A stretch of DNA of 64,000 nucleotides, from assembly GCA_053919585.1 (NCBI GenBank), contig CM132802.1; one strand, 5' to 3'. The number at the start of each line of letters is the position of its first letter. Positions within the stretch are counted from its first letter, which is position 1. A program made the position numbers and the translations under genes. Positions 1-64,000 of this stretch are shown here, one piece after another. The notes under the pieces were generated by a model that had not been told where the DNA came from, did no database searches, and saw only the letters and a program-made list of their open reading frames with translations. This DNA comes from Euprymna scolopes. Lineage: Eukaryota.

Positions 1-1257
1 ATAGTTGCAAAACACTATCCCCGTATGTTACTTACATCTTAATAGTGACGATCACAAAAAACAAAATGAAAGAAACAGAAAGTAAGTAAAAAGGGGGCAC
101 TAGAAAATACGTATGGTATCTAGTAGTAAATGTATACTTTAAACACTCCATAGTTGCTTTAAAGCAGTTAGCCATTCAGTCGCTGTTGTTATATAGTGAA
201 AGGTAAGTGTATAATAATTGAAATGTCGAATTGTCTTTGCGACGACATATTCTAATGCTGTAAATATTCGTTTTCATTTAATTCCGGATTAAGAGAATTT
301 GGGGGCAACGAATAAGACGCAGCAGATTTTCACGAGTGGGGGGGGGGTAATATTTTGTTTATTCTACTACATGAAAGAATATGACATCTCTGTGTGTGTA
401 AAATCTGTTGAACATGTAGACTTCCTGCCGGTGTCGACTGGTTGCTGGGGTTAGGATAAAATATTAAGAAGAAAAATACGAGTCCCTTCCTCTAACGATG
501 TTGCGATGGTATTAGTGTTGCTCCTATGATGCAATGTAGTATTTTATTATAACGTCTGAATGGGTCTAAAGTGATAGTCGAAAGCTCCATGAGATAGTGG
601 CTAATAGCCTAGATATATTAAATTTGTTTGTCGCATTTGCTGTTTCAAATGTGCGTTACTTTTGTTTAAAATGTGGATTTCGGCAGTCATTTTATTATAT
701 AGGATATTACTCGAATAAACTTGTAAAACACATGAAGAACTTCATGTTTTAAAGACAGCTTAACCTTTATGAAATATTTGTTTTTGCATAAACATGTTCT
801 ATGTTCGCAGATTAACGCTGTTGTGGCTTGTAAAACTCTATGGGCAGTTAGACGATTTTAAATCGGGACGAAAATAACGACAATAGAAATAATTCAACCA
901 TTTGTTTACTGCGACAGTCATATTCAATATATGAAAAATAAAGCATACAGTTTATTTACAGATATAGTAAGTCTAAGAAAGTTTCTGATCTGCCAATACA
1001 TATAATTTTCGCAGTGTGGTTTTATTATAAACTTGCCATATTTATCACAAAGGGATCGACATTCACGCTGACTAGCATTGATCGGTTTTCTTTACATAAA
1101 CTCGTATTGATGGCAACAGATGAAGCGTAAGAAATATGGCTTGCTATCTATAATATTAGAACAAGTAATACCTTTTTATTAACAACTGTGAGAAATCTTC
1201 CCATTCATTGCCTGGACGATTTAATCTCTGGACACGAGTTCAACGTAATTAAAGAGC

Positions 1258-1259
<2 letters not shown>

Positions 1260-1323
<64 letters not shown>
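1260..1323. repeat. (TA)n microsatellite, representative of more than 15 such tracts; (TTA)n tracts at ~36281, 37094, 60985 and 61456
   Basis: Seen directly in the sequence. Confidence 0.98.
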
Positions 1324-1326
<3 letters not shown>

Positions 1327-4300
1327 GGAGTTATAAGGAAAATAAAAATAGAACATTTTAAGATCATGCAATTTCAAAGCCAGTTGATCTCTATTAGAGG
1401 AGGAGAAAAAATAGATTAAAAGTTTTTTTTTTAAGATTAGTAGCTTAAGAATGCAATATAGAAATATTTTATGTATATAGCGTTAAGAAGTACGTAAAAA
1501 TCTAGGTAGAAAGTAGATATAAAACATCTCTAATATTATATAGAACTCTAATCTAATAGATCTTGTACTTTCTTACTTGTTTACATAATGTAATAGATTT
1601 ATTATTGGCTTAATGGTTTACATCCNNNNNNNNNNNNNNNNNNNNNNNNNNNNNNNNNNNNNNNNNNNNNNNNNNNNNNNNNNNNNNNNNNNNNNNNNNN
1701 NNNNNNNNNNNNNNNNNNNNNNNNNNNNNNNNNNNNNNNNNNNNNNNNNNNNNNNNNNNNNNNNNNNNNNNNNNNNNNNNNNNNNNNNNNNNNNNNNNNN
1801 NNNNNNNNNNNNNNNNNNNNNNNNNNNNNTGTAAATTTAATTTTTTATTACATTTATTTTTCAGGACTACAAAAATTCTAAATATTCTTTAGCCCCAGAC
1901 TTTTAATGAATAGCTTATATACTCAAAGAAAACGTAGTAAACAAATTTTTAGGCTACGATTTTTGCTTATTTTCACATAAATCTAAAACTTAAATTGTTA
2001 AATTAAACATATTTATATTAAGGCCAAGAAGATACCGAACGGAATAGACTAAAGTGATATATAAAAAGAAGTACATGCACAATTACGGACGATTATTAGA
2101 AGAAACAATGAGAAAGAAGAAGACCCAGTGAATATATGTGTATGATATAATTGTCAATAAAATATAATCCGAAAATATGTAAGGCAAACTTCAATGCAAA
2201 GTAACATCTTCCAATTTGCTATGAAAATTGAACGAATAACAATGAAAATTTAATATTACACCACGATGTCAACAATACCGTACAGTTTCGTCGGCAGACA
2301 GAATATTACAAATTTTGTAAATTTGTTTCTCTTGTTGAACAAATAATGTGGTTGTGTATTTTAATTTTAATGATTCAAATCCAATATCACATGGTGTTAT
2401 TGTTTATTCTCGAATACTGATGGTTTTCATAGGGTTGGGTTTTTTTATAAAAAAACTAATGGTAATATTTTATATTTAATAATAGTGACGGTTATATTTA
2501 ATGGTAATATTTAATGGTAATATTTATACTTGCTTTAACTGTACGGAATTCTTCTTCTGTTCATTATACTAATTAAAAAGAATGGACATAATTTCAAACA
2601 TAATCATTTTGACGACTTATGTTGTATAAGCAATTCTAGGCTCATACTTCAGGCACTATAAAACTTTCAATATTTGAACTTTCCCCTCACGACTTCATGC
2701 TAACAACTGATTTATACTATGGACTGAAAAATGTTCGATATAGTGTTTGGTGAGCTGTCCTGAAAATAATGAAAACAATTTACTACCTTAATAAACATTA
2801 ATTTTCTTTGCCGACCGAAGGTCTTAAGTTAATATTCCGTTTTATTATTGTTTGTTTTCTTTAACTTAAATAAATGTACTGTGTTTCCAACTCACAAAGA
2901 CAAGGACATACAATACATTTGAATTACATCTGGGGCCAAATAAAATGTCCTGCATACTTTAACACATCGCAAATAAAAGACAAAAAATTCGTCCTCAATT
3001 TCTGAAAAAGATTACATGAATTTCAGTCGGACCAGAATGAAAATCATTTTCCAATCCGGGTATGATTATTGTTTTCAAGGTAATAAATTATACAAACCTA
3101 ACACAAAACAAACATATCATTACATTAAAACAAACTTCCTGGCTCTATAGTAACCCTTGTCGTTGCGTAGATTAACCTGTGTCAATTACAAGAATAACTT
3201 ATTAAATTATTTACAAAGTAATCAATGAAATGAATCTTCGCTCCTGATCGTAAAAATGCATTTACATGACAGGCAACGAGACATTTCTCATATATTGGAC
3301 GTTATTTGCGCCATACCCCTGTTTTTTTTCCTTAGTAAATCGTCAGTATTTTTTATTTTTATTTAATTTTTTTTCAAACCTCTGCTTTTTACAGTACAAT
3401 ATCATTTTACATAGATTCTTAAATTCCCGTTCTATTTGTTTTAACTCGTTTCTCCCCTCTTTCATTTTTCGCCGGGTTTTTTTCATCGACCTTTATCCCA
3501 TGCCGTATCTGTGTGTCATTTCATTAAAATTGCATCATTGGCGTGACCAGGTAACGAGATTGCAAATGTATATTAAACTTACATTGCTGTTTTATTAACA
3601 AAAGTTTTCAAATGTGCGTGGAATAAAGACTATCTATAAAAACGTATTCATCATAATGGTTAATGCCCATACTTAGCGTATTCGGTGTATATCCAGTATT
3701 CAATAAATAATGTGTGATGTATCTATTGCGGTCTGGATAAATAAGCACAAAATGTAACTCGTTAAATATGCTTGTAATCTAAAACAGTGTTGTTGTTTCT
3801 TTCGTGCGTGCGCGTGTGCTCAACACGTTTTTTTACATATCTTTGTCTGCGTGGCACACATACAAATGCGCACACTTTATTTTATAGTGCTTTCGAATCT
3901 GGTTGTTGGCATCTGCGCTTTAAATGCTGTAAAATAGGATATATTAATCTAAAGAGCACGATGACATCTCTGGTTATATTGTTTTATAACTCTATTTTCT
4001 GTTATCTATATGTTTGTTCCTAGTGTTGGAATTTTTGCAACTTCTCTCTAAATTTCTATCACTAAAAAAATCGTTTTTTTTACATTTCCCGGCACGCAGG
4101 AGAACATTTCTCCGTAGCTAATCTTTTCGCTTGGTCTTCGATCTGAAAATCATTTGATATAACAAAAATTCCGTTTCTATTTTATACATTTTTATGAAAA
4201 ACGGAAAATCCGTTAACCTTTTTTGTACATGAATCAACACTGTTTAATGTAAATATTCAAACGTTCCAAAATAAATTCCAAAGTCCCTTATTGATCTTAA

Positions 4301-4607
4301 ATATCTTAATCACTTTCGATATTGAATTACAATCTATTATTTTTGTTTCAAAACTAATAATCTAATCTTCTTTTAGCTCACATATATTATTTGATTGTTA
4401 CAAAATTGATTTCACGTCTAGTTTATGATCTTGTTTATTTTCATTTATTCCTTGTATGTAAGGAAATATCAGATATGTCGTATACTTTATATAAGGTGAG
4501 AAACTGATTAAAAAAATACTTTTAACCTATGCATTAATTTAAAAGTCACGTATGATTAAACATATATGAAATGAATTGAAATTTATTTACCCCTATGAGT
4601 AGAGATA

Positions 4608-4667
<60 letters not shown>

Positions 4668-5251
4668 ATTGCAACGTCTTGTCAGACGAGTGCCACTCCC
4701 TCAAACACTTAAATCCATGAGCACAAAAATGACTTTTTTTTAGTCCTATCGGTGAATTTACACGCTGAAGCAAGCCTGACACTAAAGAAGGTCATTGAGA
4801 TCAATTATTACATGCTTCCACGCGTAACAACTTTTCCATCGCCACAGGATCATGTTAATAGACAAATGTTGAAATCCAGCAGCAAGCGAAAGCAAGATAG
4901 CCAGCAACAAGTTAAACTGCAGACCAGCTTAATGCGGGTACTGGTCTCCCGCTTTATTTTTTTATCAATCAGAGATTAGCTTCTCGTAGAAAGTTTACCT
5001 ACATCACGGCTTACTGGAGCCATCCCCACCCCAACACATGCATACATGCACACAAACACACACGGCGCTACTTGGTCGTTGACCCGGAGAAGGGGTGCAT
5101 TCGTCCTTTGGAAGGTCTTGTTGTAAATCCTTCAGAGCCACTAGCCACCCTTCTCACCTAACAAGTCTTGTGAGGGAACCAGTTTAGTCGCCAGTGACCC
5201 GATCCTGAGGCAGGTAGTACTGGGTTGCATGGTACCATTAGCATAGATATA

Positions 5252-5503
5252 CACTGCGTGTAAAAAAATTAACGACATAACAATTTTTTACGAGTTTCAG
5301 AAACTTTACAGTAGTTTCGTGACAAAAGCTTTGGAAAAATTGGCAATGCTGAGCTACGCGTACTGTGAAATTTTCGTACTGTTCCGCGCAGTGTAAACAA
5401 CTTGCAATCGTAATTGCTTAATCCACGGTATTTGAGCTGTGTCAATTTATTAACAAGCCAGTTGGCTTCGTCAATAACATGGGTCGCAAAGGTGGGTTGA
5501 GTA
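5252..5503 (+). mobile_element. 5' end of a Tc1-family DNA transposon (TRT/DD37E-like): terminus and first codons of the transposase
   Basis: TA followed by CACTGCGTG terminus at 5252. ATG at 5479 gives MGRKGGLS, which continues as SSEK..ITEQVAKDKTVLEISKMIG at 12909 once the 5504-12908 insert is removed. Confidence 0.7.
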
Positions 5504-5531
5504 TCTAGAAGTGTAAGCCATGTTTAGTTTA

Positions 5532-5659
5532 AGAACAGTTTCAGATGGTTCGTTGTTCTAAACAAGTTTTGAGAGGTGACTGGTTTGCAGTAGACAGAAC
5601 AGTTTCCGATTGTTCGTTGTTACACACAAGTCCTGAGAGGTGACTTGTTTGCAGTAGAC
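5532..5659. repeat. Tandem duplication, 2 x ~64 bp
   Basis: agaacagtttc(a/c)gat(g/t)gttcgttgtt...gagaggtgact(g/t)gtttgcagtagac occurs twice head to tail. Confidence 0.9.
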
Positions 5660-5761
5660 AGTTCCACAGAGCAAAATATTCTTAGCGTGTCGAGACGGAA
5701 AAAAAAAGCATGTGAAATTGCTACAGAAAAGGTTTAATATTTATGGAGCAATTGTGGTTTC

Positions 5762-5828
5762 TGATTGGTTGGTAGCAGAACGTGAATTAATTCGATTCGT
5801 CAGTACCTAGCAGCACCGTTTATAAATA
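5762..5828 (+). promoter_or_regulatory. Candidate Pol II promoter (inverted CCAAT box plus TATA box)
   Basis: TGATTGG at ~5762 and TATAAATA at 5821-5828. The expected start site (~5851) coincides with the first copy of the repeat boundary motif. Confidence 0.4.
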
Positions 5829-5851
5829 GAATCGTCCGACTGTGTGGAATA

Positions 5852-6230
5852 ATACCCTCATCACTTCGCCTGATAAGTAAGGTCTCCTAGCGGCTTCGGC
5901 TGAAGGGAGACAGGGTAGTACAAGTCAAGGATTCGTCACTTGACACTCAGCCCAACAGGTGAGGGGACGGGAAATGGCACAACACCTGTTGGACTGATTT
6001 ACGCCGCCTGAATAATACCTAGCAGGTCCACCCTCCCAGGCCTTGCCACCGGGCTTTCCGGTGCGGCAAGTTTATTGGCTGCTGCCTGAGACGCCCTGAC
6101 CGGGGAATGCAGACGGAATTACTCAGCCAATTTTTAAAATTGCAGGAGTGACCCTTTTTAGGGGAGCCTGCGTGGTTCCCACTTTCCGGCCTTGTGCCAG
6201 ATAATGCTGATGTGGGCAGTATTTAAATAT
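5852..6230 (+). repeat. Structured ~360-380 bp unit, copy 1 (candidate SINE-like element)
   Basis: GC-rich unit repeated three times with serial hairpins GTCTCC/GGAGAC (cUUCGg loop), GTCAAG/CTTGAC, CCAACAGGTG/CACCTGTTGG and CTTGCCACCGG/CCGGTGCGGCAAG. Confidence 0.9.
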
Positions 6231-6577
6231 ATACCCCATTACTTCGTCTGATGGGGAAGGTCTCCTAGCGGCTTCGACTGCAGGGAGACAGGGTAGTACA
6301 CGTCAAGGATTCGTCACTTGACACTCAACCTAACAGGTGAGGGGACGGGAACCGGCCCAGCACCTGTTGGACTGAGGTACGCCGCCTGGCTAATACCTAG
6401 GAAATCCACCCTCCTAGGCCTTGCCACCGGGCTTTCCGGTGGGGCAAGTTTATTGTTTGCTGCCTGAGGCGCCTCGACCGGGGAATGCCGACGGGGCACC
6501 TCTTTTAAGGAAGACTGCGGGTTCCCACTTTCCGTCCTTGTGCCACATATTGCTGATGTGGGTAGCAATTAAATATA
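6231..6577 (+). repeat. Structured unit, copy 2 (about 30 bp internal deletion)
   Basis: Aligns by eye to copies 1 and 3; begins ATACCCCATTACTTCGTCTGATGGGG. Confidence 0.9.
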
Positions 6578-6966
6578 TATCCCATTACTCTGTCTGATGG
6601 GGAAGGTCTCCTAGCGGCTTGTGCTGCAGGGAGACAGGGTAGTGCACGTCAAGTATTCGTCACTTGACACTCAGCCCAACAGGTGAGGAGCCGGGAACCG
6701 GCCCAGCACCTGTTGCACTGAGGTACGCCGCCTGGGTAATACCTAGGAGGTCCACCCTCCTAGGCCTTACCACCGGGCTTTCGGGTGCCTTGCAAGTTTA
6801 TTGCTTGCTGCCTGAGGCGCCCCGACCGGGGAATACCGACGAGGTTGCCCAGGCATTTTTTTAAATTGCAGGAGTGCACCTTCGTTGGGGGAGCCTGCAG
6901 GGTCCCAATTTCCGGCCTTGTGCCACATATTGCTGATGTGGACAGCAATTAAATATATACCCCATT
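6578..6966 (+). repeat. Structured unit, copy 3
   Basis: Aligns by eye to copies 1 and 2; ends AAATATATACCCCATT directly before the Tx1 body. Confidence 0.9.
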
Positions 6967-7140
6967 ACCCCGCAGTATTTTGACTTGTGCGGCGCGTTAT
7001 TTTGTAAGCGATTTTTCTCCTTTCTGTCCTTTTCCTTTTACTTTTATCAACGCCGGTTTTTTTTTTCTACGCGACGCTTTTTTCCTGCTTTTCTTCTTTT
7101 TTTTTACTTTTCGCTTAACCGTTTTTTAAACGGTTCGGCT

Positions 7141-8712
7141 ATGGCCGTTTCTGCGAGCCAGACGCCCATTATTATCGATACGATGGTGTCGGAAAACGTC
7201 ACACCTTCTATGCCTAACATCTGTTCTAAACCCCCCAAAATAGACATCAATGTCAAAGACTTCGTTGAAAAGGCAAAACAATGCCTGGAGCTCGTCATCG
7301 ATACAGGTTTGATTGTCAACTTACCAAGGTTGGAAGAAATCCGAAAAAAGTGTCTTACACTATTTGTAGTGGACCGAAAAACAAAAAAGGTACTAACAGC
7401 AAGTACAGACATCGTCATCAACCTTTTGGCTTCAGCAGGATTTAGACCCTTACGAATTGTAAAGTGTAAGGGTTATAATAAATGTAGTGTGCTTCTCAAT
7501 TCACCAGCAGAATGCATAACCATTTCACAAAAAGAAATAATTACACCACAATATATTTTAAGAACTAAATATATGGGGAAACGTCAGACTCCATTGTTCA
7601 TGTTCCACACCACATCGAAGGAGAACATCTCGGCACCTTCTTCCTACAATTCGGCGAAATGGCATCGGTACCAGTAGACGAGTTCTAGTGTATCATCCTT
7701 CGTCATCCTCCTTGATAAGGAAAATTTTGTAAACCTTTCTTACTTCCTTGAGGTAGGAAAAGAAAAAAACTTCACATAATAGTTGCTGGTTGAAGACCAA
7801 CTTGTTGGAATTGCAGCGAGATTAGGCACCTTACGTCTTAGTGCCCCATGAAGAAACCTCAATCAAACCCAAAAAGACTCACCGGACAACACTTGGGAAG
7901 CACAACTTCTACAAGCGTTCTCAAGCCTCCCACCGAAGAAACAACCAACAACCCAGACGAAATCCTCAGAGGAGAACCCTGCCAGATCACCCCTGGGAAA
8001 ACACCCCGGACGCCTGAGCCTCGATCAGATGAAAGAACACACCATGCTAATAAACGAGCCTAGAAAGGAAAATACATCGAAATTGTTAACTTAAAAAAGA
8101 AACTGGACACTCAACGGCAATCACCATAATCCCCATGTAAACCCCCTTCTCCGAAAACAAGCCTCAAGCTTATAATCAACCGTATCACTAAGTCTTCTAC
8201 AAAGTCCAAAATTCCCTCCCCTTACAGAATGCCTCCAGTCACAAACCCCGTCCCTACCAAATTCCCAAATTGATACCCCTAAGCCCCCTTAAAAACATAA
8301 ATCCTCCTCTCCTGTTCCAGCCACCTCTGAGTCCCCTCACAATACTCATCCTGCATCCCCTACTAAGATCACTGCCGACACACATACTGATACGGACATA
8401 GACAAAAAAACAGCAAACAAGAAAAATACCCTCTACCTCCCTGGAAAAAGACATATATATCCTTAACTCAGCAGCTATTCATAACAACAAAAACTTTAAA
8501 GGTACCGACCTCACCAAACTAATTGAGTTTAAGGAGGTAGGGGGAAGCTAATAGGAATCCCCACCAATTTCTCCAAGGCTAAAAGAATACTTACAGTCAT
8601 TCGAAAACGCGAAGAGGCTACGGATTTGATGCAAATGCTGGAAGAGGCAAATATGACCTTCAATATTTTCCCTCCCCTAGCTGTTTTTAAAGACACATAC
8701 ATCAAAAACTAA
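7141..8712 (+). pseudogene. LINE ORF1 (gag-like, with zinc knuckle), disrupted
   Basis: Open frame from MAVSASQTP. CX2CX4HX4C knuckle (PTCWNCSEIRHLTS*CP) at ~7797-7850, then a Pro/Lys/Thr-rich region with stops and frameshifts. Confidence 0.7.
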
Positions 8713-8916
8713 AAAAAAGGTTGTGTTGGGAGGGTCCCGGTAAAAATGCACCACTCACTGTATAGAATAGCAAAACTGACCTATTCTTTGCATGTCGGCA
8801 GTATCTCTCGTGATGGGCTCATCGGTACTGCGATGGGTACCTATTCCCTGACGGGAGCTGTCGGCACGCTCATGACCGCGATGTTCGTTTCTGATTCTCA
8901 ACCCTAAGGCACAATC

Positions 8917-11900
8917 ATGTATCTCAAGCTTGCTAGTGTGAATGTCCGAGGGCTAAGGGCCGACTTGCGAAAGTGGCGATTGAGGTGTTTCCTGGCTAGT
9001 TAAAAGGTCCCTAGATGCGTCGTGTGACCCGTGCTACATGGATCCCGAGAGACGACTACGTGTTTTGGATGTTACCATAAAGGCAGGGCATTTCGTCTTA
9101 TTGGGGTCCATGCGCCCAATAGCCACGTTTAGCTGGCTGCCTTTTATCGACGAATCGAGCAGTTCATGGATACTTTTCGAACGGTTATCTTAGCGGGAGA
9201 CTGGAACGCGGTCCTGGATCCCAATTTAGATCGATCTTGGTTACCTTCTAGGGGAACTAACAGAAATCGGGATGCTGTTTTATTTCGTGAATTTGTGGAT
9301 AAATTTGACCTTATCGACACATTCCGAAATGAAAAGCCCCGTGACTTAGTGTGGACTTGGATAGTTAGACGCAGCTCCGGTCCAGTACAGCTCTCGATCT
9401 ATATCTACCGGTTCTTAGGAGAGTCGGTGTAGGAGTATTGAATTGCCCAAGTTTCCACAATATAGTTTACTCGGATCACAGACTTGTTCGTGTACGGATA
9501 AACTTAGATAGATATAAGCCTTGATTAGCCGGTGACTGGAAGCTCAACACGTCGTTATTCGATGTGAAGGGCTTCAGTGAAGGGCTATTACTAACCCTTC
9601 AGCGGGGATTGACGGGGGCAATTATTGGGAATAAGTGGTAGGTAAAAATTAAGGAAGCAATTAGGTCCTTTTCTGCCAACTTTAGCTAAAGACTCAACCT
9701 AGATTCTAGGGCAGCTAAAGCGACACTAGAGTCTAGATTAGATCGGGCGGTAGAGAAAAGGGATAGTGCTAGCGTTAATTTAATTAAGGCTCATATTGTC
9801 TCCCTTACTGAAAAGGAGCACCAAGATTTTAGTGATTAGGGCTAGGTTAAAAAGAATGCTCCAGGAAGCAACAAACATGGCCGCTGAACTGCGTGCAGAG
9901 GAGCTTCGGCAAGCGGCTGATAAGCACATCGCTCGTATCACATTGCTGGACGGGCGTGCCGTGACCACAGACCAGGGTGTGCTGGAGGCGTTTAGTTCTC
10001 ATTTCCAGGAGCTTTTTTTCATGGAACCCAGTCTGTCATTAGAACAGTTCGACACCTACTTGGCTGACTTTTCTCGTCTTTCGACGACCGAATCGGTTAG
10101 GTGCGAAGGTGGCATAACGGAGGATGAAATCATTGAAGCCTTAAAGCAGGTTGGCCTTAATAAGTCACAGGGGATCGATGGTCTTCCCTACGAAGTGTAT
10201 TTGAGGTTGTCGCACATCTTTGCCCCTTTGCTGACGGTTTTTTTTAACTGATGGTTTAGGAACGTCTCGATCATCAAGTACTTTTTCATGGGTGTGATAA
10301 AGCTTGTTCGTAAAACCAACGATGGTGGGGATGGGTTAGGTAATTTCAGGCCCTTAACGATGCTTAATTCAGTTAAAGATTTTGGCTAAGATTATCGCTA
10401 ATCGTCTGCAGATTGTCCTGGCTCGTCTTACTAACCCCGAGCAAACGTGCACCGTGAAGGGCAGGATAATCCAGGATAATTTGCACACGATACGCCTGAT
10501 GATAGGAAAAGGCGACACTAAGACCGCGCTCATCAATTTAGATCAGTCCAAAGCCTTCGATAGGGTTGACCATCAGTACTTGAGGGCTGTTTTGTTGGCG
10601 GCCGGTTTTGGCCTGCAATATTGCTCGTGGGTTCATCTTCTCTATGCTAACCCCGCAGTGATGGTAGACGTGAATGGGGAGAGGTCGAGGCCCTTCAGTT
10701 TGTCACGATCAATTCGTCAAGGGTGCCCATTATCACCCATGCTATACGTGCTTGTGATAGAGTAATTTTTGCGTAGGCTAAGGGTGAATCCGGTCCCACG
10801 CGGAATCACTTTGCCAGGTGCGGCTGCCCAGGTAAAGTACTTTGCCTATGCCGACGACGTAACTGTGCTTGTTACGAGCAGTGCTTAGATTAGTGTCGTC
10901 GGTGTAGAAATCAGATTGTATGATACGGTAACAGGCGCAAAAATTAACTGCGACAAGTCTGCGCATCGGTGCCTGGAGGCGTATGCCCCTTCAGGGGCCC
11001 TTTAGTTGAAGTGACGGGCCTTGCAAGATACTCGGCGTCTGGTTTGGTCCTGACCTCCAGCTGGAGAAATATTGGTCGGAGGTTCTGAAAACGGTTAAAT
11101 CCGCAGCTGCGCTGTGGATCAGTAGAAACCTTTTATTAAAGGGGAGAGCGGACGTATGTAATACCCACATCTATCCAATCTTAATTTATTGTCTACCAGT
11201 GTTTCTATCCCCGTCAGATACACTGCTATATTTGTAGAGGGCTCTTTTCAACTTTTATGGCTTGGAAGGCCCCCTATGTTCAGTCGCGATGTCTGCTATC
11301 TACATCCTTCTGAAGGCGGTCTAAGTATGGCAAACGTCGAGATTCGGCTCCACACACTACGGCTCTACTAACTAGATCGAATGTGCACACAAGACAAAGA
11401 AGACGGTGGCCTCCGGATGCAGGACACCAAGAAAGCCTTTCCGGCTTTCAGAGGGCTGCACCAGTCCGAGGGGGAGGCGCACAGGTTTCCCCCAGGTTAT
11501 TGCCCCTTCTACCGCGACTACCGGCGCGCGCTGAAGTTTCTCTTCAGAGTTAAGGAAAGCCTCTTCAACTCTCTGCTATTTGCCCGAAAGGCATTATATC
11601 GGGTGTTATTAAGGGGGTCGGTAAGGGATGTTATTGGTAAGGGGTCCCCGTTTGATGAAGGGGCAGCTTCGCTCAATCTGGCCTTGGGGTCCTTGGTCGG
11701 GATGCCTCACTAACGACGAGGCATCCTTGACCTGGCTGGAAATTCGAGATGCTCTCTGTGTCGGTAAGAGACTTAACTCAGCTGGCTTGGCGGTTTCACC
11801 TATTTTTAAACGGTGCGGCGATGAGCGCGAGACTTTATGTCACGCCTTCGTCTATTGTCGCATAGTGGTGCCGCTGATTGAGTCTGTTACAGGTCTCATG

Positions 11901-12225
11901 GTCATATCGTCGTTAATCTTGGTTCCTATCAATGTATGTAGCAATTGGGCTCCGACAACGGATAGGCTTAGAAAAGAATTGTGTGTTGACCTTGCTAGCA
12001 GTGATGAGAGGTCTTATCTGGAACACACGCATGGGAGTGGTCTACGGACCTGAGGACTTCGCTCCCCTCGACCTTATACGAATCTTCCGTTATCATTGGA
12101 AGAGTCGTATCAAGGCCGAGAGAGTTCGACTCTCTTGATCAGATTTTGTTGAAATGCGACTGTCAGTTGCGCGTGTGGGTCGGGTGAGAGAAGCAAGTCT
12201 TGACTGGTTCTTGGGTGTTCCTTAG
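8917..12225 (+). pseudogene. LINE ORF2: APE endonuclease, reverse transcriptase and C-terminal zinc finger (Tx1-like), disrupted
   Basis: Motifs MYLKLASVNVRGLR, LAGDWN, YSDH, WKLN, GIDGLPYE, LINLDQSKAFDRVDH, RQGCPLSP, YADD (~10846) and KRCGDERETLCHAFVYC. Confidence 0.92.
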
Positions 12226-12908
12226 GGAAATAATTTTGGGTAGCAGAAACGAACGTCAGCTCTGACTCGTTTTAAGTCCAGGGTAGGTCACGATTTAGGC
12301 AATAGTAGGACCATTTTTAGGCTCTTGTGTTCATAACCTAACGAGTGTGTGATAGAGATCGTTAGGCCATGTTAAGTTTGTCCCGTTTTTTTTGTTTAGC
12401 ACCATCCCCTTCCCCAAATTAGCTGACAGATCGCTTGATTCGCCAGAGATTCGAGTTCCCTTTCGAAGTTTTCGTAAGATGTGTTTAAATAAAGCGTTCG
12501 GACCCGCATCAACTTTTCGACTGGCCAATCAGCGCACCTGCCACAGTTTAGCAACAGTTTAGAGCGGTCTTTTTTTACTAACATTGTAAATACGTCATTT
12601 AATATTTGTATTATAAAATATTTATATCCCAAACCCTCATTTTTTCTTATGGGTTTTAATTAGTTTATAATGGTATGATGTTCTTATTGTGACTGACGAA
12701 GGATTTATACGCTGATGGATGTATAGCATAAATGTGGTATTGTGGTGAAAGTAGAGTGACAGTAGGAACTAGTTAGATTAGTTAGCTTTAGACAGAGAAG
12801 ACTGTCCTCCCCCTCCCCCATGTTTGACTTTGTGCCAAATTTTTCTGGAAATTCTATATTTTTTGAAAAAAAATATATACCCCATTCATCGTCCAAAATA
12901 TTACAACA

Positions 12909-12986
12909 GAGTAGTTCAGAAAAATAATATTACAGAACAGGTAGCAAAAGATAAAACTGTCCTCGAAATATCGAAAATGATAGGAC
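12909..12986 (+). mobile_element. Middle fragment of the Tc1/TRT transposase (HTH region)
   Basis: SSEK..ITEQVAKDKTVLEISKMIG links MGRKGGL (5479) to HQTLKRLF (~13677). Confidence 0.65.
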
Positions 12987-13668
12987 CTTTTACTCCTGGT
13001 CTTAAATTGAACACTTACTTACTAAATCTGTGTCCAAGACCGCTGGAAAAATGATGGGATCCTTCTATCGATGCAGTATATATCTCACTGATGATGCAAT
13101 TCTCTATTATATAAGAGCCAGGAACGACCAAGGATGGAATATTGTTGCCACATCTGGGCAGGAGCTGCTAGAAAGGATTTGTTCTGCCTTGATAGAGTTC
13201 AAAATAGACTGCATAGTCTCGTAGAAGATATCCTTTTCTCTTCTTTGCAACCTCTATCTCGCAGAAGAGATGTTGCGAGTTTGTCTCTGCTGCATCATTA
13301 TTTTCATGGAAAGTGTTCGACTGGTCCTCACTAGCCAAACTCGCCTAGTTGAAAACACTATCAATAATTCCCCCACTCGTGATCTGTGCCTAAACCTAAA
13401 CGTAGATTCCATGAACAAAGCTTATTTCTTTGAACTGCACGCCCGTGGAATTGTCTTCCGTTTTCCTGCCTTCCAACTGACTACAATATGGTTGTCTTGA
13501 AGTCTAACGTAAACAAGTTCTTGATGAGCCGTCGCACTTATTCACAAATTTACCGAATGTCCATTACTAACAATTTATATATTGTTAAATTTCTGCTGTA
13601 CACTCTAAAACCCTTATCCTTGAGTGCCCTCTTGACCTTGATAGGTGGTGATGCCTACGTAAAAAAAG
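12987..13668 (+). mobile_element. 5'-truncated CR1-group LINE inserted in the Tc1 transposase
   Basis: MEYCCHIWAGA and LQPLSRRRDVASL motifs; similar to 49640-50345; 3' stem-loop followed by an A-run. Confidence 0.88.
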
Positions 13669-14641
13669 AAAGGTACCATCAAACTTTAAAGAGATTGTTC
13701 AAGAGTACGTAAAAGAACTGATAAAGGTAAATCTGAAGTTGTTTCACGCCGTTCTCTACTCCAAGATAAACGTGAAGTTTATAAGGACTATGGACAGACA
13801 AGTCGATAAGTCTTTAAGCGAGCCGGATATAAGAATGTCTCAAAAAGTACTCGATGTCGCTTTCTGAAAGAACTGGCAACGTCTGTGACAAAACCTGCAT
13901 TAAAGCAACATCACGTACAAAACCAATTGAAATACGCAGAGGACAACATTAAACCGGAGTTTTCCAAAGTTTTGTTCATGGATAAAGTGTGTGTCACTCT
14001 TGATGGATCACATGGCAGGAGCAAAAGAAGGGGTCCTAGATGGACGACATCATCATCAGCGTTTAAAGCGGCAATGTGGTGGTTGGATAATGATTTGGGT
14101 TGTTATTATCGGAGGTATTTTACTTGGCCCATGTAAAGTCCCAGACAGCGTAAATATGACATCAAATGCTTTTCTGAAGGAGCGCTTTGGACCAGGGTCG
14201 AGGAGCAAGGGTTTACATTCAAGAGAAACATTATTTTTTATGCAGAATAATGCTCCCTCACAGACAGAAAACAAAAGCAAAGCGTATTTCCAACAGCTGA
14301 GGTCCTCTGGGCTACGGAAGAGAGCGGTCTGCGAATTCACCAGAGTTGAACCTTATTGAGAACCTTCAGAGTACAATGAAGCGACACCTCTATGAAAGTG
14401 GACGCCAATTTAAGAGCATAGATGAGTTGTGGGTGCTCTACAAGAGGTATCGCAAGGAATAACTGTTGACGAAATCAAAAATTTGACTAATTTTGTGGAC
14501 CAATATCTTTTACAAGTCATTCATAACAAAGGATCGCACATGCCCTACCAATTAAGTCAACGTTGAAATTGCTATGTAGTTATTGTGTTCAAAGCATTTT
14601 TCTTGTTTATTTAATGTTTGAAAAGTATTAGACTCTCTCTA
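13669..14641 (+). mobile_element. Tc1-family (TRT/DD37E-like) transposase remnant, catalytic part
   Basis: FSKVLFMDKVCVTLDGSHG, GGWIMIW, FMQNNAPS and SPELNLIEN motifs; runs into an N gap. Confidence 0.85.
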
Positions 14642-16211
14642 NNNNNNNNNNNNNNNNNNNNNNNNNNNNNNNNNNNNNNNNNNNNNNNNNNNNNNNNNNN
14701 NNNNNNNNNNNNNNNNNNNNNNNNNNNNNNNNNNNNNNNNNNNNNNNNNNNNNNNNNNNNNNNNNNNNNNNNNNNNNNTGAGTGTAAAACGGACTATAGA
14801 ACCGATTAATTATAAATAATAGATACTATATATATAGATATATAACACTGATAGGTATCAATAAATAGTAATGTTTAAATCGAGAAATAAAACATCTTAT
14901 ATTTATTATTGTAAAATCTATTGAGTACAAATAAAATCTGTTATATATTTATGTACCTTGATTACGAATTAAATTTATAGCACGTGACATATAGCAAAAA
15001 ATTAAATCTATTTAAAATAATTATTATGTAGTGTCTAAGTTATATAATGTATTTTTTAAATAACATTAGTTATCCGTGTAGAATAAAATTGTGATGTGGC
15101 GCAAATAAACATCTTATCTGAAAAGAAAAAAAAAAGTCTTCCCATTCTCGGCTGTTATTTTTCTGGCTTTAAACCAAACTCAAGAACAATCTCAATACAT
15201 TAATCTTGGCTGAACCTAATACCACCGTTTTCTCACGCCACAGGCAAGGTCCTGATATTTTCCACGTTTTTTTTTTCTGTTTTTTTCTCTTCAATCTCTT
15301 GTCCTTTGGCACCGCGCCATTTACAATTTACCATTATTGTGTTCTTCTTTTTCTTTTATTGCTGTGTTTGACGCAGGAGAGGTCATTTTGGATCTGAATA
15401 TCCCGGAGAAGTTTCAACGTATTCTATCAATTATAGTTTTCAAAGTTTCATCACAAAAAGCTGCCGAAAGACTGACTATAATTTTCTCACCTGCGGACGG
15501 TCGCTGATTTTTTGTTATTTAATATTTTTGTGTCTCTGGAATAGTCCCTATCCTATTATATTCATTTCACGTAGAATTCGTTACTATATTATGTTATGTG
15601 TAAGTATCACATTATATTTATTCGAGACGAATGAAAAGATTATTCTATCATTAATATTAGCATGAAACGCTTTTTTAGTAATTTGACTACGACTAACATA
15701 AATGGCTCTAAAATGTCAATGGTAATTTAATGTAAACACTATTCAATAATTTCTTGAGATCCATATTGTTATTATATAAATCGGGGTATCATAGGTTGTT
15801 TTAGGCTAATATATATTTTAGTAGTAAGCAATTAAGTTACCTTGCTGTTTTGTACTGATGTGGCATTTTTTTTTAATTTAAAAGAATTGCCTTGCATATC
15901 GTTCTTTTAATATGCCATCATGTCGTGTATGCCAAAATGTTTTATGTAAAGTTTAAAGTTTAAATATAATTTGTGTAATTTAAGTATATATTGCCATTAT
16001 AAACGCGTAGTTATATTAATATTAATCCTTGTATTATTATAGAAAACTCTGAGCATATTTGATCACATTCCTTTGGGAAGTGTTCAGAAATTAGAACCAA
16101 ATAAAACGATATCTGATGATAATATGTATTGATAAAATATTTCGTGTTCATTTTTTCATTCGTTCTGATGGCATTGTATTTGAATCCATAACAAAAAGGA
16201 ACTAACATATT

Positions 16212-16430
16212 AGATGCTCTCCATAAGTTTTCAGGCTTTTCTGTCGTATAGGCTCTTAATTGATATTTTATTGTCATTGCCCATATGAAACTCTAGTCCT
16301 ATTCTAATCATCTCCTCCGGTTGCAATGCACTTGTACGGTTCCAACAAATCCTGGAACGCTTCATAGAAGCCTCCTGTGTGAGCGTGTCAATGATCTCCA
16401 TTACAACTTCTGCCATCTCTAACTTCCCAC
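16212..16430 (-). mobile_element. mariner 3' end fragment
   Basis: EIIDTLTQE followed by frameshifted AFQDLLE..KCIATGGD, matching a mariner transposase C-terminus. Confidence 0.6.
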
Positions 16431-17958
16431 GTTAAAAAGTACCGATACCTTATCTGGATATTAGGGTTTTTTTTTATATTATGTGAAGTATTCCTGATTA
16501 GTGAATTTAATTGTTTCGTAACTTGCAGAAAAATATCCTATAGCTTTATATTTCACTATATATTAGGAAATTGTACAATAAATCACATACAGTTAATATA
16601 GGCTTAACCTCCTAGCCTTTGACCCAGACAATGATATACTGATCTCGAAGAGATGCACTGAACAACGTGCCTGTCGCTCAGGTGCCTCCCACTGTTCATA
16701 AAAAAAGCATCCCTCACATTTTTAACAAAGCAGAGGCATATACCATACCCTTAACTTTAAGTTGTATTTCACCTGAATAAATCTATATAAACGTCGTAGT
16801 ATGCACTCCAATTCATAGCAAGCCTACCTGTGGGGTAAATGTTTTTCATTAAGATAGATAAAAAATAAAGAAATCGGCTAAAAATATACAAACTTAGAAA
16901 GAGTCAGAATCAATATCCTCTCTCCGCTGGTTTTGCTTACGTCTTCTGTAAACAAATTTTAAAAGAAAATCCACATGAATTTACGCGCAGCTGCGGAAAA
17001 TGAAGACAACTTAATCCAGATCATGCATTCCTGAAACATGCCGTTTATGAACTTTGTACAGGAGTCTAATTCAGTGGCATTTAAATCAGTANNNNNNNNN
17101 NNNNNNNNNNNNNNNNNNNNNNNNNNNNNNNNNNNNNNNNNNNNNNNNNNNNNNNNNNNNNNNNNNNNNNNNNNNNNNNNNNNNNNNNNNNNNNNNNNNN
17201 NNNNNNNNNNNNNNNNNNNNNNNNNNNNNNNNNNNNNNNNNNNNNNNNNNNNNNNNNNNNNNNNNNNNNNNNNTGAAGGAGAAGAAAGACAACAACAACA
17301 ACAACAACACTTTCTATTAAACTGACAATTGTTTCCCGAGCCTCGATATGCTCTCAAATTTATATTCCAGTAGCATTTCTTTAAACAGTATTATCTGAAG
17401 ACAATCAGTTGCATAAAGTGCAAAAACTTCTGTCTTGTAAGAAACAAAAAAGAACATCGATGCTGATGCGTTACAACTTACTGGGCACTTGATATAATTG
17501 TTATCAAAATTACACCGCCAGTCGGTCAAATGCTTACAAAATGGCAAACAACTGTCGGCCTTTGTTCCGCACTGACAGATGGCGCCACTAACTCTAGGAA
17601 CTCACATAGACAATACGTGACAGCCTGTCTATCCATTTCGCCATTACAAACATCGTTGTAATTTAAAATGACTTCCGCCGGATAAGATAACTGGGTGAAT
17701 TAATACTGTATCAATGCACAGCGTGTTGTATTGCACGCTTCTTAGTCTATTGTCCACTGGTTTCAATAAAAGAATGTAAATCTTTGTAGACACAGTGTCT
17801 TGTCATATATTGCGTTCCCAGATCGCAGATACGCAGAACTCTAGGCGCAGTTGCTAATGTGTGTGTTTCTTTGCTATTCCCTATAATAATCTTCTCAATT
17901 CCATTTTGTAAGAATTACCTTTGATATAAACGTTTCATATCAAGATTAAAGAATTAAG

Positions 17959-18144
17959 GGTAAATTTTTACGACGTGTAACAGCGTATTATAAACACCCC
18001 AACCTTCCCATGTAAAGAATAAACATACCACAAACTCCCCATGTTAAGAACGCCTTTCGAGGTTGAGGTGTGTTTATTCCGAAAAACGTTCTAAATATGG
18101 GTGGGGTGCTTATAATATGCTGGGACACGCCGTAAAAATTGATC
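17959..18144. mobile_element. MITE with ~43-bp terminal inverted repeats (TIRs) and 8-bp TSD (Merlin-like)
   Basis: GGTAAATTTTTACGACGTGT...ACACGCCGTAAAAATTGATC flanked by GAATTAAG at 17951-17958 and 18145-18152. GG start plus 8-bp TSD fits Merlin. Confidence 0.75.
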
Positions 18145-18394
18145 GAATTAAGTAATGTGGACAATGGTAAAAGTGTTATTATTTTTATTTATTAAGATTA
18201 AATAAAATCACTTTCTATTTGTCTCACTAGCAAAAATAGAAGATTTTCTTTTTTTAGTACATTTACCTACAATTATCATCGTATCTTTCTTTTATATATT
18301 TGTTTGGATGTTGACCTTTAAACACATATATCACATTCCAAAGCATAACATTAGATGCTTCAATCCCTGTTTTAATAAAATGCATACACACTTG

Positions 18395-21300
18395 TTTTTT
18401 TTTTTTCATTACATTTTCACCCCAAACAAGGCACATTGCCACTTTAATGTAGGGGGCTACTATCAGGGGAAACATCTACTGGGGTACTGTGTAGGGATTA
18501 GGGCAGCGAGATGTTGGTTCACGTTGCACTTGAACTTATGCATGTCAGTACAGTTGGGGAAGCAGTGACCTGGAATGGAATTCCAAAGTCTAGCAGTTCT
18601 GGGGAAGAAACTACTGGAGTAGAAAGATCTTTTACATCTAGGGATCTCTACAGTGTCGGGGTGGGATTTTGTAGCTTGTCGGGTCTGTCGTGTTCCCGTC
18701 GTGGGGGCACAAGTGCTTGCAGTTCTTCCGAGCATTCACCATTATAATACTTGTAGAACAGGCAGAGGGATGCAACGTTTCGACGATGGGGCAGTGGCTG
18801 AAGTTTTGATGCCAGTTTAGGGCCTATCAGATTTGCGACTGTCTTTTGAACCCTGTCAAGGAGCGAGAGACTAGTAGCCGATGCACCGGCCCAAATATGA
18901 CAGCAATACTCCATACATGGGCGAATAGTGGCCTTATAGAGGTACAGGATACTTTCAGGTGTTAGAAGTTTTCTAGCACGGTAGAGAGAGCCCACCTTCC
19001 TCGCAGCGGCCCTGGCAATGCCCTCGATGTAATTGTTCCAGCTCATGTTTCCTGTGAACGTTAGGCCAAGGAGCTTGAAAGACGTACTCTCAACTAAAGA
19101 GTTGTTGGCCATTGCTAGAGGTGGTAGAGAAGGTTTCTTGTAATTATTGAATGAAACCAGTTTTGTCTTGGTGGCATTGAACGTTACCATCCATTTTTGT
19201 CCCCATTCCACTACTGATTTGAGGTCATCCTCTAGTGTTTCTGCCATTACTTTAGATATATGTTCATTTGTTTTCCTGTCGTGCCTGCTATAGAGTGTGG
19301 TGTCATCAGCATATATACCCATCTCAGAGGCAATTTTGTCGGGGAGGTCATTTATGAATATCAGGAACAGCAGAGGACCAAGGATAGATCCCTGGGGCAC
19401 TCCCGCATTTATATTATATTGTTTAGACGTACGACCGTCGAGGACAACCTGGATTTTTCTCTTATCTAAGAAGGATTTAATTATGTTAAGTATTCTACCA
19501 GTGATACCGTAAGATCTAATCTTCCTGAGGAGACCCTCATGCCATACCCTGTCAAAAGCCTTAGATATATCTAGAGCTACCGCTCTGCCATCTCCCGCTT
19601 TGTCCAGTGAATGGTATATGCGTTCAGAGATTACAGTGAGGATGTCTGCCGTGGAACGGGCTTGTCTAAATCCATATTGATGGTCGGTCAGAAGTTTAGC
19701 ATCTGTAAGGTGCTGGACTAGAGCATGGTTAATTAAGGTCTCAAATATTTTGGCAAAAAGTGGGAGGAGGCTAATAGGGCGATAATTTAATGGGTCAGTT
19801 CTTTCGCCAGAATTCTTGAATACTGGTACCACAGAAGCAGTTTTCCAACAGCTCGGAAAGCAAGATTCATTAAGGCATTTGTTGTAGAGTTTGGAGAGAA
19901 CTGGAGCTACTTCGGCTGAGCACTTTTTTAATAGCACAGCTGGGATGAGGTCGGGTCCAAATGCTTTGGAAGTGTCAAGGTTTTTTATGATAGCATGCAC
20001 CTGAGCAGGGGTGATTTTTAGATCGTCTAGCGTGGCGTCTGTCCTCATAGGAAAGTCAGGTAGGGGGTGGTTTAGAGGGTCCAGTGTAGAGTTGGAGGCA
20101 AACCGACTGGCAAGCATGTTAGCCTTCTCGGTTGCTGAGCAAAGAACCTCGTGATTGTTGGTTGGTGGGGGAATTGTTGATTGCCCATTATTTACTACAC
20201 TGTTGTAGATTTTCCAGAAGTCACGAGTTCCTAATTTTTGTGCTTCGATGCGTTTTTTAGTGGTTTCCGTAAATTCCCTCTTAGCTGTCGCTATTTATTT
20301 CTTAACGTTACTTCTAGCTTCTATGTACTTTTGTCTGTTTGAACTGGACTTATGTCGGTTAAACCTGCGGAATGCATGCTGCCTTTGAGCAATGGCAGTT
20401 GCGCAAGTCGAAGAAAACCATTGGGGAGAGTGGGGCTTGCTATAGAATTTCCACATGGGAACATACGCTTCGATTGCAGTTTTGAACCATTCAGTGGTCT
20501 CGGTTGCACACTGTTCAGCAGGAAGATAAAAAAATATTTCCCCATGGGGCGTCTCTGATAAGATCTCTGATAGCTTCCCAGTCAGCCTTTTTATAATATC
20601 TCGTTGTTTTGAGCACTGGCTCTTCAGTTTTGGGTCTGGAGTTTAGGGCGATTTCAACCATTATTACCGCATGATCAGCGTTCCCAAGTGGGCTGTCGGC
20701 TTTCGTTACACAATCATCAGGAACTGTGGTCAAACACAGATCTAATAGTGATGCGTGTTGCTCTTCCTGATCAGGGAAGCGGGTTGGGAAAGTAACAATT
20801 TGCGATAGGGAGTGAGATACAGAGAAGCTATGAGTTGCGCTGCCTGCTGCATCTATATAAGTAGAGAATCCAAGCCAGTTTTTGTGATGGACATTAAAGT
20901 CACCAAATACATGTACTTGGGCGCTAGTGTCGAAGGAGAGTGGTGTGTCTATGCTGTCAGATACTTTGTTTATTTTGGTGCAGTCTTGGGTCGAGGGAGA
21001 GCGGTAGAGAAAGTAAAAGTAGCTAATGTTGTGTTGCATGATTAGTCTAAAGCACATAAAGGCTTGATCATCCGTTTCTAGGTTTGTTTCTCTAGTCAAG
21101 GGAAGGGTATTACGAATGTAAACTCCAAGTCCGTGCATATGTCTGTCAGAGTCCTTACGGCAGAGTGGGAGATATCCAGGCATGTGAAAGTAGTTAGAGG
21201 GGATGGAGGAGTGTAGGTTAGTCTCACTTAGTGCTAAGATATCCGGGGTATTTGTTAGGAGAAATGCTTCAACATCAGCTAAATTAGTTCTAAGCCCACG

Positions 21301-22158
21301 GATATTTGTGAATGCAAGCCTCAAGGGAGGAGGCAAGTTGGATTTGTTTGTCCCTAAGCCTGGTTTAAGTTTATTTTTAGATTGTACTGTCATCATGTTT
21401 TTTAACGAGTTTCAGTTGGGTTTGGGGAAGCCGAACAGGAGGTTATGCGGAATATCACACATGCATCACAAGTAGACCATCAGCTGACCCTCCATCAACT
21501 AGGACTGTGGCCTCAGGAAAGCCCACCGGGGATGAGTGCAGGGTCCCTTTCCATGCGCGCCATGGCACTGCAAACATCCCGATATTATTCAACTGTTGAT
21601 GGAGCAACCGCTCTAAGCGCTACCAAAGAGTTAGGGCTCCTGTACTACCAGTCGGAAACAGCAGCCAGTAACTGTCAATCCGGTACCCTCAACCCATCAG
21701 AGGAAGGTCAACATAATCTAATTGCTCAGGCATATGTGGTACTCGAGCATTCTCAAGTGTCCAGCTTAAGGAGTGGGGTGTGTCGGGAGTGGGGGAAACG
21801 GCGTTCATTGCCCTAGACAAGAAACGAGATCTACCAATGGGTGTTTCTGTCGAATCACTGTGATAGTATCTCTGCGCCTGACTAATAGGCAAAGAAGGAG
21901 TATGGAAGCCGGGCGATAGGCAGGACCTATCTACTCCTTAAGCAATTTAGGTATTGCAAACCGGTAATTTGTTTGAGTTACCAGCTCTAGGAAGGTTGTC
22001 ATCCAAGACTGAAGAGGCCTCCCTCCTCTCTGGTTTAGTTTCAGAGTTTTCCTTCTCCTAGACGGATGATCTGGAAAGATCCACTGGGTCCGTCACCACT
22101 GAGAGGGTTTGCTCCGCGCCTGGGTTCTAATCCAGGTATTTCTGCGACCCCGCGTGGT
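18395..22158 (-). mobile_element. Near-intact single-ORF CR1-group LINE with a long structured 5' UTR
   Basis: APE+RT ORF, poly(A) tail at 18395-18406, and a ~760-bp GC-richer leader. The 5' boundary is approximate. Confidence 0.9.
18463..21396 (-). pseudogene. APE endonuclease-reverse transcriptase ORF with three lesions
   Basis: FTNIRGL, LSETNL, GDFNVHH, NYRPISLL, GVPQGSILGP, YADD and IRPCMEYCCHIW motifs. Frameshift near 20525, TAA at ~20294-20296, frameshift near 18685. Confidence 0.93.
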
Positions 22159-24324
22159 TAATTAATGTTATTGGGTTAGTTTGTAGAGGTTATATCTGCT
22201 AAATAGTTACACTCCTCAAAGTGGATTAGGGATATTGTTATTTCAATGTTAGTGGATAAAGAGGTTGAGTAGAGCTCATGCAGTGTAAGCAACTATGATT
22301 GTAAGGAGGCTTGTTAGGAGATAATGTGGTTTGAGGCTTACACTTTTGTTTATATATATTTTTTATTATTTTTTTCCTTTTTTTATTGTTATTTATTTAT
22401 TTTTTTTTTATTCATGTGAGCTTCGGTCTAGTATGATATTAAAGTGTGAGTAGGTGTTAAGAATTGAACTACGAGTTGTGCCAAAACTATATTTTAGATG
22501 ATAGCAGGGCATGAGATGCGAGTGCAGTATAGTACGGGTAAAACAGTAAGTTTTGAGTCATGTGTAATTTGGTAAATAGATATATGGGCTGGTTTTAGAA
22601 GGTGCGAATAAAGTTGGAGGTACAAGGTGAGTTTCTATTTTTGAGGGAAGATGTTTTCAGCTTCCAAGTAAAAGTTATGGACATTTAGCATAGCAAGGAG
22701 CATTGGTTCAGTTTCGTATTAGCGTTGCAAAGCTATCTAAGAGGAGACAGTTGTGTAATGCAGTGCGGTGTGCTTTGCTTCCGAGTACATACTTTGGCTG
22801 TTTAATACCAACTGGAATAGGAATGAACTCCAATGCATGTCTAGAGGGTAGAATTGTATAGATGTTTAGTGATGACTAAGCAGTTAGCATGTGAGAGTCA
22901 GGGGCTGGAAGTTAAAGATTCCAGTACAAAACGGAGTGAAATGTAGGAGTTAAGTGGCGGTTTGGTGGGAAGGAGCAGATTGTTAGCCTTCAAGGGATAT
23001 GGGTTATTAATTTACAAGAAACAGATCTACATTAGGATTTAGAGTGGCAGGTAATTTTTTTTTTTTGCGCATGCAGGCTAGACAGAGGTAATCGTCTTGG
23101 AGGTAAAATGTATATTGGGATTCCGTAGCTAGCAGTTAGGTGTTTGTTCCAGTTACAAGAACTAGTTCATGGTGGATCGGAATTCCGTATTTCGTATTTA
23201 TAGGAAGACATTAAAGTAACGCACTGAGCATAGCATCCACTCAGGAAGAATAGCTCTAGTATCACAGCTAAGATACTGCATATTTAGGTAATGAATACTA
23301 GAAGTTAAATTAGGTGGCACTTTTTTTTTTGCACCTTACCATGGCTGTTACTATTAAGTATTGTACTTAAATAAAGTTCTTCTGTCATCTAAATAAGTTA
23401 AATATGGATTCCCCCTCCGCATTACTGCGTCGATGTGACATGGTAAAAAAGAAATTAGTCAGGAAATTGTTTTTAAAATAAGTGAATCAGGAAGGGTCAA
23501 GATGTCTGAGAAATAAGATAAAAATTACATCGAGAAAAAAAAAAAATAAATAAAAACAAAATAAATAAATGTTTTTAAAAATAGTTGATACCTCTATAAA
23601 AAAATGTATGAGACTTGAAATAATAGCTTTAATTCTCATCTTAACATTTCTACTCTACAAATTAAACAAAATATCCAGTAAATATATAACTAAAAACACC
23701 CAGTATCCAGTCTCATTTTTATTGCTTTCTTGTATACCATTTTAGTCTTCACGCAAAAGCACATTTTTGAGTCAATCTAATCAAATTATCTAATTTAATA
23801 TATATTTCTGCTTGCGAGGCCTATAATTTTCTCTCTCTTAAATTTCTCTTATTTAGGAAAGTTTTAAAGTGTTTACCGTTATGATCTGAATATTCTTACT
23901 GGCTGTTCTTTTGTTTCCATTCTATACACTTTTATATTCTAGAAAATTTAAATATTGTAAGTATGCTTTTCAAGCTTTTTGTAGTTTTTATATCGAAATT
24001 ATAATTTTTTCTCATTTCGAATACATTACTTAAAATTAAATGGTTGCTAAGTGGCACGAGGTAATAAATGTATATGGATAAAGAGATACATCTGAATCTA
24101 GGTGGCGAGTGAAGAGCAAGTATTTATACTCTTATTAAATATACTTAATCAGTGAGTATTTACGATATTATTTTAGGATGCATTTTAATACACAAAATAC
24201 AGATAGAGGGGATGAGAAACTTGGTAATATTAATTCTCTGGAAGCCTTGTTTTAATCATTATATTCTTTCCAATTAATTAATTTCAAGTAAAGGCATAAT
24301 TACCTACATACCCATCATGTCAAA

Positions 24325-25421
24325 TTTAGTAATTATTTTAAAGCAGTACTTAATAGAACTCAGTTATTAATTTTAAAGCAGTACTTAATAGGATTCAATT
24401 AATTATATAAAGTACTGCTTAATAGAATTCAGTTATAATTTTAAAACAGTACTTAATAGAACTGAGTTAGCTATTTTAAAGCAGTGCTTAATAGAACTCA
24501 GTTATTAATTTTAAAGCAGTACTTAATAGGATTCAATTAATTATATAAAGTACTGCTTAATAGAATTCAGTTATAATTTTAAAACAGTACTTAATAGAAC
24601 TGAGTTATTAATTTTAAAGTAGTACTAACACGGATTCAGTTATTAATTTTAAAGTCGTACTTAATAGGATTCAGTTATTTATTTTTAAAGCAGTACTTAA
24701 TAGTACTGTTATTAATTTTAAAGCAATATTTAATAGAACTAATATTAGTTTTAAACCAGTACTTAATAGAACTGTTATTAATTTTAAAGCAGTAGTCAAT
24801 AGAACTCAGTTATTAATTTTAAAGCGGTACTCAATAGAACTCAGTTATTAATTTTAAAGCAGTAGTTAATAGAAATGTTATTACATTCGTTGGTGGGTTG
24901 GTTGTTTTTTTACGGCATATCAACCTTTTTTCTGGTTATTTAATGCCGAATCCAATTTTTAAATAGAATATAGTTGTTGTTTTCAAGTCGGTTTCTATTG
25001 CACCCATAGTTTAGGCCCTTACAGGTACTGCCACTCCGGGTCAGAGTGGACCTGGGAGCAATGACAATTAAAGGGTGTTTCTACACTTCTCAAAGCCCGC
25101 AAGTTGGGGCCTCGGTACTGGACATAGTTTAAGTTCATATCTATGATCAGTTATTAATTTTAAAACAGTACTTAATAGAACTGTTATTAATTTTAAAGCA
25201 GGATTTAATAGAATTCTGTTATTAATTTTAAAGCAACACTCAATAGAACTCAGTTATTAACTTTAAAGCAGGACTTAATAGCACTGTTATTACTTTTAAA
25301 GCAGTACTTAATAGAACTGCTAGTAATTTTAAAGCAGTGCTTAATAGAATTCAGTTATTTATTTTAAAGCAGTACTTAATAGAATTCAATTATTAATTCT
25401 AAGTCAGTATGCAATAGAACT
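24325..25421. repeat. Minisatellite with a ~33-35 bp unit (TTATTAATTTTAAAGCAGTACTTAATAGAACTCAG), split by a SINE
   Basis: More than 20 imperfect copies at 24325-24882 and 25147-25421. Confidence 0.95.
24890..25146 (-). mobile_element. 5'-truncated SINE-like element with (AACC)n tail
   Basis: Closely similar to 32865-33135 (ACAGGTACT.CCACTCCGGGTCAGAGTGGACCTGGGAGCAATG). Confidence 0.8.
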
Positions 25422-27084
25422 CACTACTTTATAGAAAAATAATTACAAAAAACACATAAAGTGATGGAGGAGATTAGGGTTCGTTTTATTAACTGTAGGT
25501 GAAATATCATCACGTACTTACGTATCATGCTGAATATTGTATAAATTACACTAATCATTGGAACTTATTCATTAGCATATAATTAAAAGGAAAAAAGGTT
25601 ACTTGTGCATATTAGAAATCTTTTAAACCAACGTAGTAAAGGTGAAAACTTATTCTAATGTCTAAATTGGTATGCATTCGGGAAATGAATAAACCGAAAA
25701 AGAATTGCAAGAAATATATGGTGTGTATATGGATTTACGTACTCTTAAAGCAAGATAGTTAGAAATATTATTATGTCATATAGAAATTGTTAAGCAATAA
25801 AAAGTGATGGAGAACGAATAAATATCTAAATACTTACAAGAATAAAATTATGTGCTAGTGTATATATTAGGGATCTTGTACATAACGTATTGCATGTTAA
25901 TACAGTATTATCGTCTTAGGTGCCATGTCATAAGTAGTATTATTCCAAAAAATATTTAAAAAATTAACAGTAAATAAATAATTACAAAAAAAATCGATTG
26001 TATAGTTTTTTTTGTGATCTTTTAAACGAACGCATTTTATTACACTTGCTTACATTTTTAAATTAGTATAATTGCAAAAGTGTTTTAAATAACTCAATAT
26101 AAAAGTAATATATATCGTATGTATCGGGTTAGAAACATAGCTTTATTACTGCTTCGGATGCCTCTTTCAGTATAGATATGAAAGCTCGGTTACATGTATA
26201 ATATTTTTACTGTCTACTTATTAAATTGTTTTCTTTCTACATAATATTAAACTTGAAAGTGGTTTATAAACTTGGTTGTAAAACAAATGAGTTGCACGAT
26301 AATGCGAAATAAAAAATAGGTTTTAATATCAATGTGGCACGAACACGTATATTCATGCCACCGGTAAATAAGGTGAAACAATCTCTAGCACAGCAAATGA
26401 TTAATACAGTAGGACACTCAGTGCCCATTACATGTTTCATACAAGTGTGCTTACTTCAGTCGATATGATAGGTTCCTTAAATAATTCTGTTAGTCTCTTT
26501 AAACATGGTTGATGCTTAATGCAAATGTATTCAATATCTTAAAACAGCTAATATTTCTATTATTACATAAAAGAACTGTATTTGTGTGTTAGTTCATTCC
26601 CTGTGAACTCTGTTTTTTTCCCTGCATAACTTAAAAAAACCTTTATGGAATTGTTTTCTCCCCTTGAGAAAATATACACCATTTTTTTCTGGATTTTAAC
26701 TGTTCTTTTATCTTGACTTTTTAGCGCTAAATGGATTAGATAGCGCTGTTTCTTTTCTCTGTTTGTCTACATAAAAAACTAAAAAAAAAATCTTTAAATT
26801 TTTAAGTGTAATGGACATTTTCGTTTTGTGACCATAAATTTTCTAACCTGTTGCAATTTTAGAAATAATCATTATTTCCAGCTTGGTATTTGCAAAAAGA
26901 GGAAAGGATCGGGGCGAATTTGAAATTATTTTTCCTGACTTACAAGAAAAGAAAGAAAGAGACTAAAACCTGCACTTTTCTCCCCCTCTCGCTATTTCTT
27001 ATTTTCTCTCTCTCTTTCTCACTCTCTCTCTCTCTTTCTCTCTCTCACTCTCTCTTTCTCTCTAAACTAACGAATCAACCAAGA

Positions 27085-27422
27085 TGGCGAAGCTGAGATC
27101 AGTTTTCGCTTAGTTAATGAAGCTGTAAATTGAGCAGGGAAAGATGCAAAAAGACTCAATGGAGAAATAGGAACAAAAACAAACCCTACAAGTACAGTAA
27201 GTGGACTACAGAAACAATGGTCCGAGCAACAAATGGAACTTCAAAAACCAGTTGTGCGAAAGCAAACAACGAACAGAAGTAATACTCTCACAAGTTTTAA
27301 AAAGTAATGAGCAATGATTCAGCTTTTGCCAAAAGTCTTATATGGTCCGCAATAGATAGTTTCAAGAATGAAGATGAAATATTATTCGCAGTTATTTCAA
27401 GAGATATAACGGAATTTTCAAT

Positions 27423-27427
<5 letters not shown>
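27085..27427 (+). pseudogene. Possible Gypsy (Mag-like) gag N-terminal remnant
   Basis: Gln/Lys/Glu-rich stretch after an ATG, then FAKSLIWSAIDSF..EDEILF(fs)YFKRYNGIF, resembling the gag 'F.AYFRRYED.F' motif. Confidence 0.4.
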
Positions 27428-27476
<49 letters not shown>

Positions 27477-27994
27477 TATTTGAAGAGGCAATACCGACGC
27501 ACATAGAGCATTCCTATATCCCTGTTCATTTTTTCTATCTATATCTCTATGTACTATTATATTTAAAAAATTTACGAATCACACAAGCGTAATGTTCTTA
27601 GATCGGTTTTGTGTCAGATTTGCTTCAATAAATATCGATAATCAAGAAATTCCGATGAATTAACGACACACGGTTTTGAAAGAAGTGCATTTGAAAAGTT
27701 TTATCGCACAAGAAATAATGCCTAGAATATAAAATCAAGCCTGTTTTTTGATAAGTTATAATTTCTTCCACGTTTTGAAGTTTCATATTATAAGATACGA
27801 TTCATTGTAAAACTGAAATTTAATATCCATGCCGATAATATTGACTGTTAGGTATTTACGTAGGTTTTCCTCTAAAGCGTTTCGGGTTATAGTTTAAGGC
27901 ACCCGGCTTTTGTACTGATTTTTTTTCCTTGCACTGATATTTTTATGCCCCATTTTATTACATGTTAGACGTTTCTTTGTAAAGTATGGACAAT

Positions 27995-28062
<68 letters not shown>

Positions 28063-28959
28063 ACTAATGAATCAAAAAACTTACAGAATTTTGTGAAACC
28101 ATAAAATTCATTATATTTACTTTTCGTTATTTGCAGATTTTATCACACGGTCATACAACTAATTGTCAAAGGAAAAACGTGCAAGTTATTAATTTGCAAC
28201 TAATTACAAAACATTTTTTATACATTTATAGTTTGATGTTTTTAGAACAATTATGCGATTTTGTATCTGATAGACAATTTTTTACTTTGTGATTATTCAA
28301 ATTGGATTTGGCTGAGTAGAAGACGTATATTTTTTATTAATATTAATTATATCTTATAACAATTTCCGATTAAGCCGACATTCCATAATTAAATGAAAAT
28401 AGGTTCATTTAAAAACGTCTTTGCTATTTGCCGCCAATGTCTAGACACGTTGATAATAAAAAAAATACCGTATATATTCTCATAGTTACTTCGCAGACAA
28501 TATATGTGTGTTGGTTCATATGGAATAATGCTACCAGGTAAAATGTTTCACGTCAGTTTATTTTCAATGTAAACCAAAACAATTGAAATGCACCGTGTCA
28601 AATATTCCAAAAGCAATGTTAATTTCCTAAATATTTTCGGACCAGATATCAATTTACTACAAATAAAACGTCTGTTTATAGGAGTTTTGTTGGGTCTTTT
28701 ACAGTGTTAAATGCATGTAGATGGAATTTTTTAATGACTGACAAAGCGGAAGCTAAAATACAATATATCATAAAAGACTATAGTCTTACGTTTCTCGATT
28801 TTGGAGATAGGGATTTATAATCTCATTTTTTCGGACTACAGTTCTTATATTGAGTCTTTTTTTCGCAACCTTTCTAACTATGTTACCTCCACCTTCTTTA
28901 AGTATATTTAGTCGCACTCAAAAATGTCCGTTGCAATATATATTGATATACATAAAACA

Positions 28960-29275
28960 GTGATGAACAGTTTCAGACAACCTCCAGAGAAAATACGACC
29001 CAAAGAACATTAAATCAGCAATAAGAAAACTGAACGACACACAGCAGAAAACTCACCAGTTTGTCTACCATACATGAAAGACTTGTCGATAAAAGTCAAG
29101 GAATATGCAATCGATATAATATCAGGACTATATTCAGAGTCGCCCTGACTCTCTTGTAGGTTTCGATTATTCTACTGAAAATGATCATAAGTAAAAGATA
29201 TGCATCACATTTTATGTAAATGTGGAAAACTATACAAAAGAAAGACCCTGAATGTAAGCTATAATTCTTTTAGGC
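28960..29275 (+). mobile_element. Penelope-like element remnant (RT-to-GIY-YIG linker)
   Basis: VCLPYMKDLSIK(fs)QGICNRYNIRTIFR, then ILCKCGKLYKRKT (cf. IPCSCG..YIGET). Confidence 0.65.
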
Positions 29276-29277
29276 AT

Positions 29278-29850
29278 TGAAAAAACAGATATTGTTGACC
29301 ACGAGGTAATCGCGATATAATTTGTACTTGGTGGAGGAAGTAGAAATTGTATATAACGCGGGAGGTTGGTAGTAGTACGACGTAATATGCTGTCCCTATG
29401 CTGCGTAACGATCAACTATTAAGCCGGGATAATATGCTATTTATCACAATATTAAATCTCTTANNNNNNNNNNNNNNNNNNNNNNNNNNNNNNNNNNNNN
29501 NNNNNNNNNNNNNNNNNNNNNNNNNNNNNNNNNNNNNNNNNNNNNNNNNNNNNNNNNNNNNNNNNNNNNNNNNNNNNNNNNNNNNNNNNNNNNNNNNNNN
29601 NNNNNNNNNNNNNNNNNNNNNNNNNNNNNNNNNNNNNNNNNNNNNNNNNNNNNNNNNNNNGAAGGTAAGTACGACTCTTCCTGGTTTGGCTATGACAGCG
29701 TAAGTGAGGTATTAGTTTCATTTCGTACCCCTCCACCACGTACTCTTTTTATTTACCATACCTCCCCCCAAAACTTTATTGTCCACATGTGTAAAATATT
29801 CACGGGAATTTCATTGGATTTACATGTAGAATAACAATGGATTCTATAAT

Positions 29851-29898
<48 letters not shown>

Positions 29899-30118
29899 GG
29901 GAAAGAGAAAAGGGTGTATATATATATATACATATATAATCTTGTGTATATAATGAAATTTCAATATTGTGTTTATTATTTGACTCATACGCAGCATATA
30001 GACTGCTGTTTACGTCACTTTATTCCCATCATTCCGACTTACACACAATTTCTACTACCTCATTCAAGTGCAAATGATTTCGCTATTACGTCCTTGTTAG
30101 CCATATATGACTTTTCAA
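29278..30118. repeat. Diverged inverted repeat pair with ~130-bp arms (29278-29407 and 29988-30118)
   Basis: GTAGAAATTGT...TATGCTGCGTA versus TACGCAGCATA...ACAATTTCTAC. Confidence 0.7.
29661..29800. repeat. Dispersed repeat, second copy at 32630-32770
   Basis: CTATGACAGCGTAAG.GAGGTATTAGTTTCATTTCGT...CACCACGTACTCTTTTTATTTAC is shared by both loci. Confidence 0.85.
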
Positions 30119-30589
30119 TACATTAATATATTGTGGTAGTTTNNNNNNNNNNNNNNNNNNNNNNNNNNNNNNNNNNNNNNNNNNNNNNNNNNNNNNNNNN
30201 NNNNNNNNNNNNNNNNNNNNNNNNNNNNNNNNNNNNNNNNNNNNNNNNNNNNNNNNNNNNNNNNNNNNNNNNNNNNNNNNNNNNNNNNNNNNNNNNTTTC
30301 CTAGATGTAAGCCGAATTAAACCCGCGTGAATATAAAAATCTGCTAAGTGGATGGCAGAGCAAGGATATATTCTGTTTATTATACAAAAACTTTTGTTAC
30401 ATATGTACATATATGTTTCAGTTGAGTCCCAATTTTACTCTTGAGCTACGATGATATTTTTACACACATTACGTTCGATGGGTGTGATGTTTTACATCAT
30501 ATAAAATCAAGTCGACGGTCATTGAAAAATAATTTTTTGATCAAAAACAAGGTAAACATTCGAACATGATTTTCAGCATGAGTTTCATT

Positions 30590-32200
30590 TACTGATTAAT
30601 GCTGTAAGGTCAAATAAATAACCTATACTCGTTGCAGACATCATTGTTGTTGCAGTTATTGTCTGGCCGCTCTTGTCACAAAGGCTACATCTGGCATAAG
30701 CATTGGGAGCCTGTGCAACATGTTGTGGATTTGATAACTGTTTTGTTTCATGTTGCATTCTAATGAATCCATTCTGATGCCATTCAGCCATTCTGTTTTT
30801 ATGCGTGGAGTAGTTTGCTGTTTAACATATTTTTAGATTCCGTTTCTTTTTTTTTCGAGGATTAAACACTTTGTTTAACTTCCAACCTCTTAAATTGACA
30901 TTGCCATGCACCACTAGATCAAGTATGTAGAAGTGCAAATCGACAGTCTATCGCTAAATCCGACTACAAACAGTAAATTTCCCTATTTTTCAATCAAAGA
31001 CGTCTACTGAACCCTTGGTTCTGTTACATGTGACCGTTATGGCAGGTTTGACATCGGCATAAGTTCAATTTATTTGCCATGGTGTTTGATAGAAAGTAGA
31101 ATAACAGTATTTTCCTTCTTCGAGCATAGCTCACAAGGTTTAGAAGGTCAGCAAAACACAAATAGAGACGAGTGAATTTCACGTCCTGGCTTTGGAAGAA
31201 AGCATTCAGGAATGTCTGGTCTGTTTTCCCTCACTAGCCATGTCAAAATGAGACCATTTTCGCAGACTTTTAATTCAAGATTTGCGTGTGAAAAAAACTG
31301 TCAGTAGTTCCACCTCTACCTGTCTTGAACAGAGGTTTTCATATTTTCATAACTACTTGCTCACCAACAGTTTTGTAGTTTGGATCTTGTTGATTTTCTT
31401 TTCCTAAATATATATCCATGTCAAAATATAACCCGTATCACAATCAACTAAATAACAATATTTGAGCCCATATTTTAATAGTTTGCTTGGCATGTATTGC
31501 CTAAATCTGCAATGTTCTCTGAATAGGTACAGAGTTTCATCCACAACGATATTGGCTGACGAGTCCATTTCCTGCACAATTTTCTCCTTTATGTGGTTGA
31601 ATATTTGACGAGCTTTGAATAACTTTTCAGCAGTTTCATGTCATCTAACGTAAAATTACTACTGATCTTTTGGAATCTTTCGCGGAACATAGTTAGACTC
31701 AGGTGAAAAATATCACCAATATACACATCGTTTTTCCTTGTTAGAGCGAATGCCATTAGTACTCCTAGAAATGCAATCATTTCGTTTTCAGTGATTTTTT
31801 TCTTCAAGCTTCCTGCTTGTTTACTGAAAGTTTTTTTTATTACTACTTGCGTGAAAGAGTAAAAGGAATCCTTAATTTCATTGCAGTTGTGTACCTGATG
31901 TGCGAGACTCATTGAATTGTTGACAGTGTCGTTCACTCTATAAGATGCTTAATGAAGAGCTTCCTTTCTTTATCTGAATGCATTTCTTACTTTGTAAATA
32001 TTTCCTTAATCTTCAGCTGCACGTTGAATGTCATCAGATGAAAAATAATCCGTATCATTGCTCTTAACCACAATATTTTCTTCCACAAAACCTTCTTCAT
32101 CAGACGCAAGTAAACCAAACTCATTATCATTATCAGTTTCCTCTTATTGAATGTTATGCATCACTTCATCAGCAGTTTTAAGTATTTTTATGGTTTGACG
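30590..32200 (-). mobile_element. piggyBac transposase remnant
   Basis: Acidic N-terminus, MFRERF, IVVDETLYLFREHCRFRQYMPSKLLKYGLK, and a Cys-rich C-terminus (RCSLC). TIRs not resolved. Confidence 0.85.
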
Positions 32201-32864
32201 TGAAACAAATAAAGTTCATTGACTACATATGTTGTGAAAATATTCACCGAGATGTAAAAACAAGGACTTACAGGCAAAATGACAGTGTATAGATAATTCA
32301 ATTTTATGTGAATGATAGGGCATATGACTATATTTACATACAGAGTAATTAATTCCGACAGAAAATATAAGAAAAATGGTTTGCAAGAGAAAAGGAGGCG
32401 TTAAAAAATTAACAGCAAACGTAGCCTAAAGATTAAATAGACCCACCTCGTTAGACCAAAACAGGAAAGTTATGGAACGTGAATCACAGTTCACTTTTTT
32501 TATATCCAGCTGTGGATTATACTTTGAAAGAAAATAGGGGGGGGGTGCCGTTTACTGATGAGATTATAAGAGGTTGTTGGAGGAAAGTATAAAAAAATAA
32601 AGAAAGTACGGGTTTTAGTGGGAGGGACTAGAGGGGAGGTACGTATCTTACTGGTTTGTCTATGACAGCGTAAGGGAGGTATTAGTTTCATTTCGTCATC
32701 CACCACCACGTACTCTTTTTATTTACACTACTTCGCCTAAAACGTCTATTGTCCACATATGTAAAATATACCCCCTTTTCGTTTAACGTATAATTCATAC
32801 CAGGATATTTCTCTATAAACGATTGCAACTGTGATTTTGGCTTCAATAATTTTCCCTCTTTGGT

Positions 32865-33204
32865 TGGTTGGTTGTTTTTGTTTTACGGCATATCAACCCT
32901 TTTCGGGTTATTTAATGCCGAATCCAAAGATTTTGAAGAAAAATGTTTTTAATAGAAAATATTTGTTGTTTTTACGTCGGTTTCTATTTAACCCATAGTT
33001 GGGACCGAAACAGGTACTACCACTCCGGGTCAGAGTGGACCTGGGAGCAATGTTAATTAAAGGGTGGCTCCACACTCCCCAAACCCACTAGCTGGGGCCT
33101 TACCACTGGATATAGTTTAAGGTCATATCCAGGACCCCCATTGAGGGACTTTTACCCTCCGCTGGGGATCAGTCAGCGTATCACAATGCCCAACCGACAG
33201 GGCC
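32865..33204 (-). mobile_element. Full-length SINE-like element with (AACC)n tail
   Basis: Same family as 24890-25146; TSD-like flanks CCCTCTTTGGT (32854-32864) and CCTTCTTTGGT (33205-33215). Confidence 0.8.
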
Positions 33205-33329
33205 CCTTCTTTGGTCTGACGAGTTGAGTATCTTAAAATCGGGACTCCACACAAACATGTATGCAACATGTAACCAATAAAGATTGTAGAATAAGCAATG
33301 CATATACATACATCTCTCTCTCTATCCCC

Positions 33330-33365
<36 letters not shown>

Positions 33366-34147
33366 GTTCTCTCTCTCTATCTCTCTCTCTATATATATAT
33401 AGAGAGAGAAAGACAGAGAGAGAGGAAGAGGGGGAAGAGATAATAAATTACAAAGAAGGATATACACATATATAAAGTTGGATACACAATTATTAAGAAT
33501 GCACATCTAGAAAACAAGCTTTGTTTTAAGGTTCCGGAAATTGAGGCTTACGTACTTAGAAAATTAAGCTGTAAAAATAATCCCATGTTTGTGGTAGAAT
33601 ATAAAATTAGCGGGTCAGATTTTAAATTAAAATTGGTAATAACTTAAAATGTTCACCCAGTAATAGCTGATTGAACTAGAGCAGGAAGAAACCTGGATTA
33701 AATATGGCTTTCCTTAGAATTCCCCTAAAATTCCTGTTTTGAAAGAGCAATTCCAAAATTCGATATAAAGATTCTCGTGTTCGACAATATGCACTTACAG
33801 AAAGTCGGAAGGAACATCGATCGAAACGTTCCGCAAATTGTATGCAATATGTGAACAGTAATCGCAGGAATCAAAATAATACAGAATACTACAATATCAA
33901 GGAATTAAAGGAGTACATATATATATTCACATTTTTGCAAAACAAACATAATTTGTATAAAGAGGGGAAACCGTTTCTAACAGAGTGTGTGCGGCGAAAA
34001 TACAAAATCCAACCCAACGAGTCATATCGGAAATAATTGGCGATTGTTATTCAAGCTACGTGTGAAGACACCTGATTATAACATACTCGTACTTTTGTGT
34101 TTCATAAATGAGATAGATAAACTTAAATACACCTGATGCTTCCATGC

Positions 34148-34194
<47 letters not shown>

Positions 34195-34289
34195 AAAATT
34201 ATATGTATATGGTGGGTCAGAAATAAATGGTTCTTTAAACGCAACATGAAATATAATATCTTATAAACAATGCAATATTTTTTTCGTCA

Positions 34290-35180
34290 ATTTATTCCAA
34301 ACGGTTTGCCAGTTTACAAAGTAAAGTGTAGAATTTAATATCTTTTATATTATGTTCATGTTTGCCGGTACAGGTGGCAATACGTTTATGAAAGTATGCA
34401 TTAAATCTTCGCAGCAGGTCTCTGTCTATTTCTGCAGATACAACATAGATACATTCGTTTAATGTTTCACAATTACGTGGATTTTTTTCGATAAACGTGG
34501 TTCTTAACATATTCACACAAGGAAAAGTCTTATTTGGACAAAGAAAGAAAATGTGGAGGTCAGGGGTGTTAAACAAACCCGGAAATAATTTATTCGCTAA
34601 ATATTTGTTGGGGAACGTCCATTGAATTCCTGGCGGTATTTCATGTTGTTCCATTCTTTTTAAACCAGAGGCATCAGCTTACAATTTGGGTTCGTATTAA
34701 CTGAGGCAGAAACAATTTATTTATTATCTGGGTCAAGTTTTCAGTAAAAGTAACATAATATCAAATATTATCTTCAAAATAGAAAAAAGTTGAATCGGTT
34801 TACTCTCTTCTATAGCAAAGCACTGTTTGTCTATTCAGCAGCTTTTCCTGCAAATCTCAAAGATTTTCCTCAGATCAATAGGGGTTTTGTTGAGTAACTG
34901 CTCAATTAAAAGAAAAATGAGCTTCATCACCTCCTTAAAATTAGGTGTTCATTAATTTCTCGAAATGTCTTCCATCTCGTGTGTAAAGTAAAGCCGATTC
35001 TCAAAGTTCACTGTTGAAACTTTTGTCTGATAACTAGGCAGTATGAATGGACGTGAAGTTGTTTTTGTAAGATGCGCCTTGTGGAGAAAAATCTATTGCA
35101 AAGCGAAGCAGGATGTTTCTGAACAAATCGCTTCGGGCTCCTGAGAAAAAGATTCTTAAACGTGTACAACATAATATGAA
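34290..35180 (-). mobile_element. Decayed Tc1/mariner-superfamily transposase (rosa/maT-like)
   Basis: TPDLHIFFL and KNPRNCETLNECI...LLRRFNAYFHKRIATC resemble the SPDL..DFFLWG and C-terminal motifs. Confidence 0.55.
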
Positions 35181-36279
35181 GTTCTTACTGTTGTTGGTGC
35201 CTGGGGAGACTTAATTTTCTTTAGTGTGCTTAATTGGTAAGAGGATCTAATCTAGAATTCTGTCTCTTTGGGGAAACCCCTAATATCAACTTATGCTAAA
35301 ATTCCGACGTCATTCTCTTTCAATACCTTTTACTGACGCATTAATTTTCACCTATCATAAAAACTATATGCTTAATTGCCCCAATTTTTTTATATGATCT
35401 GAAGGATAAAGGCGATGCTTTCGTTCAATCTTAAAAGACAGTGGATACCCCCTGTAAGAGTAGCTGCAATGGAGTGTTGGGGTAAGGCTGTTGAAATTCT
35501 GAACCACACTTCTTAATCGGCACTGCGTACATTCACTTTCAAAGAGGAGGTTTAGCACGACTATAAACAATGCCGATATACCCGGAGAGAACATGCATGA
35601 CCCTAAACAAATGGTTACTAATTAAAGTACTGAACAGGCTCAACACAGCTAAACTGTGGTGATATTAATTAGAAAAGCATAAGAAAATGTTTTTTGCAAA
35701 AGAAAAACTGTGGTTTCACAGCTCATTTAGTAATCGATTTGTTTTGTACTAAATTGATTCATTAATTCATATCGGAAAAATGATAAACATTTAACAAATG
35801 TGACCCCCTCCGAACTTAACACCTAGAATTAAAATATTTTTTTTTTAAAACCTCTTATTCAGAAGCAACATCTTGTCGTGTTTATAGGGCTACTACTAAA
35901 GTTGCTTCATTACATTTATTCAAATACATGACAACGGCATAAGTCGGGGGGTTGGAGACATAATGTTTGATTTGTTATTACTATTCTAGTTTTTATTAGT
36001 ATTATTATTTCTATCATTTTTATTTTAATGGTAGTAGTATTGGTTTGCCGCTTCTTGACGAAGACGAAGCCAATATACAAGAACAATGATAAGATTCGAT
36101 GGCAGAACAATCACTGGCAATCATGTCTTCGTAATTTTGGGCTATAAGGTATTTCTATAAAAATGGTTCGCCCACATAAAATGAATGACAAAATCGTTTG
36201 CACGAATTTCGCCAATGTGATTCGAAAGTATTGTGTATTATATCTGCATGCATTATATTTGTTTAAGCTAGTTTCCTTT

Positions 36280-36339
<60 letters not shown>

Positions 36340-36344
<5 letters not shown>

Positions 36345-36910
36345 TACTGTTTATGTATGATGTGAAAACATTCGGAAGAAATGAGAAGAAAATGGAGAGA
36401 CTGGTAGAGCTCGTGGGGACATACTCGGAAGACATCGGAACGAAGTTTGGCATTAGTAAATGTGCGGTGCTGGTGATGAAAAGGGTAGCAAAGATTTATT
36501 CGAATAGAATAGTGCTGCCAAATGGAGAAATTATGAAAGAAATAGAAGATATGTATTTGGGAGTGCTGAAAGGTGTAGGCGTCATTAACAGAGGGATTTG
36601 ACATCATTGGTTCTGTAGCACAAAAACAGGCATTAGGTACACGACTGTCAAAAAAGTGTTTCTATGAGAGAAAGTTGCCGTAGAATGCCGGATTTGTGGT
36701 AATGCCTCAAATTCAATTGCGCACCTTGCAGCAGAGTATAGCGGATTGACCCAGACAGATTACCGCAGAAGACACGATCGCATGGGTCTCCGGATATATT
36801 GGGAAATGTGTAAGAAGGTTGAGGTGAAGTGTGCTGAAAAGTTGTTTCAGGAGGTTACTGATGAAGTGGGAACAAGTTAGGATGGCAATGTAGAGGTATG
36901 GTGGAATATT
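36340..36910 (+). mobile_element. RLE-type non-LTR retrotransposon fragment (R4/Dong-like), internally deleted
   Basis: HLLFMYDVK...FGISKCA...YLGVL (RT), then CRICG...IAHL...YRRRHD..GLRIYWEMCK (zinc knuckle and RHD motif). Confidence 0.8.
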
Positions 36911-36935
36911 TTCATCGTTGGTGTTGTTAGTAGTT

Positions 36936-36969
<34 letters not shown>

Positions 36970-37383
36970 CATTTATTCATTTCTTTGCGGACTGCTTTTC
37001 TCATCTTTATAATTGTTCTTACAGTTCCCCGAAAAATGAATACACAAATTATAAAGCCCCGTCTCAAAGGATTCCAAAAAATAAAAGTAAACTATTATTA
37101 TTATTATTATTATTATTACTTCTACTACTACTACTACTACTACTACTACTTTCGTCAATAATTGAGATAAAATCCGTTTGTGTTACGTTTATTGAATTTA
37201 AGTTTTATGGTACCGGCATAAATACATTTAGTTTGCGTTGGCAAACGTGTGTTAATGTCGATTGTGCTTATTACGCTCAATATTTTTGTTGAGGCCGAAA
37301 GTGATTAGTCTGAATTAAAAAGTTAAAAACTTCAAGAACTTTTCTCTGAACCTGATACTTATATATATATATATAAATGTATG

Positions 37384-37449
<66 letters not shown>

Positions 37450-37451
<2 letters not shown>

Positions 37452-37961
37452 AAACGTATATAATAAGTAAACTCAACCGGCGCTTCTAAGGAACAAGAAA
37501 TCTTAACGTGAATCCGGCGTGACCTAACGCACCGTTCCGAGATTTAACTAAAACTACCGTAAAATCAACAAACGGACTTCTACTTTCTGATTATGTGCCC
37601 CACCACAGCATGGCACAAAAAAAGAAAGACATACTGATGCTGAGGCTTTGCCTCGAAATATATTTATGAATTTCAGCATAATTTTCAAACAAAATAAATG
37701 CATGTTTATTTTGTAATAATGCGTTGTTTTTTTTTTGTTTCAAACGTATATAATACGTATTCATTTTATTCAAACTCAACCGGCACTTCTAAGGAACAAG
37801 AAATCTTAACATGAATCCCGGGTGACTTAACGCACTGATTCAAGATTAAAAAGAAAAAAAAACACCATAAAAACAACAAAAGGACTGCTACTTTCTGATT
37901 GACTGCCCCAGCAACAACATGACTAAAAAAAAAGAACGAAAGACATACTGATGATGAGGCA
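37450..37961 (+). repeat. Tandem ~290-bp repeat (1.7 copies) carrying a minimal hammerhead-like motif
   Basis: AAACTCAACCGGC.CTTCTAAGGAACAAGAAATCTTAAC...GAAAGACATACTGATG(C/A)TGAGGC occurs twice. Confidence 0.85.
37630..37668 (+). ncRNA. Minimal type I hammerhead ribozyme, core mutated
   Basis: CATA-CTGATGC-T-GAGGC ttt GCCTC-GAAA-TATA-TT-TATG. The second copy has an intact CTGATGA but is truncated. Confidence 0.55.
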
Positions 37962-38785
37962 ATATTCCTATATCAATAAAAAGAAAGTCAATATTAATTT
38001 ACTCAATTAACTAAGCTTCATAATTATATGAGTACATAGAACAAATTACCATTATCACTCCTAAGACCCGACTTAAACAACAGGTTCATAAAAAAGTAAA
38101 TAATTCAGTAACATGCTGTCAGTGAAATGTAAGTTGTGTTGGTAGTGTTGGATAACCCTAAAATTTGATAGAGGTAATTAAGATAGTGTAATAAGAGAGT
38201 AGTAGACCATATACTTAACATACAAAAACAAATTAAATATAAACAGAATAAATGTAATAGAATTAAATGTAATAATTGTTAGTGGTACTAAACTAACACC
38301 TGACGCATTTCAATAACACAAAAAAGAAATAAAAACTTAGGTAATTGCAATGGTTCCCAGGTTTTACATTAATATGTTTATTTTCANNNNNNNNNNNNNN
38401 NNNNNNNNNNNNNNNNNNNNNNNNNNNNNNNNNNNNNNNNNNNNNNNNNNNNNNNNNNNNNNNNNNNNNNNNNNNNNNNNNNNNNNNNNNNNNNNNNNNN
38501 NNNNNNNNNNNNNNNNNNNNNNNNNNNNNNNNNNNNNNNNNNNNNNNNNNNNNNNNNNNNNNNNNNNNNNNNNNNNNNNNNNNNNNNNNNNNNNNNNNNN
38601 NNNNNNNNNNNNNNNNNNNNNNNNNNNNNNNNNNNNNNNNNNNNNNNNNNNNNNNNNNNNNNNNNNNNNNNNNNNNNNNNNNNNNNNNNNNNNNNNNNNN
38701 NNNNNNNNNNNNNNNNNNNNNNNNNNNNNNNNNNNNNNNNNNNNNNNNNNNNNNNNNNNNNNNNNNNNNNNNNNNNNNNNNNNNT

Positions 38786-39010
38786 TAGGCGGAAGTTTCT
38801 CGAGAGTTCTAAAGAGTTCTATTGGGGAAATTATTTAATGTGCCAACGTACGGGGACATTAATTAAATTTAATTAATGTCCCCATACGTTGGCACATTAA
38901 ATAAGTTCCCCAATAGAACTCTTTACTTTCGTTACAATATTATTTAGATTGCTATCGATTTACTGCTGACGAGATGATAGCCGAAAGAGCTCTCGAGAAA
39001 TTTCCGCCTA
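38786..39010. repeat. Nested palindrome (57-bp arms at 38811-38924, outer 25-bp arms) with a decayed hammerhead core
   Basis: Spacer-free inverted repeat with 2 mismatches; CTGACGA...GAAA-GAGCTC-TC at 38966-38994. Confidence 0.85.
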
Positions 39011-39052
39011 GTATTTTATTTAAAACCATATACAAATGCTGTACCTCTAAAC

Positions 39053-39127
<75 letters not shown>

Positions 39128-39944
39128 CGTAACAGGTTTTAAATAAATTGCATGGTGGTTATATGCGGTAATCGAAGCCGTTAATCTATTTTATTGGATT
39201 AATCTCTTTATTTTTAGATACTCGGTCTTTAAAGCCGGGTTTTGATTTTTTTCTTTAAATCGGTAATGCCTCTGTGTCAATGGAATCATGATAAATTGTC
39301 AAAATCAGAAGGGCATATATTTTTAAATGAATTATTTTAGGTCTTGCAAAAAATCAAACGCTTTATTGATTTCGTTTAACATTAACTGANNNNNNNNNNN
39401 NNNNNNNNNNNNNNNNNNNNNNNNNNNNNNNNNNNNNNNNNNNNNNNNNNNNNNNNNNNNNNNNNNNNNNNNNNNNNNNNNNNNNNNNNNNNNNNNNNNN
39501 NNNNNNNNNNNNNNNNNNNNNNNNNAAGAAAATCTATATTTCCAATTTCAAGATATTTCCACTTTACAATTTGTTATTTCAGCATGTTAAAATGTTTAAT
39601 TTTGGACAAAACCTGTTTTGTAGGGAGAATCATACATGCAATTGATATTCAATTTAAAAAAAAATTTATTCCGTGTTTACTCATCAGAAGAATAGAAATT
39701 CATCCATTTAAAAAAAGTTAGGAATATGGGCATTATTACAAACTCAAAGAATTGGTAGGGAAGTTTCAAGTGTCTTTTCTTTTAATTACGCCACCTTCGA
39801 AAATTCAAAGATGGCGGAAGTTAAAAACAGTTTTCATTTATTTGTAAAGCTCTGTAGTTAAAACAAGCTTCATAATTAAAAATATTTGTATACATAAAAT
39901 GTGAAATATAATTGAAAACACATATTGTTCCCAAAAACATATAT

Positions 39945-40008
<64 letters not shown>

Positions 40009-40020
40009 TAATTTATAAAA

Positions 40021-40250
40021 TATATATGGCGATTAAGCTACACCGAATATTCGGCGTTTCATCCATTCTAGGATTAGAGTGGATGAAACGCCGAATATTC
40101 AGTGTAGCTTAATCGCCATATATATTGTATAGATTACTAACTAGCTCTACCTACGTATTGAGCACTTTTTAAGTAAATACTTAAAGTTTACGCATAATTC
40201 TATACTTTCGTATATTAATTTTCTGTGAGTAAATGAAGTAGTTATATGCG
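40021..40250. repeat. Palindrome (50-bp arms, 40021-40124) in a repeat family also found at 63595-63823
   Basis: Arms differ at 2 positions. 40100-40250 is the reverse complement of about 63595-63780. Confidence 0.9.
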
Positions 40251-40264
40251 TATATATATATATA

Positions 40265-40319
<55 letters not shown>

Positions 40320-40979
40320 AATGTGTATTCAGTAAAGATCAGTAAGATGATGTAGGAAATCTCAAATGTGACAGCGAATGCGGAGAAGAGCATACATAAG
40401 GATAATAGAAAACATTCAACACAAATGTAGTTCAATCCCATTAAAATTTATTTTTTTAGCCAGTGCAGGTCTTATCAGATGAAGTGAACTCTATAAAGCT
40501 AAAAAAAATGGTCATTAAACAACCGGTTGAAATCTCACTCTGTCTCTTATTTTCTTTTGTATATATTTTCTCCAAATGTCTGTGTGTTTTTTTTTCTGCG
40601 TTTTGAATATTTATATTAATTTATTTTTGTTTTTTTAATATTTTTATTCATCATTATTTTTTCTATATTTTCTATAGAAATTCTTGCATTTTATTACATG
40701 ATTTCTATGCACATTTCTTCAGTTTCCTCAAATTTCTGACTCATTTTATATAATTTTAATTGCGTGTTCCTTTGTGGTTTACACCCGTTTATTGTAAACT
40801 CCAACTCCCACTTTTCTCCCACCACACAACTGGCTTCACGTTTCTCTAGTTTAGTGCCATTTCTTATTCGGATTGTTTTTTTCTCTTTCAATCGATATTT
40901 TATCTCCCTTTCCCTACTCCCCAATATATCATCTACAGACTTGACTTGTTCGTCTCGTCTGCGTAAGTCCGCACTGCAT

Positions 40980-41054
<75 letters not shown>

Positions 41055-41062
41055 TTAGTTAT

Positions 41063-41106
41063 CGACACACAGTCCTGTTTCGTTGTATCACAACTCATCA
41101 GTGCCG
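41063..41106 (-). ncRNA. Type I hammerhead ribozyme (cleavage triplet mutated to GUG) in a SINE-like element extending to ~41245
   Basis: Minus strand: CGGCA-CTGATGA-GTTGT gat ACAAC-GAAA-CAG ga CTG-TG-TGTCG. Confidence 0.8.
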
Positions 41107-41242
41107 TTAGATTAGCACTTCTCTCAAGCCGAAGATGGAACTATATCGCGTTGACAGTCAGCAGTTCTCCCGATCGACCCTAGGGGGCAGCGTCCGTAAA
41201 TAATCTCGCCAAATGCCTATTTAAACAAACACCCGTCCACCA

Positions 41243-41319
<77 letters not shown>

Positions 41320-41324
<5 letters not shown>

Positions 41325-42520
41325 GTACCTGTCGTTGCCCAATTTTTAAAAAATTAGGATTAAAAAATGGATTCTGATTTATAAATGTATGGAATAGTTT
41401 GAACAGGTGGGGGGGAATATAGCTTTAAGCATTTGTCCTTTCAAAACCAAAGCAACCCTCTAAAAACATATGGATTCAATAGTGGAAATCTTTCCTTGCA
41501 CAAACCTTTGCATTCTATTTATGGTTCGTCATTATAAGTCTTCCAATGTGTCCTGACACCCGTTGGTTTTAGTGAGCGATCTTGAAAACATTTCCTTTCT
41601 ATGGTCGAATTATTATTGCAAATTTGGTAGATTTATACCAAAGAGCGTTAACGTGTAGAGGGTTTGCATTCATAAGTGGAACTGCAGCGGCCTCAACACT
41701 AATTTGTTAAACATGGAAAAGAAAAAGGCAAGATATTCTTGTTGATGTAATAGCGAATTCAAGAAATTCGATGAATGAACACCAAATAAATTGAAGCATA
41801 ATTTTCTTCACACATCTTCCCATTGTGTAAAGATTGAATATTCCTTTCATGTCATTAAAGAGAAGCCTATTGTTAACTAACATCACATCTCTAGCGTCAT
41901 TTTTATATCATGTCATTTTATGTAACGCGTATCCTTTATTATCACCTATAAGGCTTTGCTTGCATACATCATTATGTACATAAGTATGAAAGACTCTTGA
42001 TTTCCTCAGCGGGGATTCTGTTATGCTGGCTAGCAATCACATGCTTTTCCTGAAAATAAACTTTCAACTCTTAATTCTGGGATTATATGGTCAATTCTGG
42101 CAGTAGAATAGCTGGCCTTAATATAGCATTCACAATGTATTTCGTCTACTTATATGGACACTTTTAGAATAACTATATATGTTTTCTTAATTTTTCCATC
42201 ATCATTTATTTAATGTAATATGAATTCTGTTAAATCTTAAGCTAACTTCAAACAATCTGTTTGGTAAGAGTAACACGGGATAATGTTCGATTGCGCTTGT
42301 ATATTATGATAGCATGTAGATCCGATGTCGTCCGGCTTTTAATGAGGATAAATAATGATCCAGCCTCAGATATTTATATTGTCATCGAAATCGGTGAAAT
42401 TGTCTATTTTTTAACCAAACGGTTAATTACCTGTTCTAGTTAGATGTCCTGCAGTGTTTAATAAGGAAACGCCACATGCTTTTTTGCAGTGGCGTAGTTT
42501 AGAATACATCATAGTCTAAA
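41320..42520 (-). mobile_element. Possible highly decayed Helitron (PIF1 helicase region)
   Basis: Helitron-like 3' end signature (TAGAAGTACCTGTCGTTGCCC on +) and faint helicase-like peptides (ELRVESLFSGK, AGR). Weak. Confidence 0.35.
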
Positions 42521-43060
42521 ATTGCTTGAAGAAAACCTAGTATTGATTTCATAAAATTATATGTAAATAATGACCTAAGTATCATGCATCAATTGTGTTC
42601 TAAACATAAACATTCATTATGAACGCGCGGATGTTTTACAGAAAACTCATAAGCTCAGTCTTGTATCTTGGGTGCGATAAATCTTCAATGCATTGTGATG
42701 TCAAGGTTGCGTAAAAGTTCAAATTTTGATCAAAAACGGACTTTCATACGGCAATAAAAATATTCTGATTATCGATTTTCCATATTTATGGAACGAATTC
42801 CGATAAAAAAAAACTACTTAACAGCTCTCCCAGAAACATCAAGTACCTTCCTGCGAAAATAAAGAAAAAACGAAACAGCCGTTTCCGAATATCTAGGGAA
42901 TGGACTCACATACACCAAATGTATTTCATATAATATTATAGATAGAAAATATACAAATATGTTTATTGATTTCTCATGTGACTTGAGAACTACATTTAAT
43001 TTTAGTTGCAATGCATGTGTCGATTCTAATGTATAAACAAGTAATACATTGTCCCAATAG

Positions 43061-46000
43061 TAGTGCAGGTCGATTTTGGGGGTCCGGTGAGGCAATGGTG
43101 ATGATAGTTGGGGTTTGACATAGAAAAGACCTACACGAAATATTTTTCTCAAAACCGTTATCTTTGCTTCAGGAAATGACTCTAAAAGTTAAAAATGGAA
43201 GCGATTAAAAGTTTTTTCGGGGAATTGTTAAGAACGTCCCGTCACGAAAACAATCCGTACCGCTAAGAAAATGCAATCATTATTTAGAATATGCTTTAAA
43301 CTACATTTTTAAATAAAACGAGTGAGGATAATGAATTTTTTTTTTTTAAATAATAACGACCAAAGTTCGCTTTTTTCATTTCAGGAACATTTTTGTAGAA
43401 ACATTTTAGATTTCACCGTCGCAAAATACGCCGTTATTGATATTGAAAATTAACGTTTATTTAATATTTAATTTGAAAACATTACGATTTAGGCTAAATT
43501 ATTTCACAAGGAAAACGAAAAAAACTTTTTTAACATATATATTATTATATTTCAAGTTTCTGCAGTGAATTTAACATATTTGTTTTATCTTTTTTAATTT
43601 GTTTTTCTATTAGGTTGGTGCAAAAATAATGGCATTTTTTTACGTTCAAATGAACATAAAAACCTTATTGTTGCACAAACCTAGTATTTCACATCAAATT
43701 CTATTTGAAATTTTTATTAAAATATGATAATACTCCAGTTTAATATTAAAAAATAGTCCATACATTTTTATTCTACACATTCTTTACGAAACATAACCAT
43801 GTACATTTTCAAGTTTTTTACATTAATAAAAAATACTTTGCAGAAAATTAGTGTTAAATTTTAATTTCTTTTATTTTTAGGGAGTAATTGTTTTAAGCAG
43901 TGTTTTTCCTCTAAAATCATAGTTTTAAAATCAGATAGCCCACAGAGATTAATACGAGTAAATAAGAAAACTCCTTTAAAGGTTTCCCGTTATTTGTGCA
44001 TCTGTTATTGTGCAAAAATAACTTTGTTATTTAGAACGCCATTCTAAATATGGGAAGGAAGTTGTATTTTAACAATTCTGTCCTTTCACCTAAAAATTTA
44101 ATAAACAAAAATTTCATAAAAATTAAATTAAACTTGAAAATACTATTACAATAGCATAGTAACATGGATGAACAAGCACTGGTTTTTCAAACTCTAAACA
44201 CTAAACACTCGTTTAAAATGTCACAGCTACAGCAAGAATATAGATATATTCATGTTATCGAAGAAGGGGCTAAAATCTGCTTAAATGTCTAAACTAAACA
44301 GGACTGTGCCTCTGATTTGGTTTGGTCCTCTCCCTTCAATACATCTAATTAAACTCTACAAAGTTTATCATTATTACTTATAAGTAGTACTTATTTCTTT
44401 ACGTATGAAACTGGAAGATAGCCTAAAATAGGTTCCTTCAGTTATAATCCATTTATTTTACTTTTCAGATTAGAATGTCAGTAAAAGCACGACGTTCAGT
44501 TTTAACCTGTGGTTTACAAAATTTGCTGGTCCACCTTGTCATGTTGACGAAACATCACCCCCCAACTTCACGTCAAGTCATCCAGTTTAGTTATTTCCTC
44601 GAAAAAAGTTATCCCCACTTAAAAAATAGTGAGATTTCTAAGTTAATTGCCAAGGAAATAATTAGTATTCGGCACGCGGTCAATGTACAATTGCCCTTGT
44701 TAAGGTAATATTTTATAGGACAGAAGGTAAATATATTTTGCTATAGGAGGGCAAAAGAAATTGACAGGAAATCTCTTGCAGCAATCCAAGTGGAGAGAAT
44801 GAAGGAACAGCTAGACAGACTGTTTGATATATCTTCTTGTAGCTGAAAACTTTCTGTTTTGAGATGTGATGACTCTGCAGTAAAGTGCAAGACAGAAAAT
44901 TTTCAAACAAGGCACATAATCTGCATTTGTCTTCTTGACAAGGAGATAAAATTAATTCTATAATTATGTTCTTTTTTGTGGAAAATAAAAAAGTATATTG
45001 GTAGTTATCATGTAATCTGGCTCTATATTTAAACATGCAAATTTTCCAATTTTCAGGTTCCACTAGAAGAACTGCCATTTACAGCAATTGTTAAATTAAT
45101 TGATGGAACAACAAAAAGCCTAACGACATTTACTGGTCCTTTGGGGAAACTTTGTATCAATAATTATCAATATTTGCCTCAAGTAGAATTCTAAAAATTT
45201 AGCGTCCCTCCCCATCATCATTATCTGCCAGAAGAAGAAACAAATAATTTAAGTGTGAAGACTAGAGGCGACTTTTTGAGTTTACCGTTGTCATTTCTTG
45301 TGGAGAAGTTAACTTAGAAAATTGGGCCCTTGAATCAAGGAAGATGGCTAATATATGTGTTTATGTACCAGAGTTGTCTATCCTCAAACACTATGACAAA
45401 TTAAACATTTTGGTCAAATTTATCATCCAACTGAATGCAATTAGTTGGTTTGAGATCAAAACCGACAATATTTTTTTAAAAGCAACAACAGTATATTTTA
45501 ATATGATTAAGAGAAAAAAACAGTTAACTAAAATCCAAATTACTGTTTTAAACTGTGCAAAATATAGTGCTTTTTCACCACTTCCGGAACATATAATATC
45601 GATGATAAACTCAGATGAATTGGATGTGAGAGAAGAGGACATTCAAACGATTTTGTCCATTAGGTAAATAAATATTTATCCATTAAATTTTATTAGTTTT
45701 CTTACTTTACCCAAGCAATAGTTAGTTTTATTTCTATTATATCGCAAAATATTTAAAAATAAGTGTTTTCAAATAATTGTTTTTTTGTGATGTTTTTTTC
45801 CAGAAATAGTGAAAAACTGAAAAAAAAAATTAAAAGATTACTGCTATCAATTTTGCAGCCACAAACTGGTCAAATTTGACTGAGTTTTCTCAAAAAGTTG
45901 TATATGGAGAGGAAGCAAACATAGACACATTATTACACAGTCATCGTGCCAGCAAATTAGAGCTTTATTTTCTCAAAAGAACAAATTAGTTCTATTATAA

Positions 46001-46453
46001 GTTTATATTATTGCCACTAATAAAAAAAATAAAATACATGGTTCTGTAACTTGTATAAAGTAAATATATTGTGTAATATATCTCCACATATCTTTTTTAA
46101 TTGTGACATTTAAAAGACTTAGTTGCTAATTAGCATTTTTTACAATTTTTGGTTAATCAATGCAGTAAAAGGTGAGATATTTTGCTAATTGTGATTCAAA
46201 ATTAACATTATAATTCATGTATTTACTTTTCTATCAATGTATTTCATATAAATATATCAATTTTAATTGAATATTTTATAAACATGAAGGATTTTTCACT
46301 ATTTTTCTACACGATTTTTAAAATTAAATGCTCAATTTTCTGTTCAAAATGGCAATCTAATTTTTGGTATATGTTCTTATCACATCAAATCCCAACTATC
46401 ATCACCAGTGCCATGTTGATTTTCTGAAAAAAGTTGCAAATCGACCTGCCCTA
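43061..46453 (+). mobile_element. 3.4-kb TIR DNA transposon with a decayed, intron-containing hAT-related transposase
   Basis: TIRs TAGTGCAGGTCGATTT and AAATCGACCTGCCCTA plus subterminal TGGTGATGATAGTTGGG and CCCAACTATCATCACCA. Peptides EELPFTAIVKLIDGTTKSLTTFTGPLGKLC, GPLNQGRWL, LVKFIIQLNAISWFEIK and AINFAATNW. Confidence 0.8.
43610..43684. mobile_element. ~75-bp mariner MITE (MADE1-like)
   Basis: TA-TTAGGTTGGTGCAAAAATAA...TTATTGTTGCACAAACCTAG-TA. Confidence 0.8.
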
Positions 46454-47478
46454 TTTTCCCAATAGATATTGACAATTTCATACGATATAATTTATCTTTA
46501 ACCAGAAAATTAGCAACTAAATATATATTGTCTAATCTAAAAATGTTTATTTCAAGTATATGGCAACTTATGATGTAGAAATATTGAAAACGACAGCTAA
46601 CCTCATTACACTATTTTCAAAACGATCTTCATATGTGTAAGGTAAGTCAGGATATACTCATTGTTCAGCTTCATATTTATGTTTTTATGAGTTAATATGA
46701 ATTTGTGACATCTACATTGTTCAATATGGGCATTTGCGTTCCAGTATTGATACGCATCTCCATTGTATCAGTTCTGCTCAAGTCCTTATCCTCCATAATG
46801 ACCAAATCTTTATTACACTCCAGCAACCTTAATTTTCAAGTACAATTATACCCGGGGATCTCATTCAATCAGGTATCCTAATCTCGGTAATGTTACCAGC
46901 CACACTACACTTAGCAATTTAGCAGCCCCTTCTCAAGGAGACTATTTGTTGGTGTTGTTCATTATGAGCAAATCTGACTATTTTGTTGCTGCTGTTCAGC
47001 GTTTACAGTTTCTATGGATATGTCGAGGGTAAATTGGACGATTCACAGAATCTCTATGCCTACAACTGAGAATACTAAAATCATACACGCTCACCTGACA
47101 GATAAAATCTTTTGCTGTCTTAAAATGTTTCACTCCAAAGAATATTGATTCTTCTAAAGAGATTAGTGTATATCTCTCTTGTGAACAGGCTTATGATTAA
47201 TTCCTATAAAATATACATATCTCCAAGAGGAGACAGAACATATTTCATCGGATCGACTCGAAGCTATCGGGCTCAGATTATGTTATTTCCTGTGAATCGC
47301 GACAGATATATGTAAAAAGCGAAACAAAACTTTTACATCCTAATGAAGTAAAGCTGAGAGAGGAATTTGTGAGATAATCTGCCAGTAATATATACTGCTT
47401 AAGAACTATTATGAAACGGAATAATACGTTATAAGTTACAACTTACATGTGTGAGAAGAAAATAATTAAGACGAAATC

Positions 47479-47529
<51 letters not shown>

Positions 47530-47896
47530 TAATTTACTTTAAGACATAAGGCATAGTGCTTATTTATAGGAAAATCTGACAAGAAGACCCTATTATTTAT
47601 GTTTTGTTTAGAGAAAGGTTATTAAAGCCAGAGGTACACTCGGTTTCAAACCCAAGAATTAAGGACCGTTTTAGGTACGCATATAAAGCTTGATAGATTA
47701 AGCTACAATTGTCCGTAATTATCCGGTCTCAAACCGCTGCTACCAATGACTTATCGCATCTAAAACTCGCTGTAAACAAAATATCAAAAATAAATTTCAG
47801 ATTTTCTTTTAAATAAGCCAAACCCATGATTCTTTATTTTTTAAAACTAATCATATATATAAAACCATATATACACACAAACACACATATATATAC

Positions 47897-47962
<66 letters not shown>

Positions 47963-48199
47963 CGTAACATTGGTTTGAAAATTCAAAGATTAACCTTTTC
48001 TTTTTTTATAACCGTCTTTTATTTCCTGTATTTTTACATTAAAGCTGTTTCATTAGTGGGTAGGCNNNNNNNNNNNNNNNNNNNNNNNNNNNNNNNNNNN
48101 NNNNNNNNNNNNNNNNNNNNNNNNNNNNNNNNNNNNNNNNNNNNNNNNNNNNNNNNNNNNNNNNNNNNNNNNNNNNNNNNNNNNNNNNNNNNNNNNNNN

Positions 48200-50345
48200 C
48201 TTTAAAAAGGATGCGCCCTCTATAGTATCAGCTCTGACCGAATGGTTAATTGTAGGCATAGACCGATTCATACCACCCAAAAAACTCCAAAAAAACATAA
48301 CAGCCAGCTATGGTTCTACCCTGAATGTGCTGCTGCCATCGCGCCGCACAGAAATCACTTTTTTCCATAGCTACCAACGTAATAGATGTACTTAGACTAA
48401 AGCTGCTTTCTGGACTGTTAGCAACCACTGTAAAAGAGTAATAAAACATGCAAGAGAGTCTGTTAAATCCAAAGTAGCTGATCAGCGGCTTGGTTCCGAC
48501 CAGTTCTGGCAAATAGCAAAAAGGAGCTTAAACAGAAGTGTGCGTTCTATCCCAACTATCATCAATGGACCTGAGGTCATCTCGTCAGTATCAGACAAGG
48601 CCAGACTATTTTCCAAGAACTTTGCAGCTAATTCTAACCTATGCGACAATAACCATCAATCCCCGTATTTCCTCCTATAACAGACAACACGCTATGCAAC
48701 ATACAAATATCTGTACGTGATGTCGCCAAGCTAATCCAGACGCTTGATTCTAGTAAAGCAACTGGCCCTGATGGCATTCCAGTTATAGTGCTGAAAAAGC
48801 CCCAACCAGAACTTGCCCCCATACTTACAAAATTGTTTAAGCGTTGCCTTAAGAAGAAGTGGCATCCAACAACCTGGAAAACATCATCAGTATGCCCTGT
48901 ATTTAAGAATTCAGGTGAAAAGTCATCTCCCTCTCAGTACAGACCAATAAGTCTCCTGTGTGTCATGAGTAAGTTCTTGGAATCCATATTAAATAAAGAA
49001 GTAGTCAACCACCTCAACAGAAACAATCTTCTTAGTGGCATGCACTATGGTTTCCGCTCTGCAAGATCTACAGCAGATGTGCAAACGGTTATATCACATA
49101 GGATTAGTGAATCTCTTGACAAAGGTTGTTTTTGACATATCTAAGGCCTTTGATAAGGTATGGAATATAGGCATACTTCACAATATTTCCAGCTACGGTA
49201 TTACTGGAAATGTTTTCTAAATCATTAAATCATTTCTCTCTGGTAGGTGCAGAAGAGTTGATGGGCAGAAATTAGAGGCCAACAGTCGTAATGCTCGAGT
49301 CCCCCATGGGTCCATCCTGGACCCAACTCTCTTCCTGATCTACATCAATGATCTCCCAAAACACATACTTAAATCATTCGTTCACATCTATGCTGATGAG
49401 ACGACCATCTATGGCAACACAGCAAAGGCCGTAAATGACAAAGTTCTCTCTAATTCTCTCTTCTCTTATCTTGAGCGCGTGATACAATGGGGGAAGAGGT
49501 GGCTGGTCACTTTTAATGCATCCAAAACTAAGCTCCTATCTTTACATCATAAACGCTCTGATCCCCACCTGGCATCAATTGAAATGGATGGCTCTCGTCT
49601 TAGGGAGGCTCCATATTTTGACAAGCTTCGGAGTTTGAACTTTACTCCTGACGTGAAATGGAACACTTACATCAAATCTGTTGCCAGAAACGCTGGGAAA
49701 ATGGTGGGATCCTCCTACCGCTCCAGAATATATCTCAGTACTGATGCAATTCTCTATCTCTATAAAAGCCAAGTACGTTCTAGGATGGAGTACTGCTGCC
49801 ACATCTGGGCAGGAGCTGCTAAAAACAGCTTAACCTGCCTCGACAGAGTACAAAATAGACTTCGTGGTTTAGTGGGGGATGCTCTCTTCTCTTTCCTGCA
49901 ACCTCTCTCCCACAGAAGAGACGTTGCGAGCCTGTGTTTGTTTTATCGTTATTTCCATGGCAGGTGTTCGTCTGAGTTCCAATCCCTCGTCCCCCCTCGC
50001 CAGTCTTTCACGAGAAACACCCATCTGGCAGAAACTACTGGCAATAATATTCCCCCACTTTTTATCTGTACCTAAATCCAAACGTAGATTCCATTAGCAA
50101 AGCTTCTTTCTAAGAACTGCACGCCAGTGGAACTCTCTGCCGCTTGCCTGTTTCCCACCTTACTACAACGTGGACGTCTTCAAGTCCAACATAAACAAAC
50201 TCCTAACAAACCGCGCCCTTAAGTAAGACACTCTATCAAAACGCCCAATGCTAATGATCACTACAATACTATCTCATTGATTATTGTACACGCAATAACC
50301 CTTATCTCTGAGTGGCCTTCGGGCCTTGATAAGTGGTGACCCTCG
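48200..50345 (+). mobile_element. CR1-group LINE, decayed, with its 5' part lost in a gap
   Basis: PVFKNSGEKSSPSQYRPISLL, DISKAFDKVW, YADE and MEYCCHIWAGA motifs; 3' stem-loop followed by (TA)n. Confidence 0.92.
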
Positions 50346-50373
50346 TGTGTATATATATATATATATATGTGTG

Positions 50374-50435
<62 letters not shown>

Positions 50436-50856
50436 AATGTGATTGATAATTTAAAATTTAAAAATCAAATTATAATTAAATAAAAAATCCGTTTCATAAG
50501 AAGGAACAAGAACAAAATCAATTATCTGTACGATCGTTTCGGAAAACAGTGCTTTTTATTGTGGTAGACATCAAGTTACGGACAATAATTATTACATACA
50601 GTTTTTTTAATAAGCAAGGTCTCCTCGTCAGCAAATTTTGAAGGGGTTTTATTAAATTTAAAAGACACCATAAATAAACCTAGCATTAAAAGTAAGGCAG
50701 ATGTATCTGAAAAAAAAATTGAAATAAAAGGTGTGGATTTAAAATTGATAAGAAAATTAATATGGGTTAGAGATAGAAAAGAAATAGAGTAAAATATAGA
50801 TTGGTATTTAAATTATAAATTTGCTTTAAGTACAACATTACACATATATACATTTA

Positions 50857-50930
<74 letters not shown>

Positions 50931-52418
50931 GAGTAAAACTTGGAAATTCGAATTGCCGCATATGTACAAAATAAACTAAAATGAAATGTATGTCATCATT
51001 TCTCAATTGTTAATCGAGAGTACTTATCTATCTAAGAGGGTACTTATCTATCTAAGAGGATACTTATCTATCTAAGATAAAATTGTGGGTAATTACGATT
51101 TTTGAAGCAATACACGCGAGAAACGAAGTAAAAAAAGGCCGATCAGAATGAGAGAAAAGAGTTGTAGTTGATTTTTTTATGAATTCGTAATCGACTTTAC
51201 TAAATAAGCATTTGGTATTCCTATCGGGTGAGAATATGCAAAGGAGAATTTCCGTTCGATTGAGAACAATTTTTATCTGAATAATCTACTATTACTATAA
51301 CCTTCGAAATGACAGGGACGTTCCAACATTAATACCCCTTTATTTTTGACTTCGGTCGATATGAACATAACAGGTTTCAAATTGCATTGTTATACTACCT
51401 AAACCTATGCATTCATAAGCTAAAAAATAAATCTCACCGTTGAAGATGTTAATGGTGTGAGACTATGAAAAGGCAAACCCTTTCATGGTCGTGTCCGACA
51501 CAATAATGCCTTATTGAATTCCTCTATGTAGAAAAAGATAACAGACCGACGTTCACCGGCGCCTGCTGAACGAGTCAAAATCCGAGATAATTAATGACAA
51601 CACAAGAAAAATGATAGATTCGTCGATTTCAGCGTGCAGTCAAAGATGTACGTTACAAAGAATATTCCAAAAGTTTACGAGAGACATCGATCATCCCTGG
51701 AAAAGTTCATTAGAAATCGCGGTAGAGATCATTAAAATATATTCTGACACACAGATCTCATTTGTGTAAATTGTATCACTCCTTTTGTCGAAGATTTTGA
51801 ACTTTTTAATTTTAGTTTTTAAATAGGAGGCATTACTTTTGGAAAACCCACGATAAAAAATAGACAGAAGCTTAGAGGCGTTGTGTTTTTCTAGTGTTTA
51901 GATCTCTCTATAGCATAATAGTAAGATTTCGTAATGTTTTATAAGTTTCTTTTAGCTTGTTGTGTTATATTTTCCGTTGCTTTTCCTTTTCCGAGTAGTT
52001 GGTTTTAACTATTTTGTATACTAAAACCATAATGAAGCAGATGCAACAAGTGGGAACGTTTTTATTTTGTTTGTTTTTTCTACAATTACATTGAACATTA
52101 TATAAAAATTGATGTGTGCGGTATTTTTTTGGCTATCGTAAGCGATCAACAATTATAAATTATAACATAAGTGAGCCATTTTATAAACTTGATTAGAATC
52201 AACAAACGGATTAAATGCAAATATTAGCATCTTCTTTCAAGAGTATTATCCACATTTGTGACGGTTTGATTTGAATCGCATTATACTTTTTTGTTAAAAT
52301 CGTCCGGGGACAAATCTGGGTGGGTTACACTTTTTGGTAGACTATGCCACAACTATATCACTAAACATTCAAATTTGATGCGCGCTTATGCACAAATATC
52401 TAAATGCATGGACATGCA

Positions 52419-52479
<61 letters not shown>

Positions 52480-52949
52480 ATGAGATCGTGTAATGTGGCA
52501 ATTTTCTCTGCTGACAGCGATTTTAAGTTGAATTTTCTCTGACAAATGGAACAGAAAAAAACTTAATAATACATTCACTTATTTATAAATTAATGTGTTT
52601 GTCATTGTCTATTGAAATTTTATTGCACACTTGTTCAAATACAAATAGAACCTTCTCATTTACAATCATAACTAAAAGCTTAATGTTATAAATAACACTT
52701 ATTTTACTATGACGCACTTCGGTTGCTGTGTAAATACGTCAACCATTTTATTATTTTGTTACATTGTAAATATAAAAACATATGCCCTTTTCTTCCAGGT
52801 TTACACATACACACACGACATAAGACAATGAAAAGACAGTAGAATCATAATCATTGTAAGTTTCCGATGAAAGTAACACTTCGTTATGTTCTTTTAATTT
52901 TCCTAGTAAATGTTTCGTATAACTCTTACAAAGACAGTCATAATCGGCA

Positions 52950-53520
52950 AATATTTAACCTTAGAAGTCCTTATTCCTTAACGAGAATGGCTTAACAGGA
53001 ATTTGTGTACATTAGAGATGAAAATAGACATAGTCCAGTTAGATAGGTTACAGCATATCATTAGTGAGGTCCACAGAGGGGTAGTTCTAGTAAAGAAATT
53101 TGACTGTAGACTTTATGTTTATTTTTACGCACATGTGGAAAATAAATGACATTTTTGGCAGTTGGTGTAGTTAAATGAGTGTCCATTAACGGTGTTCTAC
53201 ACTAGAAATCATATTTGACTGTCAAATAGTTATAGGATTGCGTTGGGATTAGACAGTTTTTTGACCGGTAAAACGATCCAACACTGTAACCGACGACAGT
53301 TGCAATGCATTTGAAAGGCGTTTTCATTTCAGGTTAAGAGTAAAAGTAAAGCACGGAACTTATAAAAGCAGAGATAGGAGCTGTTCATTTTCATTAGTGC
53401 CGACTCGGGATCCCTTCGCATATGGTTAAAACTAGAAGCTTGGTTTTGAATGCATTAAGTGTAACCAGTATATTTTCCTTCATTGTACCAAGCGCAAAAT
53501 GTCAAGAGTAAAGGAATCAG
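52950..53520 (-). mobile_element. Old CR1-group LINE fragment
   Basis: Minus strand CTTAATGCATTCAAAACCAAGCTTCTA aligns with 49511-49540, with colinear similarity beyond (VGSFYRS). Confidence 0.6.
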
Positions 53521-54421
53521 AACAAATCTAGGTCATTGCCGCCTTAAATGTTGCCATAAACGATAGTATCGTATACATTACTGCGAACCAATGAGTGTCA
53601 GATATGTTAGGATCTTAAATCAAGATCAGGGGCAGAGTTGGGCCGAACATACAGCCATTAGACCACTCAGTCTCTCTTTAGAATTAAGGGGAAACTTAAG
53701 GGACAAAATATAAAACTTGTGGCCGTAATTTAATGCTATTTAAAACATTCACTTTTCTCGGTGTATTTGCATATTCTAGAATTCCAACAAATCGTACCGG
53801 TTCTTGGTCAAATCATAGCTGGAATCTGGTATCCCGGAAACATGAGAAAACAACGTTTATTTCTTGTTTATAAATTTATATTTATCTGTCCACTCATAAT
53901 ACACTCATTTCTAATGTCTGCATTTATTGTTCTGTATTACAAACGTAGGCCAACGATAGTCCTTAAACATTTAATCTCAATAATATTAAATGTCATACTT
54001 AACACGTATTTAACATTTGCTCTATAATGTTTGCAACTATTATAGATATATATCTCGAATAATAAATCAGTGTCGCATTTTATAAAGCAAGTTGACAAGG
54101 TGAAAATAAAAAAAATACAAAGGGGTAAAGTAAATGCAAAATCTCAAATGCACCAATGTTACAAAAAAAAGACAGGTACACAGGAAAAAAGACAATCTTG
54201 TCGGAAATTGTTTGACAGAAGAAATGGGGAATCGCTTAGACGGCATTCCATTGTCAAATAAGACATTTCTTGGGTTTACATAAAAGTGTAAATTAAGTAA
54301 ATAAAATAATACACAACAAGGAATTCAACGATTTTGGTCACGTTCTAGACATGCCAATCTACATAAATAAATAAATAAAATAATGTAACACATATTGATT
54401 TGTTCTGATTTGATGGTTTCT

Positions 54422-54492
<71 letters not shown>

Positions 54493-54494
<2 letters not shown>

Positions 54495-54756
54495 AGCAGT
54501 TTCGCCCAGCTTTGCGCGAGCCCTATGTACTGTTAATACATTTATGTACATATGTATATATTAAAAAGTGTGAATGTGTATTGCAATCCCCTTTATAATA
54601 TAGGCTTCCTAAACTACCATAGAGAAAAAGTTGGTAGAGACACCGGACGTCAATTATTTTAAAACTTTGCGGAAATTGACAGAGTTATTTAGTAAGGAAG
54701 TGTACACAGACCGACAGAGACAGACAAACACACAGAGACAGTTTAAGTTGTTTAGA
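54493..54756 (-). mobile_element. Non-autonomous Helitron
   Basis: Minus strand 5'-TC...CTAG-3' between A and T, a GC-rich subterminal segment and an internal (CTGT)-like repeat. Confidence 0.65.
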
Positions 54757-54760
54757 TGTA

Positions 54761-55036
54761 CTAGCATTTCAGTCCGGCGTTTCCCGGGGGTTTGCAGGTA
54801 TATATTGAGCAAAAAAATGTGCTCAGTTTTTTTTTTAAATTTGACCCCTATTATGGCCCCTAGCATTTATTGTTTCGAGCTACAATTAAGTTATTAAGTT
54901 TAATCCATGTCCAAGGAATTTATGTCTTAAATTTCAAGTATTTAGACAGAAGATTGGCGAAGGAGTTTGATAGAGATATTTAAGACAAAAACGACACTGT
55001 ACCTCTAAAAATACCACACATATGTTTCTGTCTAAC
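54761..55036 (-). mobile_element. Second Helitron-like element (3' end), running into a gap
   Basis: A-CTAG followed by the hairpin CCGG cgtttc CCGG. A similar end lies at ~58001. Confidence 0.5.
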
Positions 55037-55349
55037 NNNNNNNNNNNNNNNNNNNNNNNNNNNNNNNNNNNNNNNNNNNNNNNNNNNNNNNNNNNNNNNN
55101 NNNNNNNNNNNNNNNNNNNNNNNNNNNNNNNNNNNNNNNNNNNNNNNNNNNNNNNNNNNNNNNNNNNNNNNNNNNNNNNNNNNNNNNNATTTAACGATAG
55201 TATTAAAAATATTTATTATTGCTTGTATAGCTACAGACACTAATGCTTCATGTAAACGCAATTCTCCGCATGGTGAATGATGGTTAGTTCAACTCAGGGG
55301 TTCTAACCTAAGCATTTAGTCTAGAAATGACCACTGAATAAACAGCATA

Positions 55350-56210
55350 ATGGTGGTTAAATAAGATGATGAGCGTAGGGGTCGACCAGGGGATGCTGAC
55401 AACAATCAATTGAGAGCCTTAATCAACACCCATCATGCACAAATGTTCGAGAACTTACTTCTGATCTAACTATAACTTATATCACGATTTCCAACTACAT
55501 GAGACTGATTGAAATGATAAAATATATAAATTGCTCTCAGGAGATTGACTACAACAAAAACGTGCCTTTTACACAACAAGAACGACCGGTTTCCTACCTG
55601 GTTACGGCTTTCTATGAAAAGTGTGTGTTTTTTTTATTACAACGAGCGACTCCTTGGTCAGTGGTTAGCAGCCAACGAAGCTCAACAACACGTCGCGAAG
55701 CCAGAGTTGCACCAAAAGAAGGTAATGCTGATTATTCAATTGTCTGCCTACGTCTCATGCATTACAGATATTTTTATGCAGGTGAAATACTGTACACAAA
55801 TTGATGAAATGCATCCAACACTTCTACAACACATAGCATTAGTGAACAAGAAAGAGAAAATTATCCTCTACGACAATGCCCGACCGTTCGATATAAACCG
55901 ATCCTTTGGAAGTTGAACAAATTGAGCTACGAAACCCAGCCTAATCCGCCATACTCTTCAAACCTCTCACTAACAGACTACAATATTTTCAAGAACCTAA
56001 AAACCGTTTGAATTACTTAAGTGATATACAAAACTCCTCCATTGATTTCATCGCCACCGGAACGCAAGAGTTTTACGTTACGGGCATAAATACACTTGGG
56101 TTGGTGTGTGCTGATTCTGTTGTTTATTATGACGATTAATAAATTTTAGTCTGAGCCCAGATCTGTTCATCTTAATTTTAAAGTTAAAGAAGTAAGGCAT
56201 TTTCTTCTTA
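55350..56210 (+). mobile_element. mariner (DD34D-type) transposase remnant
   Basis: KPELHQKKVML, IILYDNARP and PPYSSNLSLTDY motifs. Confidence 0.85.
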
Positions 56211-56293
56211 ACTATATATACATAAATAAATAAATATATATAATATATATATATATATATATTTATTTTTTTACTATAATAATTATTAAATAC

Positions 56294-56337
56294 CTACAGA
56301 CACTAGTGTTTCGTCCTTTCGGGAATCTTCAGTGTAG
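56294..56337 (-). ncRNA. Type I hammerhead ribozyme, near canonical
   Basis: Minus strand: CTACA-CTGAAGA-TTCC cgaaa GGAC-GAAA-CACTAGTG-TC-TGTAG. Perfect 5-bp stem I, palindromic stem III, GUC site; first stem II pair is a U-C mismatch. Confidence 0.85.
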
Positions 56338-56443
56338 CATGTCACGATTAATACCAGTCGAACGATTCGAACCCCGCATCACAATACATCTCTGGCTCGA
56401 TTTAGCGAAGACCTAATCCATTCGACTACCATTAACCGCGTGA
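56338..56443 (-). promoter_or_regulatory. tRNA-derived Pol III head (A box and B box) upstream of the hammerhead
   Basis: Minus strand TAGTCGAATGG (56428-56418) and GGTTCGAATCG (56373-56363). Confidence 0.7.
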
Positions 56444-56595
56444 AATAACGTCGAATTTAAACATTTTAATTTTAAATGCACATTTACGTAAGTTATATAT
56501 TATATATATCTGATATTATACGTAAGTTATATATTATATATATCTGATATTATCTAATATTAATCTAATATTATATATATAATGGTATCTAATGT

Positions 56596-56644
<49 letters not shown>

Positions 56645-58930
56645 CGATTAAACAGTGTTTGATTATTATCATTTTACCTACCTACTTAAGCAACATACAC
56701 ATAGCATAAGAGTTAGAAGAGACGTCTGTTGCCTCGGCATTGTGTTTCAAACTCGGATCGAAGTACTTTCTAGACTAGCCTCACTGATAAACTGTGATAC
56801 AGCGAATATAGCTTTTTATTATACATATATATATATGTGTTTGTGTGTGTGTTAATGTTTTTATTTTTAATCGTTTTTATATTATTTACATTGTTCCACT
56901 CTTCTTACTACTTCTGTAATCATTCGCCTTTAATTCCTTCCGGTGCCTATTTTTATCTAATCTCCTGTACACGACGACAAAACACAAACCACATCACAAG
57001 AATCGCAGAGTTCTGATAGCGTACTAAATACGAAGGAATCTAAGCATTTTTTCTAATGGATGATTCGTCACATTTCCCGAGAAATCACTATAACGATATC
57101 TCCTTCCCTCTATTTCAGGTGTTATAGATGACTTATTTTGTATTGCTCTCTTATCTAGAGGTCACTATAATAATCAAACACGCGTTTAATATTGTATTCC
57201 GACAATGCACTGAGTGAGAGATTAATCTCGGTTCAACTTTTGTGAACCGCATGAGAATCAAATTTCTTGACATTATTTTATTATCAATTTGCAAGACATT
57301 GGTTCGCATGAGAACATGGATATGCGCATCATTGTGCTTATATTTTAAAAATTACGTTATTACGTTACTTGAATCTTACAATATTAAATTGTTATACAGC
57401 TTATAAATGTTAGACGAAGATTCCTGAAAGGCATATCAAATATGTATAGTTCTCCATCAACAAGATAACCCGCCATACCTCAAGACAAAATTACATAAAT
57501 ATATTTTCTTCCTCGCATATATAAATATTTTAATTATTTTTACATGTTCGATTTTATTAAGTTTTTCTTTCTGTACAGTCTACAGAACTTCGAAAGGTTA
57601 CCCGATTCCGAGCAGGAGCATTAACTTAGTTTTTTTTTTTATTAACACCTAAATTTATTTAATTATTTCGTGTGAATAAAAACCGATACTAATTAAGTAA
57701 AATCTTTGAATTGCAATTTCCTTTTAGATATGTTTTAAAATATTAGCCAATTATTAGAAAAATATCAACTTAGGAACTCAACATTAGATTACTGAATCTA
57801 GACATAATGTTTACTATCATTGTATTGTAACAATAATGCTTGTCAAGTCTATAATAATAACGTATGAAATTCAATGTAGCTCTTAGTTCATATGCGAGAA
57901 GCGAAATATACAAAATATCTATTTATCGGTACATATTTAGACAAAGTAGATTCTACAGTTAAGAAAGTTTTGTATAACAAAATAAAGATTCCATTAAATA
58001 CTAGCAGAGCGCCCGATTTTTCCGTATCGTAAAATAAAATTAACTATTATGTTTCCATTCGTGCAGATTCCGTATTTATTATATGGCCACTCCTAAATCG
58101 ATTATTATATTACACCTAATATATGGAAAGTGTTTCTAATGTAAAAATAATGACTTATGTGACATCAGCTAGAATAGAAACCACAACATATAACTCTGTA
58201 GGCGTATCCGTTAGCGTAGTACGTGTATTCACACATATACGGATACTGCAAAAAATAACGTTATTTTACCTATAAGTTTTTATTCGAAAAAAAAAAAACA
58301 TAAGTCTTGGTTGCGGTTTGGATTCAAGCTGATGCACCTAAGTAATATGGACCTAATTATTTTTTTGTTCGAGTTTTTAAATCACAACTTTAGAATATAT
58401 ACGTGTCGAGTGAAAATTGACTCTCTAATAATATATACGAAATTTGCATAGATTAAAATATAGTTTAGCGTATTTTTCGACTGGGCTACTCTGAGGTTTC
58501 ATGCTAGCTTAGATAAATTCATTTGCGATTTTTACAAAAGAGCGACAATAACATCAGGACGTCTCTCTTTACACTGAGCATCCACAAAATGTCAACGTCA
58601 ATATATAACACATGAAAAGAGTCCACTGTGTAATTTCAACAGACTCCACTAGTTTCGATTAATAACAGTCCTTGATATTTTTTACGTTTTTTCGAAAGAT
58701 CTCTGCGGGTCAGATTAAAATACATTGAAGCTAAGATCTCACTCGGGGACTGTACTTTGGAGACCCTTGTCTTAGCGGCTATATCAAAACCAAGGGATCA
58801 TATTGTTTAAACGTGTTTATCAATTGTTGGATTGATGATTGCAAGATCATTAATCACTTGTTTAAATTACTATAAAAATACTTATTTAATATCGAAAATT
58901 ATACTTACAGCTATGGTTCTACTTATCTTA

Positions 58931-59013
<83 letters not shown>

Positions 59014-59015
59014 AT

Positions 59016-59059
59016 CCACATACAGTACTGTTTCGTTGTTTCACAGCTCATCATTGCGG
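59016..59059 (-). ncRNA. Type I hammerhead ribozyme (C3 mutated), same family as 41063-41106
   Basis: Minus strand: CCGCA-ATGATGA-GCTG tgaaa CAAC-GAAA-CAGTACTG-TA-TGTGG; B box GGTTCCAATCC at 59095-59085. Confidence 0.75.
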
Positions 59060-59439
59060 CTAGACAGGCAACTACCTCAAGCCAGGATTGGAACCCGACC
59101 GTCTATACAACAGTCATGCATTTCTGGAACATCTGTCGCAATAAATACGTTATTCTCTGTCCGGGCAGACAATTTCTAATTCATTGCAACAGAAAAAAAA
59201 TCAACACAATATTAGTCCGGTCATTTAAAACGCAATTTGTAATTTGAAGTGCCGAAGGAAATAGCTGACCTTGTTTACGTGATGTTTTAAAGATGTTTTA
59301 ATATGTTCAATTATTTTCGCTTTGGGCATTTTGCACCGAGTTTCACTCTTTCAGTTAGCCTATACCTCGCGTTAATTGAAAATGAAATTCACTTATTTAC
59401 GAACTAAATGCTCATTTATTGAAGAATAAGGGAATAACG

Positions 59440-59960
59440 TGTTCATATTGGCGGTTGAATAATATATTTAAATGAAACCACTTCATATATATCATGCCGG
59501 TGCAGTAAGAAAAAAATACCATTTCTGTCTACATTTGCGCTGTCATAGCAGTCGATCCAGTTTTCATCTCGTGTTACCAGAGCATCAAGAACCGAGGAAC
59601 TTAATTGTGGGGCAAAATCAGCACGAATCTTCCCCCTGTTCAGTTCCTCGCTAATAATTATGTTTACAGACCCACAACTCATATCAACATGTGAATTTCT
59701 CTATAAACACACGATGGTCCTTATCCATGAAACTCCGTCTGTCGTTCTGATTTTTTCCGCTTTTTACAAACTTCATCACATCTCACAGACGCACTGCCTT
59801 CCCGAAATATATTATGTCGCTCAAAAAGTGAGGCGACATTTGGACCATTCATTTCTGTTGCACTCTCCCCAAGTTAAAACAGAATGTTATTGCATATCGT
59901 TCTTCTAACGAGTTGTGCGAATTTTCTGGTTACGGCATTAAATTAAACTGCAATGTATTA
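59440..59960 (-). mobile_element. mariner transposase N-terminal to mid fragment
   Basis: SCGSVNIIISEEL...LDALVTRDENWIDCYD (first catalytic Asp motif). Confidence 0.7.
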
Positions 59961-60994
59961 TTGTCAAAAATGTCAAAAATTACCATGTTAAAAATATAAA
60001 AACGTTGAACAAAGATAGGGGATGTAATAAAAATTTAAAAAAACTGAACAGGGAATAAAATTTTAGCTTGTAGGATAGCTCTTTCAAAGGTTATCCGTCG
60101 ACGAAAATAAACTTTTCGAAAAAAATAATTCAAAATTAAAATCTAATTTATTAGGATTTGTCCGTTTGGAAAATTTGAATCGCAGCCGAAAGTACGGAAA
60201 TTGTTTTTATCAATAGTTCAGCGGTCCAAAATAGGTTAATCCACAGTTGAATGGATTCGAGAAATTAGATTAGTAGAACACCCCACACAATCATTTAGTA
60301 ATAAAAACGCCAATAGTAACCAGGGATCTTCTTTGGCTACGCTTATAAAAAAAACTTAAATCTAAGAATTCGTTTCTCAATTACTTGAATATTATATGTA
60401 AATCGCAATCATACGCCCTTGATTCTAAATATTGAAACCTCTGCTTATCAGAGGCAGTTAGGATAATAACATAATCTCAGTTCAAGAATGTAATCAACGC
60501 AAAGAGTGAGCTGGTGTTCCAATGCAAGCATACACTAAATACAAATATTGCAAGTTTGATAATAACAACCCACTTCCCTTTTGAAATTAATATATCTAAT
60601 AAGTTGTTTATTTTAAAAAAAAACTACTTATTTACCAGCATGTTCTCAATATTCCATTTCCATTAAGCATTTTACTGACGGTGTACTAAATCATTAACTC
60701 GGTATTCTCTTTCTTCTTCTTCTTCTTATTATTATTATTGTGATTATATATATATGTATATACATATATATATATATATATGTACTTATACGTGTATATA
60801 AAAACGTATGTATTATAATATTATATTTTTATATGCAAATATATGTATTTATCCTTTCTAGCATTTGTATCATTATCCATATATTATTTGCATCATCTTT
60901 TTTCTTATTATTATTGCAAATATTCGTATTATTATAAGTAGTAGAAATTTTAGAAGTATTATTATCATCCTCACGATTTTTAATATTATTATTA

Positions 60995-61038
<44 letters not shown>

Positions 61039-61191
61039 TGTTCCTATCATAACTGATATGACTATTAGTGTTATTTTTTTACTGTAATTATATTTTTATT
61101 TTCGTTTATATATAGCTGATTACTATTGAGATTATTATTATTGTCATTAATTGTAATAGTAGTAGTGGTAGTAATAACATTATCATTGATA

Positions 61192-61399
61192 CAGGGTGGC
61201 CCAAAAGAAAACGCCCCCCAACTCTGATTAGGCCCCGTTTCTTAGTGTTTTGTCCGAATGAAATGAAACTTTGGTCATAACTAGTTTATTATATTCAAAA
61301 CATCACATCAAAACACTAGGGTATTTGGCCTTTTATTCTCCGTTCTACAGCATGTTCTACATGACCTCCAGTTAGCTTTTGTTTTTTGGGATCACCCTG
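61192..61399. mobile_element. 208-bp Tc1/mariner-type MITE
   Basis: TA-CAGGGTGGCCCAAAAG...TTTTTTGGGATCACCCTG-TA, with an internal inverted repeat TAGTGTTTTG/CAAAACACTA. Confidence 0.85.
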
Positions 61400-61452
61400 T
61401 ATTAGCATTTGCGTTATTATTACCATTATGAATATTGCATTAGTTTCATACA

Positions 61453-61528
<76 letters not shown>

Positions 61529-61881
61529 ATTGCCAAAATCATCATTATCCTAATGGTCGGAACCTGCGCATTTTGGAAATTTATGACTATAATAAATTGC
61601 AGTTTCATTTAACGCCATAACCAGCAAATTCCAGCATTGCTAAAAATATAATTCGCTGATTTAGTTTTGTCTCCTGACGAGAAGAATAGAAGGAAATACA
61701 TCATTTGAAACCACGCGGAATAAGGACTTTGTAAATTGTTTAATGTGGTATTCAGTCGAGCAATAAATTTGATTGTGAATATCAACGTACAGTTTTAATT
61801 CCTCTTCTCTACACATTAACTCATCGCTGTGTTATTTTTTATTTAGCTTTTTGATTTTGTAGGAATTAAAATATCAATATA

Positions 61882-63422
61882 CACTGCTGATCAACAATTT
61901 AAGACGACTTAAACACCTTTAAAAATAAACCTTTTTTAAGGATAAATTTTAAACTCTTCCGACTTAAGGTTACTAATACCACAATCTAAAGGATTGGAAA
62001 CAAAAGGCTTCATTCCAAATATTTATTTTTAAAATTTACATCTTTATTAAATTGGGTTTTTTACACGTGACCCAAATTATGAGACCAGACACAACAATTC
62101 TAATTAATTATACAATAAGTATATGAAAAGTTTATGAGAATATTCAACAATCAAACTTAATAATGACTTCTACCTCCACTGCTTTTGATGCATTCAAAAA
62201 TCCTGTAGGCATGCTAGAAATAAAGGTTTAACTCACGTGCGGGATATCTTGCTCGAGTTTCTGAAGATGGCTTCACAAAGTTTTGTTGAATATTGTTTGC
62301 CATTTCGATAAACCTCTCGTGTCAATCATCCCCAAGAGATTTTCAAGTGGGTTAAAATCCGGTGAGCATGCAGGATGTCCCAATAGATACACACGATTTT
62401 CTTGTAGAACACTCAAGGTTCGTCTTGCAGTGTGGATTGTAGCATAACTGTTGGAATAACCATCACTCCCCACACAAATGATGACCTTCCATCATGAAAG
62501 ATGCTTTTTGTAGCATGCTAACATAACCAGCTGCTTTCTGACGATTCTGGTCCACCTGGAGCTCCATCGTCCTTCTGTAAGAAAAGGCAACCCATACCAT
62601 TACGGACCCTCCGTCACTAAGAAGTGTTGAAAAAATTTCAAGGGGCTTGTTTTTGTCATGCCAATATGGCTGGAAGCCATCAGGAGCAGCTAAATTGATT
62701 TTTTCCCCATAAGAAAACAGAGCTTTCTTTTACTTCTCAACGTCACAGGTTTGGTATTCACGACCAAATCTTAAGCGGCCCACGTTGTGACGTGGAAGCA
62801 ATCGAGGATTTTTTTTACGCTTTTTATTTGCCATGCTTTTTTGTTTAAGTTTCGTCATATGGTTATTGGACTGCAATCAGCATCTGTAACCGCCTTAATT
62901 TGACTAGTAGAAAGTCCTGTCATTCATAACAGCCCGTCTGATTCTCCTATTCAATGTAGAAGAGTTTTTTTTTGGGGGGGGCTACCAAAGGATGTTGCTT
63001 TTCCATAATTCTCAGTGTTCTTGAGAAAGTTGCACATAATAGTTTTACTGCGAGTTAACTTAGCTGCTATCGCTCACTGTGTCAAACCTTGCTTATGGAA
63101 TCCTAGAATTTGATAGCGCTCAGCTTCGGTTAGTTTTCTTGGTTTAGGCATGGGAACACCTTTACATAGTGATTGCTAATCTGTAACTGAACAAAAAATG
63201 TTAGAATTACCATATATCTAAGAATTTATACTCTTGGTCTAATAATTTTGATCATGTGAAAAATGCAAATTTTTAAATAAAACTTTTGGAATATACCTTT
63301 TTGTTTCCATAAGCTTTTAGAATGTAGTATTAGTAACCTTGAGTCGGACGAGTTTAAAATCTATCCTTATAAAAGTTTTCATTTTAAAGATTTTAAGTGG
63401 TCTTGAATTTGGATCAGTAGTG
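61882..63422 (-). mobile_element. Full-length decayed Tc1/Tc3-like transposon with ~200-bp TIRs of IR/DR type
   Basis: TA-CACTGCTGATC...GATCAGTAGTG-TA. ATG at 63151 (MPKPRKLTEAER), plus LFSYGEKINLAAPDGFQPYWHD and HPACSPDFNPLENL. Confidence 0.92.
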
Positions 63423-63770
63423 TATAAATACTAGGCATTTATGATCGAAGTTTACTATCGCTTATATCAGGTAAACATTACATCTCCATTGGTTTCACTG
63501 CGTTTTACTTATAATTATATACAGATATATAATTCTAATTTTAATTTTATCCATAATTATATTTATATATATATATATATATCATTATAATTATATATAT
63601 GATTACTTCATTTAATAACATAAATTAATATACGAAGATATAATTTATGCGTAATCACATTAATTAATATAGGAAGATATAATTTATGCATACACATTTA
63701 ATATTTACTTAAACAGTGCTCAATACATAGATATAGCTAGGTAGTAAGTTATGAAAATATATATGGCAAT

Positions 63771-63823
63771 TAAGCTACACATCATATTCCGCCTATTATT
63801 CTAGTAAGAATTCGTCCGGCTTA
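63771..63823 (-). ncRNA. Decayed hammerhead ribozyme of the 40.0-kb repeat family
   Basis: Minus strand: TAAGC-CGGACGA-ATTC ttacta GAAT-AATA-(decayed stem III)-TA-GCTTA. Confidence 0.5.
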
Positions 63824-64000
63824 TGCCTTATTAATTCACGTTTTCAGCGTCCCAACTGTTTTTTTTCGCGTTTAATTAAACGATATATCAACATTTTAAT
63901 TTAACTTTAAGTATTATGGTATCTATTCAGTGCACATTTACCTATAAGAATTATAAACCATTTATAATTCAATGGCTATAAGTTTTTCTTTTTTGTCACA

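What the first reader, a model, noticed from the sequence alone, without database searches (positions are those of the whole stretch)
5852..12894. Candidate site-specific Tx1 LINE with a structured SINE-like partner stacked at one target site
Seen: the motif (A)ATACCCCATTACTTCGTC recurs five times (5852, 6231, ~6578, 6957, 12877). It separates three ~360-bp units and brackets the Tx1 LINE, with a 16/16 identical flank at 6951-6966 and 12871-12886. The unit 3' end GGCCTTGTGCCACATATTGCTG (6914-6935) matches the LINE 3' end GACTTTGTGCCAAATTTTTCTG (12826-12847) at 17/22 positions; both follow CCCA and lie a similar distance before the motif. Established: Tx1-clade LINEs are often sequence specific, and SINEs commonly share a 3' tail with their partner LINE. 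Inference: the units are a non-autonomous RNA element mobilised by this Tx1 family, each insertion duplicating the target so that elements pile up in tandem. I recognise neither the target nor the unit as a known RNA.
Basis: partly seen in the sequence, partly recalled or inferred. Interest (0 to 1): 0.85.

Follow-up and report, generated by a model that had tools for sequence, protein, structure and literature searches.

The report
Self-renewing landing pad stacks retroelements
A short promoter-carrying repeat in this large mollusc genome has a 10-16 base landing site, and a LINE and its 380-base structured non-coding partner have inserted there one after another, each followed by a fresh copy of the site, so elements pile up head to tail at thousands of places.

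Summary
There are three tandem units (5852-6230, 6231-6576, 6577-6956). A dead LINE lies at 6969-12876. An identical 16-base junction stands at 6951-6966 and 12871-12886. The unit and the LINE share a 3' module.

Everything from 5504 to 12908 is one composite flanked by a 5-bp duplication (GAGTA). Its shell is a host repeat: a leader with a TATA box 31 nt before the motif, then the motif, a variable 3-7 nt 'barcode', and the tail CCAAAATATTRCAACA. At least 1,501 unoccupied hosts of this type and 558 of a second type exist.

Units are independent modules:
- The 30-base core has at least 1,841 exact copies, in arrays of 1 to 35 or more units.
- Units occur behind either leader type and also after LINE 3' ends (19 junctions, against 58 LINE-to-tail junctions).
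- Unit bodies within one array are no more alike than units from different loci; only about 10 bases at the junction are array-specific.
- At many unit 5' junctions the host's barcode reappears as a reverse complement. It was therefore copied from the target at insertion.

Stacking at a regenerating target is supported. Strict LINE site-specificity, the Tx1 clade and the class of the host are not settled. First-stage notes report the same family on other DNA of this genome, and a U2-headed analogue was followed up there.

The parts
5499..5503 (.). Left copy of the 5-bp target duplication GAGTA of the whole composite
   Evidence: The same geometry is seen at L008 (GGTAT), L016 and L020 (TATAT) and L012 (AAGAA). 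Reads and contigs from unoccupied paralogous sites skip exactly 762 bp at L008, with 5 letters shared on both sides.
5504..5851 (+). Host leader (type A). It contains a 64-bp x2 tandem repeat (5532-5661), the CCAAT-like GATTGGTTGG (5763-5772) and TATAAATA (5821-5828), which starts 31 nt before the first pad.
   Evidence: The 5' end TCTAGAAGTG is shared by at least 8 loci with unrelated upstream flanks. The TATA-to-pad spacing is the same in the type B leader. Promoter function is inferred, not shown.
5852..6230 (+). Unit 1 (starts with a degenerate pad, ATACCCTCATCAC)
   Evidence: Its 3' hairpin is of the gamma type.
6231..6576 (+). Unit 2 (33-bp internal deletion). Its best genome matches (about 90%) lie behind type B leaders on another chromosome.
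6577..6956 (+). Unit 3. Its 3' hairpin is ATTGCTG (6929-6935), loop, CAGCAAT (6943-6949).
   Evidence: The fold has a z-score of -6.6. The hairpin covaries across 50 units: AU 28 / UA 18, UA 33 / AU 15, UA 43 / CG 7.
6957..6968 (+). Pad between unit 3 and the LINE (ATACCCCATTAC)
   Evidence: At least 35 loci have a unit end running without a break into the LINE 5' start.
6969..12876 (+). Degenerate L1/Tx1-group LINE. It has an ORF1-like frame at 6985-7677, an endonuclease remnant at 9166-9432, RT at 10382-10765, zf-RVT at 11628-12053, and a 3' module shared with the unit at about 12815-12876.
   Evidence: The conserved 5' start TTTTGACTTGTGCGG follows directly on pad plus barcode in the window, in L040 and at C42.
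12877..12908 (+). Host 3' end: pad ATACCCCATT (12877-12886), barcode CATCGT (12887-12892), tail CCAAAATATTACAACA (12893-12908)
   Evidence: The same pad, barcode and tail end 1,501 unoccupied hosts. They follow all 30 sampled LINE 3' ends except those that run into a unit or another LINE.
12909..12913 (.). Right copy of the 5-bp target duplication GAGTA

Best explanation
The region 5504-12908 is one composite retroelement with two layers.

The outer layer is a host repeat of about 390 bp. It has a leader with enhancer-like repeats, a CCAAT-like box and a TATA box. Then comes the pad ACCCCATTA at the predicted transcription start, a variable 3-7 nt barcode, and the tail CCAAAATATTRCAACA. This host is dispersed at unrelated sites with a 5-bp duplication.

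The inner layer consists of guests placed at the pad by target-primed reverse transcription. They are a structured non-coding unit of about 380 nt and an L1/Tx1-group LINE. Both end in the same 3' module: GGCCTTGTGCCA, a hairpin, then AAATATMT. Each guest is followed by a new copy of pad plus barcode, a duplication of about 12-16 bp. The site therefore survives every hit and guests stack head to tail, the newest next to the promoter.

Each unit begins with TGATGGGG, an imperfect inverted copy of the pad. I infer that the end of its cDNA pairs with the pad of the target and copies 3-5 bases of the local barcode before joining. This would leave the mirrored hairpin seen at the junctions.

I also infer that transcription from the host's TATA starts at the pad and supplies guest RNAs, in the way U2-homing LINEs use the U2 promoter.

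Shown: the anatomy, the copy numbers, the independence of unit bodies, the junction duplication and the mirrored barcodes. Inferred: the promoter use, the nick positions and the identity of the reverse transcriptase.
For: Unoccupied hosts and unit counts:
- 1,501 type A and 558 type B exact matches, with 0 in reversed controls.
- Unit core 30-mer: 1,841 exact copies. Class-2 unit starts: 1,751.

Units are independent modules:
- Identity within versus between arrays is 0.957 vs 0.944 in the middle and 0.916 vs 0.913 in the 3' part. Only alignment columns 11-21 at the junction are array-specific (0.74-0.97 vs 0.42-0.68).
- The alpha subtype is the first unit in 9 of 10 mixed arrays, behind both leader types, and directly after LINE 3' ends (L026, L051, L056). 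First units are 95.5% alike and last units 90.1%.

Junctions that point to insertion at the pad:
- LINE 3' end to unit: 19 exact junctions, against 58 to the tail.
- LINE followed by another LINE at the pad: L033 and L058.
- LINE-internal sequence joined at the pad in L029 and L056.
- Pad plus barcode is repeated on both sides of a unit in L022, L051 and L056, allowing for CpG decay.

Mirrored barcodes:
- About 22 of 31 distinct junction types, and at least 9 of 19, carry 3 or more mirrored bases. About 2-4% would be expected by chance.
- The upstream half equals barcodes known from unoccupied hosts.

Other support:
- Shared 3' module in 30 LINE copies, and a covarying 3' hairpin.
- 5-bp duplications around whole hosts.
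Against: - In several type B arrays (L010, L014, L015) and in L020 the inner junctions are identical to each other but differ from the last junction. A simple duplication does not predict this. It needs a second way of forming the 5' junction, or local gene conversion.
- Two arrays of at least 22 and at least 35 units with identical junctions look like DNA-level tandem amplification.
- About 75% of LINE 3' ends carry the tail and then unrelated flanks. Four 5'-truncated LINEs have unrelated upstream flanks and no clear duplication. Much LINE sequence therefore spread as part of composites, or the LINE is not strictly site-specific.
- Poly(A) RNA-seq shows no pile-up of read starts at the pad and no discrete unit RNA.
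- The alpha-first pattern and the age gradient are partly biased, because loci were picked as best matches to one unit.
- No endonuclease specificity was tested.
Confidence: 0.6

Rival explanations
1. The whole composite is simply the LINE. On this reading the leader plus tandem units form a monomeric 5' UTR, as in mouse L1, and the tail is the LINE's own 3' end. Elements without ORFs are internal-deletion derivatives mobilised in trans.
For: - All 30 LINE 3' ends continue into pad, barcode and tail.
- At least 35 loci have a unit directly before the LINE 5' start.
- The window composite has a single outer duplication.
- LINE copies with internal deletions are frequent.
Against: - Units also lie 3' of the LINE: 19 junctions, including L026, L051 and L056.
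- Units sit behind two unrelated leaders, with and without a LINE.
- Unit bodies show neither positional homology nor within-array similarity.
- LINE-to-LINE tandems occur at the pad.
- The same LINE subfamily carries type A or type B tails.
- Mirrored host barcodes show that junctions were made anew.
Confidence: 0.15
2. Arrays are assembled during a single retrotransposition event. The reverse transcriptase jumps from the 5' end of one RNA to the pad near the 3' end of another, as retroviral strand transfer uses R. The finished concatemer then inserts once.
For: - Every module begins and ends with the pad.
- There is a single outer 5-bp duplication around composites.
- Modules occur in either order.
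- The long tails begin with a pad-like hairpin directly after the host's last base. This looks like end-to-end joining.
Against: - Pads taken from different RNAs should not share array-specific variants at every junction.
- The mirrored bases match the local host barcode, so DNA of the target was copied.
- The gradient from similar first units to diverged last units suggests different insertion times.
Confidence: 0.12
3. The units are a 380-bp satellite that grows by unequal crossing-over inside a host repeat (a solo LTR or DNA transposon). The LINE hit it by chance or through a preference for AT-rich sites.
For: - Two arrays of at least 22 and at least 35 identical-junction units have a 383-bp period.
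- The host has regular 5-bp duplications and a U3-like promoter.
Against: - There are at least 1,841 dispersed core copies on all large contigs, mostly in arrays of 1-5.
- Units in one array are not each other's nearest relatives.
- The host's 5' end is TC, not TG. No inverted termini were found, no paired copy within 64 kb, and no shared upstream flanks.
- The long tails are non-coding.
- Exact junction positions recur for LINEs and units.
Confidence: 0.08

Closest known systems
Tx1L inside Tx1D of Xenopus laevis
   Same: A LINE with a specific endonuclease sits at one sequence inside another, much more abundant mobile element that also exists unoccupied. PMC1950540 and PMC4494074 state the target. 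From memory only: the Tx1D target lies in ~400-bp internal tandem repeats.
   Different: - Tx1D is a non-autonomous piggyBac DNA transposon with inverted termini. The host here has none, shows 5-bp duplications, has 5'-shortened copies and shares its tail with LINE 3' ends.
- The ~380-bp repeats here are guests, not part of the host. Unoccupied hosts have none.
- The site lies at a predicted transcription start.
Keno (U2 snRNA-homing Tx1 LINEs) and SINEU with Tx1-Mar in crocodilians (Kojima 2015, PMC4494074)
   Same: - The LINE and short non-autonomous elements share one target.
- Elements are found inserted into each other.
- Insertion just inside a small transcription unit would let the guest use the host's promoter.
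   Different: - The pad is not U1 or U2 and matches no Rfam family.
- The partner is a 380-nt multi-hairpin RNA without an snRNA, tRNA, 5S or 7SL head.
- The pad is renewed at each insertion, giving arrays of up to at least 35 units.
- A mirrored copy of target bases stands at the 5' junction.
U2-headed stacked retroposons of this same genome (earlier scan follow-ups s1-295483, s1-254966, s1-295479)
   Same: Same genome and the same logic: short units and parent LINEs insert one in front of another at a pad that the elements themselves carry.
   Different: The pad sequence, the unit family and the host are all different. Here the pad sits 31 nt after a TATA box in a dispersed promoter-bearing repeat. 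I did not examine the U2 system.
Monomeric 5' UTR of mouse L1 (from memory)
   Same: Tandem units of a few hundred bases stand upstream of ORF1 in variable number.
   Different: Here the units occur mostly without a LINE and also downstream of LINEs. They share the LINE's 3' module and are not homogenised within arrays.
Metazoan retrozymes (tandem ~170-400-nt structured repeats with hammerhead ribozymes; from memory)
   Same: Tandem, highly structured non-coding units of about 380 nt in a mollusc, presumably moved by LINE machinery.
   Different: No hammerhead, HDV-like, twister, pistol or hatchet match was found, even at E <= 10. The junctions show target-primed insertion features.

Membership tests
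Tx1 clade of non-LTR retrotransposons | ORF2 with an APE-type endonuclease, a reverse transcriptase and a C-terminal zinc-binding region | tested here: met
   RVT_1 and zf-RVT are found in the window and in P0001/P0002. The endonuclease match in the window copy is only weak (E 0.055). Among solved structures the nearest is human L1 ORF2p (E 2e-47), against R2 at 1e-19.
Tx1 clade of non-LTR retrotransposons | Placement of the RT inside the Tx1 clade in a tree with named references (RTclass1 / Repbase) | not testable with these tools
The AlphaFold model was too poor (pLDDT 39) to search the Swiss-Prot structures for the Xenopus Tx1 protein.
Tx1 clade of non-LTR retrotransposons | Insertion at one specific target sequence | tested here: inconclusive
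   Every complete LINE 5' end that was seen follows pad plus barcode. LINE-to-LINE and truncated-LINE junctions occur at the pad. However, four 5'-truncated copies have unrelated upstream flanks.
LINE/SINE partner pair (shared 3' tail) | The short element shares the 3' end of the LINE | tested here: met
   19 of 22 positions match between the unit and the common LINE form, followed by AAATATMT plus the pad in both.
LINE/SINE partner pair (shared 3' tail) | A head derived from tRNA, 5S or 7SL RNA with an internal pol III promoter | tested here: not met
   ARAGORN finds no tRNA. No Rfam family matches at gathering score, and none that is relevant at E <= 10.
LINE/SINE partner pair (shared 3' tail) | Dispersed independent copies | tested here: met
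   The core has at least 1,841 exact copies on many contigs. One solo unit has unrelated flanks (L017). Otherwise units always lie at pads.
Monomeric LINE 5' UTR (mouse L1 type) | Monomers occur only as the 5' part of the LINE | tested here: not met
   26 of 30 unit loci show no LINE within 1.5 kb. Units follow LINE 3' ends at 19 junctions.
Tx1D-like DNA transposon as host | Terminal inverted repeats and a fixed target duplication | tested here: not met
   The 5' end TCTAGAAGTG and the reverse complement of the 3' end, TGTTGCAATA, are unrelated. A 5-bp duplication is present.
Solo LTR as host | TG...CA termini, a 4-6 bp duplication, a U3 promoter, and paired copies around gag-pol | tested here: inconclusive
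   The duplication and the promoter motifs are met, and the 3' end is CA. But the 5' end is TC. There is no second copy in the window. The sequence after the 'long-tail' copies has no Pfam hit. Upstream flanks are never shared.
Retrozyme / ribozyme-bearing tandem repeat | A self-cleaving ribozyme in each unit | tested here: not met
   No ribozyme family appears in the cmscan at E <= 10 over 5600-7200. HDV-like folds with little sequence conservation could escape this search.

The most novel reading that the evidence does not exclude
The unit's inverted pad (TGATGGGG) is a functional device. On this reading the end of the new cDNA invades the pad of the target and copies a few target bases, so the 5' end is joined by a snap-back or hairpin step. 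Together with a pad carried at the 3' side, this would make a retroelement system that lands exactly at the transcription start of a dispersed promoter cassette and renews its own target. Such a system could turn single insertions into satellite-like arrays. It would be a new way of 5'-end joining and of satellite birth for non-LTR elements.
Probability: 0.3. Interest if true: 0.8.

Novelty: new variant of a known kind. Interest (0 to 1): 0.6.

Why it matters
Target-specific LINEs are known from rDNA, snRNA genes, microsatellites and a few transposons. How the 5' end of such an insertion is joined, and how tandem arrays arise from dispersed elements, are both poorly understood.

This family offers thousands of natural junctions whose local 'barcode' differs from site to site. 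Because of that, target-derived and element-derived bases can be told apart by eye. The mirrored barcodes are direct sequence evidence that target DNA is copied at the 5' junction.

The system also shows three things:
- A promoter cassette can spread first and be colonised later.
- A non-coding partner without any pol III head can reach thousands of copies.
- Arrays of dozens of units, which would be annotated as a satellite, can start from single insertions.

It gives a testable endonuclease target of about 30 bp.

Tried and rejected
- Rfam at gathering score over the whole window and at E <= 10 over 5600-7200 gave no credible family for leader, pad or unit. ARAGORN found no tRNA.
- Tandem Repeats Finder missed the unit array.
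- Naming the LINE clade failed. The homologues are unnamed and the AlphaFold model of the RT fragment was unusable (pLDDT 39), so no fold search was run.
- Poly(A) RNA-seq was laid on a complete host-plus-unit element (L008). Both strands are covered, the leader more than the unit, but no start or end pile-ups appear. This gives no evidence for or against a discrete unit RNA.
- The idea that the LINE had inserted into a DNA transposon of the Tx1D kind was dropped for lack of inverted termini.
- The idea that the array is an ordinary 5' UTR was dropped after units were found 3' of LINEs and behind two unrelated leaders.
- A pure template-jump origin was set aside because junction variants are array-specific and mirror the local host.
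- ORFs in the 'long tails' and in flanks of type B hosts have no Pfam match.
- The bacterial promoter/terminator scan is irrelevant to a eukaryote.
LINE 5' flanks could then be studied only through junction-spanning queries and patterns.
- Two old Tx1 papers were not held.

Full report
WHAT IS IN THE WINDOW

Reading 5400-7400 and 12500-13500 confirms three head-to-tail units (5852-6230, 6231-6576, 6577-6956). They have 88% mean column identity, and unit 2 carries a 33-bp deletion.

The 10-base core ATACCCCATT is exact at 6231, 6957 and 12877. It has one mismatch at 6577 and is degenerate at 5852. AAATATATACCCCATT is identical at 6951-6966 and 12871-12886.

Between these two lies a LINE of about 5.9 kb, broken by many stop codons. 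It has RVT_1 (10382-10765), zf-RVT (11628-12053) and a faint endonuclease match (9166-9432). The RT of its relatives is nearest to human L1 ORF2p among solved structures (E 2e-47, against 1e-19 for R2). This fits the L1/Tx1 group, but the Tx1 clade itself could not be tested because the homologues are unnamed and the structure model was poor.

Thirty genomic loci found with unit 2 were compared with the window. The sequence upstream of unit 1, from 5504, is shared by many loci and begins TCTAGAAGTG next to unrelated flanks. In elements without a LINE, the last unit is followed by the same 32 bases that follow the LINE in the window: pad, a few variable bases, then CCAAAATATTGCAACA.

The window element therefore runs from 5504 to 12908 (7,405 bp) and is flanked by GAGTA on both sides. 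Five-base duplications also flank L008, L012, L016 and L020. At L008, reads and contigs from unoccupied paralogous sites skip exactly 762 bp with five shared letters.

The leader carries a 64-bp x2 repeat, the CCAAT-like GATTGGTTGG, and TATAAATA starting 31 nt before the pad. A second host type (B) has an unrelated leader of about 215 bp with its own ~100-bp repeat. It has the same TATA-to-pad spacing and the tail GTCAAAAACATTTTACA.

UNOCCUPIED HOSTS DOMINATE

The pattern 'leader TATA, 20-70 nt, A tail' has 1,501 exact matches, and the type B equivalent has 558. Reversed controls give none.

In type A, the 3-7 bases between ACCCCATTA and CCAAAATATT are hypervariable but heritable. About 35 kinds occur among the first 100 matches, each recurring, while the flanking bases are almost invariant. 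I call this stretch the barcode. Pairs such as TACGT/TACAT and CACGT/CACAT look like CpG decay.

THE UNITS ARE INDEPENDENT MODULES

- The 30-base core has 1,841 exact copies, and one class of unit starts has 1,751.
- Arrays hold from 1 to at least 35 units.
- In an alignment of 50 units from 28 arrays, units of one array are no more alike in their middle and 3' parts than units from different loci (0.957 vs 0.944; 0.916 vs 0.913).
- Only columns 11-21, the 3' half of the pad and the next few bases, are array-specific (0.74-0.97 within arrays, 0.42-0.68 between). This is the pattern expected if each array's own target variant is repeated at each junction while the bodies arrive from elsewhere.
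- Unit subtypes are defined by compensatory variants of the 3' hairpin. The alpha subtype is the first unit in 9 of 10 mixed arrays, behind both leader types, and is the unit found directly after LINE 3' ends. First units are 95.5% alike and last units 90.1%. The sampling favoured well-conserved units, so this gradient is suggestive only.
- The unit folds far better than shuffled controls (z = -6.6), and its 3' hairpin covaries.
- No Rfam family or tRNA matches.

THE LINE

All 30 sampled LINE 3' ends read GGCCTTGTGCCAAATTTTTCTG, an AT-rich stretch, AAATATMT, and then the pad. The similarity to the unit's 3' end is thus stronger in typical copies (19 of 22) than in the window copy.

What follows the pad varies among the 30:
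- about 22 have a barcode, a tail and unrelated DNA;
- 4 continue into a long shared sequence;
- 2 run into a unit;
- 2 run into the 5' end of another LINE subfamily.

Genome-wide exact patterns give 58 LINE-to-tail and 19 LINE-to-unit junctions.

The LINE 5' start (TTTTGACTTGTGCGG) always follows pad plus barcode, after a unit in at least 35 loci or directly after a leader in L040. In L029 and L056, LINE-internal positions (12062 and 11574) are joined at the pad, as expected for 5'-truncated insertions at a fixed target.

However, four truncated copies have unrelated upstream flanks and still carry the tail. LINE 3' ends also carry the same barcodes as unoccupied hosts. I read this as repeated LINE insertion into different hosts, followed by spread or decay of composites. 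A less specific LINE is not excluded.

MIRRORED BARCODES

At LINE-to-unit junctions, and at class-2 unit starts in general, the bases upstream equal a host's pad, its barcode and the first C or CC of the tail. After one or two further bases, the first 3-5 barcode bases appear as a reverse complement immediately before the unit's TGATGGG.

Examples:
- ATTA-TACA-TAT-TGTA-TGATGGG (L056)
- ATTA-CAA-GTCCA-TTG-TGATGG
- ATTA-AAAA-CACTC-TTTT-GATGG
- ATTA-TAG-TTCTC-CTA-TGATGG

I counted by eye about 22 of 31 distinct junction types with three or more mirrored bases, and at least 9 of 19. Chance would give a few percent.

The barcodes differ from host to host, so the mirror must have been copied from the local target. 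The invariant G in TGATGGGG, where a fresh copy of the pad would give A, shows that this part belongs to the unit.

My reading is that the 3' end of the cDNA (CCCCATCA) pairs with the complement of the pad and is extended for a few bases before joining. The exact nicks and the strand that is copied remain open. In L022, L051 and L056, pad plus barcode are the same on both sides of the unit once CpG decay is allowed for.

WHAT DOES NOT FIT

- In L010, L014, L015 and L020 the inner junctions agree with each other but not with the last one. This needs either a 5' junction formed by homology with a pad at the RNA's own 5' end, or local conversion after repeated nicking.
- Two arrays with dozens of identical junctions suggest DNA-level amplification on top of insertion.
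- The origin of barcode diversity is unexplained.
- The 'long tails' after some hosts (at least 700 bp for type A, at least 1,400 bp for type B) begin with a pad-like hairpin and are non-coding. Their meaning, and whether the host is a non-LTR retroposon or LTR-like, is open. An earlier scan note (s1-259179) reports Tx1-type LINEs landing about 33 bp after TATA boxes of LTR-type repeats in this genome, which agrees with the spacing seen here.
- RNA-seq gave no discrete ends.

COMPARISON AND VERDICT

The system works like known target-specific LINE and partner systems: Tx1L in Tx1D, and Keno, Tx1-Mar and SINEU (PMC4494074, PMC1950540). It also resembles the U2-headed stacks already followed up in this genome.

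It differs in four ways:
- the target is a pad at the predicted start site of a dispersed promoter cassette;
- the partner is a 380-nt structured RNA without any pol III head;
- the pad is renewed at each insertion, giving arrays of up to satellite size;
- target bases are mirrored at the 5' junction.

I rate it a new variant of a known kind.

Noticed in passing
G000:C1:52937267-52945347 and G000:C1:60986396-60999847 (outside the window): Two long tandem arrays of the unit (at least 22 and at least 35 copies, 383-bp period) in which every junction reads ATTATACTTCTTGTCTGATGGG. They would be annotated as a satellite.
   Followed up: no
L019:2678-3380, L022:2292-3000, L043:2072-2780, L047; type B: L006:1900-3375, L010, L014, L035, L052: Some hosts and LINE 3' ends are followed, directly after the last base of the tail, by a long shared non-coding sequence (at least 700 bp for type A, at least 1,400 bp for type B). 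It starts with a pad-like hairpin, CCCCCCATT-TTTTATA-ATGGGGAAGTCC. Upstream flanks of these copies are unrelated to each other.
   Followed up: partly
genome-wide; window 12887-12892: The 3-7 bases between ACCCCATTA and CCAAAATATT are hypervariable in type A hosts (about 35 kinds per 100 copies) while neighbouring bases are almost invariant. Type B hosts show only two main forms. The origin is unexplained.
   Followed up: partly
L008:1000-1154 and 1912-2100: The host element in L008 sits inside another very abundant repeat. RNA-seq reads and contigs give the unoccupied form of that repeat, skipping 762 bp with 5 shared letters.
   Followed up: partly
L016, L020, L038, L056, L060; window 4610-4664: Several hosts or composites are inserted in (TA)n microsatellites. 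The window has an (AT)27 run 840 bp upstream of the element.
   Followed up: no
L033:2026-2300, L058:2011-2300: A second LINE subfamily with a different 5' UTR (an ATG-led frame starts about 200 bp in) begins right after pad plus barcode at the 3' end of the first LINE.
   Followed up: no
L003, L004, L007, L015 (type B leaders): The ~100-bp repeat inside the type B leader varies from one to three copies between loci. This is reminiscent of enhancer repeats.
   Followed up: no
L017:1488-1879 (minus strand): One solo unit has unrelated flanks on both sides. It starts at the pad (ATCCCCCATTAG), ends in a partial pad, and has a possible CTCTC duplication. This is consistent with an RNA that starts at the pad.
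   Followed up: no
window 1626-1829, 14642-14778, 17092-17273 and six more: The window contains nine runs of N. None lies inside the element, and they were left untouched.
   Followed up: no

What the first reader, a model, noticed from the sequence alone, without database searches (positions are those of the whole stretch)
5852..6966. The 360-bp unit is a dense multi-hairpin RNA of unknown class
Seen: almost every segment pairs. Stems are CCCCAT/ATGGGG, GTCTCC/GGAGAC with inner GCGGC-UUCG-GCTG, GTCAAG/CTTGAC, CCAACAGGTG/CACCTGTTGG with inner GCCGG/CCGGC, CCTAGGAGG/CCTCCTAGG, CTTGCCACCGG/CCGGTG.GGCAAG, GCAGG/CCTGC and CCCAC/GTGGG. The first hairpin pairs the duplicated target motif (CCCCAT) with element sequence (ATGGGG), suggesting the RNA folds with co-transcribed target sequence. 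It has no coding signal and is GC-rich in an AT-rich genome. Inference: it may be a self-cleaving or processing element that releases monomers from read-through transcripts, or an IRES-like or RT-binding scaffold.
Basis: partly seen in the sequence, partly recalled or inferred. Interest (0 to 1): 0.75.

Follow-up and report, generated by a model that had tools for sequence, protein, structure and literature searches.

The report
Hairpin-rich short partner of a LINE
The 360-base unit really is packed with hairpins, but it is most likely a short, non-coding jumping element that uses the neighbouring LINE's enzymes and has piled up three times in one landing site; this kind is already known, and nothing shows that it cuts itself.

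Summary
Observation confirmed. Three tandem GC-rich units (5859-6236, 6237-6582, 6583-6962) fold far better than dinucleotide shuffles (z -2.2 to -6.7 on the + strand, -3.8 to -7.9 on the - strand). Neighbouring controls fold at z of about 0 to -1.6. There is no Rfam match.

It is not a free-standing RNA gene. Every junction carries the motif ATACCCCATTAC(T): flank/u1, u1/u2, u2/u3, u3/LINE and LINE/flank. RNA reads from other copies show that the two outer flanks are halves of one very abundant transcribed repeat (E), which holds this motif natively about 31 bp after a TATA box.

- The units and the L1/Tx1-type LINE (6969-12876) both end in AAATAT before the motif and share a weak 31-nt tail block (p about 0.002-0.016).
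- The unit is about 100-1000 times more abundant in DNA than the LINE's 5' part.

Best reading: a SINE-like, Tx1-dependent, target-specific retroposon stacked by successive insertions, as described for crocodilian SINEU-3/Tx1 (PMC4494074).

The window's copies are decaying. Stem changes mostly break pairs, and the family's majority letters restore them. No cleavage ends, circular joints or ribozyme motifs were seen.

The scan noted the same kind of unit on other DNA of this genome (s1-295572).

The parts
5504..5851 (+). 5' half of the interrupted host repeat 'E'. It is very abundant and transcribed. It holds an inverted CCAAT at 5764-5768, TATAAATA at 5821-5828 and a 64-bp internal duplication at 5532-5659.
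   Evidence: summed DNA word depth 0.5-0.95 million and RNA depth 100-390. Of the RNA reads, 233 + 219 run on past 5857 into CATTACTCTTCCAAAATATTGCAACA, which is the sequence found after the LINE..
5852..5865 (+). Target motif copy 1 (ATACCC-T-CATCACT, mutated, with one extra T) at the E/u1 junction.
   Evidence: Native E copies read ATACCC|CATTACT here (loose end at 5857).
5859..6236 (+). Unit 1 (378 nt), the most decayed copy.
   Evidence: z -2.2 on +, -4.5 on -.
6231..6242 (+). Target motif copy 2 (ATACCCCATTAC) at the u1/u2 junction, preceded by the unit tail AAATAT.
6237..6582 (+). Unit 2 (346 nt). It lacks a 32-nt block that most family members have.
   Evidence: the loose end at 6496 shows the block in other copies.
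6577..6588 (+). Target motif copy 3 (ATATCCCATTAC) at the u2/u3 junction.
6583..6962 (+). Unit 3 (380 nt), the best-preserved copy (MFE -183 kcal/mol). It has a T7 run at 6856-6862.
6957..6968 (+). Target motif copy 4 (ATACCCCATTAC) at the u3/LINE junction.
6969..12876 (+). Decayed L1/Tx1-type LINE. It has a short pyrimidine-rich leader, an ORF1-like frame at 7141-7674, an APE remnant at about 9133-9429, RT at 10358-10762 and zf-RVT at 11625-12050. Its 3' end reads ...TTGTGCCAAATTTTTCTGG...GAAAAAAAATAT.
   Evidence: (the RT is closest to L1 ORF2p among solved structures).
12877..12888 (+). Target motif copy 5 (ATACCCCATTCA) at the LINE/E junction.
12883..12985 (+). 3' half of host repeat E (CATTCATCGTCCAAAATATTACAACAG...). 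From about 12989 an unrelated CR1-like LINE fragment follows.
   Evidence: 24 of 30 bases match the RNA loose-end consensus at 5857. One search shows the CR1-like similarity to 49641-49974.

Best explanation
The 360-bp unit is a SINE-like, non-autonomous retroposon. It is moved by an L1/Tx1-type, target-specific LINE of the kind that sits beside it.

Both home to one short sequence, ATACCCCATTAC(T). That sequence lies about 31 bp downstream of a TATA box inside a very abundant, transcribed repeat (E). Each landing duplicates the motif and so leaves a usable site. Three units and one LINE therefore piled up head to tail in one E copy.

The dense hairpins belong to the family's founder RNA. They probably serve as the folded body and 3' handle that the LINE's reverse transcriptase complex takes up, or that stabilises the RNA. 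The unit has no visible polymerase III promoter and carries an internal T5-T7 run. It is therefore probably transcribed by polymerase II from the promoter of its host repeat or by read-through.

Shown:
- tandem units with the motif at every junction;
- continuity of the two E halves;
- folding beyond chance;
- abundance of the unit far above that of the LINE;
- decay of the copies.

Inferred:
- retrotransposition by the LINE;
- successive rather than single insertion;
- what the hairpins do.
For: 1. The motif sits at all five junctions, and both kinds of insert end in AAATAT just before it.

2. In one search, 233 + 219 RNA reads from other E copies run from ...ATACCC straight into CATTACTCTTCCAAAATATTGCAACA. 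This matches 12883-12912, just after the LINE, at 24 of 30 bases. The 7-kb composite therefore splits one E copy exactly at a motif that E holds natively.

3. Summed DNA word depth is about 13,000-480,000 for the units and about 200-4,000 for LINE 6971-7600. Other LINE copies are detected at the same threshold (contigs 7, 8, 15, 16). The unit is therefore an independent, far more abundant family.

4. The unit's last 60 nt and the LINE's last 60 nt share a 22-of-31 block. Only 0.15-1.6% of 1,988 background windows score as well.

5. Folding z is -5 to -7 for the better copies, against about 0 for controls.

6. Where the family majority differs from the window's copies, 8 sites restore a broken pair, 3 keep a pair and none breaks one. 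This fits a structured founder with decaying copies.

7. T5 and T7 runs lie inside the unit. There is no tRNA, 5S, 7SL or snRNA match.

8. There is a published precedent in PMC4494074. Tx1-mobilised SINEU-3 inserts target-specifically with a 16-bp TSD; 'tandem insertions sandwiching a TSD' arise by sequential insertion; oligo-T lies inside the element; it has no promoter of its own; and some Tx1 families target LTR elements.

9. Earlier notes of this scan, on other DNA of this genome, describe the same pattern.
Against: - Only three copies could be read directly, and no solo unit with clean flanks was seen. Single insertions bounded by TSDs are therefore inferred, not observed.
- The tail similarity is short and modest. 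A whole-sequence test was not significant.
- The TAT of 'AAATAT' at the LINE end could instead belong to a longer TSD copied from unit 3.
- The three units could have multiplied locally by unequal exchange after one insertion.
- Word depths are sums over contigs, not copy numbers.
- The LINE's Tx1 clade membership was not tested by phylogeny.
- No function of the hairpins was tested. Structure is as strong on the minus strand.
Confidence: 0.6

Rival explanations
1. Target tandem repeat. The 360-bp units would be a satellite-like or transposon-internal tandem repeat, or one inserted unit amplified locally by unequal exchange. This repeat would merely be the landing site of a site-specific Tx1-type LINE, as PTR-1 repeats of Xenopus Tx1D are for Tx1L.
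For: The units are tandem, about 350-380 bp long, and the LINE sits at a fixed point of the unit. Tx1 of Xenopus inserts into the Tx1D transposon. That the Tx1D site lies in about 400-bp tandem PTR-1 repeats is from my own knowledge, not checked here. DNA contigs of other copies also cross unit-unit junctions (record 14).
Against: The array starts and ends in exactly the phase of a motif that the host repeat E holds natively. A satellite spreading by exchange would not be expected to do that. The units share the LINE's terminal AAATAT and a tail block. Sequential stacking is documented for Tx1 partners.
Confidence: 0.17
2. LINE 5' monomers. The units would be promoter monomers of the LINE's own 5' UTR, like the monomers of mouse L1. 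Alternatively, the whole three-unit-plus-LINE composite was copied as one read-through transcript.
For: The units lie directly upstream of the LINE in the same orientation. They are GC-rich and end in an AT-rich TATA-like stretch (AAATATATA), and some carry a CCAAT. The other LINE of the window also has a structured GC-rich leader. The outermost motif copies could be the TSD of a single event.
Against: The unit is about 100-1000 times more abundant than the LINE's first 600 bp at the same likeness threshold. The unit/LINE junction carries the same motif as the E/unit and LINE/E junctions. The TATA-like stretch lies only about 10-20 bp from the LINE's first base, too close for a start site upstream of it.
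Confidence: 0.1
3. Self-processing RNA of a new class. The unit would cut itself, or be cut, out of read-through transcripts at the junction. It would use the pairing of the co-transcribed target motif (CCCCAUUA) with UGAUGGGG, as R2 ribozymes use upstream 28S sequence.
For: The junction hairpin exists. Site-specific elements co-transcribed with their target are known to carry 5' ribozymes, some of which cleave within upstream target sequence (PMC3774820; twister variants in Schistosoma elements, PMC8501958). The unit is far more structured than chance.
Against: No match to any Rfam ribozyme at E up to 10. The loose HDV-like descriptor gave no signal above shuffles. RNA reads show no end pile-ups, no drop in depth at the u1/u2 junction and no back-joints. 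The hairpin is only marginal by itself. The data were polyA-selected and come from decayed copies, so the test is weak.
Confidence: 0.05

Closest known systems
SINEU-3 and its Tx1 ('Tx1-Mar') partner LINEs of crocodilians (Kojima 2015, PMC4494074)
   Same: A non-autonomous short retroposon that depends on a Tx1-type LINE. Both land in one specific sequence inside an abundant transposon. Tandem copies sandwich a TSD through sequential insertion. An oligo-T run inside argues against polymerase III. It has no recognisable promoter of its own and may be transcribed from the flank. Some Tx1 families there target LTR elements.
   Different: SINEU heads derive from U1/U2 snRNA; this unit matches no RNA gene family. 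This unit is longer, GC-rich and hairpin-dense. The host is a cephalopod, and the target is a different repeat at a site about 31 bp after a TATA box.
Xenopus Tx1L inserted in Tx1D (PTR-1 tandem repeats)
   Same: A Tx1-type LINE sits at a fixed site next to tandem units of about 400 bp.
   Different: In Xenopus the repeats are the internal part of a DNA transposon and are only the target. Here the units are bounded by duplicated target motifs inside another repeat and share the LINE's 3' terminus. The details of PTR-1 are from my own knowledge; only the Tx1/Tx1D relation was read.
Mouse L1 5' UTR promoter monomers
   Same: GC-rich tandem units directly upstream of a LINE's first ORF.
   Different: The unit is far more abundant than the LINE's 5' part, and the target motif separates the units from the LINE. 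The comparison with mouse L1 rests on my own knowledge.
R2 5' HDV-like ribozyme and R2-derived non-autonomous SIDEs (PMC3774820, PMC3414825)
   Same: Site-specific elements co-transcribed with the target. The 5' RNA can pair with upstream target sequence. Short non-autonomous derivatives exist.
   Different: No HDV-like fold or any other ribozyme was detected, and there is no evidence of cleavage. The enzyme type differs (APE-type L1/Tx1 here, not the restriction-like R2 type).

Membership tests
Tx1-dependent target-specific SINE-like retroposons (SINEU-type system) | Short, non-coding, multicopy element | tested here: met
   No ORF above 84 aa. Unit length 346-380 bp. Very high summed DNA depth.
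Tx1-dependent target-specific SINE-like retroposons (SINEU-type system) | Same insertion site as a partner LINE, with the target duplicated at the junctions | tested here: met
   ATACCCCATTAC(T) is at all five junctions. The two flanks are halves of one repeat that holds the motif natively.
Tx1-dependent target-specific SINE-like retroposons (SINEU-type system) | 3' tail shared with the partner LINE | tested here: inconclusive
   Both end in AAATAT. A 22-of-31 block has an empirical p of 0.0015-0.016. A whole-sequence local alignment was not significant.
Tx1-dependent target-specific SINE-like retroposons (SINEU-type system) | Solo copies at many loci, each with its own TSD | not testable with these tools
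   No further genomic copies could be fetched. Read laying gives only summaries.
Tx1-dependent target-specific SINE-like retroposons (SINEU-type system) | The partner LINE belongs to the Tx1 clade | tested here: inconclusive
   RVT_1 and zf-RVT domains. The RT is closest to L1 ORF2p among solved structures. No phylogeny with Tx1 references was possible.
SINEU (snRNA-headed SINEs) | 5' head derived from U1 or U2 snRNA | tested here: not met
   No snRNA match, even at E up to 10.
Classical polymerase III SINEs (tRNA, 5S or 7SL heads) | Head with an internal polymerase III promoter and no internal terminator | tested here: not met
   No tRNA. No 5S or 7SL match. T5 at 6131-6135 and T7 at 6856-6862 lie inside the unit.
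Self-cleaving ribozymes (hammerhead, HDV-like, twister, twister-sister, pistol, hatchet, Varkud, hairpin) | Match to the family's sequence and structure core | tested here: not met
   cmscan against Rfam 15 with permissive filters gave no ribozyme family at E up to 10. The loose HDV-like descriptor gave 49 placements against 14-93 in shuffles.
Self-cleaving ribozymes (any, including new) | Discrete RNA ends at a cleavage site, or monomer or circular species | tested here: inconclusive
   PolyA RNA reads show no end pile-ups at the junctions and no back-joints in the units. Small or non-polyadenylated RNA was not sampled, and most copies are decayed.
Conserved structured RNA (selection on structure) | Compensatory base changes across copies | tested here: not met
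   2 of 112 pairs are compensatory, about 27 are broken in one copy, and the covariation term is +5.2. Three decaying paralogues are a weak test.
LINE 5' UTR promoter monomers | Units occur only as part of the LINE, at comparable abundance | tested here: not met
   The units have about 100-1000 times the depth of LINE 6971-7600.

The most novel reading that the evidence does not exclude
The hairpin-dense unit would be more than a passive passenger. In this reading its 5' region (UGAUGGGG), paired with the co-transcribed target motif (CCCCAUUA), forms part of a new kind of self-processing or protein-guided processing module. That module would trim read-through transcripts of the host repeat to unit length, giving a promoter-less, target-specific SINE its exact 5' end, a role so far known only for the ribozymes of R2-type and a few other LINEs.
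Probability: 0.05. Interest if true: 0.75.

Novelty: new member of a known kind. Interest (0 to 1): 0.3.

Why it matters
The finding shows that the target-specific Tx1 LINE plus short partner system, described in crocodilians, also runs in a cephalopod. Here the partner has no RNA-gene head and an unusually tightly folded body. The landing site sits close to a TATA box of another abundant repeat, which could supply the promoter.

That is useful for annotating the many 'unclassified SINE' families of octopus-type genomes. It also bears on the question of how promoter-less retroposons get transcribed.

It does not, on present evidence, add a new class of catalytic or regulatory RNA.

Tried and rejected
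**More copies of the unit**
- A 20-mer scan of metagenome contigs gave three chance loci with no further similarity.
- The viral contig scan gave nothing.
- Word searches with the LINE's ORF1-like frame and with an ORF read from the unit were blank.
- The findings index by sequence was blank.
- The RT piece found 236 fragments. The two best loci (L004, L005, ENA assembly ERZ21867824) hold only related LINEs of about 68% DNA identity, with neither the unit nor E. No covariation set could therefore be built.

**Known RNA families**
- Rfam gathering and permissive scans, and ARAGORN, found nothing.

**Ribozyme**
- A home-made HDV-like descriptor was no better than shuffles.
- No hammerhead core was seen by eye: the CUGAUG stretches lack a helix II and GAAA.

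**Strand**
- Folding energy cannot choose the strand.

**Tail**
- A unit-against-LINE 3' region local alignment with whole-sequence shuffles was not significant. Only the end-anchored 60-nt test was.

**Rejected readings**
- A polymerase III SINE, because of the internal T-runs and the lack of A and B boxes.
- An LTR, because TG...CA ends are lacking and the TATA-like stretch sits at the very end of the unit.
- A Penelope-type tandem, because the LINE has APE, RT and zf-RVT domains and there is no hammerhead.

Full report
**What is there**

Positions 5852-6968 hold three head-to-tail units: u1 5859-6236, u2 6237-6582 and u3 6583-6962. They are 378, 346 and 380 nt long, and mean column identity is 89%. 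u2 lacks a 32-nt block that most family members have.

No other copy lies in the 64-kb window. The stretch is 55% GC in a genome of about 30% GC. It has no ORF longer than 84 aa. Earlier notes of this scan call the genome a cephalopod. The run labels include mollusc and invertebrate metagenomes.

**Is the hairpin density real?**

Yes. u2 folds to -145.7 kcal/mol against -120.7 ± 4.9 for dinucleotide shuffles (z -5.15).

| Stretch | z, + strand | z, - strand |
|---|---|---|
| u1 | -2.2 | -4.5 |
| u2 | -5.15 | -3.76 |
| u3 (-183.0 kcal/mol) | -6.7 | -7.9 |
| Controls (flank repeat, LINE leader, two LINE coding pieces) | +0.3 to -1.6 (both strands) | |

The minus strand folds about as well, so the signal is one of inverted repeats in the DNA. 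It does not by itself say which strand is the RNA.

The junction hairpin CCCCAUUA/UGAUGGGG is real but marginal when taken alone (-10.7 kcal/mol, z -1.8).

**Covariation**

Among the three copies, only 2 pairs changed on both sides and kept pairing. About 27 pairs are broken in one copy, and the covariation term is a penalty of +5.2.

I also took the 23 best-supported sites where nearly all other family members carry a different letter (table 3).
- At 8 sites the majority letter restores a pair that is broken in the window's copy.
- At 3 sites it keeps a pair.
- At no site does it break a pair.
- 12 sites are unpaired in the consensus structure.

The founder was therefore even more tightly folded, and these copies are decaying neutrally. 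This is not evidence of selection on the fold, and three paralogues could not give such evidence.

**Known families**

Rfam 15 gave nothing at gathering thresholds over the whole window. On 5000-7600 at E up to 10 it gave only chance-level miRNA, snoRNA and lncRNA rows. There was no ribozyme, tRNA, 5S, 7SL or snRNA match. ARAGORN found no tRNA.

**Context**

A decayed LINE follows immediately at 6969-12876.
- Short pyrimidine-rich leader.
- ORF1-like frame at 7141-7674.
- Weak APE remnant (Exo_endo_phos, E 0.06).
- RVT_1 (E 6e-17).
- zf-RVT (E 5e-5).

These rest. Among solved structures its RT piece is closest to human L1 ORF2p (E 4.5e-15, against 4.6e-11 for R2). That fits an L1/Tx1-type element. 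The Tx1 clade itself could not be tested by a tree.

The LINE ends ...GAAAAAAAATAT and is followed by ATACCCCATT.

**The junction motif**

The same motif stands at every junction:

| Junction | Sequence |
|---|---|
| flank/u1 | AATAATACCC-T-CATCACT |
| u1/u2 | AAATAT-ATACCCCATTACT |
| u2/u3 | AAATAT-ATATCCCATTACT |
| u3/LINE | AAATAT-ATACCCCATTAC |
| LINE/flank | AAAATAT-ATACCCCATTCA |

These rest.

**The reads**

I laid one DNA run, one probable RNA run (contigs) and two polyA RNA runs (raw reads) on 5501-7600 at 85% likeness. There are three results.

1. The left flank (about 5504-5857) is a hugely abundant, transcribed repeat, which I call E. In other copies 233 + 219 RNA reads run from ...ATACCC straight on into CATTACTCTTCCAAAATATTGCAACA. 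That is the sequence found after the LINE (12883-12912, 24 of 30 identical). The two outer flanks are therefore the halves of one E copy, split exactly at a motif that E holds natively. The motif starts 31 bp after E's TATAAATA (5821-5828). An inverted CCAAT lies about 57 bp further upstream.

2. Summed DNA word depth is 13,000-480,000 over the units but only about 200-4,000 over the LINE's first 600 bp. Other LINE copies are nevertheless detected at this threshold (records 7, 8, 15, 16). Depth is not copy number. Even so, a gap of two to three orders of magnitude excludes the idea that the units exist only as this LINE's 5' monomers.

3. RNA covers the units at a low level in both mate orientations (depth about 5-68). 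There are no begin or end pile-ups at the junctions, no drop at the u1/u2 junction bin and no back-joints inside the units. The LINE is silent.

**Shared 3' end**

Both the units and the LINE end in AAATAT before the motif. E has GGAAT(A/C) there, so these bases belong to the inserts and not to the target.

The last 60 nt of the unit and of the LINE share a 22-of-31 block (CCCA.T.T..G.C.TTGTGCCA.AT.TT.CTG). Only 0.15-0.35% of 1,988 background 60-mers score as well for u2 and u3, and 1.6% for u1. A less focused test against whole-sequence shuffles was not significant. I call the shared tail suggestive, not proven.

**Interpretation**

The simplest account is that the unit is a non-autonomous, SINE-like partner of a target-specific L1/Tx1-type LINE. 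Both land in ATACCCCATTAC(T) within E. Each landing duplicates the motif, so further copies can land beside the first. That yields the stack E-u1-u2-u3-LINE-E.

This is the pattern published for crocodilian SINEU-3 and Tx1 (PMC4494074):
- target-specific insertion into an abundant transposon with a 16-bp TSD;
- 'tandem insertions sandwiching a TSD' made by sequential insertion;
- oligo-T inside the element, which speaks against polymerase III;
- no promoter of its own, with possible transcription from the flank;
- some Tx1 families that target LTR elements.

The unit likewise has T5 and T7 runs inside (6131-6135, 6856-6862) and no polymerase III head. Octopus genomes are reported to hold L1-Tx1 families and hundreds of unclassified SINE families (PMC13282606).

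What the hairpins do is inference. The most likely roles are a compact RNA body, with a 3' handle for the LINE's reverse transcriptase complex, and RNA stability.

**Rivals**

- A tandem repeat that is only the LINE's target, as in Xenopus Tx1D, or local amplification of a single inserted unit. I cannot exclude local amplification. The array's exact phase with E's native motif and the shared terminus argue against a plain satellite.
- LINE promoter monomers, or a single composite insertion. The abundance gap and the motif between u3 and the LINE argue against this.
- A self-processing RNA. Known site-specific elements do use 5' ribozymes, some of which cleave in upstream target sequence (PMC3774820). 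Here, however, no ribozyme family matched. A loose HDV-like descriptor was no better than shuffles (49 placements against 14-93). The reads show no cleavage signature. The read test is weak, because the libraries were polyA-selected and the copies are decayed.

**Relation to earlier notes of this scan**

I had already read the literature precedent and noted the stacked-insertion reading when I found the most relevant note. That note describes a structured unit of about 370 nt on other DNA of this genome. It shares its 3' end with a Tx1 LINE and was read as a site-specific SINE-like partner homing into LTRs (s1-295572).

Two further notes say that Tx1-type LINEs here land about 30-33 bp after TATA boxes of LTR-type repeats and stack in one 16-bp spot (s1-244890, s1-259179). 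These I had seen earlier, before laying the reads.

My window agrees on the spacing (31 bp from the start of the TATA box to the start of the motif) and on the stacking. I could not test whether E is an LTR.

**Limits**

No further genomic copies of the unit could be fetched. TSDs of solo copies, subfamily covariation and the true RNA ends therefore remain untested. The N stretches were left alone.

**Verdict**

The 'unknown RNA class, perhaps self-cleaving' reading is not supported. The unit is a new member of a known kind of mobile element.

Noticed in passing
window 5504-5857 and 12877-12985: Host repeat E. It is extremely abundant (summed DNA depth up to about 0.95 million) and is the most highly transcribed stretch laid. 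It has an inverted CCAAT (5764-5768), TATAAATA (5821-5828) and a 64-bp internal duplication (5532-5659) that most other copies have only once. Whether it is an LTR, as earlier notes suggest for such targets, or a SINE was not settled.
   Followed up: partly
window 12989-13400 and 49641-50082: Two copies (77% identical) of the C-terminal ORF2 part of a CR1/Jockey-like LINE, including the ...LQPLSRRRDVASLSLLHHYFHGKCS motif. The first abuts the 3' half of E.
   Followed up: no
window 18648-21396 (-) and 21397-22158: A second LINE, more intact, with APE and RT domains (RVT_1 E 2e-38). Its GC-rich leader also folds better than shuffles on the sense strand (z -3.9 and -4.4 for its two halves). Structured leaders may therefore be common among LINEs here.
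   Followed up: partly
window 13810-14356: Stop-free frames that by eye resemble a Tc1/mariner transposase remnant. Pfam gave no hit.
   Followed up: no
window 24328-24874 and 25146-25409: Two arrays of an AT-rich 35-bp tandem repeat (about 16 and 8 copies, with a higher-order period of about 138 bp).
   Followed up: no
L004 about 7400-12100 and L005 about 9900-11100 (ENA assembly ERZ21867824): Related L1/Tx1-type LINEs (RT up to 67% identical in protein, about 68% in DNA) in long contigs of another AT-rich eukaryote-like assembly. They have no unit and no E beside them.
   Followed up: partly
window 12856-12876: The LINE's last 21 nt can form a 9-bp A/U hairpin (AUAUUUUUU-GAA-AAAAAAUAU) that includes the terminal UAU. 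This hints that the TAT belongs to the element and not to the target duplication. It is not significant by energy.
   Followed up: partly
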